From assembly GCA_046563655.1 (NCBI GenBank), contig CM102285.1, positions 6,696,001-6,760,000 on the forward strand: a stretch of DNA of 64,000 nt, in the 5' to 3' direction. The notes under the pieces are model-generated. The model had not been told where the DNA came from. It saw only the letters and a list, made by a program, of their open reading frames with translations, and ran no database searches. This DNA is from Yuukianura sp. NJ FZ-2021 (lineage: Eukaryota). How positions within the stretch are numbered: the stretch's first letter is position 1; each line of letters starts with the position of its first letter. A program made the position numbers and the translations under genes. This document shows positions 1 to 64,000 of the stretch, piece by piece.

Positions 1-789
1 CCAAAAAGTCATTCTGGGCTATCGGAGATGTCAAAATTGCAAACCGAAATTATGCTTGTGAAAGCCCATCTGAATTGTTCCAAGCTCAATTTTTCCCCAA
101 AAAATCATTTTTTTTTCATTAAAAACTCCCCAAAAAGTCATTCTGGGCTATCTGAGATGTCAAAATTGCAAACCGAAATTATGCTTGTGAAAGCCCATCT
201 GAATTGTTCCAAGCTCAATTTTCACCAGAAAATCATTTTTTTTCATTAAAAACTCCCCAAAAAGTCATTCTGGGCTATCTCAGATGTCAAAATTGCAAAC
301 CGAAATTATGCTTGCGAAAGCCCATCTGAAGTGTTCAAAGCTCAATTTTATCACCAAAAAATCATTTTTTTTTCATTAAAAACTCCCCAAAAAGTCATTC
401 TGGGCTATCTCAGATGTCAAAATTGCAAACAGAAATTATGCTTGTGAAAGCCCATCTGAAGTGTTCCAAGCTCAATTTTTCACCAAAAAATCATTTTTTT
501 TTCTTTAAAAACTCCAAAAAAGTCATTCTGGGCTATCGGAGATGTCAAAATTGCAAACCGAAATTATGCTTGCGAAAGCCCATCTGAAGTGTTCAAAGCT
601 CAATTTTATCACCAAAAAATCATTTCTTTTTTCATTAAAAACTCCTCAAAAAGTCATTCTGGGATATCCGAGGAGTCAAAATTGCAAACCGAAATTATGC
701 TTGCGAAAGCCCATCTGAAGTGTTCAAAGCTCAATTTTTCACCAAAAAATCATTTTTTTTCATTAAAAACTCCCCAAAAAGTCATTCTG

Positions 790-1783
790 GAGCCGAGAGC
801 TGTCCTTCATGATTAGATTAGGCAATAGCTTAATCTACTCCTAAGCAAAAGAAAAACCGGGTTTTATTTGGAGATCATACTCCAAAAAGAGTTTAGATTA
901 AGCTAATTTTTGGCTTAGCTTTAATCCAACTTTCCGTTCCCCCACGTAGCGCGCCGGACAGTGTTCCCAGTGGAAACTTTCTCTTAAGGGAGACGACTGT
1001 GAGTTCAAAACCTGCAGCAGATGTAATTTTTTTTATTTTGTCCGAACATGCCCACTCATATAATATTGCCTTTCAGGGATGGCAGGTGACCCCAACATGT
1101 CCAAGAAAGGTCAAAGGTCAAGCCAAATTCGGTTGACCCCACGTGACCTCAAATATTAACTGCACAAAAGGGTTTCCTTAAGAAAACACTCATCCTACGC
1201 ATAACACAAGAACATGCGTGACTCAGCTGAGGTCCACAGGTAATTCTTAACTTGAAGTGACCTGACCTTTGACCTTGAAGGAGTGTAACTAGCTCGTGCA
1301 TAGCATTGAACAACAAATTGAGACAGACCAGCATTAAAGCACTCATTTTAGATGCCAAGTTGGGTCATTCGCTGTTGACCTCACGTTTGACCTCAACAAG
1401 GGGTGGCGGGAATATGTATCGTACACAAAAAAGATTATCTAGTTAATGGAAACAAGTTTTGGGTAGGTCATTTCATAGGTCAAAGGCGTCAAATTCGCCA
1501 ATAAACGAAAGTTTTTGCCTTAACCCAAAAGATAAAGCTGGTCCGGAGTGGTTTTTGTTTTAGCATCAAAATCTGATTAGATTTGTGAGGTGTGATCTCT
1601 GAAAATCTTAAACCGTATTAACTTTCCGGGTGATCACACCCTAATCACTTTTTTTTGTGTTAACACAAGATTATCTCGAGTTTAGCGAAAATCAGAAAAA
1701 AAGAGATTAGCGGTTTTGGTGTGCTCGTCGTTTCTTCTTAATCCGGAAATAAATTTCGCTAATACAGGCACAGCTCTCGGCTC
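790..1783. mobile_element. Non-autonomous DNA transposon with 14 bp perfect TIRs and 3 bp CTG target site duplication (PIF/Harbinger-like), inserted in the satellite
   Basis: Left end gagccgagagctgt (790-803) is the exact reverse complement of right end acagctctcggctc (1770-1783). CTG lies at 787-789 and 1784-1786, and removing the element restores gtcattctgggctatcc. No transposase ORF. Superfamily is inferred only from the CWG TSD. Confidence 0.88.
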
Positions 1784-3089
1784 CTGGGCTATCCGAGGAG
1801 TCAAAATTGCAAACCGAAATTATGCTTGCGAAAGCCCATCTGAAGTGTTCCAAGCTCAATTTTTCCCAATAAAATAATTTTCTTTCCATTAAAAACTCCC
1901 CAAAAAGTCATTCTGGGATATCCGAGGAGTCAAAATTGCAAACCGAAATTATGCTTGTGAAAGCCCATCTGAAGTGTTCCTAGCTCAATTTTTCACAAAA
2001 AAATCATTTTTTTTTCATTAAAAACTCCCCAAAAAGTAATTCTGGGCTATCTCAGATGTCAAAATTGCAAACCGAAATTATGCTTGTGAAAGCCCATCTG
2101 AATTGTTCCAAGCTCAATTTTTCACCAAAAAATCATTTTTTTTCATTAAAAACTCCTAAAAAAGTCATTCTGGGCTATCCGAGGAGTCAAAATTGCAAAC
2201 CGAAATTATGCTTGCGAAAGCCCATCTGAAGTGTTCAAAGCTCAATTTTATCACCAAAAAATCATTTTTTTTCAATAAAAACTCCCCAAAAAGTCATTCT
2301 GGGCAATCTGAGATGTCAAAATTGCAAACCGAAATTATGCTTGTGAAAGCCCATCTGAATTGTTCCAAGCTCAATTTTCACCAAAAAATCATTTTTTTCA
2401 TTAAAAACTCCCCAAAAAGTCATTCTGGGCTATCTCAGATGTCAAAATTGCAAACCGAGATTATGCTTGTGAAAGCCCATCTGAAGTGTTCCAAGCTCAA
2501 TTTTTCACCAAAAAATTATTTTTTTCATTAATTACTCCTCAAAAAGTCATTCTGGGCTATCTGAGATGTCAAAATTGCAAACCGAAATTATGCTTGTGAA
2601 AGCCCATCTGAATTGTTCCAAGCTCAATTTTTCACCAAAAAATCATTTTTTTTCATTAAAAACTCCCAAAAAGTCATTCTGGGCTATCTCAGATGTCAAA
2701 ATTGCAAACCGAAATTATGCTTGCGAAAGCCCATCTGAAGTGTTCAAAGCTCAATTTTATCACCAAAAAATCATTTTTTTTCATTAAAAACTCCCCAAAA
2801 AGTCATTCTGGGCTATCGGAGATGTCAAAATTGCAAACCGAAATTATGCTTGTGAAAGCCCATCTGAAGTGTTCCAAGCTCAATTTTTCACCAAAAAATC
2901 ATTTCTTTTTTCATTAAAAACTCCTCTAAAAGTCATTCTGGGATATCCGAGGAGTCAAAATTGCAAACCGAAATTATGCTTGTGAAAGCCCATCTGAAGT
3001 GTTCCAAGCTCAATTTTTCACCAAAAAATCATTTTTTTTTTCATTAAAAACTCCAAAAAAGTCATTCTGGGCTATCGGAGATGTCAAAA

Positions 3090-3487
3090 AAGTTGAAGAA
3101 ACCACAAAGTCCTTAGAAGTACAGCTTGAAAACTTATTCATTCAAACAATCCCAGGTATCAAGTCTCCAATAGTTGAAGAAGCGTATCGGCTCGGCAAGT
3201 CAGTGCCATCCTACACAAGCAAGCCAATTAAAATAAGATTCAAGTCGGTAGAAGTGAGAAACGTCGTTTGGAAAAATCGTCAATTGCTAAAAACTCACCT
3301 CCCAGACCTCAACTGGAACGAAGACCTTCCACTGGCTACAAGGAAAAGAAGAGCTAATGAACGAGAATCCGGAAATCCGGCTCCATCCCAACCAGCTCGC
3401 ATCCCATCTTCGTCACAACCTAAACGATCATTTTCAAATGCTGCATTCGCTAACAGTCAACTTATACCTCGCTCTCCGCCCAGCTGA
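3090..3487 (+). CDS. LINE ORF1 protein, C-terminal portion (5'-truncated)
   Basis: Translation AYRLGK...KPIKIRFKSVEVRNVVWKNRQLLK...NEDLPLATRKRR resembles the RRM/CTD-type ORF1 of CR1/L2-group LINEs. The listed ORF 2999..3487 begins in satellite sequence. Confidence 0.75.
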
Positions 3488-3550
3488 CAATTAACAAAAG
3501 CAGTCGATGCTAAAAATCAAATTACATCTAAACCAAAACTTCACATCAAA

Positions 3551-6319
3551 ATGGCTCACATCAATTCGCAATCCTACTCCAACAAATTTTCCGAAATCAC
3601 CACTCTTCTGCTGGATCATGACTTAGACATTCTTTGCATCAGCGAAACATGGCTGAAACCTAACGTCGCTGAACTCCTACCAATTGGATACACCATGGTT
3701 CGAAATGACAGAACTTACAAGACGGGCGGTGGAGTCAGCATTTTAATCAAATCACATCTAAAAATTTTGAAGAGTTTCAAATCAGCTGATATTAGTACAC
3801 ATCACATCGAATTCCTTTACTGCAAGGTCCAGCTAAATTTCAACAAAAGTTTCATCGTGGGCTGCGTTTACCGTCCACCCAATCATTCTTCGATACTCAT
3901 CAAACAAGACTGTAAATCATTTGGGAACTCAATTGAATCAATAAAATCACCTAATTGTCCTATGTACATTTTTGGGGATTTTAATTTGCATCAGGGAAAG
4001 GAATACGATAACTTCAGCAGCCGACTCCAGAAATATTCCCTAAAGCAGCTGATATCATCTCCCACAAGAGGTCAACAGATACTAGATCTTTTCATTACTG
4101 ACGTCAGCGACAGGGTATCAAAGATAGAGAACCTTGAAGTCAATCTTTCTGATCACAACTTATTAATAGCGGAAATAGAATCAATTCGACCTACTCCGTG
4201 CAAAAAAGAAATTGTTTTCAGAAGTTTTCGTTCAGCAAATTATGAACTCATTGGCTCCGCAACGATAATGACCCCTACTCTAGATCCTTCACTGGACGTC
4301 GAAGAGCATCTCAAACATTTACAAACCTCAATTAAAAATATTTTCGATACTCACGTGACACAAAAATCAAAAATTATCAACGACACTAAATCAAATCGTA
4401 TCCTAACAGAAGAAACGAAATCACTGATGAAGAAACGGGACCACTTCAAGAAACACGGACAAACTTCGGCATATTATACTCAGCGGCTTAAAGCATTCAA
4501 AAAATTGGTGAAGACTTCCGTTAGTCGTGACACTTCAAACTACTTCAACACAATTATTGAAAAGGCAAACGTACATCAAGCAGTCAATCAGTTTTGCCGG
4601 ATAAGCAAAAAATCTCATTCCGTTTCTGACTTCAACCTAGAAGTGGATGAAGCCAACATCCACTTCTCTAAAGTCCCATCGACAATCTGCACATCAGAAC
4701 CAACTCAGCCTGGCAACCTACCTCAAGCGCAAGTACCATTGACATACAGAAAAGTTTCATCATACGACGTATCAAAAGCCTGGAATAAGATGAAGAAGCG
4801 ATCTTCAATGTCAGAAGATACTTGCGGTATTAGCCCAGCAATGCTCAATCTCACAATTTCTGCCCCAAACATCAATGAAAATGTTCAAAACATTGTCAAC
4901 TCTAGCATCATCAATGGAACAGTTCCACTTGCACTCAAACAATCAAAAGTTATTCCAATCCCTAAGTGCAAGAATCCGGACTCTCTCAACGATTTTCGAC
5001 CAATTTCAATCTTGCCTGTCATCTCAAAAATTCTCGAAAGATGCGTGTTCCAGCAGCTCCAATCACACTTCGAACGAAATCATCTACTTCATCCAAACCA
5101 ATTTGGTTTCCGGAAGGGATACTCCACAACACACGCGCAAATTGCAATCACAGACTTATTGTATCAAGGGTTCCAGTCACAGAAAATTACTGCAGTAGTA
5201 ACACTAGACTTAGCGAAGGCCTTCGACTCCGTTAGCAGAAAACTCCTACTGCAAAAACTGTCCTGGTACGGAGTTGATAAACACTGGTTCGAGTCGTACC
5301 TAAGCGATCGGAAACAGCAAGTATACTGGAATGGAAATTTCTCTAAAGAACGGATAACGTTAAGTGGTACTCCGCAAGGGGGAATTCTATCTCCTCTATT
5401 ATTCAGCATAATGATGAACGATCTTCTATATTCCTTCAGCCAACATTTCAAGGAGGTGCTGATTCTTTTTGCCGATGACAACACACTGATTGTACAAAGC
5501 TCTGCTACGGAACTATCCGAATTCAAACTGCAAGTCGAGAAGTGCATTAATTTCATTGTTCAATGGATAAAGAAGAATCATCTAAGTATAAATCCAGGAA
5601 AAACAAAAATCATGCTGTCAGCTCAACCAAAAATTTTGAATGCGGCAGGACAGATTCCATTTCTTGTATCCGATGTTGAAATTCGTCCATCAAATTGTAT
5701 CACAACTCTCGGTTTCACCATCGACAAATTTCTAAAATGGGACGAACACATCAACATAACCTCAAAAAGATGTTTCTCCACGATCGCTACGCTGTACCCC
5801 CTCCAACGGTTCCTGGCACCTAAAAACAGAAAAACACTGATGGAAGCTTACGTCCTATCCAAAATGGGATACATGTGTGAGATATGGGGCCGAGCCAGCA
5901 AAACCAATATCAAAAAAATGGACAGAGTTGTAAGATGCGCTGGGAGATATGTCTTGAAGAAGAGGAAGTTTGAGCATGTAAAACTTGACATCACGACTGA
6001 ATTAAACTGGCTCTTTCCAAAGCACCTCTGCAATTTTCGTCTAGCCATCCTATCGTCTAAAATTACTCGAGGAAACCCATTCATTGAATACTTCAACGAC
6101 TATTTCAAGGAAGCTGACGATCTCCATTGTAGCAGAACAACCAGAAAGAATAGGACCGTAGCAATCAACCAAAAATCTCTTCACCCACTTTCATTCAAGG
6201 CCCTTGGACACTGCACACTGTCAATGCTACCAGACGAACTAAAATGCCATACACATCGATCCGGCTTCCAACAAACACTAAAAAACTATTTTCTCGAACT
6301 ACAAAAATCCGAATGCTAG
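3551..6319 (+). CDS. LINE ORF2: apurinic-like endonuclease plus reverse transcriptase, 922 aa, uninterrupted
   Basis: APE motifs HINSQS, CISETWL, GGGV, VYRPP, GDFN, LDL, SDHN. RT motifs FRPISIL, QFGFR, DLAKAFDSV, GTPQGGILSPLLF, FADD, NPGKT, LG. Confidence 0.97.
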   Translation: MAHINSQSYSNKFSEITTLLLDHDLDILCISETWLKPNVAELLPIGYTMVRNDRTYKTGGGVSILIKSHLKILKSFKSADISTHHIEFLYCKVQLNFNKSFIVGCVYRPPNHSSILIKQDCKSFGNSIESIKSPNCPMYIFGDFNLHQGKEYDNFSSRLQKYSLKQLISSPTRGQQILDLFITDVSDRVSKIENLEVNLSDHNLLIAEIESIRPTPCKKEIVFRSFRSANYELIGSATIMTPTLDPSLDVEEHLKHLQTSIKNIFDTHVTQKSKIINDTKSNRILTEETKSLMKKRDHFKKHGQTSAYYTQRLKAFKKLVKTSVSRDTSNYFNTIIEKANVHQAVNQFCRISKKSHSVSDFNLEVDEANIHFSKVPSTICTSEPTQPGNLPQAQVPLTYRKVSSYDVSKAWNKMKKRSSMSEDTCGISPAMLNLTISAPNINENVQNIVNSSIINGTVPLALKQSKVIPIPKCKNPDSLNDFRPISILPVISKILERCVFQQLQSHFERNHLLHPNQFGFRKGYSTTHAQIAITDLLYQGFQSQKITAVVTLDLAKAFDSVSRKLLLQKLSWYGVDKHWFESYLSDRKQQVYWNGNFSKERITLSGTPQGGILSPLLFSIMMNDLLYSFSQHFKEVLILFADDNTLIVQSSATELSEFKLQVEKCINFIVQWIKKNHLSINPGKTKIMLSAQPKILNAAGQIPFLVSDVEIRPSNCITTLGFTIDKFLKWDEHINITSKRCFSTIATLYPLQRFLAPKNRKTLMEAYVLSKMGYMCEIWGRASKTNIKKMDRVVRCAGRYVLKKRKFEHVKLDITTELNWLFPKHLCNFRLAILSSKITRGNPFIEYFNDYFKEADDLHCSRTTRKNRTVAINQKSLHPLSFKALGHCTLSMLPDELKCHTHRSGFQQTLKNYFLELQKSEC

Positions 6320-9300
6320 AAATTCATGTAAATTCATTCCAAATTTAATATATCAAAAATTTAAACAATTTCAATTTTTATATTCAATTTCTTTTCAATT
6401 TTATATTCAATTTGTAAAGCAACGCTATTTTCATTCTTAAAGTCCCCCATTAATATTAGTCACAATTGTGTAAAACTCAAGCATTCTATCATTTCTTTCA
6501 CACACATATCCATTTATTCTGAAAAACCCGAAACTTCGGGAGAATAAATAAATCAAATCAAATCAAATCAAAGCCCATCTGAAGTGTTCCAAGCTCAATT
6601 TTTCACCAAAAAATCATTTCTTTTTTCATTAAAAACTCCTCTAAAAGTCATTCTGGGATATCCGAGGAGTCAAAATTGCGAACCGAAATTATGCTTGTGA
6701 AAGCCCATCTGAAGTGTTCCTAGCTCAATTTTTCACCAAAAAATCATTTTTTTTCATTAAAAACTCCCCAAAAAGTCATTCTGGGATATCCGAGGAGTCA
6801 AAATTGCAAACCGAAATTATGCTTGCGAAAGCCCATCTGAAGTGTTCCTAGCTCAATTTTTCACAAAAAAATCATTTTTTTTCATTAAAAACTCCCCAAA
6901 AAGTCATTCTGGGCTATCTCAGATGTCAAAATTGCAAACCGAAATTATGCTTGTGAAAGCCCATCTGAATTGTTCCAAGCTCAATTTTTCATAAAAAAAT
7001 CATTTTTTTTTATTAAAAACTCCTAAAAAAGTCATTCTGGGCTATCCGAGGAGTCAAAATCGCAAACCGAAATTATGCTTGCGAAAGCCCATCTGAAGTG
7101 TTCAAAGCTCAATTTTTCACCAAAAAATCATTTTTTTTTCAATAAAAACTCCCCAAAAAGTCATTCTGGGCAATCTGAGATGTCAAAATTGCAAACCGAA
7201 ATTATGCTTGTGAAAGCCCATCTGAATTGTTCCAAGCTCAATTTTTCACCAAAAAATCATTTTTTTTTTCTTTAAAAACTCCCCAAAAAGTCATTCTGGG
7301 CTATCTCAGATGTAAAAATTGCAAACCGAAATTATGCTTGTGAAAGCCCATCTGAAGTGTTCCAAGCTCAATTTTTCACCAAAAAATCATTTTTTTTCCA
7401 TTAAAAACTCCCCAAAAAGTCATTCTGGGATATCCGAGGAGTCAAAATTGCAAACCGAAATTATGCTTGTGAAAGCCCATCTGAATTGTTCCAAGCTCAA
7501 TTTTCACCAAAAAATCATTTTTTTTCATTAAAAACTCCCCAAAAAGTCATTCTGGGCTATCTCAGATGTCAAAATTGCAAACCGAAATTATGCTTGCGAA
7601 AGCCCATCTGAAGTGTTCAAAGCTCAATTTTATCACCAAAAAATCATTTTTTTCATTAAAAACTCCCCAAAAAGTCATTCTGGGCTATCGGAGATGTCAA
7701 AATTGCAAACCGAAATTATGCTTGTGAAAGCCCATCTGAAGTGTTCCAAGCTCAATTTGTCACCAAAAAATCATTTTTTTTTATTAAAAACTCCTCTAAA
7801 AGTCATTCTGGGATATCCGAGGAGTCAAAATTGCAAACCGAAATTATGCTTGTGAAAGCCCATCTGAAGTGTTCCAAGCTCAATTTTTCACCAAAAAATC
7901 ATTTTTTTTCATTAAAAACTCCAAAAAAGTCATTCTGGGCTATCGGAGATGTCAAAATTGCAATACCGAAATTATGCTTGTGAAAGCCCATCTGAAGTGT
8001 TCCAAGCTCAATTTTTCACCAAAAAATCATTTCTTTTTTCATTAAAAACTCCTCTAAAAGTCATTCTGGGATATCCGAGGAGTCAAAATTGCGAACCGAA
8101 ATTATGCTTGTGAAAGCCCATCTGAAGTGTTCCTAGCTCAATTTTTCACCAAAAAATCATTTTTTTTCATTAAAAACTCCCCAAAAAGTCATTCTGGGAT
8201 ATCCGAGGAGTCAAAATTGCAAACCGAAATTATGCTTGCGAAAGCCCATCTGAAGTGTTCAAAGCTCAATTTTTCACCAAAAAATCATTTTTTTTCATTA
8301 AAAACTCCTAAAAAAGTCATTCTGGGCTATCCGAGGAGTCAAAATTGCAAACCGAAATTATGCTTGCGAAAGCCCATCTGAAGTGTTCCAAGCTCAATTT
8401 TTCACCAAAAAATCATTTCTTTTTTCATTAAAAACTCCTCAAAAAGTCATTCTGGGATATCCGAGGAGTCAAAATTGCAAACCGAAATTATGCTTGTGAA
8501 AGCCCATCTGAAGTGTTCCTAGCTCAATTTTTCACCAAAAAATCATTTTTTTCATTAAAAACTCCCCAAAAAGTCATTCTGGGCTATCCGAGGAGTCAAA
8601 ATCGCAAACCGAAATTATGCTTGCGAAAGCCCATCTGAAGTGTTCAAAGCTCAATTTTTCACAAAAAAATCCATTTTTTTAATTTAAAACTCCCCAAAAA
8701 GTCATTCTGGGCTATCGGAGATGTCAAAATTGCAAACCGAAATTATGCTTGTGAAAGCCCATCTGAAGTGTTCCAAGCTCAATTTTTCACCAAAAAATCA
8801 TTTCTTTTTTCATTAAAAACTCCTCTAAAAGTCATTCTGGGATATCCGAGGAGTCAAAATTGCAAACCGAAATTATGCTTGTGAAAGCCCATCTGAAGTG
8901 TTCCAAGCTCAATTTTTCACCAAAAAATCATTTTTTTTTTCATTAAAAACTCCAAAAAAGTCATTCTGGGCTATCGGAGATGTCAAAATTGCAAACCGAA
9001 ATTATGCTTGTGAAAGCCCATCTGAAGTGTTCCAAGCTCAATTTTTCACCAAAAAATCATTTCTTTTTTCATTAAAAACTCCTCTAAAAGTCATTCTGGG
9101 ATATCCGAGGGGTCAAAATTGCAAACCGAAATTATGCTTGTGAAAGCCCATCTGAAGTGTTCCAAGCTCAATTTTTCTCCGAAAAATCCATTTCTTTCAT
9201 TTATAACTCACCAAAAAGTCATTTTTTTTTTCATTAAAAACTCCTAAAAAAGTCATTCTGGGCTATCCGAGGAGTCAAAATCGCAAACCGAAATTATGCT

Positions 9301-12300
9301 TGTGAAAGCCCATCTGAAGTGTTCCAAGCTCAATTTTTCACCAAAAAATCATTTTTTTTTTCATTAAAAACTCCTCTAAAAGTCATTCTGGGATATCCGA
9401 GGAGTCAAAATTGCAAACCGAAATTATGCTTGTGAAAGCCCATCTGAAGTGTTCCAAGCTCAATTTTTCACCAAAAAATCATTTTTTTTCATTAAAAACT
9501 CCCCAAAAAGTCATTCTGGGATATCCGAGGAGTCAAAATTGCAAACCGAAATTATGCTTGCGAAAGCCCATCTGAATTGTTCCAAGCTCAATTTTCACCA
9601 AAAAATCATTTTTTTTCATTAAAAACTCCCCAAAAAGTCATTCTGGGCTATCTCAGATGTCAAAATTGCAAACCGAAATTATGCTTGTGAAAGCCCATCT
9701 GAAGTGTTCCAAGCTCAATTTTTCACCAAAAAATCATTTTATTTCTTTAAAAACTCCCCAAAAAGTCATTCTGGGCTATCTGAGATGTCAAAATTGCAAA
9801 CCGAAATTATGCTTGTGAAAGCCCATCTGAATTGTTCCAAGCTCAATTTTTCACCAAAAAATCATTTTTTTTCATTAAAAACTCCCCAAAAAGTCATTCT
9901 GGGCTATCTCAGATGTCAAAATTGCAAACCGAAATTATGCTTGCGAGAGCCCATCTGAAGTGTTCAAAGCTCAATTTTATCACCAAAAAATCATTTTTTT
10001 TCATTAAAAACTCCCCAAAAAGTCATTCTGGGCTATCGGAGATGTCAAAATTGCAAACCGAAATTATGCTTGTGAAAGCCCATCTGAAGTGTTCCAAGCT
10101 CAATTTTTCACCAAAAAATCATTTCTTTTTTCATTAAAAACTCCTCTAAAAGTCATTCTGGGATATCCGAGGAGTCAAAATTGCAAACCGAAATTATGCT
10201 TGTGAAAGCCCATCTGAAGTGTTCCAAGCTCAATTTTTCACCAAAAAATCATTTTTTTTTCATTAAAAACTCCAAAAAAGTCATTCTGGGCTATCGGAGA
10301 TGTCAAAATTGCAAACCGAAATTATGCTTGTGAAAGCCCATCTGAAGTGTTCCAAGCTCAATTTTTCACCAAAAAATCATTTTTTTTTAATTAAAAACTC
10401 CTCTAAAAGTCATTCTGGGATATCCGAGGAGTCAAAATTGCGAACCGAAATTATGCTTGTGAAAGCCCATCTGAAGTGTTCCTAGCTCAATTTTTCACCA
10501 AAAAATCATTTTTTTTTCATTAAAAACTCCCCAAAAAGTCATTCTGGGATATCCGAGGAGTCAAAATTGCAAACCGAAATTATGCTTGCGAAAGCCCATC
10601 TGAAGTGTTCAAAGCTCAATTTTTCACCAAAAAATCATTTTTTTTCATTAAAAACTCCTCAAAAAGTCATTCTGGGCTATCCGAGGAGTCAAAATTGCAA
10701 ACCGAAATTATGCTTGCGAAAGCCCATCTGAAGTGTTCCAAGCTCAATTTTTCACCAAAAAATCATTTCTTTTTTCATTAAAAACTCCTCAAAAAGTCAT
10801 TCTGGGATATCCGAGGAGTCAAAATTGCAAACCGAAATTATGCTTGTGAAAGCCCATCTGAAGTGTTCCTAGCTCAATTTTTCACCAAAAAATCATTTTT
10901 TTTTCATTAAAAACTCCCCAAAAAGTCATTCTGGGCTATCCGAGGAGTCAAAATTGCAAACCGAAATTATGCTTGCGAAAGCCCATCTGAAGTGTTCAAA
11001 GCTCAATTTTATCAGCAAAAAATCATTTTTTTTCATTAAAAACTCCCCAAAAAGTCATTCTGGGCTATCGGAGATGTCAAAATTGCAAACCGAAATTATG
11101 CTTGTGAAAGCCCATCTGAAGTGTTCCAAGCTCAATTTTTCACCAAAAAATCATTTCTTTTTTCATTAAAAACTCCTCTAAAAGTCATTCTGGGATATCC
11201 GAGGAGTCAAAATTGCAAACCGAAATTATGCTTGTGAAAGCCCATCTGAAGTGTTCCAAGCTCAATTTTTCACCAAAAAATCATTTTTTTTTTCATTAAA
11301 AACTCCAAAAAAGTCATTCTGGGCTATCGGAGATGTCAAAATTGCAAACCGAAATTATGCTTGTGAAAGCCCATCTGAAGTGTTCCAAGCTCAATTTTTC
11401 ACCAAAAAATCATTTTTTTTTCATTAAAAACTCCTCTAAAAGTCATTCTGGGATATCCGAGGAGTCAAAATTGCAAACCGAAATTATGCTTGTGAAAGCC
11501 CATCTGAATTGTTCCAAGCTCAATTTTTCACCAAAAAATCATTTTTTTTTTCATTAAAAACTCCTCAAATAGTCATTCTGGGATATCCGAGGAGTCAAAA
11601 TTGCAAACCAAAATTATGCTTGTGAAAGCCCATCTGAAGTGTTCCTAGCTCAATTTTTCACCAAAAAATCATTTTTTTTCATTAAAAACTCCCCAAAAAG
11701 TCATTCTGGGATATCCGAGGAGTCAAAATTGCAAACCGAAATTATGCTTGCGAAAGCCCATCTGAAGTGTTCAAAGCTCAATTTTTCACCAAAAAATCAT
11801 TTTTTTTCATTAAAAACTCCTAAAAAAGTCATTCTGGGCTATCCGAGGAGTCAAAATTGCAAACCGAAATTATGCTTGCGAAAGCCCATCTGAAGTGTTC
11901 AAAGCTCAATTTTTCACCAAAAAATCATTTTGTTTCATTAAAAACTCCAAAAAAGCCATTCTGGGCTATCGGAGATGTCAAAATTGCAAACCGAAATTAT
12001 GCTTGTGAAAGCCCATCTGAAGTGTTCCAAGCTCAATTTTTCACCAAAAAATCATTTCTTTTTTCATTAAAAACTCCTCTAAAAGTCATTCTGGGATATC
12101 CGAGGAGTCAAAATTGCAAACCGAAATTATGCTTGTGAAAGCCCATCTGAAGTGTTCCTAGCTCAATTTTTCACCAAAAAATCATTTTTTTCATTAAAAA
12201 CTCCCCAAAAAGTCATTCTGGGCTATCGGAGATGTCAAAATTGCAAACCGAAATTATGCTTGTGAAAGCCCATCTGAAGTGTTCCAAGCTCAATTTTTCA

Positions 12301-15300
12301 CCAAAAAATCATTTCTTTTTTCATTAAAAACTCCTCTAAAAGTCATTCTGGGATATCCGAGGAGTCAAAATTGCGAACCGAAATTATGCTTGTGAAAGCC
12401 CATCTGAAGTGTTCCTAGCTCAATTTTTCACCAAAAAATCATTTTTTTTTCATTAAAAACTCCCCAAAAAGTCATTCTGGGATATCCGAGGAGTCAAAAT
12501 TGCAAACCGAAATTATGCTTGCGAAAGCCCATCTGAAGTGTTCAAAGCTCAATTTTTCACCAAAAAATCATTTTTTTTCATTAAAAACTCCTAAAAAAGT
12601 CATTCTGGGCTATCCGAGGAGTCAAAATTGCAAACCGAAATTATGCTTGCGAAAGCCCATCTGAAGTGTTCAAAGCTCAATTTTTCACCAAAAAATCATT
12701 TTTTTTTCATTAAAAACTCCTCAAAAAGTCATTCTGGGATATCCGAGGAGTCAAAATTGCAAACCGAAATTATGCTTGTGAAAGTCCATCTGAAGTGTTC
12801 CTAGCTCAATTTTTCACCAAAAAATCATTTTTTTTTCATTAAAAACTCCCCAAAAAGTCATTCTGGGCTATCCGAGGAGTCAAAATTGCAAACCGAAATT
12901 ATGCTTGCGAAAGCCCATCTGAAGTGTTCAAAGCTCAATTTTATCAGCAAAAAATCATTTTTTTTCATTAAAAACTCCCCAAAAAGTCATTCTGGGCTAT
13001 CGGAGATGTCAAAATTGCAAACCGAAATTATGCTTGTGAAAGCCCATCTCAAGTGTTCCAAGCTCAATTTTTCACCAAAAAATCATTTCTTTTTTCATTA
13101 AAAACTCCTCTAAAAGTCATTCTGGGATATCCGAGGAGTCAAAATTGCAAACCGAAATTATGCTTGTGAAAGCCCATCTGAAGTGTTCCAAGCTCAATTT
13201 TTCACCAAAAAATCATTTTTTTTTCATTAAAAACTCCAAAAAAGTCATTCTGGGCTATCGGAGATGTCAAAATTGCAAACCGAAATTATGCTTGTGAAAG
13301 CCCATCTGAAGTGTTCCAAGCTCAATTTTTCACCAAAAAATCATTTCTTTTTTCATTAAAAACTCCTCTAAAAGTCATTCTGGGATATCCGAGGAGTCAA
13401 AATTGCAAACCGAAATTATGCTTGTGAAAGCCCATCTGAAGTGTTCCTAGCTCAATTATTCACCAAAAAATCATTTTTTTCATTAAAAGCTCCCAAAAAG
13501 TCATTCTGGGATATCCGAGGAGTCAAAATTGCAAACCGAAATTATGCTTGCGAAAGCCCATCTGAAGTGTTCCAAGCTCAATTTTTCACCAAAAAATCAT
13601 TTTTTTTTCATTAAAAACTCCAAAAAAGCCATTCTGGGCTATCTGAGATGTCAAAATTGCAAACCGAAATTATGCTTGTGAAAGCCCATCTGAATTGTTC
13701 CAAGCTCAATTTTTCACCAAAAAATCATTTTTTTTCATTAAAAACTCCCCAAAAAGTCATTCTGGGCTATCTCAGATGTCAAAATTGCAAACCGAAATTA
13801 TGCTTGTGAAAGCCCATCTGAAGTGTTCCAAGGTCAATTTTTCACCAAAAATTATTTTTTTCATTAAAAACTCCAAAAAAGTCATTCTGGGCTATCGGAG
13901 ATGTCAAAATTGCAAACCGAAATTATGCTTGTGAAAGCCCATCTGAATTGTGTTCCAAGCTCAATTTTTCACCAAAAAATCATTTCTTTTTTCATTAAAA
14001 ACTCCTCTAAAAGTCATTCTGGGATATCCGAGGAGTCAAAATTGCAAACCGAAATTATGCTTGTGAAAGCCCATCTGAAGTGTTCCTAGCTCAATTTTTC
14101 ACCAAAAAATCATTTTTTTTTCATTAAAAACTCCCCAAAAAGTCATTCTGGGATATCCGAGGAGTCAAAATTGCAAACCGAAATTATGCTTGCGAAAGCC
14201 CATCTGAAGTGTTCAAAGCTCAATTTTTCACCAAAAAATCATTTTTTTTTTCATTAAAAACTCCAAAAAAGCCATTCTGGGCTATCTGAGATGTCAAAAT
14301 TGCAAACCGAAATTATGCTTGTGAAAGCCCATCTGAATTGTTCCAAGCTCAATTTTTCACCAAAAAATCATTTTTTTTCATTAAAAACTCCCCAAAAAGT
14401 CATTCTGGGCTATCTCAGATGTCAAAATTGCAAACCGAAATTATGCTTGTGAAAGCCCATCTGAAGTGTTCCAAGCTCAATTTTTCACCAAAAAATCATT
14501 TTTTTTCATTAAAAACTCCAAAAAAGTCATTCTGGGCTATCGGAGATGTCAAAATTGCAAACCGAAATTATGCTTGTGAAAGCCCATCTCAAGTGTTCCA
14601 AGCTCAATTTTTCACCAAAAAATCATTTCTTTTTTCATTAAAAACTCCTCTAAAAGTCATTCTGGGATATCCGAGGAGTCAAAATTGCAAACCGAAATTA
14701 TGCTTGTGAAAGCCCATCTGAAGTGTTCCAAGCTCAATTTTTCACCAAAAAATCATTTTTTTTTTCATTAAAAACTCCAAAAAAGTCATTCTGGGCTATC
14801 GGAGATGTCAAAATTGCAAACCGAAATTATGCTTGTGAAAGCCCATCTGAAGTGTTCCAAGCTCAATTTTTCACCAAAAAATCATTTCTTTTTTCATTAA
14901 AAACTCCTCTAAAAGTCATTCTGGGATATCCGAGGAGTCAAAATTGCAAACCGAAATTATGCTTGTGAAAGCCCATCTGAAGTGTTCCTAGCTCAATTAT
15001 TCACCAAAAAATCATTTTTTTCATTAAAAGCTCCCAAAAAGTCATTCTGGGATATCCGAGGAGTCAAAATTGCAAACCGAAATTATGCTTGCGAAAGCCC
15101 ATCTGAAGTGTTCCAAGCTCAATTTTTCACCAAAAAATCATTTTTTTTTCATTAAAAACTCCAAAAAAGCCATTCTGGGCTATCTGAGATGTCAAAATTG
15201 CAAACCGAAATTATGCTTGTGAAAGCCCATCTGAATTGTTCCAAGCTCAATTTTTCACCAAAAAATCATTTTTTTTCATTAAAAACTCCCCAAAAAGTCA

Positions 15301-18300
15301 TTCTGGGCTATCTCAGATGTCAAAATTGCAAACCGAAATTATGCTTGTGAAAGCCCATCTGAAGTGTTCCAAGGTCAATTTTTCACCAAAAAAAAATATT
15401 TTTTTATTAAATACTCCAAAAAAGTCATTCTGGGCTATCGGAGATGTCAAAATTGCAAACCGAAATTATGCTTGTGAAAGCCCATCTGAATTGTGTTCCA
15501 AGCTCAATTTTTCACCAAAAAATCATTTCTTTTTTCATTAAAAACTCCTCTAAAAGTCATTCTGGGATATCCGAGGAGTCAAAATTGCAAACCGAAATTA
15601 TGCTTGTGAAAGCCCATCTGAAGTGTTCCAAGCTCAATTATTCACCAAAAAATCATTTTTTTCATTAAAAGCTCCCAAAAAGTCATTCTGGGATATCCGA
15701 GGAGTCAAAATTGCAAACCGAAATTATGCTTGCGAAAGCCCATCTGAAGTGTTCCAAGCTCAATTTTTCACCAAAAAATCATTTTTTTTTCATTAAAAAC
15801 TCCAAAAAAGCCATTCTGGGCTATCTGAGATGTCAAAATTGCAAACCGAAATTATGCTTGTGAAAGCCCATCTGAATTGTTCCAAGCTCAATTTTTCACC
15901 AAAAAATCATTTTTTTTTCATTAAAAACTCCCCAAAAAGTCATTCTGGGCTATCTCAGATGTCAAAATTGCAAACAGAAATTATGCTTGTGAAAGCCCAT
16001 CTGAAGTGTTCCAAGCTCAATTTTTCTCCGAAAAATTATTTTTTTCATTAAAAACTCCAAAAAAGTCATTCTGGGCTATCGGAGATGTCAAAATTGCAAA
16101 CCGAAATTATGCTTGTGAAAGCCCATCTGAATTGTGTTCCAAGCTCAATTTTTCACCAAAAAATCATTTCTTTTTTCATTAAAAACTCCTCTAAAAGTCA
16201 TTCTGGGATATCCGAGGAGTCAAAATTGCAAACCGAAATTATGCTTGTGAAAGCCCATCTGAAGTGTTCCTAGCTCAATTTTTCACCAAAAAATCATTTT
16301 TTTTCATTAAAAACTCCCCAAAAAGTCATTCTGGGCTATCCGAGGAGTCAAAATTGCAAACCGAAATTATGCTTGCGAAAGCCCATCTGAAGTGTTCCAA
16401 GCTCAATTTTTCACCAAAAAATCATTTCTTTTTTCATTAAAAACTCCTCTAAAAGTCATTCTGGGATATCCGAGGAGTCAAAATTGCGAACCGAAATTAT
16501 GCTTGTGAAAGCCCATCTGAAGTGTTCCTAGCTCAATTTTTCACCAAAAAATCATTTTTTTTCATTAAAAACTCCCCAAAAAGTAATTCTGGGCTATCTC
16601 AGATGTCAAAATTGCAAACCGAAATTATGCTTGTGAAAGCCCATCTGAAGTGTTCCAAGCTCAATTTTTCACCAAAAAATCATTTCTTTTTTCATTAAAA
16701 ACTCCTCTAAAAGTCATTCTGGGATATCCGAGGAGTCAAAATTGCAAACCGAAATTATGCTTGTGAAAGCCCATCTGAAGTGTTCCAAGCTCAATTTTTC
16801 ACCAAAAAATCATTTTTTTTTTCATTAAAAACTCCAAAAAAGTCATTCTGGGCTATCGGAGATGTCAAAATTGCAAACCGAAATTATGCTTGTGAAAGCC
16901 CATCTGAAGTGTTCCAAGCTCAATTTTTCACCAAAAAATCATTTCTTTTTTCATTAAAAACTCCTCTAAAAGTCATTCTGGGATATCCGAGGAGTCAAAA
17001 TTGCAAACCGAAATTATGCTTGTGAAAGCCCATCTGAAGTGTTCCTAGCTCAATTTTTCACCAAAAAATCATTTTTTTTCATTAAAAACTCCCCAAAAAG
17101 TCATTCTGGGATATCCGAGGAGTCAAAATTGCAAACCGAAATTATGCTTGTGAAAGGCCATCTGAAGTGTTCCAAGCTCAATTTTTCACCAAAAAATCAT
17201 TTTTTTTCATTAAAAACTCCCCAAAAAGTCATTCTGGGCTATCTCAGATGTCAAAATTGCAAACCGAAATTATGCTTGTGAAAGCCCATCTGAAGTGTTC
17301 CAAGCTCAATTTTTCACCAAAAAATCATTTTTTTTTCATTAAAAACTCCAAAAAAGTCATTCTGGGCTATCGGAGATGTCAAAATTGCAAACCGAAATTA
17401 TGCTTGTGAAAGCCCATCTGAATTGTGTTCCAAGCTCAATTTTTCACCAAAAAATCATTTCTTTTTTCATTAAAAACTCCTCTAAAAGTCATTCTGGGAT
17501 ATCCGAGGAGTCAAAATTGCAAACCGAAATTATGCTTGTGAAAGCCCATCTGAAGTGTTCCTAGCTCAATTTTTCACCAAAAAATCATTTTTTTTCATTA
17601 AAAACTCCCCAAAAAGTCATTCTGGGCTATCCGAGGAGTCAAAATTGCAAACCGAAATTATGCTTGCGAAAGCCCATCTGAAGTGTTCCAAGCTCAATTT
17701 TTCACCAAAAAATCATTTTTTTTTCATTAAAAACTCCAAAAAAGCCATTCTGGGCTATCGGAGATGTCAAAATTGCAAACCGAAATTATGCTTGTGAAAG
17801 CCCATCTGAAGTGTTCCAAGCTCAATTTTTCACCAAAAAATCATTTCTTTTTTCATTAAAAACTCCTCTAAAAGTCATTCTGGGATATCCGAGGAGTCAA
17901 AATTGCAAACCGAAATTATGCTTGTGAAAGCCCATCTGAAGTGTTCCTAGCTCAATTTTTCACCAAAAAATCATTTTTTTTCATTAAAAACTCCCCAAAA
18001 AGTCATTCTGGGCTATCGGAGATGTCAAAATTGCAAACCGAAATTATGCTTGTGAAAGCCCATCTGAATTGTTCCAAGCTCAATTTTTCACCAAAAAATC
18101 ATTTTTTTTCATTAAAAACTCCCCAAAAAGTCATTCTGGGCTATCTCAGATGTCAAAATTGCAAACCGAAATTATGCTTGTGAAAGCCCATCTGAAGTGT
18201 TCCAAGCTCAATTTTTCACCAAAAAATCATTTTTTTTTCATTAAAAACTCCAAAAAAGTCATTCTGGGCTATCGGAGATGTCAAAATTGCAAACCGAAAT

Positions 18301-21300
18301 TATGCTTGTGAAAGCCCATCTGAATTGTGTTCCAAGCTCAATTTTTCACCAAAAAATCATTTTTTTTTAATTAAAAACTCCTCTAAAAGTCATTCTGGGA
18401 TATCCGAGGAGTCAAAATTGCAAACCGAAATTATGCTTGTGAAAGCCCATCTGAAGTGTTCCAAGCTCAATTTTTCACCAAAAAATCATTTTTTTTCATT
18501 AAAAACTCCTAAAAAAGTCTTTCTGGGCTATCCGAGGAGTCAAAATTGCAAACCGAAATTATGCTTGCGAAAGCCCATCTGAAGTGTTCAAAGCTCAATT
18601 TTTCACCAAAAAATCATTTTTTTTCATTAAAAACTCCTCAAAAAGTCATTATGGGCTATCGGAGATGTCAAAATTGCAAACCGAAATTATGCTTGTGAAA
18701 GCCCATCTGAAGTGTTCCAAGCTCAATTTTTCACCAAAAAATCATTTCTTTTTTCATTAAAAACTCCTCTAAAAGTCATTCTGGGATATCCGAGGAGTCA
18801 AAATTGCAAACCGAAATTATGCTTGTGAAAGCCCATCTGAAGTGTTCCTAGCTCAATTTTTCACCAAAAAATCATTTTTTTTCATTAAAAACTCCCCAAA
18901 AAGTCATTCTGGGCTATCGGAGATGTCAAAATTGCAAACCGAAATTATGCTTGTGAAAGCCCATCTGAAGTGTTCCAAGCTCAATTTTTCACCAAAAAAT
19001 CATTTCTTTTTTCATTAAAAACTCCTCTAAAAGTCATTCTGGGATATCCGAGGAGTCAAAATTGCAAACCGAAATTATGCTTGTGAAAGCCCATCTGAAG
19101 TGTTCCAAGCTCAATTTTTCACCAAAAAATCATTTTTTTTTCATTAAAAACTCCAAAAAAGTCATTCTGGGCTATCGGAGATGTCAAAATTGCAAACCGA
19201 AATTATGCTTGTGAAAGCCCATCTGAAGTGTTCCAAGCTCAATTTTTCACCAAAAAATCATTTCTTTTTTCATTAAAAACTCCTCTAAAAGTCATTCTGG
19301 GATATCCGAGGAGTCAAAATTGCGAACCGAAATTATGCTTGTGAAAGCCCATCTGAAGTGTTCCTAGCTCAATTTTTCACCAAAAAATCATTTTTTTTCA
19401 TTAAAAACTCCCCAAAAAGTCATTCTGGGATATCCGAGGAGTCAAAATTGCAAACCGAAATTATGCTTGCGAAAGCCCATCTGAAGTGTTCAAAGCTCAA
19501 TTTTTCATAAAAAATCATTTTTTTTTTCATTAAAAACTCCTAAAAAAGTCATTCTGGGCTATCCGAGGAGTCAAAATTGCAAACCGAAATTATGCTTGCG
19601 AAAGCCCATCTGAAGTGTTCCAAGCTCAATTTTTCACCAAAAAATCATTTCTTTTTTCATTAAAAACTCCTCAAAAAGTCATTCTGGGATATCCGAGGAG
19701 TCAAAATTGCAAACCGAAATTATGCTTGTGAAAGCCCATCTGAAGTGTTCCTAGCTCAATTTTTCACCAAAAAATCATTTTTTTTTCATTAAAAACTCCC
19801 CAAAAAGTCATTCTGGGCTATCCGAGGAGTCAAAATTGCAAACCGAAATTATGCTTGCGAAAGCCCATCTGAAGTGTTCAAAGCTCAATTTTATCACCAA
19901 AAAATCATTTTTTTTTTCTTTAAAAACTACAAAAAAGTCATTCTGGGCTATCGGAGATGTCAAAATTGCAAACCGAAATTATGCTTGTGAAAGCCCATCT
20001 GTAGTGTTCCAAGCTCAATTTGTCACCAAAAAATCATTTTTTTTTATTAAAAACTCCTCTAAAAGTCATCCTGGGATATCCGAGGAGTCAAAATTGCAAA
20101 CCGAAATTATGCTTGTGAAAGCCCATCTGAAGTGTTCCAAGCTCAATTTTTCATCAAAAAATTATTTTCTTTTTCATTAAAAACTCCAAAAAAGTCATTC
20201 TGGGCTATCGGAGATGTCAAAATTGCAAACCGAAATTATGCTTGTGAAAGCCCAGCTGAAGTGTTCCAAGCTCAATTTTTCACCAAAAAATCATTTCTTT
20301 TTTCATTAAAAACTCCTCTAAAAGTCATTCTGGGATATCCGAGGAGTCAAAATTGCAAACCGAAATTATGCTTGCGAAAGCCCATCTGAAGTGTTCAAAG
20401 CTCAATTTTTCACCAAAAAATCATTTTTTTTCATTAAAAACTCCCCAAAAAGTCATTCTGGGCTATCCGAGGAGTCAAAATTGCAAACCGAAATTATGCT
20501 TGCGAAAGCCCATCTGAAGTGTTCCAAGCTCAATTTTTCACCAAAAAATCATTTCTTTTTTCATTAAAAACTCCTCAAAAAGTCATTCTGGGATATCCGA
20601 GGAGTCAAAATTGCAAACCGAAATTATGCTTGTGAAAGCCCATCTGAAGTGTTCCTAGCTCAATTTTTCACCAAAAAATCATTTTTTTTTCATTAAAAAC
20701 TCCCCAAAAAGTCATTCTGGGCTATCCGAGGAGTCAAAATTGCAAACCGAAATTATGCTTGCGAAAGCCCATCTGAAGTGTTCAAAGCTCAATTTTATCA
20801 GCAAAAAATCATTTTTTTTCATTAAAAACTCCCCAAAAAGTCATTCTGGGCTATCGGAGATGTCAAAATTGCAAACCGAAATTATGCTTGTGAAAGCCCA
20901 TCTGAAGTGTTCCAAGCTCAATTTGTCACCAAAAAATCATTTTTTTTTATTAAAAACTCCTCTAAAAGTCATTCTGGGATATCCGAGGAGTCAAAATTGC
21001 AAACCGAAATTATGCTTGTGAAAGCCCATCTGAAGTGTTCCAAGCTCAATTTTTCACCAAAAAATCATTTTTTTTTCATTAAAAACTCCAAAAAAGTCAT
21101 TCTGGGCTATCGGAGATGTCAAAATTGCAAACCGAAATTATGCTTGTGAAAGCCCATCTGAAGTGTTCCAAGCTCAATTTTTCACCAAAAAATCATTTCT
21201 TTTTTCATTAAAAACTCCTCTAAAAGTCATTCTGGGATATCCGAGGAGTCAAAATTGCAAACCGAAATTATGCTTGTGAAAGCCCATCTGAAGTGTTCCT

Positions 21301-24300
21301 AGCTCAATTTTTCACCAAAAAATCATTTTTTTTCATTAAAAACTCCCCAAAAAGTCATTCTGGGATATCCGAGGAGTCAAAATTGCAAACCGAAATTATG
21401 CTTGCGAAAGCCCATCTGAAGTGTTCCAAGCTCAATTTTTCACCAAAAAATCATTTCCTTTCATTAAAAACTCCAAAAAAGCCATTCTGGGCTATCTGAG
21501 ATGTCAAAATTGCAAACCGAAATTATGCTTGTGAAAGCCCATCTGAATTGTTCCAAGCTCAATTTTTCACCAAAAAATCATTTTTTTTCATTAAAAACTC
21601 CCCAAAAAGTCATTCTGGGCCATCTCAGATGTCAAAATTGCAAACCGAAATTATGCTTGTGAAAGCCCATCTGAAGTGTTCCAAGCTCAATTTTTCACCA
21701 AAAAATCATTTCTTTTTTCATTAAAAACTCCTCTAAAAGTCATTCTGGGATATCCGAGGAGTCAAAATTGCGAACCGAAATTATGCTTGTGAAAGCCCAT
21801 CTGAAGTGTTCCTAGCTCAATTTTTCACCAAAAAATCATTTTTTTTCATTAAAAACTCCCCAAAAAGTCATTCTGGGATATCCGAGGAGTCAAAATTGCA
21901 AACCGAAATTATGCTTGCGAAAGCCCATCTGAATTGTTCCAAGCTCAATTTTCACCAAAAAATCATTTTTTTTCATTAAAAACTCCCCAAAAAGTCATTC
22001 TGGGCTATCTCAGATGTCAAAATTGCAAACCGAAATTATGCTTGTGAAAGCCCATCTGAAGTGTTCCAAGCTCAATTTTTCACCAAAAAATCATTTTTTT
22101 CATTAAAAACTCCCCAAAAAGTCATTCTGGGCTATCTGAGATGTCAAAATTGCAAACCGAAATTATGTTTGTGAAAGCCCATCTGAATTGTTCCAAGCTC
22201 AATTTTCACCAAAAAATCATTTCTTTTCATTAAAAACTCCCCAAAAAGTCATTCTGGGCTATCTCAGATGTCAAAATTGCAAACCGAAATTATGCTTGCG
22301 AGAGCCCATCTGAAGTGTTCAAAGCTCAATTTTATCACCAAAAAATCATTTTTTTCATTAAAAACTCCCCAAAAAGTCATTCTGGGCTATCGGAGATGTC
22401 AAAATTGCAAACCGAAATTATGCTTGTGAAAGCCCATCTGAAGTGTTCCAAGCTCAATTTTTCACCAAAAAATCATTTCTTTTTTCATTAAAAACTCCTC
22501 TAAAAGTCATTCTGGGATATCCGAGGAGTCAAAATTGCAAACCGAAATTATGCTTGTGAAAGCCCATCTGAAGTGTTCCAAGCTCAATTTTTCACCAAAA
22601 AATCATTTTTTTTTCATTAAAAACTCCAAAAAAGTCATTCTGGGCTATCGGAGATGTCAAAATTGCAAACCGAAATTATGCTTGTGAAAGCCCATCTGAA
22701 GTGTTCCAAGCTCAATTTTTCACCAAAAAATCATTTCTTTTTTCATTAAAAACTCCTCTAAAAGTCATTCTGGGATATCCGAGGAGTCAAAATTGCGAAC
22801 CGAAATTATGCTTGTGAAAGCCCATCTGAAGTGTTCCTAGCTCAATTTTTCACCAAAAAATCATTTTTTTTCATTAAAAACTCCCCAAAAAGTCATTCTG
22901 GGCTATCCGAGGAGTCAAAATTGCAAACCGAAATTATGCTTGCGAAAGCCCATTTGAAGTGTTCAAAGCTCAATTCTTCACCAAAAAATTATTTTGTTCA
23001 TTAAAAACTAAAAAAGTCCATTCTGGGCTATCCGAGGAGTCAAAATCGCAAACCGAAATTATGCTTGCGAAAGCCCATCTGAAGTGTTCAAAGCTCAATT
23101 TTTCACCAAAAAATCATTTTTTTTCATTAAAAACTCCTCAAAAAGTCATTCTGGGATATCCGAGGAGTCAAAATTGCAAACCGAAATTATGCTTGTGAAA
23201 GCCCATCTGAAGTGTTCCTAGCTCAATTTTTCACCAAAAAATCATTTTTTTTTCATTAAAAACTCCCCAAAAAGTCATTCTGGGCTATCCGAGGAGTCAA
23301 AATTGCAAACCGAAATTATGCTTGCGAAAGCCCATCTGAAGTGTTCAAAGCTCAATTTTATCAGCAAAAAATCATTTTTTTTCATTAAAAACTCCCCAAA
23401 AAGTCATTCTGGGCTATCGGAGATGTCAAAATTGCAAACCGAAATTATGCTTGTGAAAGCCCATCTGAAGTGTTCCAAGCTCAATTTTTCACCAAAAAAT
23501 CATTTCTTTTTTCATTAAAAACTCCTCTAAAAGTCATTCTGGGATATCCGAGGAGTCAAAATTGCAAACCGAAATTATGCTTGTGAAAGCCCATCTGAAG
23601 TGTTCCAAGCTCAATTTTTCACCAAAAAATCATTTTTTTTTCATTAAAAACTCCAAAAAAGTCATTCTGGGCTATCGGAGATGTCAAAATTGCAAACCGA
23701 AATTATGCTTGTGAAAGCCCATCTGAAGTGTTCCAAGCTCAATTTTTCACCAAAAAATCATTTCTTTTTTCATTAAAAACTCCTCTAAAAGTCATTCTGG
23801 GATATCCGAGGAGTCAAAATTGCAAACCGAAATTATGCTTGTGAAAGCCCATCTGAAGTGTTCCTAGCTCAATTTTTCACCAAAAAATCATTTTTTTTTC
23901 ATTAAAAACTCCCCAAAAAGTCATTCTGGGATATCCGAGGAGTCAAAATTGCAAACCGAAATTATGCTTGCGAAAGCCCATCTGAAGTGTTCCAAGCTCA
24001 ATTTTTCACCAAAAAATCATTTTTTTTCATTAAAAACTCCAAAAAAGCCATTCTGGGCTATCTGAGATGTCAAAATTGCAAACCGAAATTATGCTTGTGA
24101 AAGCCCATCTGAATTGTTCCAAGCTCAATTTTTCACCAAAAAATCATTTCTTTTTTCATTAAAAACTCCTCTAAAAGTCATTCTGGGATATCCGAGGAGT
24201 CAAAATTGCGAACCGAAATTATGCTTGTGAAAGCCCATCTGAAGTGTTCCTAGCTCAATTTTTCACCAAAAAATCATTTTTTTCATTAAAAACTCCCCAA

Positions 24301-27300
24301 AAAGTCATTCTGGGATATCCGAGGAGTCAAAATTGCAAACCGAAATTATGCTTGCGAAAGCCCATCTGAAGTGTTCAAAGCTCAATTTTTCACCAAAAAA
24401 TCATTTTTTTTCATTAAAAACTCCTCAAAAAGTCATTCTGGGCTATCCGAGGAGTCAAAATTGCAAACCGAAATTATGCTTGCGAAAGCCCATCTGAAGT
24501 GTTCAAAGCTCAATTTTTCACCAAAAAATCATTTTTTTTCATTAAAAACTAAAAAAGTCTTTCTGGGCTATCCGAGATGTCAAAATTGCAAACCGAAATT
24601 ATGCTTGTGAAAGCCCATCTGAAGTGTTCCAAGCTCAATTTGTCACCAAAAAATCATTTTTTTTTATTAAAAACTCCTCTAAAAGTCATTCTGGGATATC
24701 CGAGGAGTCAAAATTGCAAACCGAAATTATGCTTGTGAAAGCCCATCTGAAGTGTTCCTAGCTCAATTTTTCACCAAAAAATCATTTTTTTTCATTAAAA
24801 ACTCCCCAAAAAGTCATTCTGGGCTATCGGAGATGTCAAAATTGCAAACCGAAATTATGCTTGTGAAAGCCCATCTGAAGTGTTCCAAGCTCAATTTTTC
24901 ACCAAAAAATCATTTCTTTTTTCATTAAAAACTCCTCTAAAAGTCATTCTGGGATATCCGAGGAGTCAAAATTGCGAACCGAAATTATGCTTGTGAAAGC
25001 CCATCTGAAGTGTTCCTAGCTCAATTTTTCACCAAAAAATCATTTTTTTTCATTAAAAACTCCCCAAAAAGTCATTCTGGGATATCCGAGGAGTCAAAAT
25101 TGCAAACCGAAATTATGCTTGCGAAAGCCCATCTGAAGTGTTCAAAGCTCAATTTTTCACCAAAAAATCATTTTGTTCATTAAAAACTCCCCAAAAAGTC
25201 ATTCTGGGCTATCCGAGGAGTCAAAATTGCAAACCGAAATTATGCTTGCGAAAGCCCATCTGAAGTGTTCCAAGCTCAATTTTTCACCAAAAAATCATTT
25301 CTTTTTTCATTAAAAACTCCTCAAAAAGTCATTCTGGGATATCCGAGGAGTCAAAATTGCAAACCGAAATTATGCTTGTGAAAGTCCATCTGAAGTGTTC
25401 CTAGCTCAATTTTTCACCAAAAAATCATTTTTTTCATTAAAAACTCCCCAAAAAGTCATTCTGGGCTATCCGAGGAGTCAAAATTGCAAACCGAAATTAT
25501 GCTTGCGAAAGCCCATCTGAAGTGTTCAAAGCTCAATTTTATCAGCAAAAAATCATTTTTTTTCATTAAAAACTCCCCAAAAAGTCATTCTGGGCTATCG
25601 GAGATGTCAAAATTGCAAACCGAAATTATGCTTGTGAAAGCCCATCTCAAGTGTTCCAAGCTCAATTTTTCACCAAAAAATCATTTCTTTTTTCATTAAA
25701 AACTCCTCTAAAAGTCATTCTGGGATATCCGAGGAGTCAAAATTGCAAACCGAAATTATGCTTGTGAAAGCCCATCTGAAGTGTTCCAAGCTCAATTTTT
25801 CACCAAAAAATCATTTTTTTTTCATTAAAAACTCCAAAAAAGTCATTCTGGGCTATCGGAGATGTCAAAATTGCAAACCGAAATTATGCTTGTGAAAGCC
25901 CATCTGAAGTGTTCCAAGCTCAATTTTTCACCAAAAAATCATTTCTTTTTTCATTAAAAACTCCTCTAAAAGTCATTCTGGGATATCCGAGGAGTCAAAA
26001 TTGCAAACCGAAATTATGCTTGTGAAAGCCCATCTGAAGTGTTCCTAGCTCAATTTTTCACCAAAAAATCATTTTTTTTCATTAAAAACTCCCCAAAAAG
26101 TCATTCTGGGATATCCGAGGAGTCAAAATTGCAAACCGAAATTATGCTTGCGAAAGCCCATCTGAAGTGTTCCAAGCTCAATTTTTCACCAAAAAATCAT
26201 TTTTTTTCATTAAAAACTCCAAAAAAGCCATTCTGGGCTATCTGAGATGTCAAAATTGCAAACCGAAATTATGCTTGTGAAAGCCCATCTGAATTGTTCC
26301 AAGCTCAATTTTTCACCAAAAAATCATTTTTTTTCATTAAAAACTCCCCAAAAAGTCATTCTGGGCTATCTCAGATGTCAAAATTGCAAACCGAAATTAT
26401 GCTTGTGAAAGCCCATCTGAAGTGTTCCAAGGTCAATTTTTCACCAAAAAATCATTTTTTTTTCATTAAAAACTCCAAAAAAGTCATTCTGGGCTATCGG
26501 AGATGTCAAAATTGCAAACCGAAATTATGCTTGTGAAAGCCCATCTGAATTGTGTTCCAAGCTCAATTTTTCACCAAAAAATCATTTCTTTTTTCATTAA
26601 AAACTCCTCTAAAAGTCATTCTGGGATATCCGAGGAGTCAAAATTGCAAACCGAAATTATGCTTGTGAAAGCCCATCTGAAGTGTTCCAAGCTCAATTTT
26701 TCACCAAAAAATCATTTTTTTTTCATTAAAAACTCCAAAAAAGTCATTCTGGGCTATCGGAGATGTCAAAATTGCAAACCGAAATTATGCTTGTGAAAGC
26801 CCATCTGAAGTGTTCCAAGCTCAATTTGTCACCAAAAAATCATTTTTTTTTTCATTAAAAACTCCTCTAAAAGTCATTCTGGGATATCCGAGGAGTCAAA
26901 ATTGCAAACCGAAATTATGCTTGTGAAAGCCCATCTGAAGTGTTCCTAGCTCAATTTTTCACCAAAAAATCATTTTTTTTTCATTAAAAACTCCCCAAAA
27001 AGTCATTCTGGGATATCCGAGGAGTCAAAATTGCAAACCGAAATTATGCTTGCGAAAGCCCATCTGAAGTGTTCCAAGCTCAATTTTTCACCAAAAAATC
27101 ATTTTTTTTCATTAAAAACTCCAAAAAAGTCATTCTGGGCTATCTGAGATGTCAAAATTGCAAACCGAAATTATGCTTGTGAAAGCCCATCTGAATTGTT
27201 CCAAGCTCAATTTTTCACCAAAAAATCATTTTTTTTCATTAAAAACTCCCCAAAAAGTCATTCTGGGCTATCTCAGATGTCAAAATTGCAAACCGAAATT

Positions 27301-30300
27301 ATGCTTGTGAAAGCCCATCTGAAGTGTTCCAAGGTCAATTTTTCACCAAAAAATCATTTTTTTTTCATTAAAAACTCCAAAAAAGTCATTCTGGGCTATC
27401 GGAGATGTCAAAATTGCAAACCGAAATTATGCTTGTGAAAGCCCATCTGAATTGTGTTCCAAGCTCAATTTTTCACCAAAAAATCATTTCTTTTTTCATT
27501 AAAAACTCCTCTAAAAGTCATTCTGGGATATCCGAGGAGTCAAAATTGCAAACCGAAATTATGCTTGTGAAAGCCCATCTGAAGTGTTCCAAGCTCAATT
27601 TTTCACCAAAAAATCATTTTTTTTTCATTAAAAACTCCAAAAAAGTCATTCTGGGCTATCGGAGATGTCAAAATTGCAAACCGAAATTATGCTTGTGAAA
27701 GCCCATCTGAAGTGTTCCAAGCTCAATTTTTCACCAAAAAATCATTTCTTTTTTCATTAAAAACTCCTCTAAAAGTCATTCTGGGATATCCGAGGAGTCA
27801 AAATTGCAAACCGAAATTATGCTTGTGAAAGCCCATCTGAAGTGTTCCTAGCTCAATTTTTCACCAAAAAATCATTTTTTTTTCATTAAAAACTCCCCAA
27901 AAAGTCATTCTGGGATATCCGAGGAGTCAAAATTGCAAACCGAAATTATGCTTGCGAAAGCCCATCTGAAGTGTTCCAAGCTCAATTTTTCACCAAAAAA
28001 TCATTTTTTTTTCATTAAAAACTCCAAAAAAGCCATTCTGGGCTATCTGAGATGTCAAAATTGCAAACCGAAATTATGCTTGTGAAAGCCCATCTGAATT
28101 GTTCCAAGCTCAATTTTTCACCAAAAAATCATTTTTTTTCATTAAAAACTCCCCAAAAAGTCATTCTGGGCTATCTCAGATGTCAAAATTGCAAACCGAA
28201 ATTATGCTTGTGAAAGCCCATCTGAAGTGTTCCAAGGTCAATTTTTCACCAAAAAATCATATTTTTTCATTAAAAACTCCAAAAAAGTCATTCTGGGCTA
28301 TCGGAGATGTCAAAATTGCAAACCGAAATTATGCTTGTGAAAGCCCATCTGAATTGTGTTCCAAGCTCAATTTTTCACCAAAAAATCATTTCTTTTTTCA
28401 TTAAAAACTCCTCTAAAAGTCATTCTGGGATATCCGAGGAGTCAAAATTGCAAACCGAAATTATGCTTGTGAAAGCCCATCTGAAGTGTTCCAAGCTCAA
28501 TTTTTCACCAAAAAATCATTTTTTTTTCATTAAAAACTCCAAAAAAGTCATTCTGGGCTATCGGAGATGTCAAAATTGCAAACCGAAATTATGCTTGTGA
28601 AAGCCCATCTGAAGTGTTCCAAGCTCAATTTGTCACCAAAAAATCATTTTTTTTTAATTAAAAACTCCTCTAAAAGTCATTCTGGGATATCCGAGGAGTC
28701 AAAATTGCAAACCGAAATTATGCTTGTGAAAGCCCATCTGAAGTGTTCCTAGCTCAATTTTTCACCAAAAAATCATTTTTTTTCATTAAAAACTCCCCAA
28801 AAAGTCATTCTGGGATATCCGAGGAGTCAAAATTGCAAACCGAAATTATGCTTGCGAAAGCCCATCTGAAGTGTTCCAAGCTCAATTTTTCACCAAAAAA
28901 TCATTTTTTTTCATTAAAAACTCCAAAAAAGCCATTCTGGGCTATCTGAGATGTCAAAATTGCAAACCGAAATTATGCTTGTGAAAGCCCATCTGAATTG
29001 TTCCAAGCTCAATTTTTCACCAAAAAATCATTTTTTTTCATTAAAAACTCCCCAAAAAGTCATTCTGGGCTATCTCAGATGTCAAAATTGCAAACCGAAA
29101 TTATGCTTGTGAAAGCCCATCTGAATTGTGTTCCAAGCTCAATTTTTCACCAAAAAATCATTTCTTTTTTCATTAAAAACTCCTCTAAAAGTCATTCTGG
29201 GATATCCGAGGAGTCAAAATTGCAAACCGAAATTATGCTTGTGAAAGCCCATCTGAAGTGTTCCAAGCTCAATTTTTCACCAAAAAATCATTTTTTTTTT
29301 CATTAAAAACTCCAAAAAAGTCATTCTGGGCTATCGGAGATGTCAAAATTGCAAACCGAAATTATGCTTGTGAAAGCCCATCTGAAGTGTTCCAAGCTCA
29401 ATTTTTCACCAAAAAATCATTTCTTTTTTCATTAAAAACTCCTCTAAAAGTCATTCTGGGATATCCGAGGAGTCAAAATTGCAAACCGAAATTATGCTTG
29501 TGAAAGCCCATCTGAAGTGTTCCTAGCTCAATTTTTCACCAAAAAATCATTTTTTTTCATTAAAAACTCCCCAAAAAGTCATTCTGGGATATCCGAGGAG
29601 TCAAAATTGCAAACCGAAATTATGCTTGCGAAAGCCCATCTGAAGTGTTCCAAGCTCAATTTTTCACCAAAAAATCATTTATTTTCATTAAAAACTCCAA
29701 AAAAGCCATTCTGGGCTATCTGAGATGTCAAAATTGCAAACCGAAATTATGCTTGTGAAAGCCCATCTGAATTGTTCCAAGCTCAATTTTTCACCAAAAA
29801 ATCATTTTTTTCATTAAAAACTCCCCAAAAAGTCATTCTGGGCTATCTGAGTTGTCAAAATTGCAAACCGAGGTTATGCTTGTGAAAGCCCATCTGAAGT
29901 GTTCCAAGGTCAATTTTTCACCAAAAAAAAATATTTTTTTATTAAAAACTCCAAAAAAGTCATTCTGGGCTATCGGAGATGTCAAAATTGCAAACCGAAA
30001 TTATGCTTGTGAAAGCCCATCTGAATTGTGTTCCAAGCTCAATTTTTCACCAAAAAATCATTTTTTTTTTCATTAAAAACTCCAAAAAAGTCATTCTGGG
30101 CTATCGGAGATGTCAAAATTGCAAACCGAAATTATGCTTGTGAAAGCCCATCTGAATTGTGTTCCAAGCTCAATTTTTCACCAAAAAATCATTTCTTTTT
30201 TCATTAAAAACTCCTCTAAAAGTCATTCTGGGATATCCGAGGAGTCAAAATTGCAAACCGAAATTATGCTTGTGAAAGCCCATCTGAAGTGTTCCTAGCT

Positions 30301-33300
30301 CAATTTTTCACCAAAAAATCATTTTTTTTCATTAAAAACTCCCCAAAAAGTCATTCTGGGCTATCCGAGGAGTCAAAATTGCAAACCGAAATTATGCTTG
30401 CGAAAGCCCATCTGAAGTGTTCCAAGCTCAATTTTTCACCAAAAAATCATTTCTTTTTTCATTAAAAACTCCTCTAAAAGTCATTCTGGGATATCCGAGG
30501 AGTCAAAATTGCGAACCGAAATTATGCTTGTGAAAGCCCATCTGAAGTGTTCCTAGCTCAATTTTTCACCAAAAAATCATTTTTTTTTCATTAAAAACTC
30601 CCCAAAAAGTAATTCTGGGCTATCTCAGATGTCAAAATTGCAAACCGAAATTATGCTTGTGAAAGCCCATCTGAAGTGTTCCAAGCTCAATTTTTCACCA
30701 AAAAATCATTTCTTTTTTCATTAAAAACTCCTCTAAAAGTCATTCTGGGATATCCGAGGAGTCAAAATTGCAAACCGAAATTATGCTTGTGAAAGCCCAT
30801 CTGAAGTGTTCCAAGCTCAATTTTTCACCAAAAAATCATTTTTTTCATTAAAAACTCCAAAAAAGTCATTCTGGGCTATCGGAGATGTCAAAATTGCAAA
30901 CCGAAATTATGCTTGTGAAAGCCCATCTGAAGTGTTCCAAGCTCAATTTTTCACCAAAAAATCATTTCTTTTTTCATTAAAAACTCCTCTAAAAGTCATT
31001 CTGGGATATCCGAGGAGTCAAAATTGCAAACCGAAATTATGCTTGTGAAAGCCCATCTGAAGTGTTCCTAGCTCAATTTTTCACCAAAAAATCATTTTTT
31101 TTCATTAAAAACTCCCCAAAAAGTCATTCTGGGATATCCGAGGAGTCAAAATTGCAAACCGAAATTATGCTTGCGAAAGCCCATCTGAAGTGTTCCAAGC
31201 TCAATTTTTCACCAAAAAATCATTTTTTTTCATTAAAAACTCCCCAAAAAGTCATTCTGGGCTATCTCAGATGTCAAAATTGCAAACCGAAATTATGCTT
31301 GTGAAAGCCCATCTGAAGTGTTCCAAGCTCAATTTTTCACCAAAAAATCATTTTTTTTTCATTAAAAACTCCCCAAAAAGTCATTCTGGGCTATCGGAGA
31401 TGTCAAAATTGCAAACCGAAATTATGCTTGTGAAAGCCCATCTGAATTGTGTTCCAAGCTCAATTTTTCACCAAAAAATCATTTTTTTTTATTAAAAACT
31501 CCTCTAAAAGTCATTCTGGGATATCCGAGGAGTCAAAATTGCAAACCGAAATTATGCTTGTGAAAGCCCATCTGAAGTGTTCCTAGCTCAATTTTTCACC
31601 AAAAAATCATTTTTTTTTCATTAAAAACTCCCCAAAAAGTCATTCTGGGCTATCCGAGGAGTCAAAATTGCAAACCGAAATTATGCTTGCGAAAGCCCAT
31701 CTGAAGTGTTCCAAGCTCAATTTTTCACCAAAAAATCATTTTTTTTCATTAAAAACTCCAAAAAAGCCATTCTGGGCTATCGGAGATGTCAAAATTGCAA
31801 ACCGAAATTATGCTTGTGAAAGCCCATCTGAAGTGTTCCAAGCTCAATTTTTCACCAAAAAATCATTTCTTTTTTCATTAAAAACTCCTTAAAAAGTCAT
31901 TCTGGGATATCCGAGGAGTCAAAATTGCAAACCGAAAATATGCTTGTAAAAGCCCATCTGAAGTGTTCCAAGCTCAATTTTTCACCAAAAAATCATTTTT
32001 TTTTCATTAAAAACTCCCCAAAAAGTCATTCTGGGCTATCGGAGATGTCAAAATTGCAAACCGAAATTATGCTTGTGAAAGCCCATCTGAAGTGTTCCAA
32101 GCTCAATTTTTCACCAAAAAATCATTTCTTTTTTCATTAAAAACTCCTCTAAAAGTCATTCTGGGATATCCGAGGAGTCAAAATTGCAAACCGAAATTAT
32201 GCTTGTGAAAGCCCATCTGAAGTGTTCCAAGCTCAATTTTTCACCAAAAAATCATTTTTTTCATTAAAAACTCCAAAAAAGTCATTCTGGGCTATCGGAG
32301 ATGTCAAAATTGCAAACCGAAATTATGCTTGTGAAAGCCCATCTGAAGTGTTCCAAGCTCAATTTTTCACCAAAAAATCATTTCTTTTTTCATTAAAAAC
32401 TCCTCTAAAAGTCATTCTGGGATATCCGAGGAGTCAAAATTGCGAACCGAAATTATGCTTGTGAAAGCCCATCTGAAGTGTTCCTAGCTCAATTTTTCAC
32501 CAAAAAATCATTTCTTTCATTAAAAACTAAAAAAGTCATTCTGGGATATCCGAGGAGTCAAAATTGCAAACCGAAATTATGCTTGCGAAAGCCCATCTGA
32601 AGTGTTCAAAGCTCAATTTTTCACCAAAAAATCATTTTTTTTCATTAAAAACTCCTAAAAAAGTCATTCTGGGCTATCCGAGGAGTCAAAATTGCAAACC
32701 GAAATTATGCTTGCGAAAGCCCATCTGAAGTGTTCAAAGCTCAATTTTTCACCAAAAAATCATTTTTTTTTCATTAAAAACTCCTCAAAAAGTCATTCTG
32801 GGATATCCGAGGAGTCAAAATTGCAAACCGAAATTATGCTTGTGAAAGCCCATCTGAAGTGTTCCAAGATCAATTTTTCACCAAAAAATCATTTTTTTCA
32901 TTAAAAACTCCCCAAAAAGTCATTCTGGGCTATCCGAGGAGTCAAAATTGCAAACCGAAATTATGCTTGCGAAAGCCCATCTGAAGTGTTCAAAGCTCAA
33001 TTTTATCAGCAAAAAATCATTTTTTCATTAAAAACTCCCCAAAAAGTCATTCTGGGCTATCGGAGATGTCAAAATTGCAAACCGAAATTATGCTTGTGAA
33101 AGCCCATCTGAAGTGTTCCAAGCTCAATTTTTCACCAAAAAATCATTTCTTTTTTCATTAAAAACTTCTCTAAAAGTCATTCTGGGATATCCGAGGAGTC
33201 AAAATTGCAAACCGAAATTATGCTTGTGAAAGCCCATCTGAAGTGTTCCAAGCTCAATTTTTCACCAAAAAATCATTTTTTTTTTTCATTAAAAACTCCA

Positions 33301-36300
33301 AAAAAGTCATTCTGGGCTATCGGAGATGTCAAAATTGCAAACCGAAATTATGCTTGTGAAAGCCCAGCTGAAGTGTTCCAAGCTCAATTTTTCACCAAAA
33401 AATCATTTCTTTTTTCATTAAAAACTCCTCTAAAAGTCATTCTGGGATATCCGAGGAGTCAAAATTGCAAACCGAAATTATGCTTGTGAAAGCCCATCTG
33501 AAGTGTTCCTAGCTCAATTTTTCACCAAAAAATAATTTTTTTTTCATTAAAAACTCCCCAAAAAGTCATTCTGGGATATCCGAGGAGTCAAAATTGCAAA
33601 CCGAAATTATGCTTGCGAAAGCCCATCTGAAGTGTTCCAAGCTCAATTTTTCACCAAAAAATCATTTTTTTCATTAAAAACTCCAAAAAAGCCATTCTGG
33701 GCTATCTGAGATGTCAAAATTGCAAACCGAAATTATGCTTGTGAAAGCCCATCTGAATTGTTCCAAGCTCAATTTTTCACCAAAAAATCATTTTTTTTCA
33801 TTAAAAACTCCCAAAAAGTCATTCTGGGCTATCTCAGATGTCAAAATTGCAAACCGAAATTATGCTTGTGAAAGCCCATCTGAAGTGTTCCAAGCTCAAT
33901 TTTTCACCAAAAAATCATTTTTTTTTCATTAAAAACTCCAAAAAAGTCATTCTGGGCTATCGGAGATGTCAAAATTGCAAAGCGAAATTATGCTTGTGAA
34001 AGCCCATCTGAATTGTGTTCCAAGCTCAATTTTTCACCAAAAAATCATTTCTTTTTTCATTAAAAACTCCTCTAAAAGTCATTCTGGGATATCCGAGGAG
34101 TCAAAATTGCAAACCGAAATTATGCTTGTGAAAGCCCATCTGAAGTGTTCCTAGCTCAATTTTTCACCAAAAAATCATTTTTTTTCATTAAAAACTCCCC
34201 AAAAAGTCATTCTGGGCTATCCGAGGAGTCAAAATTGCAAACCGAAATTATGCTTGCGAAAGCCCATCTGAAGTGTTCAAAGCTCAATTTTTCACCAAAA
34301 AATCATTTTTTTTCATTAAAAACTCCAAAAAAGCCATTCTGGGCTTTCGGAGATGTCAAAATTGCAAACCGAAATTATGCTTGTGAAAGCCCATCTGAAG
34401 TGTTCCAAGCTCAATTTTTCACCAAAAAATCATTTCTTTTTTCATTAAAAACTCCTCTAAAAGTCATTCTGGGATATCCGAGGAGTCAAAATTGCAAACC
34501 GAAATTATGCTTGTGAAAGCCCATCTGAAGTGTTCCTAGCTCAATTTTTCACCAAAAAATCATTTTTTTTCATTAAAAACTCCCCAAAAAGTCATTCTGG
34601 GCTATCCGAGGAGTCAAAATTGCAAACCGAAATTATGCTTGCGAAAGCCCATCTGAAGTGTTCAAAGCTCAATTTTATCACCAAAAAATCATTTTTTTTC
34701 ATTAAAAACTCCCCAAAAAGTCATTCTGGGCTATCTGAGATGTCAAAATTGCAAACCGAAATTATGCTTGTGAAAGCCCATCTGAATTGTTCCAAGCTCA
34801 ATTTTTCACCAAAAAATCATTTTTTTTTCATTAAAAACACCCAAAAAGTCTTTCTGGGCTATCTGAGATGTCAAAATAGCAAACCGAAATTATGCTTGTG
34901 AAAGCCCATCTGAAGTGTTCCAAGCTCAATTTTTCACCAAAAAATCATTTTTTTTTTCATTAAAAACTCTCCAAAAGTCATTCTGGGCTATCGGAGATGT
35001 CAAAATTGCAAACCGAAATTATGCTTGCGAAAGCGCATCTGAAGTGTTCCACGATCAATTTTCACCAAAAAATAATTTTTTTTTCATTAAAAACTCCTCA
35101 AAAAGTCATTCTGGGATATCCGAGGAGTCAAAATTGCAAACCGAAATTATGCTTGCGAAAGCCCATCTGAAGTGTTCAAAGCTCAATTTTATCACCAAAA
35201 AATCATTTTTTTTTCATTAAAAACTCCCCAAAAAGTCATTCTGGGCTATCCGAGGAGTCAAAATTGCAAACCGAAATTATGCTTGCGAAAGCCCATCTGA
35301 AGTGTTCCAAGCTCAATTTTTCACCAAAAAATCATTTCTTTTTTCATTAAAAACTCCTCGAAAAGTCATTCTGGGATATCCGAGGAGTCAAAATTGCAAA
35401 CCGAAATTATGCTTGTGAAAGCCCATCTGAAGTGTTCCTAGCTCAATTTTTCACCAAAAAATCATTTTTTTTTTCATTAAAAACTCCCCAAAAAGTCATT
35501 CTGGGCTATCCGAGGAGTCAAAATTGCAAACCGAAATTATGCTTGCGAAAGCCCATCTGAAGTGTTCAAAGCTCAATTTTATCAGCAAAAAATCATTTTT
35601 TTTCATTAAAAACTCCCCAAAAAGTCATTCTGGGCTATCGGAGATGTCAAAATTGCAAACCGAAATTATGCTTGTGAAAGCCCATCTGAAGTGTTCCAAG
35701 CTCAATTTTTCACCAAAAAATCATTTCTTTTTTCATTAAAAACTCCTCTAAAAGTCATTCTGGGATATCCGAGGAGTCAAAATTGCAAACCGAAATTATG
35801 CTTGTGAAAGCCCATCTGAAGTGTTCCTAGCTCAATTTTTCACCAAAAAATCATTTTTTTTCATTAAAAACTCCCCAAAAAGTCATTCTGGGCTATCCGA
35901 GGAGTCAAAATTGCAAACCGAAATTATGCTTGCGAAAGCCCATCTGAAGTGTTCAAAGCTCAATTTTTCACCAAAAAATCATTTTTTTTTCATTAAAAAC
36001 TCCCAAAAAGTCATTCTGGGCTATCTGAGATGTCAAAATTGCAAACCGAAATTATGCTTGTGAAAGCCCATCTGAATTGTTCCAAGCTCAATTTTTCACC
36101 AAAAAATCATTTTTTTTCATTAAAAACTCCCCAAAAAGTCATTCTGGGCTATCTCAGATGTCAAAATTGCAAACCGAAATTATGCTTGTGAAAGCCAATC
36201 TGAAGTGTTCCAAGCTCAATTTTTCACCAAAAAATCATTTTTTTCATTAAAAACTCCAAAAAAGTCATTCTGGGCTATCGGAGATGTCAAAATTGCAAAC

Positions 36301-37421
36301 CGAAATTATGGTTGTAAAAGCGCATCTGAAGTGTTCCACGATCAATTTTCACCAAAAAATAATTTTTTTTTCATTAAAAACTCCTCAAAAAGTCATTCTG
36401 GGATATCCGAGGAGTCAAAATTGCAAACCGAAATTATGCTTGTGAAAGCCCCTCTGAAGTGTTCCTAGCTCAATTTTATCACCAAAAAATCATTTTTTTT
36501 CATTAAAAAACTAAACTTAAACTTCATCGTCTCCATTTAAGCGTATTCAGGACACTCATTGGTTACTGGAAAACCAAAACTCCTCCCCGTGGATTCCTAT
36601 TTGTCCAACGTGTTAACGGACAAAGGTTACTAATTAAGCTCGGTCACAGGAAATCTTAATTAAGAAAAGGAAGTCTTAATTGGTCACAGGAAGCAACAGG
36701 AAGTGTTAATTAATTGTAGAAGGAAGCATTAATTAATGTTTACAAGAAGTATTAATTAGTCTCAATTAATGTGAATTAGCCAGCTGACTGGGGATAGAAC
36801 TCATGCTGTAAAAAAGCTTATGGGTCCAAAGGTTGATTTGAGTCGAAAGTCCTACCTACCCTTCTACTACTTCTAGACCCCAGCAAGTATAGAGGTCATC
36901 CATGTTATGACCCCTGTAGGTCAAACGGTTGGTCAGAACTATCAACCTGTATACATTTTCTGAATCAGGAGGTCAAGCCCGTTCCAACGACATATTACTT
37001 GCATGGGGTCATTATGTGATCACATGCTGACCTTTGACTCCATGTATCCGATGACCTATACCGCGGGGGCAGCTGGTGGCAGCGGGAAGGACACTTCTAG
37101 TCCTGTAGAATAAGGAATCGAAAAGCCCTTCGCTGAGGGACTAGGGGATGGACGGGGATGGCTTCCCAAGGATAGTCACATATACTACAATGTACAAGGT
37201 GCCACTTTCAGTCGACATAACGTTTTTTAGGGTTGACCGAATAACCCAGAACTTTACTATTTTGTTGCCCATAATAATGCTAACTTTTCATGAGAAAATT
37301 GGTGCGAATTATGACTTCCGGTTTTGGCCAAGAAAAAGTCAATTATGGCCCAAAGTGTGCTCCAGAAAAAGTAGGTTAACCGAAAGTACAGCTACATAAA
37401 CAAGCGGCTGAAATATAAGAT

Positions 37422-37427
37422 TTTATT
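37422..37427 (-). promoter_or_regulatory. Candidate polyadenylation signal (AATAAA) of ARMC8
   Basis: tttatt on the plus strand about 150 bp downstream of the ARMC8 stop codon. Confidence 0.45.
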
Positions 37428-37578
37428 TTATGGTGGAACCCAGCATGTTTAGAATTGAATCACTACAACTATTAAATTATAGATTCAAAACAGAGTAACA
37501 TTGGAGGAGTGTTATGGTTATAAAAGATTAATTTTCACCTCTTCCACAGCAGGCTGGATATGCTGCTGATTTAAAGTT

Positions 37579-40500
37579 TCATTTGAACTGATTTAGTGCC
37601 ATCTTTGTCCTAAAAAGTACAACAAAGTTGTGAAATAAAGGTAAGTTTGGGGTCTCATGGCCATGTAAACAGGATATATGCTACTACCGATCGAATAGGT
37701 TTTGGTCGTCTGTCATTATGAAATTGTGCAACAGGCCCCAAATTCCTATTTCTCGCAATTTCGCTTGACGCTCGCTCGAACCTTCAGCTTCCTTCCAGGC
37801 CAAATTCGAAACACACCATACGGCGGCGGCTTGCAACTTGCGGTTTCCACTGCCATTCTAGTGGAAAAACAATGCACAACGCTTTAAAAAGGTAAACAAA
37901 ACAGCATTTATAAATTTAACTCTCTTGCTCTAGCAAAAAAAAAATCGGGTACCACAAATACGCAGAGTTAAGTGCATTAACACCAACTTTATATGGGAAT
38001 TTCGAGTTATTAAGCAAATGTTGGCATGAAAAGTGTACTTATAAAAAAACTCCGAAGTTCACCGCTTTGTATGAATTACTTGTTCCACACTTGTGCGATA
38101 AAACTGCCGACAACAGGAAAATTTCCTCTGAAAAGCGTGTGCATTCCTGCTCATAGAGTAACCATGACGATTCGATTTTTTTTTCAACTAGAGTGGATAT
38201 AAGGCATTTTCTCAACAAAATTTTTGAAACATTTCCAAAGCGAAGAAAAAACCGTTTTCATCTCAAGTTTAAGCCAGGTTCACACAAACCATGAATTGCA
38301 GGTACCATTTTACCATTACCATTAACTACTTAAAACTATTTAGAATTAAGTGAGATTTTATTTCACAAGAGAGTTTAAATTCGCGAATCGGAAATACTGC
38401 GGATCTAACATTACTGACCTCTGAAAATTACAGTTTTGTTACAAGTGTTACGAATACGTAATGGCCCTATCTTAGAAACCACGCTATCCCTCTTTCTCCC
38501 TCCTCTTATACCGCCAGCTTCCAACTAGTGGAGGGAAGGCGAGAGGAGAAATTGTCAAAACTCAACTCAATGTAAGAGTTTTGCACATTACTCGAAGTTT
38601 TACGGTAACCGTGGGAGGAGAGAAATGAGAAGAGCCAATCAGAGGAGTTTCTAAGATAAGGCCATTACTGTAGTAGTTGGGTTTAGCTTAATGGTTTCCT
38701 GTTTGGCTATGTAATGAAACCTCATCTTACATTATTGTCTAATGACCAAGGGAAGCAAAGTAAGCACGTGTAAGACTCAAAAGTGTGTTCATCCATGCTG
38801 ATCATCATCAATTCTCCGAAGATGTCCCCTTGCTGAAGAGTTTGGAGGGTGACAAAGTTAAGCATTAGTAATTAGAATTAGGAAATAAGTAGTAACTTTA
38901 ATTTAACTTTATCGAAAGCAATTTTAGCAGGAGGACGAATTGTTGGGTTGCTGTCACCTCTTCTAGGCATACGTTGTATCACCAGTATCACCAGTTGTTT
39001 CTAGTCACCAGTTGTATCGTTGGGCAAATATTTTGTCTCAAAACCCTTGCTTTTCGCAATTTTATTCATAATTTTAGAAATTTTGAAGATTGAAAATCTA
39101 AATTTCATTTTTTGTGTGAACCTTGCTTAAACTTCGGATGAAAGCGGTTTTTTACCTCTTTTAACCTCTTATAATTTGTCTCAAAAATTTTGTTGAAAAA
39201 ATGCCTTATGTCCACTCTAGTTAAAAGAAAAAAAATCGCATCGTCGTGTTAACTCTATGTTCCTGCTTATAATGGGAGTGCGCCATTTCATCGAATGAAT
39301 TACAACAAAGTGAATTACTCCGAAACCAATTACAACGAAATTTAAATGATCGCCTAAGACGCATCAACTACAGGGAAACAAGGAAAATATAAGCGAATTC
39401 ACTGAATGAAACCGTATGTTCTAAATATAATGGGTTCCTGTATATAGGTATGACGGTCTATACTGTTGCATTCGGTAAATGCACTTCCTATGGAACACCA
39501 GCGCCAAAGGCGCGGTTATTAACTGGAAAATAAAAATTAGAAGTCTTCCGTAAGATTCGGTTAAGTTTCTCTTTCGTTCTAACTTTTGCGGTGATTCAAA
39601 TTTCGTGGTAATTCAACTTCCCTTGTAATTGGTTTCTTGGAAATTCATTGTGGGAAATTCGCTTCGTTGTAATTCATTCGATGAAATTGGCAACTCCTAG
39701 CGAAAACTCGCGAAGCTTGTATAATTGAGATAAATATCTCAGTTAACTCAGTTTTTTACGCTGATTCCGAATCTGCAATCGGTTTTGACCGCTCTCGTCG
39801 CTTTCTATTTTATTTTTATTTTTGAATAATTAAAATAATCCGCGTTTCAGACTTTTAGGGTCCCCATATCTGAATGGCAAATACGAGTTGACATAGTAAA
39901 TAGCGGCTTAGTATCGCTTTCGTTCCGAATTTCGAGAAGACAGGTTAGACTACCTTACCTAGGCTAAACTACTTTACAACCTAAATTTAGACAATACGAA
40001 CCTACAGACGTAGTCCCTATTGCGTACTTTAACCAAACCTAACGCCGCGCCTTCGGCGCGGCAACACAAGCTAATCCACCTGAGAGTCAATCATTCGATT
40101 GAATTCGTTGATTCAGCGTCCGGTGCTCAGACGAACACGATCGAATCCAGTTGGCGACACGCAAAAAGGTTCATGCCACACTGCAACCGCCGGAAGAAAA
40201 ACTATCCTGGATATTTGGCGCACTACATGTTTATGAAGTGGTGTAAATCGAAAAAAATAGAAAACGACGAGAGCGGTAAAAACCGATTGCAGATTCGGAA
40301 TCAGCGTTAAAAACTGAGTTAAGTGAGATATTTATCTCAATTATACAAGCTTCGCGAGTTTCCGGTAGGAGTTCCTTCGTTTCCTCTTCACTTCCACTTT
40401 CACTCGCTCTTATTTTGAGTTTCACTTTCTCCTCACTTCGTCGTCACTTTTCCTTCACTTTTTCAGTTGAACCGAAGTCAACTTTTCTCAAAGTGACGAC

Positions 40501-43500
40501 GGAGTGAAAATGAAAGTGAAGTGATGTTGTAGTGAAACTGTATGCCTAATTTATACCTGGTATAAACCAGGCGTTACAGAGAAACTAAGTACAGAGAGTT
40601 AGACGTCAAAGTGGCTCCCACTATTATGGTTCGATTGAGTTGATTTGATATAACACAGTTTTTACCAAGTAGTTGATCAGCTTCTTGAGTACATCCTCGT
40701 TCATCATTATAAATTCCTTCGATGTACTTCCGTCGGCAATATTAGCGAGCATGCACAGCGCTTGTTCCTTTACATCAGCTCCATAGTCACTTTCCAATGT
40801 TAAAATTGCCGCCTAATCATGTATAAATGAAATAAAATAACATCAGCACTAAATGATTAGACATGGTGTTATTTAGAGGAGAATGAAGATGAAACTATGC
40901 ATTAACCTGCATTATTTCTGTTCCGTACAAGTCCATGATGTGGTCGATATGTTTAGGCGTTGTTAGCAAATTTCGCAGAAGTCCGAGTGTTTTCATTACA
41001 ACTGTTACGTCTGAATCGGACAGAAGGCGGAATAGCTGATCCTTTCCTATGTCTCGTAGTGACTTTAAAATCTCTGTCTTCAGACTTTCATCTGCTTGGA
41101 ATGCTACATTCTACAAATCATATTCAAAGGGATACAAATGTTGCACATGCTTCAACTGGTGATATTAAATCGTACCATCAACGCCCATATCCCATTAATT
41201 CTGAGTTGGTTATCAGGATGCCTAGTCAGTTCTGAAAACTTCTCCAGTGCTCCTTCGTTTAACACATGCTCTTTCGCTGGCGAAAATTCCAAAATTAAGT
41301 TGCAGACTGTAGATGAAACGACATTCAGAATTTCATCATTTGAGCTTTGAAGTAGCTTCATCAATGGCTTCCACACGCTATGATCCTGTATTCGCCAAGC
41401 AACAAATATTTTTTTTTAAAAACATAATATATTAAAACAAAAATTTTAAAGTACTATCTATTAAGTAAGTGCCTTATGTGTTGTTTCGTTGCAGAAGTAA
41501 AATTAAAATCTACAAAACTAGCAGACTTGCCCTTGAAAGTGTTATTACCGTAGAAAGTTTCTATTGAAAAAACCTGCTTAGATTATGGCATGGAAAGGAA
41601 TCAATCCATGAAAATGCTTTACAAACTTTCAGTAAAAAATACGCTTCATGTAAGAGTAATTTTCTTGAGATACAAAATGCTAGCGTCCATTACGGTTGTA
41701 ATGTTTTTGAGTAAGTTTTCGTGAAATGTGTAGATTTTTTGAAAAGTTACACACATAACCATTCTTTAAAATTGACGAAACTTTGATAATGGATTAATGG
41801 TACTATGAAGGGACAATTTCTTTGTAAAAAATGGTGACCATAGCAGCGTTGACCGCTGAAGGGTTATGCGGGTCAAAGTCGCCATTTTGGAAAACTTGCC
41901 CGCTACGTATCTCCGAAATGGCTCAACCGATTTGGTCATCTTTGGGTTATCTTAAGTCTTATCTTAAGTATTTTGGTCATCTAAGGAATTCTTTTGGTAC
42001 TAAGATGAGCCAAATCGCTTGAGCCGTATCGGAGATACGTGGGCATAGGGGGCAAGATATAAAAATGGCAATTTGGCCGCACAAAGCTCGACAAAGGTCA
42101 ACACTATGTCATTTTTTAGCGAATTTTGTTTTTAATTGTGGGTACCTACTTCAAAATTGAAAAATTTGAAAAAGGTAAAAAAAATGGTGATGGTTTTGGT
42201 CATTTACACATTTCACGACACGAACAGTCACTTTATTATGAATTCAGAACAAATGCTCTCACCCTCACCTTGAACGTAGTACGAAGTAGGTGAACAGATC
42301 GTGACAATGAGTGAAGACAATGCACAGCTCCCAGTAACACAGATTCGTTCGAATCGTCAAGCGCCGCCACAAGGCGATCCATTAGGTGCTCTCGCTCTAT
42401 AATTCTTTTTCGAATTCCTTCATCATTCGCTCCCAATGCACCAAAAGCCTAGAAATGAAGAAAGCTCAATTGAATCTCAACCCGCTAGAGACTTCAACAA
42501 ATATACAAAATACTCGGTACACCGAGACGACGATCGGACTAAAATTCCGACTGTTTAGCTCCATTTAACACAAAGAAAAATGTTTTAACAATGTCAATCG
42601 CAATACTATCACCATGAATAATAATAATAATAATAATACTTAGTTGGCGTAATTTAGAAAACCAAAATTTCGCGTGATTTTCGATTTTATATGAATAGTT
42701 AGCTGTAATTTCGAATTGCACGTAGATGGCGTATACTCGCGTTTCAGTTTCATCGTTCTAACATATGAATAATTAATTACGAAAACTTTGTACTCACCCT
42801 AAATGCGGCATACACCAAATTAGGAGAAGGCGGAGCGTTTAAGGATTTGAAAAGCAGTGTTGAATTTTGTGATTTTAAGAAATCAGCCAAAGTTGGAATG
42901 AGATGGTTTGAATCCGCTGCTATCCTGCGGAACATCAAAACAGTAGGAAAAACGTATTGTAATTTGTAGCTAACATTTCTCGTAACATGCAATTGATGTC
43001 GTAAAAATCACACAGTAAGTATTTAGTATAATGTAAAAAATTTCCAGCGGTTACTGAGACTTAATACAAAAAACGTAAGCAGATACAATGAGAATTAAGA
43101 ATCAAACCTACGATTGCAACTCAGTATTGAGCTCAATGAGATAAGCCAGAGTTTCGGCCGCTCCAGCTCTAATTTCCTGATCATGCTCTTTGGCACACAA
43201 ACGCACAAGAGTGGGAAGTGCTTTCATGAGAACTCGGGGATCATCTGAGGCAAGGGCATTGCTTCGATGGAGATGCGTCAGAGTCCTGGCAACATTCAGT
43301 TGCAGTTCGACAGGACGATCCCTCGCCATGAGCCTAAGCAGTAAATCCGGAATACTTCGTTCCTCCCATCGTGTCTTTACTATAACAGCCGAGACTTGCT
43401 CGTTCTTGTGCGCCAAGGCAGATAAACATCCGACGGCCGGCATTTGAACTTTGAGGTATGATGACGTCAACAGAGCAGCCAAGTGGCGGATGACGTCGTA

Positions 43501-46500
43501 TTCCATTAACGCATCTTGTTGGTTGCGATTCTATACAATCAACAAATCAACCCTGAGCGTTAGGCTAAATTCGTGAACCAACATGATTTAGTACAACATA
43601 CTGCGTCTGTAAATTAACATTAAAGAGACGTAAAACCATCACACCTTGCAAGAATGACTGAGGATGGTAGAGACAGAGATTTGATTGGAGATTGAATGAG
43701 GACCCATGAGACCCAGTAGGTGCGGAATAAGTCCAGGGGTAGCAAAAAGTACTTCGGTTGGAGCGAAGTCGTGCCGAAATATTGTTGTTAGGCAACTGAG
43801 ACTGTACGAAATCAATTTTTCATCCGAACCCTCCAATACTGAAATAAAATTAAAAAATTAAATTAAAATTAAAAATGTATTACTGGTATACTTTGTATGA
43901 CTTGGTAACGCCGAAGGTCACCAACAAACACGAAAACTTCCCATCACATTTCTCATCATTTCTCAAGGTCTGTTGTTAGCTCCGGAGCAAAGCAAATGAA
44001 GAAGGCCAAATCATCTACTTATATAAAATCGAGACCCTGTTTATCTGTGTGTGTGTGTGTGTGTCCTGCTACTCCTCCGAAACTACTGGACCAATTTGGA
44101 CAAATGAGGTGTCCTTTTCTTCCTAAGGTCACCCCGAAGAGCATAGGCTATGTGACATCTTGACCTGTGACCTTTGACCCTTGACCTAGCGCAATGACCT
44201 CACAAAATCGTACCAAACACAGGCAAGTGACATGTCGTTCGAAAGCAGAGGCCAAATGCAGTCGATTGATGTATGACACATTGACCTGTGACCTTTGACC
44301 TTTGACCCAGACCGGTGACTTGACATAGAATTAAGCCGAACATAGGCATGTGATATATCATTCGAACGGGGAGGCTGAAAGAAGTTGATTGACGTATGAC
44401 ACGATGATGTATGACCTTTGACCCTTGACCCAGAGCGATGACCCCACATAGAATTAAACCACACCCAGAAATGCAATATATCATTCGAAAGGGGATGTCC
44501 AGTGGAGTGGATTTATGTATGACATGATGACCTGTGACTTCTAACCCTTGACTTAGCTCGGTGACCTCACAAGAAATAATCCAAGCATAGGCATCTACTT
44601 ATATAAAATCGAGGCCCTGCTTATCTGCGTGTCCTGCGACTCCTCTGAATTTACTGGACCGATTTGGGCAAACGAGGTGTCACTTTCTTCGCGAGATCAC
44701 CCCGAAGATTACAGGCTACGTGACATCCTGAACTGTGACATTTGACCCTTGACCTAGCGCGATGACCGCACAAAATCGTACTAAACATACCCAAGTTACA
44801 TGACATTCAAAGCAGAAATGCAGTAGAATGACGTATGACACATTGACCTGTGATCTATGACCCTTGACCCAGAGCGGTGACCTCACATAGAATTAAGCTG
44901 AACATAGGCATGCGTACGTTGTTCGAAAAAGGAGGGTCAAAGTCAAATGCAGTCGATTGATATATGAGATTGATCTGTGACCTTTGATCTATGGCGATGA
45001 CCCCATAAGAAGTACATACAAGCATGCCTGTGATATATCATTCGAAAGAGGCGGTCAAATGGACTCGGTTGACGTATGGCGCGTTAATTCTGTGACTTTT
45101 GGCACCAAAAAGAATTAAGTTCCACAGTAAATTGTTGTCTCTACATGTTAAACATTAATTGGATGGACGGGTAGTTTTAAGGGATTTCCGCCTGGGCAAA
45201 GCGTAGGCCGTAGGGTAGGATAATTTTCATAAAAATAGTCCAAGCGGGTCAGCATGTGTCTCGAGTGGGTAGCGGGTTCCCATAAGTGATACGTTTTTCT
45301 ATGTGTGTTCGTATACACTACCTCAAAAGCTAGCCCCGCTTTCACAAGCGGGTATCATACCTTGTCTAATCATAAGCTCCACCAGAGCAAAGCTAGACGT
45401 TCGTACTTTCAATTTAGAGATTCAGAAAATGTTCAAACGAACCACAACTCGACAACATAATTCGGAGTGATCCACAGACTGTTGGTCTAACAAATCAATC
45501 ATGGATGAAATGAGAAGGAGAAGCACGAGCTATGTTCCACCAAGTTCGAAGAACTTTTATATTAACTTTGACGCCTAAATCGCCAGTCGAGCTGTGCAAA
45601 TCATTTGTAGAGCCAACAATGGGGACAGGAATTCCAAATTACTTTATGCCTGTTATCAACAAACGACGTTCTGAACAACCAAATCTTAAAAAAGATTGTA
45701 AGTACTAAAAAGAAGAAGCAGATCTAATGCTGTCACATTTAAAATCGTGTGAATCTTATCCGATCTTCCAATCTAATTGGGTTTCTTTGGCCTTTCTTTA
45801 TGCAACAGTGACTCCCTCCGAGTTTTCTATATTTTCGGTGTCTCTCAACCTAGAAGAGTTACAAGTTCGAGGACGAAGTGCCAAAAAGTAAAAAATCAGG
45901 GAGAAATTGAATTGGATATTACTGCACTGGAACTGGATCGTTACAATGATGAAGTACGAATATATCGAAAAATACTCATCGATGAGTGCCGGAATTTGCC
46001 TTCGACGTAAATATTCCAATAGTAAAGTCCCTGACACTAACCTAACCTAACATATATTGCGTTCCTCAGGCCAACTGTGGATACAAATTTGGAAGTTTTG
46101 GAAGAAGCTTTTATGAAACTAATGTCGAAATGCCTACTATGGAACGGCAAAGTCTCAGCGACTAGCCGAAGGAGCCATACCTCTTCTGGTCTGGCTTTTG
46201 AACCGAAAACACTTCCAGGAACAGTTCCACATAAATCTCCTAAAAAGTCTCACTGAAATGTGCTGGACATCGGTTGGACTTAAAGACAAGGTTAGACTCG
46301 TGATAAACTAAACAACGACGAAAACAAATACATCAATTCTTTACATTCATTTTAACAATTAACTTGAGTTAAATACCTTGGATACGTTCTTTAAGTTTAA
46401 CAAATCGCATGGAACCAAAGTACTTTACCAGCATATGATCCAGGTGGACGTGAAGAAAAGATTGGCTTGTTGGCGTGTGTATGCAATGGCTATGATTTCA

Positions 46501-47704
46501 TGTGGATCCGCAGATATGATAATTGGCGTTAATTTATACCTAACGTCTAAAGTTTAATTTTTACTTGTCACAATAAAACCAAAATCCGTCTAAACTGCAA
46601 TGACCTCTGACTTAATACCTTGCAGGCAAGAAAAATCAAACGGTTGGAGGAGATCGTGGCAGAAATGTCTTTCGAGTATTACTGGTAGGACTGGCCTGTC
46701 AATTTTGGAATGGTTCTCCAGGGATTACTCTACGGACCAAACTCAGTTGCCCCAACCGTAGAACTCTTCCAGTTCCAATAGCCGAAGCAATCAAATGACT
46801 CACATAATGTCTCCATAGTTTTAGTTTTACCCTTTGGTCAGCAAACTCAATTCAATGCAAACCTAGTACAAAAGTTAAATGTTGTCACTTACCAGCAATA
46901 AGTTTTGGAATCGCGTTTGAACCCACCACCAACCTTACACTATCGGGAGTTCCTTTGACTAGTGAGCCAAGAGTAATGCATGCATCTTGCCTAACATTAC
47001 TTGGCAGGCTGACATCTCCAAGCAAGTTAAGAACTTGGGGTAGGATTCCTTCCGACAACGCTTGTGTCTTCTGCCGATTGCTCCCAATTATTGTATTCTT
47101 TAACTTTCTGCAACGATATGATACAAATGAATAAATAAATTGCATATAATAACAAAACAAAACAAAGTACTGGATGTCGACATACGCCAATGCTGGTTCC
47201 AGCTTACAAATCCTGTCAGGGCTAGAGCCGGTAGCATACAAGTCTGTGATGTAGGAAGGTGGTTGATAGCCCTGTCAGAGGAGGAACACAAATTAAAAAT
47301 TTGCCTTCTAAATAAAAGGGATGCGTCGACCACCCTTTCCTAAGAAAGAAGGTGCGAAATTATACAGCCCTGTTCAAACCGATTAAAATATGCGAGTGTT
47401 TTCTTATCAGTTGATTTGGCCACGCAGGTAACCGTTATATGGTAAGTAAATGGTAGGTCGTAGGTATACTAAATAAGTACTATGTACTTTGATAATTCCC
47501 TCTGAACTTTAGGGAATAATAACTTTCACCCTGCGTCCTTTACGGTCCAATCATCGTTTGCTAACAGCCTTTTAACTTATTGTCTACCATAAGAACCGAT
47601 TTCATTTAAATTTACAGTTCGCAAGTCCGAACCTGATTAGCGGTATGATTCTGAATTTGAATATCTCCATCTTTGCCAAATGTGTCCATCATTCCAAAAA
47701 TCAT
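37579..47704 (-). CDS. ARMC8: Armadillo repeat-containing protein 8 (CTLH/GID complex subunit), 12 coding exons
   Basis: Manually spliced GT-AG exons: 47704-47633, 47271-47186, 47107-46893, 43838-43645, 43530-43112, 42924-42798, 42448-42269, 41385-41176, 41110-40907, 40812-40666, 37857-37688, 37609-37579. Peptides [76 protein letters not shown] and [10 protein letters not shown] match ARMC8 as I recall it. Exon 1 is the least certain. Confidence 0.92.
38152..39259. mobile_element. Non-autonomous TIR element with ~135 bp imperfect TIRs and 8 bp TSD (P- or hAT-superfamily-like) in ARMC8 intron 10
   Basis: Ends catagag.../...ctctatg. Inverted similarity between 38152-38288 and 39111-39259. Direct repeat ttcctgct at 38144-38151 and 39260-39267. 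Confidence 0.88.
38457..38670. mobile_element. Tc1/mariner-type MITE nested in the 8 bp-TSD element
   Basis: TIRs c(a)gtaatggccctatcttagaaac / gtttctaagataaggccattactg, flanked by TA on both sides (38455-38456, 38671-38672). Confidence 0.75.
39274..39697. mobile_element. MITE-like element with ~45 bp imperfect TIRs and internal degenerate aattacaac repeats
   Basis: ggagtgcgccatttcatcgaatgaattacaac versus gttgtaattcattcgatgaaattggcaactcc. No TSD identified. Confidence 0.65.
39692..40372 (+). mobile_element. Merlin (IS1595/IS1016-like) DNA transposon deletion derivative
   Basis: ~120 bp TIRs (39692-39811 versus 40254-40372) enclosing a transposase C-terminal fragment. Exact termini and TSD are unresolved. 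Confidence 0.8.
40074..40250 (+). pseudogene. Merlin/ISXO2-like DDE transposase C-terminal fragment
   Basis: [30 protein letters not shown]...YLAHYMF matches the VNHS..FVD...G.HTNTIE..W...K signature of IS1595/Merlin transposases. Confidence 0.82.
41719..42217. mobile_element. Probable non-autonomous element with terminal and internal inverted repeats in ARMC8 intron 7
   Basis: tcgtgaaatgtgta / tacacatttcacga at the ends. Internal inverted repeat acgtatctccgaaatggctcaaccgatttgg / ccaaatcgcttgagccgtatcggagatacgt. Confidence 0.5.
44014..45364 (+). mobile_element. Non-autonomous Helitron-like element with a duplicated 5' end and internal ~120-130 bp repeats
   Basis: Starts A|TCTACTTATATAAAATC followed by a (GT)n microsatellite. 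Ends with hairpin cccgctt-tcac-aagcggg and then CTTG|T. Inserted between A and T with no TSD. A second copy of the 5' end starts at 44594. Confidence 0.75.
45530..46780 (+). pseudogene. Possible degenerate spliced gene nested antisense in ARMC8 intron 3, with one ARM-repeat-like peptide
   Basis: Plus-strand exon-like open frames with intron signals (gtaagt near 45698; gtaaat 46007 ... ctaac ... cctcag 46069; gttag near 46291; ttgcag near 46625). Peptide [13 protein letters not shown]...LLKSLTEMC. Requires a frameshift and contains an in-frame TAG. Confidence 0.35.
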
Positions 47705-48019
47705 TGTTCTGTTTACTTGCTGAACTACTACACCCCTCGTCGTCTTTTTAGAAATAGTAAAAAGAAATGAAGTCAACGTTCACTGTTTAAAATAAGTTTT
47801 TGTTTTGCCAAGAAAACAAGAGTTAAGAGTACGAAGTTCCCTGATTTCAACCCACCACACACAACACAACACGGGACTAACCAAATGTGTGAATTCTCTG
47901 AACTTTCAGACACGAGGGCGCGATCGCGCGGTAGCAATGGTAGACTGTACTAGTTGAACAGCAAGCAAGGCAGCAATACCTGAGAGGGATCCTGTAGGTA
48001 GGCCTTTATTTGTAGCTCA

Positions 48020-48418
48020 GGGCATTGACTTTTAACACACAAAATCAAAAAATTTAGATGTAACATTCGGGCATGGACTTTTAACACACAAAATCAAAAA
48101 ATTTAGATGTAACCTCCAGGCATAGACTTTTAACACACAAAATCAAAAATTCAAATCGTCACCTCCGGGCATTACCTTTTAACACACAAAATCAAAAAAA
48201 TTCAATGTAACATTCGGGCATGGACTTTTAACACGCAAAATCAAAACAGATTAAATGTAACCTCCGGCCATGGACCTTTAACACACAAAATCAAGAAATC
48301 TAAATGTAACATCCGGGTGTGGGTTTTGAACACAAATTCAAAAATTCAAATTGTAACCTCCGGGCATTACATTTTAACACACGAAATTAAAAAATGTAAA
48401 TGTAACCTACGGCATGTA
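48020..48418 (+). repeat. Minisatellite, ~49 bp unit, about 8 copies, between divergent ARMC8 and GLG1
   Basis: Repeated gggcat(g/t)gacttttaacacacaaaatcaaaaaatttagatgtaac(a/c)t(t/c)c. Possibly enclosed by short TIRs gagggatcctg (47984) and caggtatccctc (ending 48605). Confidence 0.9.
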
Positions 48419-48680
48419 CTGTTGTTTTACTGGCAATCCGCCCAGCCTGAAAAAGTAATGAAAGCGCCTGAAAATGGGCTTTTGGGATTCGCATTCGGAG
48501 GAGTCCTAAAGTCCTAAACTAAAATTCAGACGAATCAGAAGTTTAAGAGGGTGCAGAAGGTGAGAGTCAGAATTATCAGGGGATTCCGAGGATCAGGTAT
48601 CCCTCGGTAATTATCAATCACAGATTCACAGAAGGAGCGTCAGCTGTTGCGTTATGTTGGTGCTGTAAACTTTCCTTAGA

Positions 48681-51600
48681 ATGGCTGCTGTGGTGAGAAC
48701 TCGAGTACTGTTAGGTTGCTCTCGCCAGTTAATTCTCATAATAGTAATTACATGTCTGCTTGGCAATGGACATGGCAAAGAGGAGCAGAGTGATTCTAAC
48801 GGCGAGAAAAGTCTAATTCTTAGTAATCCGAGATGTCAAAATCAAATACCGCGATGTGAAGGAAATCGAACACCAACTACTGATTTGGAAGCTCTGGACT
48901 GCATACTTAACCATAAGGTTGGTACAAAATGATTGTAAGATGGTTGTTGGTATGGCGTAGCTTTGTCTAAATCTAAAAGGACATCAGCAGGAGTAAAGTG
49001 TTTCTGTTGTTGCAGAGGGACGAAGTAAAAGAAATCAACGAAGAATGCAATCATTCGTTGTGGATTTTTCGAAAATCACTTATGGAGACTCAAGGATTCT
49101 TGAATGCAGTTACCGCAACATGTCACGTCGAACTCGACAACATGAAGTGTGGAAAGAGCAATGTTGTCATGTGCGTGCTTGAGCAGAAGGAAAATATAAA
49201 GTCGTAAGGTTCAGAGTTCATTTTGCATTTTATCGAGTTGATATTTTACAAAGAGGTTCGGTTTTGTTAAGGTTAGGTTAAAAGCCATGTATAGCTAGCC
49301 GATTGTTTGCTTAACAAAAAGGAACGTCAATTGTTAATTCGTATGAGAATTATTAATATTAGTATGTCTGAAACCGTACGTTCGAATCTTTCATCCCGGC
49401 GAAAAGAAACAAAGTACAAAGTATTTGCCATTTTTAACTAAGCTTTCTTGACTCTGATTTTTCAAGGGAACACTGCCGTGATGAAGTTTCTGCTGTGGAA
49501 AGGGTTATGTTCTCAGATTATGCTGTGATTGGCAAGTTTGCGGATATATGTATGGAAGACATTCAAAACAATCTATGTGGAAGAGTGGAAATAGCCCCAG
49601 TTTCGGAGAAAGAATTTAAGGTAGTATTTAACGAGTGAAGGTAATTTGAAATGTCTTATTGTCAGTGCGATATCATAGAATCAAACACAATCTCCTTCTC
49701 GTTTACCTTCCAGTTTCTTCCAACATCTCAGGGCTCCACAATTGAATGCCTTTCAAAGGTAATTGCTAACGTTACCGAGAGCTGTGCCATAGAGATTCTA
49801 CGGGTTGCTGAACTCCAGGCGGATGATTACCATTTAGATCGGTAATAAGTCTGTCATCGGTCGAGACGAAAAATCATACATTAACGAGAAAAGAGAGCAT
49901 AAAATTTCTTGGACTAATTGGATTTAACAGAGCATTGTACTTCGCATGCCGCGATGACCGTGAAATTTTTTGCAAGGACATAGCCGCTGGAAATGGGAAA
50001 GTCTACCGATGTCTTCTAGAAAACAAAATGGAAAACCGAATGTCTGAAGGCTGCCGCAATCAGTTGCTTAGAAGGCAAAAGTTAACCGCGCAAGATTTTA
50101 AGTAAGTTTTCTCCCAAGTGTATGATGAGTCGATGAGCTATAATACTTTTGTTTAGCGCGCCGCCTAAATAGTATTCTATTTAGTGGCCTGCGGTAGTTT
50201 TTTTTTGTATTAAATGTGTAAATTATGAACGACTTTTCAGCCTTATTGTTCACAACCATTGTAAAATGCTTTTAGAGCAAGGAATTCTAGAGTTTGATTT
50301 TTGTTTTGAATTTGCAGGGTGTCATCTCTACCTTTTGCGTGCAAAGCTGAGATTAAAAAATTCAAGTATGTTTTATTTTTAATTTTTAAGAACCAACACA
50401 ATTCAAATCGCGGATACATTTTCAAATTAGTATGCTGCAAAAATGCTAATTCGGTTTGGGATTTCAGGTGTCGGAAAGGCACGGACACTGACAAGCATGT
50501 TCGTCTTTCTCAAATTCTGCTTTGTCTGGAAAATGCTGGACATAGTGGTCAGGCATTGAATGGGGAGTGTATCGAGGAGATTCGTCTTCAACGGAAGTCA
50601 CTAATGGAAGATTACCGAGCTACGCCAGAACTACTTAAGGACTGCAGCGCTGATTCCAGAAAGTTTTGCCCAAACTTGAAACCGGTTGCGGGTTCCACTA
50701 TTCATTGTCTTATGCAACACGCCATGAGTCCACGCAAGGTGGAACGAATCTCACCGAATTGCCGCTTACGGGTACGTTTCCAGCAAAGTCCATTTCTGGA
50801 TAAAGTTTTGCGCTGTAAGCAAATACAGGCACTAATTTGGCTTTGCTTCTCACTTAACTCAGCTAGAGGAATTGATGAAATTGACGGATGTGGGTGATAA
50901 TTGGAACGTCGACCCTGTGCTCAAAGACAAATGTCAGCAAGTTGTACTGGAGTCTAGTTGCCGCGATGTGCCCAACAATCAAGTTATGACTTGTTTGATG
51001 AACTTGTTAACGTCAGATACAATTGGAGAATCGGATGGGCATGCCATGACAGACGGATGTGAATCCGCTCTTCTCCAAATTCAGTATTTCATGACGCGAG
51101 ACTTTACAATAAACAGCGTTCTCTACGACAAATGCAAAGCCGATGCGACGAATATCTGCGGCGTCAATGAACAGTGGAATGTAGAAGTGGAAGAAGCAGG
51201 TCACAGCGCACAGTTTCCTAAGTCCGGATCTCTAATCCTTTCTTGCCTCTATCGAAACATGGTTTCTGTAAGCGACACTGACAAGACAGCAACATTTCGT
51301 TCTCGGTATTTTTACTATTATAGCTTTTCGTACCTTCAAATTACTCTACCGTATTTCAGGTTACTTCTGAGTGTGGGGAGCGAGTCCGTGAAGCGATGAG
51401 GGAACGAGCCCTGCTTGTCAGTCTCAATCCGGAGTTGGAACAAACTTGTTTGGAAGACTTGTCTGATCTTTGCTCCGACCAGACAAAACCAGGAGAAGAG
51501 TTAAAATGCTTGCAATCCAATTTGGAAAGTATTTCTAAGGGGTGTAAGGAATCGGTTGTCAGCATAACTGAGGTACGTACAATGTATAATGTATAAGATT

Positions 51601-54600
51601 GATTTAATATACGATATCATGCATTGACTCCTGTTTTCACAAGCAGTGGAACAATGCCTGAACTAACTAATTCCCAATTTTATCACCGATACATTGTTAG
51701 ATGGAGGTGAATGACCCATCTGTGGATCCATTCCTCTGGAAATACTGCTCTGGTGTGATTGCGAAATGTAATAAAGCAAAGGGAAACAGCAAAGAAGCTG
51801 CAGACGGAGTACCATCATCGAATAAAGAATATGCAGTAGTTGATGCGGTAGCGGATGATGAGCCAGATGACATTTTCCAATGCCTCGTAAAATCAAAACA
51901 TGAAATGGGAAATAAAAAGTGCAAGGGACGAGTTGAGTACATTCAGCTTCTGCAGCTCAAGCACTACGACTTCTCCTTGAAATTCAAAAAGTTGTGTCAG
52001 GCGGATGTCATTCGGAGATGCTCGGATATCCCTCAAATGACTGCATCAAAGGTCAGTGTACTGGTACTCCACTCTTTATACAGATCTGTTCAAGCGGGGC
52101 CGCTGGGCTTATGGAGTTGATTTTGAGAAAAAAGTATTTAAAAAACTCCGCATTTAGAATTTACAAACATTCTACCTGGTTGGAGAAACTGAGCTTTAAA
52201 ATTCAAGGAAATGCAGTGAACGCCAGCTAAAACCGTACACCCGAAGTTGTTTTATTTATTGTAGAAATGAGTTTAATGAGGCGATTTACAGTTTCGCTTA
52301 TACGCAATTTCCCATAAGACTTCTGGTGCATCTCCTGTATGATTGGTTAGGCGCTCAAAAAACTACGACCACACTTTTCGCATTAGCATACGCTGCTTCA
52401 CATCCCGAACATTTGATATCGGACGAAAACAGGACCCTTCGTCCAGAAAACATAGGTTTTCTGGAAGACGTTTCAGAAATCGTCGGATTTTTCCCTTCTT
52501 TTCCTTCGCACGGCAAAACGGTTCAAGATTCGTCAGATATCAAAAGTTCACGATGTGGAGCAGCGTATGCTAATGCAAAAAGTGTGGTCGTAGTTTTCTG
52601 AGGGTCCTACCAATCAGTCAGGAAATGCACCTGAAGATTGTGGCAGAGTTCACGAATTTTGTGTTTACAATTTACAATTTCGTATTACGTCACCAAGATT
52701 TAGGGCAACCTGAGAATTGAGGCTAAGAAATGGCTCACCCACTTCGTCTGACAGTTTTAGAAAAACTGCAAATGGTTCTCAAATTTGAAATTTAACACAG
52801 TGATTAGCCAGCTATCCTGAGAGTTGTGCAAAATCCCAATCGTGAAGAATCCACCCGTTCGGGTTTTTCGTGATTACGTAGTTGTAAATTCTCAATTCTC
52901 TGTCGTTGCCATGTCTACAAAACACTCTTTGGCGTTGTTTTTATTGACCTGATGTCTCCCCTTAATGACGAGTTTAATGACGTAGAAATGAGTTTAAAAT
53001 CAGGTAAACATGCATGTTTACCTGATTTTAAACTCATTTCTACGGAAACAAAATAGGGGTGTACTAGGCTTTTCATTTGCCTTCGGCAAATGAAAAACCT
53101 AGGCGTAAGTAACCAGATTGACAGACTAAAGTTAAAACGGAAAACAACATCGAAGAATTTGCAACGATACAGCGGATGCAATTCCGCATTACGTCAGCCC
53201 AATTTTTGTCTTTTCATTTTTGCTCCGTTTAGAGCAAAAAATGCTATTTGGCTTGGGTTCGGTATACCACTGTCACTGCGCCCACTGCCCACACACGAAG
53301 CGGACACACGAACAGACGGTTTAGGGTGATTTCCCCTTATGTATATGATGGTTTTAGCTGGTGACATTCCGTAATATTTTTTGTAAATTTTGAACTCGTT
53401 TGGGAGACTTTTCGTTTTGCAGTTTTCCATTCAAAATCAACTCCACCCCTGACGCCATCACATTAAAAAGTCGAGTTAATGTTTACCTTTAAATCTTTAC
53501 ATTAAAGTTAGAGCCAAGATCGGCTCTTCGCCATACTAGAAGTTTAGTACAAACAGTTACTCTCGGTACATGATAAATTGGACTAGGTGTGCATTAATAC
53601 ATTTCATTTTGTTTTGTTTTTCATGGTTTTGGAGCAGTTAGTAACGTGCCTGGGCAGCCATATTTGGAATGACACCTTGAACGACCAGCCACATCGAATC
53701 AGCAAGCCATGCCGAAAACAAATCAAGTATTTAACTTTGTCCAAAATACAACTGGAAGATAAGAGTATTCCTGACGGAATATACGCAGTTTGTCAGTGAG
53801 TGAGGAATTGTTATTTTAAACACTTATGTAATGAGAGTTCATTCTGAGCTTTTACATTCTTCGTGTTCATTTGTAGAAACTCCGTTCAAACGTTGTGCGC
53901 AGGAACTGCCCCTGGCGGTGGTAGGATATTGGAGTGTCTTCGCACAAAGAAAACCCTCATTTCCGATCCTAAGTGTCTTAAGGCATTGTTTCCTTTGCAA
54001 CAGAACGTAAACCAAGACGTTGGACTTGATCTCTTTCTCGCTAACCAATGCCAATTTGAGATTCAAACATTTTGCAATGATAGATCTGGTCTTACACAAG
54101 GCGAGAACGACGGTTCTCTCCTTACATGTTTAAAACTCAACAGTCGCAAAGAGGTAAGAAAAAGTGAGACTGAAACCGCTAACCATTAGCAATTCTGTAC
54201 TTATTCAGGCTGTATTATACGCCCAAATTGCCAATTCGCGTTTCCAAATGGATATCAGTAAAAATTGGGCCAAGGCATTATACTAACCTTGAATTTTCTT
54301 TATTGAAAGGGATTTGACCAGAATCGCTGCGGCAAAGCACTTCGTCTTCGTCTGATGGAACAGAATTCCGACCTGAGGCTTAACCCACGCCTGCAGAAAG
54401 CATGTGGAACTGACATTCCAAAGATATGTCCGCATGTCCCACCAGGCGAGGGACGAATACTAGAATGTCTCAAAGAAGAGTTTGTGAAACCGCATAACCG
54501 TCTCTCGGATCTTTGCGAGGCTCATGTGGAAGGGTTCCTCAAAGGTGCTGCAGAGGTGGACGTTCGTTTTGATTACACCTTGAGCAAATTGTGCCACAAT

Positions 54601-55841
54601 GAGGTATGGAAATTCAAACAAAAATTTTGTTAAGGAGCATATCGCAAAACGACATTTGTAGCCTTAGATTGAAGATAACACAATGCCAATTGGCCAAGTT
54701 AAAGCATGTGACATGCGCGCGTCAACTTAAAACCCGTGTGAGCATACGCCATTGTATGAATTGAATTGTAGTATCAACATCAACTGTCATTGGATAAACT
54801 TAACGTGAGTTGTCAACTTGTAACGTGCCAATGGTTAATTGCATCAACATGTGAAATGCGGAGGCGATGTCTGGTTAGGCTCATTTATGCAAGGCATGAA
54901 GCCATTGACACAATGCACAAATTGACACGATTCCAGTCAACGCCATTTCAGTCGACGCAACACGTAGTGGATACAATGCAATTGTATCTTCTAAAGTCCA
55001 ATACCGTGGTCATATATCGAAGGCTGTGCCGTTGTGCGATATTTGTTCATCGTAAAACTAACAAGAACGTATATGCATAACACATTATTTAATGCTTGAT
55101 CATCTTCACTTTAGATTGAAAGCTGTCGTCCCAACTCCATTCTGGAATCTGACGTGCAGGGGTATGACAAAGGGAAGGTGGAAGAGTGTCTCAAAGACTT
55201 GTTTCGGCAGGATAGAATTCTGAATAAAGACTGCAAGGTTCAAGTTCGTCTACTCATACAATCAACAGAAATCGACATTCATGTTGACCCCATTCTTCAT
55301 CGAGCTTGTGTAAGTTCTCAAGGATAAAGCATACGTCATGTTTTTAAGTAAAGTACATGTTGATATTGTCCGCAGTCGATCGACGTCTTGAAACGATGTG
55401 ATGGAGTTCTGCCCGGAGAGGGAAGAGGTGAGTCTAAAGCCTTAACAATTAGCAATGTCGTGGTTCGTGTAATGATGTACCAGAGGATTTCTGAATACAT
55501 TATATAAAAACATTTAAAGTATGTAAAAATTAAAGTATATAAAAACATTTTCAGTGGTCGCTTGCCTCTTGAATGAGTATGACCGGGAGACTGGAGGCGA
55601 AGTGGGTCGTTTGAGTCAACAGTGTCGGAAGCTGTTGGGAGATCGAGCTCAACTATTTGAATTGGCAGGAAAGCCGATGATGGGAATGGAATCCATACAA
55701 GACCTGTACGTTCATGTGAAGGAGTCGTCTCATCGTAATTACTTCCTAGTTTTGGCTATGTCTGTTCTCGGTGTGATATTTGTCCTTGGACTCTTCTGTG
55801 GAAGATCCACAAGAAAGCGAGCAATGGCAAAGGAGAAGTAA
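48681..55841 (+). CDS. GLG1: Golgi apparatus protein 1 (MG-160/ESL-1/CFR1), multi-exon, cysteine-rich GLG1 repeats
   Basis: Signal-peptide-like N-terminus (exon 48681-48917). Cys-rich repeats SQGSTIECLS, EILRVAELQADDYHLDR, LYFACRDDRE, RLSQILLCLE, LMEDYR, SDLRLNPRLQKACGTDIPKIC..VPPGEGRILECLK. C-terminal TM helix YFLVLAMSVLGVIFVLGLFCGR with short basic tail and TAA at 55839-55841. Internal exon boundaries were not all resolved. Confidence 0.93.
52320..52636. mobile_element. Foldback/MITE-like inverted repeat in a GLG1 intron (~110 bp arms; weaker symmetry may extend to ~52150-52890)
   Basis: aaaactacgaccacacttttcgcattagcatacgctgcttcacatc versus gatgtggagcagcgtatgctaatgcaaaaagtgtggtcgtagtttt. 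Confidence 0.75.
52981..53044. repeat. Perfect 64 bp spacerless palindrome
   Basis: cgtagaaatgagtttaaaatcaggtaaacatg followed directly by its exact reverse complement. Confidence 0.95.
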
Positions 55842-56275
55842 AGAACCAGTTAACCAGTTTCATACTCCACAAATAACTATAATGAGAATTAAACTATGTG
55901 TAAAAGTTAGTAATTGACACGAAGGAACTTATTTCGCCTCAATTGGTATCATACTCGGGAACGGATTTACTGACATGAGAGAGGGTATTTGGGACTACCG
56001 TACATGTACTACCGTAGTACCGGTAATACAGGTTCATCTAACCATACTCTTTCTCACAATTCTTTGTTAGTTAAGGTTTATTAATGTTAGTCTTCATAAC
56101 AATTAGGTCATCCTCATCACGTAAATGGTCATATACCACATTCTGTCAAAACAAAAACAGTTTACTACCAAAATATTACAACATTACAATACGCTATCAT
56201 AAGCATCAGCAACAGCGCATAAGTTGAAGATCGAGTTTTCCTTAAGCGTTACTTGACGTAACATAACACGTTGTC

Positions 56276-59200
56276 CTAATCAGAGTCGGAGTCGCTGCTG
56301 CTGTCAGTCTTTGGAGTTTTTCTTCCTTTCGTATTTTTTTGCACCTGAAAACATATAAGTACTTAATGAAAGCTATATCTCGAAAAATCTCGACGTAGTT
56401 GATAGTCTGCAATAACGTAGTTGCGATAAGTTACCGGCTTTGACGGAATCTGGTACGGAAATTGACGATTCCCCGCTTCCACTGCATGTTTAAGTTTTTG
56501 GATGACTGGATATGCCAAGTCGGTCATTTTGATTACTTTTGAATTCATGTAACCATTCAGGATGTCCATTGCTTCATTAGCCTTTCCGAGGTCACCTAAA
56601 TTTAGTGATTACAAATCAGTTACACATGAAATTGTAAACGAGCTACCCAAAAACTGCTTAAATAAAAGACATAAAAGAAAAGGAATTTTGTTTTAGTACA
56701 TACACATAATTTCCATTAGGCCGCTGATTATCAAGCCTTTAGATGCAGTTGCCAAGCCTTCTTTAGGTACCAACAAATTTGCGAGTCGCAAGGCCAGCTC
56801 TTTGTCTTTACTTTTTGTGGCTTCTTTTAGTATAGACTGGAACTTGAGGCTTTCTATATCCGCCGAATTCAACTGGAAAATATTGTTAGATTACAGAAAT
56901 TGAGTATTTCAAAGCAACAAAGAATTTTACTAGACTTGTTTATATATTTTTCTAACCTTGGTATCAAATATTTCTTGAGCCCTCTCATAGTTTTTTCCAG
57001 TAAAATTCACAATCCACAGAACATTCTGTAAACATTGCTTGTTGCGTACATCCGTGATCTCTGACTCCAAGGATTCAACTGCGTATTTTTAAAACTTCAA
57101 AATTGAATAATATCGCAATTCGCAATCTGATCTCAGTCAATTACTAGAAAGGCGCTAGACTTACATTCTGGCAACAGTTCTGGATTGTGCTTAAGAATGT
57201 ATGCCGATGCGGAGACAGGAATGAGTCCGCTGGCACTTGATTGAGCGTCGCTCCCTTTCTGGCCGTAAACTCGTCCTTTAATGTATTTTTCGAAATATTC
57301 AGCGCTCCTTCCTGTTTCAGCATGGGCAAAGCAAAGACGACTGTTCAACATCGACATCCTCTTCAAATCCTTTGAAAAGAAGTTACAAATTACAAATCAG
57401 ACAACCTACAACTATAGTCTCCAAAAACTTGTTATTGTTAATCTTACGTCATTTAGGGTAGATTCCAATTGCAGTAAAGTATCAACTTCTCCAGCCGCTG
57501 CCAATTTTCCCACGTAGAATCGGAGAGTTCGTGGATGAGGATGAACTCCGTTCTGAAGCATTTGATTTACGAGTCGAGTTGCTTCTCCCAAACGACCAGT
57601 TACAGCCATTCGAGCAATCAACTGGCTCATATCACGGGTCGAGAATGACTTGCCTTCGCTTTCCAACCTATCAAAAATAATTTTTGTAAAACAAGGTTGG
57701 GACTTTCGGCGACAATTCCTGAAGTTTATAACTTACAAAAAAATAGAACTAGGGCTTGTAAATTGTTTGTTAAACAAGAGAGAGACGTTTGATTTATTAC
57801 CGGTGTTGGAGTTCAAGGGCCTTATCCAATTCATCATTTGCTAGATATGCTTTCAACTCCGACGAAATCGGATCCAAATCTTGAGCTACTTGGTGCGGAG
57901 TTTTCGTTTTACGTTCCTTCACCTCAGTGCTTGCTGGGGAACGGATTGGTGTGTGAATCTTATTACTCAATGTTTTCTTCTCCGGCACTACAAATGGCAC
58001 CTCCACATTTCTGGATTTGAGAAAATCCGCTAAGTAAATCATAAGTTCTTCAGAAGGTTGGACGTTCTCTTCTTGCAATGAAGTCCACACACTAAGAGCT
58101 TTGTCCACATCGTCTTGCTTGCCTGAAATTATTTAGACTCCTTTACAAACTGAATCCATTTTTACAACAATAGATAATATTTTTTAAATTCTTTGGCAAT
58201 TTACAGAAGTCGATTTTAGGTTATTATAAGTGATCACTTGTAAGCTCGTGCAAGGAATGTGCCGACAACAATGCGTTTTCTACTCTTCTCTCGAACCAAT
58301 AAACATAAGAAGCAAAAGAATTTTGAATTTTAGTAGCTTACGGTAAGCCTTGAGGAGAAAGAAGTACATTGAATTTCTGTCTACGTTGAATACATCTCGA
58401 GTAATTTCGACTAATTTTTCGAGTTCTTCAATTTTCTCTTCGTCCAAGTACTGCTGACAAGTAAATTCTAGCTTCTCATTCCGTGCTCTAAAACCCGCAG
58501 TCTAAAACAAGTAAATGAACGATTACATATTTTCATTTTCGTATACGAATACGAAACCATTAATAATAACCGCATTTCTCAAAATTTGTTTTCTAACCTC
58601 GACAATTTTTTTGGCTTGTCTCACTTTCCCGCACTCCAAGAAGGCGAAGACCAGATCGTACAAACTATTAATTTCTCCGTGTTGTTTGATGCTCAAATCG
58701 AGAACTTTCTGCAGACGATCCGCATCATCCGCCTTGATAAAACGACAAAGGAGTTCAAATTTCCATGGTGTTACACTGTAGTCGTTGACGCAGGTTTCGA
58801 ATTCCCTCAGAGCGCCGTCCAAATCATCCCTGTTGAATACAAGGTTTAAGTATGTAAAACAATCCTACTATTACACCCATCGATTTTTCTGTTAATGTTA
58901 TTTATGTTGCTCTCGAATCAAAAGGCCACAACAGAAAACATTCTTAAATACTAGTTCATTGGCTTGAACTAAGCGCCTGTGCCAGTACATGTATTCAAAT
59001 TAACGTAATAAAGCAAGAAAGGTGATGGTTACTTGACAAGATGAGCTTTCACAAGTGGTCCCAGGACAACGTTGTTGACAGGCGTGAGACCTCTCTCTTT
59101 CAATATATTGAAAACCTCCTTCACCTTGTCCACGTCTCCTTTTTCAGCGACGGAGTTCATAATTTTCCAGACAATGCTAACTTGATTGGCTCCTTGTGGC

Positions 59201-62200
59201 ACTCGTGTTTCATTACGGGGCTGGGATTTGAGAAACTGGACACATTCTTGAAGAAAAAAACAATAATTAACCAACCATAGCTCGAAAAGGCAAAAGTCTT
59301 CAGTGCATACTTACCATCTGTCAACTCGTTTGAGACGAGCAATAGAGCATAACGTAAAATCTTCAAGTCGTCCAAAACAAAAAATTCCCTTGAACGGATG
59401 TGTTCATACGTTTCCTTCGCCTTTTCCAAATTATTTGTTTCACAGTACAAATCCAAAAGTACAGCAAAAATACCCGGAGTGAAAACAAATTTGTCATTCA
59501 GCAAGTCCTGTACATTGAACAGAAATACAAATTAGAACGTACTAAAGTTCCTTCATAAGTCTAATTTTTTCACTTAGAGTTAAAGCGATGAAACTGAAGC
59601 AATTCTGCCGTACCCAACCATTATTAGCCTAATAGAAAGTAGAAGCCTTACTTACTTGGTACATCGCTTCAGCTTTTTCGATATTTCTTGCTCTGGCGTA
59701 ATTAAGTAGTAATGCCTTCTGAATCCCTTTTGTCGATCGTCCATTTTGTTTTGCAACGTTGAACATCTCTTCCAATTCAGTTAAAGACTTTTCATCAAAG
59801 TTTACAAATTGTTTTCCCGGTGCAGCAAAATAAGAAGAACTCAAAGTAAGGTCAGCCGATGTCAGCTTCAGAATAATGTTTGAAACTTCGGAGTTTAATT
59901 CTTCGCCCAGATTATTTTGTATCCACTCCAAAGTGCTATTGGAAAGACCAAGACCGTGGCGCAAGCATTCCTGAAATCATTATTGCAGCAAATGATTGAT
60001 TTTCATAAGTGGAAATCCATTTCGGTGGTGAATGGTTTAAATAAGTTTTTAACATTAAGCAACGTAGCATTTGAGTTTAAAAAAAAAAGAGTGAAGTTTA
60101 CCTCCAAAATAGGCATTAAAAGCTGAACTTTGGTTTGAGTACGAGCAGATTCAAGTAGATCCATCAAAACCACTCCCATCGCTTCCCGTGCTGAGTCATC
60201 ACCATCGAATCTGCAGAAAAGTTTGACAATCGACATGTTAGTTGCTTCATCACTATTCCCGTAAAGACCGCTGTATGTAGGGCCAAGCGCTAATTACAAA
60301 AAAAAAGTTTTCTTAAACAAAAACAACTAACCGTTAAGATTGCTATCACTTTCCTGGTGTACAACTGAACATTTAACGTTAACACGCTTTAACGTTACCT
60401 TCCAATTGAAGGCCTAATAAGGCGCGCAGGTAAAAAAAAACCTCAGCCAAAAACTAACTTATCCATGGAACGGTAATAGCGCTAATAAGAACCATGTATG
60501 AATACATGAGTTCTAGTTGTTTTACCCAGCACTGGCGACAATATCCACAAAAGCTTTCGCGTCACGTGTCTTGTAGTAGGCATCAATAAGCGCCCTCCGT
60601 ATTCCAAGATGATTAAACCTCACACGATGCTTGAGAGCTGAAATATTCAAACGGGATTCTAAAGCATGGAGATCGAAAAACATTGCTATAATTATGTAGT
60701 TAACCAAAGGCTTACCAAACATTGCGGCGGTATTCAATTCAGAAGTCTGAAGAATGTGTTGAAGCGCGGCTGGTACAATGGTGCTGGAAGGTATTGTGGT
60801 GTAATTACTCAATTTCTCTAGGATGTGTTCGTACGTCTTGGTTGTGTTGGTTGGAACGTTGAGGAGAGCAGGGATTATGTAATCGCGTAAGGTTTCAATC
60901 GTGGGATTCATTTCCATGTATGTCATACATTTGAGCCCGTAATAGACTTCCTGTTCTGTTTTACTTGACGCGAAGAAGGGCCAGAAGTAGTGTTGGCGAA
61001 TTGGAAATCCGGATTGCTTCAGAGCTTCAATAAAATCAAAAGCTTTTTCGAACTTCTTCAGATCAAGGGCGAATTCCGTTGCACGGAGTAGAGCATGCCG
61101 ATTTAATCCGGAGGTTACAAGTTCATGGCAAATTTTCATAACTTTTGCAGAAGTCACTGCGTCAGAAGCCACAAGCTGGCGAATGAAAAAGTTCCCAGAC
61201 GGAGCTGGTTCATCATCTGTAGTACGCACTTGACGCGGCATTTGCTTCAGCAGCTCAAAAGCTGCATCCTCCTGTCCAATGGTAACAAGGCGTAAAATGA
61301 CGTTGGTTACTTCTTGGTTGAAGCCGGCGTGGCGCTTGATCATAGGCACAATCTCTCTCACAAGGGCTTGATGACCATTGGACACAAGACTAAAAATGAC
61401 CTCCAGAAAATCTCGATCCATTAAATAAACTTCCTTCTGATCACATTCGGATACGATCCGCTTGATGCTTTCCATGTCCCCTTTCTTAGCATACCCTCGC
61501 ATAAGAGTAACATAAGAGTCGTCGTTTGGTTCAAGTCCAGCCTGCTTCATAACACCCAATATACCTTCGGCACTAAGCATGTCACCGGTTTGGGCATGTC
61601 CCATAATAAGGGCGTTGAAAACATGAACGTTGATTGGCAACTGTTTCTCTTTCATATGTTGCAAAATTGTTGAAGCGCCTTCAATATCCCCATCCTGACA
61701 GAAACGAGCAATCAGTCGCTGGAATGTCACCCGATTCGGTTGCAACCCCTTAACGCTCAACTCTTGAAGAAATTCGGTGGGATTGAACAAGTACTCATTC
61801 TCCAGATACACCCGAAGCAGAGAGTTGTAGTGACTGATATCCAAAGGAACTTTCAGTTTCTCCATCAACTTCCAAACCTCTTGGACTAGTTTTGTTCTGT
61901 TCTCGAAAGTTTCGTCCGGAACCAATTCTCCACAGCATCGAATAATCATTAAACTCTGATTGCTCGTCATAGAATTAAGTTGTTTAACCTCTTCCAATAC
62001 TTCCGCCAATTCTCTTCGATTGATTCTTCCAGTCCGGCGGATTTCGGTGTCGAGGCGATGTAACGACTGATCCAAGTGCTCTTCCGAGCGTGCATACTTG
62101 ACTGATCCGCCGTGAATTCCCCTGATGGGTCTAGCAGTGGAAGAACTGGCAACGAATGTTGTCGAAATCGATGAAGGTGAACAAGCATTAAACTTGTATC

Positions 62201-62300
62201 CTGGTACATTTGCCAAACGGGAAGGTTGGATTTGTGTACCTGCTTGTGCTCGGCAAAGGAGGTAAATTTTAGGAACATACTTCAACGACGATCTGAACAT
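56276..62300 (-). CDS. LRPPRC: Leucine-rich PPR motif-containing protein, mitochondrial (Drosophila bicoid stability factor ortholog), multi-exon
   Basis: R/S-rich, acid-poor mitochondrial-presequence-like N-terminus. LHRLDTEIRRTGRI, SLMIIRCCGELVPDE, DISHYNSLLRVYLEN, QPNRVTFQRLIARFCQDGDIEGA, PIRQHYFWP, LDLSIKQHGEINSLYDLVFAFLECG, DKALSVWTSLQEENVQP. First exon 62300-60716. Last exon ends DSSSDSDSD-TAG at 56276. Confidence 0.93.
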
Positions 62301-62430
62301 GATGGTGAATGTTGAACTTCGTCTCCCTCAATAGAACGTGGTATGAGAAGATGACTGATAAAATAAAATAATTAATAAATTAATCACACTGAAGGAAAGT
62401 TGTCCCGGCCCGGTGCGGATTAGTAAATTG

Positions 62431-63437
62431 GGCCCTGACTAAAAGTCTGAAGTGCTATCTGAAGTTACTGTCTGAAGTGACGTAACTTCGTCCAGGAACG
62501 TGGGAAATGACTGGAAACCACAAAAACAATTCTCCCGTGACCTCCTTGTTTGTTTCCGTCACTGGGAAATGCTGGGAAGTCACTGGGGAAAAAACTACCC
62601 CTTTATCGTAGAGGGTGGGGGGATACTTTTTTACTGTCTGAAGTTGGAATAACTTTGGCCAGAGAAGTGGGAAATGCTGGGAAGTCATAAATCTGAGTTC
62701 CCAACATCCAGCCCATTAGTCCCCACCACTGGGAAATGCTGGGAAGTCCTTTGGGAAAAAACTACCTCTTTATTGGTAGGGTGAGGGGATACTTTTTTAC
62801 TGTCTGAAGTTGGAATAACTTTGGCCAGGGAAGTGGGAAATGCTGGGAAATCACAAAACTGAGTTCCCAGCATCTAGTTCATCAGTTCCCACTACTGGGA
62901 AATGGTGGGAAGTCCTTTGGGAAAAAACTACCTCTTTATTGGTAGGGTGAGGGGATACTTTTTTTACTGCCTGAAGTTGGAATAACTTTGGCCAGGTATG
63001 TGGGAAATGCTGGAAAATCACAAAACTGTGTTCCCAGCATCTGTTTCATTACTTCGCGCCACTGGGAAATGGTGGGAAGTGACTAGGGGAGAAACTACCT
63101 CCTTACTGTGGGGGTGGGGGCAAAACTCTGAAGTTGGAATAACTCTGGCTAAGGTAGTGGGAAATGCTGGAATTTCGCACATTCCTACTAGCCAAAATTT
63201 TTAACCAATGCGATTGCGATTTCTGACGAATCAGCGGAATAGTGGGTCCACTTCAGACAGCAACTTCAGACAGCTAAAGGGGTAGTTTTTTCCCCAGTGA
63301 CTTCCCAGCATTTCCCAGTGGTGGGATCGAGTGAGAAGGAGGTCGGAGAATTGTTTTTGTGGTTTCCAGTCAGTTCTGGAGTTCCTGGACAAAGTTAGGG
63401 GCACTTCAGACAGCACTTCAGACTTTTAGTCTTGGCC
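62431..63437. mobile_element. Non-autonomous Mutator-like element (MULE) with ~170 bp TIRs, 9 bp TSD and internal ~165 bp tandem repeats
   Basis: Ends ggccctgactaaaagtctgaagtgct / agcacttcagacttttagtcttggcc. Direct repeat agtaaattg at 62422-62430 and 63438-63446. Internal units start near 62560, 62727, 62891 and 63060. Confidence 0.9.
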
Positions 63438-63456
63438 AGTAAATTGCTAACAAGGA

Positions 63457-63546
63457 AAACCAGGGTGTGTCTATTCCCCGGACGCTTTTTTTCTTATTGG
63501 GTTAAACGGGGGAAAAGGGTCAGCGGAATAGTCAGCCCCTGGTTTT
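63457..63546. repeat. Small inverted repeat (possible tiny MITE)
   Basis: aaaaccagggtgtgtctattcc versus ggaatagtcagcccctggtttt. Confidence 0.5.
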
Positions 63547-63931
63547 TCATCATACACATATTACAGCATCTCTAACACAGTCCTCCTGTCCTCTGTGTGT
63601 GAGTGAAATGAGAGTTAACTCCTGGCTCTCTTATTCACTTTGTGTGAACAGGAGCAAAACATAAACAGTTAACTCTCACTCAAGCACACGAGGAAAACAA
63701 GCTATATGTCATAGTAGTGGTCTTCTTATCCACTCTCCTCATTTACTCTCCCAATAGCGAATCTACCCTCCGCTGCGCGCATGACAATTTTGTACAAACA
63801 ACGGTTGAAATAAACTAAATATTGGATAATTGCACCCAACATTTGTTTTTGGCCCGTGTTTTCCTAAATTTAACTATTGTGTAATCGTTTTTTGTGCGAT
63901 TAGTCAGTCAAACTGGTACGTACGCTACAGT

Positions 63932-63972
63932 CTAGAATCTTTCGGTGGCCGTAGGCCACCGAAGATTCTAGT
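63932..63972. repeat. Short GC-rich hairpin
   Basis: ctagaatct(t)tcggtggcc-gta-ggccaccgaagattctag. Confidence 0.65.
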
Positions 63973-64000
63973 TATACAGTAACAGTACTTTGTATATAAA

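Follow-up and report, generated by a model that had tools for sequence, protein, structure and literature searches.

A candidate readthrough UGA between ORF1 and ORF2 of a LINE, and recoding-type signals at the same junction in its relatives

How ORF2 is translated from the bicistronic RNA of a LINE is a long-standing question, and the textbook answer is that reinitiation or translational coupling yields a separate ORF2 protein (ORF2p). This question is raised in a particular form by a LINE copy found in 64,000 nucleotides of DNA from Yuukianura sp. NJ FZ-2021 (GenBank assembly GCA_046563655.1, contig CM102285.1, positions 6,696,001 to 6,760,000 of the forward strand; this whole 64-kb stretch is referred to as the window). 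A first-pass annotation of the window suggested that the family makes its endonuclease and reverse transcriptase as an ORF1-ORF2 fusion by programmed stop codon readthrough. The question is whether the UGA that ends ORF1 is such a readthrough site or simply the end of a separate protein.

The LINE copy and its satellite host

The element is an APE-type non-LTR retrotransposon (LINE), with an AP-endonuclease and a reverse transcriptase in one ORF and ORF1 upstream (Table 1). The host satellite is broken at 791–1783 by a 993-bp element, restarts at 6570 beyond the LINE, and extends to about 36509. No target-site duplication was found around the LINE insertion; in its place, the satellite unit lacks about 24 bp between 3089 and 6570. 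Small target deletions are common with 5'-truncated LINE insertions. The copy in the window is dead, as it is truncated at about 3090 within the satellite, and both the promoter and the 5' part of ORF1 are absent. Because of this truncation, ORF1 is represented here by its last ~132 codons; the codons at 2930–3089 that extend the ORF1 frame upstream are satellite and not ORF1. The frame relation of the ORF1/ORF2 pair described in the first-pass annotation stands, but its ORF1 is a C-terminal remnant. At the other end of the element, the 3'-UTR hairpin immediately precedes the microsatellite tail and there is no poly(A), a CR1/L2-type feature that we take to be typical of such LINEs.

Table 1. 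Features of the window (position 1 is its first nucleotide)
Feature	Position	Strand	Basis or detail
129-bp tandem satellite	1..3089	.	Tandem Repeats Finder; blastn search of the window with one repeat unit
LINE copy, 5'-truncated, 3480 bp	3090..6569	+	Satellite stops at 3089 and resumes at 6570
ORF1, C-terminal ~132 codons	3090..3484	+	Translation: folded domain, then Ser/Pro-rich tail
TGA, sole stop between ORF1 and ORF2; proposed readthrough site	3485..3487	+	
CAATTA, CAR-YYA (type I, tobamovirus-type) context	3488..3493	+	
In-frame 21-codon spacer, QLTKAVDAKNQITSKPKLHIK	3488..3550	+	
First ATG in ORF2 frame, 4 codons 5' of the catalytic Asn	3551..3553	+	Context aaaATGg
ORF2, 922 aa from ATG, uninterrupted	3551..6319	+	Ends in TAG 6317-6319
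AP-endonuclease	3542..4180	+	Pfam Exo_endo_phos, ORF2 residues 10-148, E 3.5e-9
Reverse transcriptase	4970..5722	+	Pfam RVT_1, ORF2 residues 474-724, E 4.2e-40
3'-UTR hairpin, TTTATTCT ... CCCGA AACT TCGGG AGAATAAA	6513..6548	+	Sequence and fold
(AAATC)4 microsatellite tail, 3' end of the element	6550..6569	+	Sequence

No further copies of the element were found in the 64-kb window by blastn or tblastn, which returned the self match only. Contigs from one sample (three runs) cover the same locus and contain no variant letter at 3485–3493, with one run (X2) giving no cover across 3438–3553. One of these contigs (record 1, 1652 nt) has 0 differences from the window over 3090–3891 and continues beyond the 5' end of the element, indicating that it represents the same locus and not a second copy. 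A few short variant contigs and loose ends at 3740–3923 and 5822–6027 hint at other partial copies, none of which crosses the ORF1/ORF2 junction.

The junction between ORF1 and ORF2

The stop-to-stop ORFs 2930..3487 and 3488..6319 lie in one frame, with a single stop in 1130 codons. Exactly as the first-pass annotation had it, the sequence after ccc agc reads TGA (3485–3487), CAA TTA ACA and so on through 21 sense codons to CTT CAC ATC AAA and ATG (3551–3553). The features of a type I readthrough site are thus present, namely CAR-YYA directly after the stop and an open downstream frame that encodes functional domains, while the type II feature, UGA-CUA(G), is absent from the window, which has CAA instead. 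No RNA structure is predicted 3' of the stop (z = +1.14 for 156 nt and +0.66 for 120 nt), and across the window element and 12 relatives neither a pseudoknot nor a hairpin is predicted in this region (z = -0.62 to +1.9). The ORF1 fragment has no Pfam match, and a search against 1.8 billion protein representatives gave 10 weak matches and no clear fused form. The fragment is homologous to the ORF1s (224–352 aa) of six relatives (L006, L002, L019, L064, L001, and L004; blastp E 6e-7 to 2e-3). These ORF1s come from in-frame and -1 relatives alike, and the junctions compared below are therefore homologous.

Could the shared frame, the stop-free spacer, and CAATTA have come together without meaning? 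Shuffled sequences are expected to contain TGACARYYA 4.78 times anywhere in the about 128,000 positions of the window, an in-frame ORF2 with a stop-free 21-codon spacer arises by chance in about 8% of cases, and a first crude count placed 20 of 60 loci in frame, exactly one third, all of which suit a chance origin. However, the one TGACARYYA in the 64-kb window (both strands) is the one at stop 3485–3487, and CARYYA after a given TGA is expected only about 0.2% of the time from base composition. Together with the linkage of stop, 3' context, and frame across the relatives (p about 1e-5 to 1e-6), this makes chance a very improbable explanation.

The function of ATG 3551 bears directly on how ORF2 is started. 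The spacer and endonuclease were modeled with AlphaFold2 (37-row alignment; mean pLDDT 89.7), and the model is confident from its first strand, residues 19–26 (HIKMAHIN), through the strand at residues 224–231 (numbering from 3488). This Met is residue 22, in agreement with the first-pass placement of the ATG at the first APE β-strand, and the last three spacer codons form the beginning of this strand in the model. Relatives align here as K-I/V-A/G-H-x-N, and the position of the window Met is taken by I, V, or L. ATG 3551 may consequently be either an alternative start or merely a hydrophobic residue of strand β1.

If it is a start, ORF2 would be a separate protein begun at AUG 3551 by termination-reinitiation or internal initiation, and both the shared frame and CAATTA would be incidental. 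For L1 and SART1, reinitiation is the model in the literature (PMC5972666). The strong Kozak context of this ATG (A at -3, G at +4) makes reinitiation a live rival, and the ATG is located 63 nt past the stop in an A-rich spacer predicted to be unstructured, an arrangement that is distinct from the SART1-type UAAUG stop-start with its nearby structure. Two distant called homologues (P0041 and P0068) start with MAHIN, as expected of a real start at this position, several others start 1–9 residues from the catalytic Asn, and in two relatives an ATG lies at -6 (L011) or -7 (L086). However, a gene caller chose the starts of P0041 and P0068, and a Met-started protein would, according to the model, miss the first 3 residues of strand β1. 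Another relative, L003, also has Met at -4, yet this locus has the frameshift arrangement, with an ORF2 frame that begins directly at an in-phase U UUU UUA 42 codons upstream, so a Met at -4 can be a mere strand residue. Reinitiation, moreover, sets no constraint on frame, stop, or hexamer, and the relatives described below show such constraints: TGA-CTA(G) follows ORF1 at 12 of 16 in-frame loci and at none of 38 out-of-frame loci, with no ATG upstream of the catalytic Asn at 10 of those 12. Taken together, reinitiation at AUG 3551 as the sole source of ORF2 appears unlikely, although it deserves serious attention.

Frame, stop codon, and 3' context among the relatives

ORF2 has 515 homologues at E ≤ 1e-10. 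The nearest ORF2 relatives in the protein databases are 24–34% identical and the ORF1 matches are weak, indicating that the databases contain no close member of the family. The comparison was therefore made with 97 distant related loci (24–42% amino acid identity to the window element), retrieved from metagenome contigs and MAG-contaminant contigs. A usable N-terminal match was available for 95 sequences, comprising 94 loci and the window. Loci were placed in the in-frame class when one stop separated an ORF1 of 100 or more codons (or open at its 5' end) from an ORF2 in the same frame.

The in-frame class comprises 16 of the 95 sequences, with the window counted. Fifteen of these 16 use TGA as the stop, and the next base is C in 15 of 15; TGA-CTA is found at 12 of the 16 loci, in 7 of them as CTAG. 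At ten of the 12 loci with TGA-CTA, the stretch from the TGA to the catalytic Asn, 10–30 codons further on, lacks any ATG. Outside the window, no in-frame locus (15 in total) has CARYYA; 12 have CTA, and the only relative with CAA after its TGA is L035, where CAATCT falls outside CARYYA. Conservation of CARYYA in related families, predicted in the first-pass annotation, is consequently not observed. Among the out-of-frame loci, CTA follows none of the 38 ORF1 stops, which are TAA in 25, TAG in 6, and TGA in 7. The contrast persists when counting is by lineage (70% amino acid identity, with one lineage that has both arrangements entered on both sides). CTA is found in 10 of 13 in-frame versus 0 of 21 out-of-frame lineages (Fisher p = 2e-6), and TGA in 12 of 13 versus 4 of 21 (p = 5e-5). 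Frame, stop identity, and 3' context are thus tightly linked across the relatives.

The expectation that related families would keep the frame and the single stop was borne out in the in-frame class, but not across the relatives as a whole. ORF2 is in the -1 frame at 35 loci, about half of the classified relatives, and these include close ones. The heptamer U UUU UUA occurs 12 times in ORF1/ORF2 overlaps and is in phase in 12 of 12 cases, and in the families that have it an ORF2 ATG is mostly absent.

These data also bear on whether the TGA, or the sequence around it, arose privately in this dead copy, from an active master with either a single long ORF (a sense codon in place of the stop) or TGA-CTA. 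The family is known from one copy, this copy is 5'-truncated and not under selection, and CAA and CTA are one base apart, as seen in the sister elements L035 (TGA-CAATCT) and L086 (TGA-CTAACT). However, a single TGA marks the junction at 15 of the 16 in-frame loci and persists among diverged copies, including 5 of 5 in the L058 family, which disfavors a private nonsense mutation; the concern raised on this point in the first-pass annotation did not materialize. No further stop interrupts the 943-codon ORF2 frame, indicating that the copy is little decayed and further arguing against a private mutation. If the context alone had mutated, readthrough would still remain the mechanism of the family. 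A private change is accordingly quite improbable.

A further alternative is that UGA is a sense codon in the host, specifying a standard amino acid or selenocysteine. Where the ORF2 end of an in-frame element is visible, it is never TGA, as such decoding would allow. However, the LINE has one TGA in about 1075 codons, precisely at the domain boundary, and TGA terminates ORF1 in the 7 out-of-frame relatives noted above. Furthermore, no SECIS element or other Rfam family was matched in 3000–6700 at E ≤ 1, which speaks against selenocysteine. A sense reading of UGA is hardly credible.

The window element falls inside a 17-row clade with an SH-aLRT of 100 in both trees, the second being a quick PMSF tree of a 23-row subset. 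The two trees fix no sister group for it inside this clade, and its nearest relatives are 30–42% identical. Of the other 16 members, 6 have TGA-CTA and 7 have a -1 ORF2 with in-phase U UUU UUA, such that 13 of 16 have one or the other; the remaining members are 2 at -1 without the heptamer and 1 with TGA-CTG, whose upstream sequence is too short for classification. Judged from these motifs, nearly every member of the clade carries a canonical recoding signal at its ORF1/ORF2 junction. The in-frame TGA arrangement needs at least 6–7 changes on the tree and is thus recurrent.

The TGA-CTA(G) of the relatives, the -1 heptamers, and the presence of such signals within the clade of the window element make readthrough the best reading of this junction. 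This family probably produces ORF2 wholly or largely as an ORF1-ORF2 fusion via UGA readthrough. The original proposal is thus supported in part, through the relatives and not through the hexamer that it expected to be conserved. Counting against readthrough, the hexamer and stop of the family are known from one dead copy alone. Additionally, the L1 route to ORF2p is itself AUG-independent, so a missing ATG in the relatives is not by itself proof of a fusion. The mechanism proposed is as follows. First, ribosomes would reach the UGA that ends ORF1, where a few percent would insert an amino acid and continue. Next, this fraction would set a low ORF2:ORF1 ratio, and the fusion would deliver ORF2p in cis onto its own RNA, as with retroviral Gag-Pol. 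The signal would be the linear 3' context alone, as a stimulatory RNA structure is not predicted. Finally, initiation at ATG 3551 may provide a second route.

Comparison with known systems and significance

In gammaretroviral gag-pol, readthrough is type III and uses UAG-G with a pseudoknot, the structure lying about 8 nt 3' of the stop. The LINE junction shares its logic, wherein a single stop lies between a structural or RNA-binding protein and an RT in the same frame, and its leakiness sets the ratio of the two. The gag-pol comparison of the first-pass annotation holds in this sense, but stop and context differ, the LINE ORF1 is not Gag, and no pseudoknot is predicted in the window. The heptamer U UUU UUA, used in HIV-1-type -1 frameshifting, is present in the ORF1/ORF2 overlap of sister LINE families and is not used by the window element. 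Arabidopsis ATLN LINEs reportedly have in-frame ORFs divided by an amber codon.

The closest match to the window signal is that of the tobamovirus replicase, UAG-CAA-UUA (Skuzeski 1991, cited in PMC3542737). The type I motif CARYYA is defined in that review, where it is described as active with UGA as well (Firth & Brierley 2012, PMC3542737). The hexamer CAAUUA is identical in the two systems, and in both the signal is linear and without RNA structure, a prediction in the case of the LINE. Readthrough in tobamoviruses appends a polymerase to a more abundant upstream product, and the same logic is proposed for the LINE. In contrast, the stop of the LINE is UGA and not UAG, its hexamer is not conserved in related LINEs, and it is a nuclear retrotransposon of an animal-like genome, whereas tobamoviruses are plant RNA viruses.

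The motif of the 12 related loci at the homologous junction, UGA-CUA(G), differs from the CAA of the window by one base. UGA-CUAG readthrough is efficient and is described for the vertebrate genes OPRL1, OPRK1, AQP4, and MAPK10, with UGA-CUA found in alphaviruses; about 12 nt of linear context is enough (Loughran 2014, PMC4132726). In HEK-293T cells, CAAUUA in the OPRL1 context gave about 15% readthrough and changing it to CUAUUA restored wild-type readthrough, according to the experiments described in the same paper (PMC4132726). The extension in the vertebrate genes is a short C-terminal tail, whereas in the LINE it would be a whole enzyme.

Within LINEs, human L1 ORF2p is made by AUG-independent termination/reinitiation (Alisch 2006, cited in PMC5972666), the spacer between L1 ORF1 and ORF2 being 63 nt, while ORF2 of Bombyx SART1 is translated through UAAUG coupling with an overlapping stop-start (PMC5972666). 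These systems resemble the present one in having a bicistronic LINE RNA with a rarely translated ORF2, but they make a separate ORF2p, for which a shared frame is unnecessary. A full-text search (main texts) found no paper describing ORF2 of an animal LINE made by readthrough or by slippery-heptamer frameshifting, the exceptions being a suggestion for Paramecium (PMC5405496) and HeT-A/TART (Atkins 2016). A 2013 review of non-LTR protein biogenesis contains none of the terms 'readthrough', 'read-through', and 'frameshift' (PMC3894237). The Paramecium 'Group 3' LINEs are a published precedent for the idea (Guerin 2017, PMC5405496), but their host is a ciliate, they belong to a separate LINE clade, and the passage that presents them describes no readthrough motif or comparative test.

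Viewed across the clade, the junction motifs suggest, on balance, that programmed recoding may well give a whole, apparently animal LINE clade its endonuclease/RT in the form of a Gag-Pol-style ORF1-ORF2 fusion. Its members would have switched repeatedly between UGA readthrough (UGA-CUAG or UGA-CAAUUA) and -1 frameshifting (U UUU UUA), most of them without an ORF2 start codon. If this is true, annotation pipelines that require an ORF2 ATG would mis-call such elements, and the many natural UGA-CUAG, UGA-CAAUUA, and U UUU UUA junctions would provide invertebrate test cases. The ORF1:ORF2 ratio would be hard-wired by a signal of 6–7 nt, and ORF2p would be born joined to ORF1p, a point relevant to cis-preference and RNP assembly. 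Convergence of LINEs and retroviruses on the same pair of recoding devices would also follow.

The ORF1-ORF2 junction and its setting

Read from stop to stop, ORFs 2930..3487 and 3488..6319 lie in one frame, and only one internal stop interrupts the 1130 codons of the ORF1-ORF2 frame. This stop, TGA(3485-3487), is preceded by CCC AGC and followed by CAA TTA and 19 more sense codons that lead into ATG(3551) GCT CAC ATC AAT. The sequence, ORF listing and translation show that the first-pass annotation had described this junction (TGA, CAATTA, in-frame spacer, ATG 3551) correctly to the base. ORF2, which closes with TAG 6317-6319, encodes 922 aa counted from ATG 3551 and contains the Exo_endo_phos and RVT_1 domains. 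The ORF1 stop is the window's only instance of TGACARYYA; shuffles yield 4.78 anywhere in ~128,000 positions. Arithmetic from base composition gives a chance of ~0.2% for CARYYA after any given TGA and ~8% for a shared frame with 21 open codons, which is suggestive of something beyond chance; since the pattern was spotted post hoc, the comparative evidence is the real test.

The surrounding DNA is a 129-bp satellite that extends from position 1 to ~36509, broken by the LINE and by an insertion at 791-1783. The latter, 993 bp long with terminal inverted repeats GAGCCGAGAGCTGT ... ACAGCTCTCGGCTC, looks like a non-autonomous, MITE-like DNA transposon. The satellite unit is short by ~24 bp at the LINE insertion site. 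Because the LINE copy begins inside ORF1, the "ORF1" frame consists of satellite codons over 2930-3089, and the copy, having neither a promoter nor the 5' part of ORF1, is dead on arrival. It is also young, with 943 codons open, and preserves the sequence of its master element. No further copies were found within the window; contigs of one sample span the LINE, and the contig over the junction is the same locus. Close family members are absent from the protein collections, where ORF2 matches are just 24-34% identical and the ORF1 fragment has 10 weak matches. Gene-like ORFs span 43108-62327, and their GLG1-like Cys-rich repeats, armadillo repeats and PPR ORF suggest an animal host.

Features of the window and their coordinates
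Feature	Position	Strand	Description
Satellite	1-790, 1784-3089, 6570-~36509		~32 kb; 258-bp higher-order period; 88-94% matches unit to unit; hosts both insertions
LINE copy	3090-6569		5' end within ORF1
Hairpin	6513-6548		near LINE 3' end
Tail			(AAATC)4; terminates LINE copy
Armadillo-repeat exons	43111-43530, 46888-47274	minus
Three ORFs	50310-52117	plus	Cys_rich_FGFR (GLG1-like) repeats
PPR protein	60525-62327	minus	601 aa, single exon

Junctions in related LINE families

ORF2 was aligned with 23 homologues, and related loci (L numbers; 80 metagenome and 17 MAG-contaminant, 24-42% identity) were fetched. Junction classes were set for 95 sequences (94 loci and the window), with the catalytic Asn of the endonuclease placed by tblastn. 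ORF2 follows ORF1 in frame after a single stop at 16 loci, including the window; it lies in the -1 frame at 35 and in the +1 frame at 3, and 41 were unclassifiable, having little upstream DNA or no ORF1.

Within the in-frame class the stop is TGA at 15 of 16 loci, always with C as the next base (15/15); the following codon is CTA in 12 (CTAG in 7), CAA in 2 and CAC in 1. No ATG lies between TGA and the Asn, 10-30 codons downstream, in 10 of the 12 TGA-CTA loci. As a control, CTA follows the ORF1 stop in 0 of 38 out-of-frame loci, whose stops are TAA (25), TAG (6) and TGA (7). The association persists when lineages are cut at 70% identity (88 rows giving 61 lineages, the one lineage with both arrangements counted on both sides): CTA follows the stop in 10/13 in-frame versus 0/21 -1 lineages (Fisher p = 2e-6), and the stop is TGA in 12/13 versus 4/21 (p = 5e-5). 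Diverged copies of the L058 family retain CAGCAG-TGA-CT in 5/5 cases, one with a 7-bp deletion right behind it, and the sister elements L035 and L086 carry TGA-CAATCT and TGA-CTAACT, respectively. Taken together, the TGA/CTA linkage, the copies of one family and the L035-L086 pair indicate from sequence comparison that the stop is a conserved feature of related in-frame families, in which CAA and CTA interchange, and very unlikely to be a private nonsense mutation. The expectation that CARYYA itself would be kept in relatives did not hold, as CAA is found only in the window and L035.

The exception to TGA is L081 (419-490), a MAG-contaminant contig on which TAG-GAT separates in-frame ORFs with no ATG before the Asn. 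Its UAG-G is the gammaretrovirus-type context and possibly a third readthrough flavour of the group. L081-L097 are 17 contigs that had been assigned to bacterial or archaeal MAGs, symbiont, vent and sponge-associated bins among them, and that encode eukaryotic LINE ORF2s; they are most likely mis-binned host DNA.

The 88-row tree places the window's element in a 17-row clade with an SH-aLRT of 100, and a PMSF tree of 23 rows gives this clade the same support. Its other 16 members comprise six with TGA-CTA (L014, L011, L017, L002, L010, L016), seven in the -1 frame with an in-phase U UUU UUA (L001, L004, L005, L006, L008, L064, L003), two in the -1 frame lacking the heptamer (L007, L012) and one with TGA-CTG and only 9 nt upstream (L009). 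With 7 changes required on the 88-row tree, of which well-supported branches force no fewer than 6, the in-frame-TGA state is recurrent. ORF1s of both classes share homology with the window's ORF1 fragment, so the compared junctions are homologous.

In the ORF1/ORF2 overlaps of -1 relatives, X XXY YYZ heptamers number 20 in the -1-slippage phase versus 2 and 3 in the other phases (binomial p = 2e-6), and TTTTTTA is in phase in 12/12 cases (p = 2e-6); the 150 nt upstream of the stop in the in-frame class show no such bias (5, 3 and 3). An in-phase heptamer is present in 17/35 -1 loci. The relatives that carry one have TTTTTTA (L001, L003, L004, L005, L006, L008, L019, L042, L051, L057, L064, L067, L088), TTTTTTG (L043/L045), GGGAAAC (L056), and AAAAAAG and CCCAAAA (L026/L027). 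Most -1 loci lack an ATG in the ORF2 frame, and several (L042, L051, L088) have inverted repeats a few bases 3' of the heptamer, judged by eye on unfolded sequence. The arrangement resembles the programmed -1 frameshifting known from HIV gag-pol.

Readthrough versus initiation at ATG 3551

Folding of the region 3' of the stop predicted no RNA structure for the window or for any of 12 relatives (z -0.62 to +1.9), and an Rfam search over 3000-6700 matched neither SECIS nor any other family (E up to 1), so any readthrough signal would be linear context alone. Such a signal agrees with published data. The relevant passages of one study state that CARYYA promotes readthrough at UGA and UAG alike (PMC3542737), and those of another that genes with UGA-CUAG require just ~12 nt of 3' context, with readthrough of 1.5% for UGA-CUA alone and ~31% for OPRL1; CAAUUA in the OPRL1 context gives ~15%, and its change to CUAUUA brings back wild-type levels (PMC4132726).

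ORF2 could instead begin by initiation at ATG 3551, which has a strong context (aaaATGg) and matches the MAHIN start of two called homologous proteins (P0041, P0068). These starts, however, are gene-caller choices, and relatives whose N-terminus is longer carry I, V or L four residues before the Asn; L003 has Met there, yet a slippery heptamer 42 codons upstream marks the opening of its ORF2 frame. In an AlphaFold2 model (mean pLDDT 89.7), strand beta-1 comprises residues 19-26 (HIKMAHIN) and thus begins three residues ahead of the Met, bearing out the earlier placement of ATG 3551 at the first endonuclease strand. Initiation is rather unlikely; the Met is best read as a strand residue that may double as a back-up start. 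Programmed readthrough giving an ORF1-ORF2 fusion, as the first-pass annotation proposed, is somewhat favoured by the strong evidence that comparison with distant relatives provides, although its CARYYA component is not conserved. A small share of ribosomes would read past UGA after the Ser/Pro-rich ORF1 tail and cross the 21-codon linker into the endonuclease, yielding the fusion at a fixed low ratio.

Possible recoding among LINEs

Viruses and LTR elements are the textbook cases of programmed readthrough and -1 frameshifting. Arabidopsis ATLN LINEs reportedly have in-frame ORFs split by an amber codon. The accepted models for LINE ORF2, as outlined in PMC5972666, are reinitiation or coupling. 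A term search of the whole text of a review of non-LTR protein biogenesis (PMC3894237) returned neither readthrough nor frameshifting, the pertinent sections of a large recoding review name only HeT-A and TART (Atkins 2016), and read-through is suggested for one Paramecium LINE group (Guerin 2017, PMC5405496). Full-text literature searches turned up no account of animal LINEs with these readthrough or frameshift motifs. The clade-wide pattern is of more interest than the window alone.
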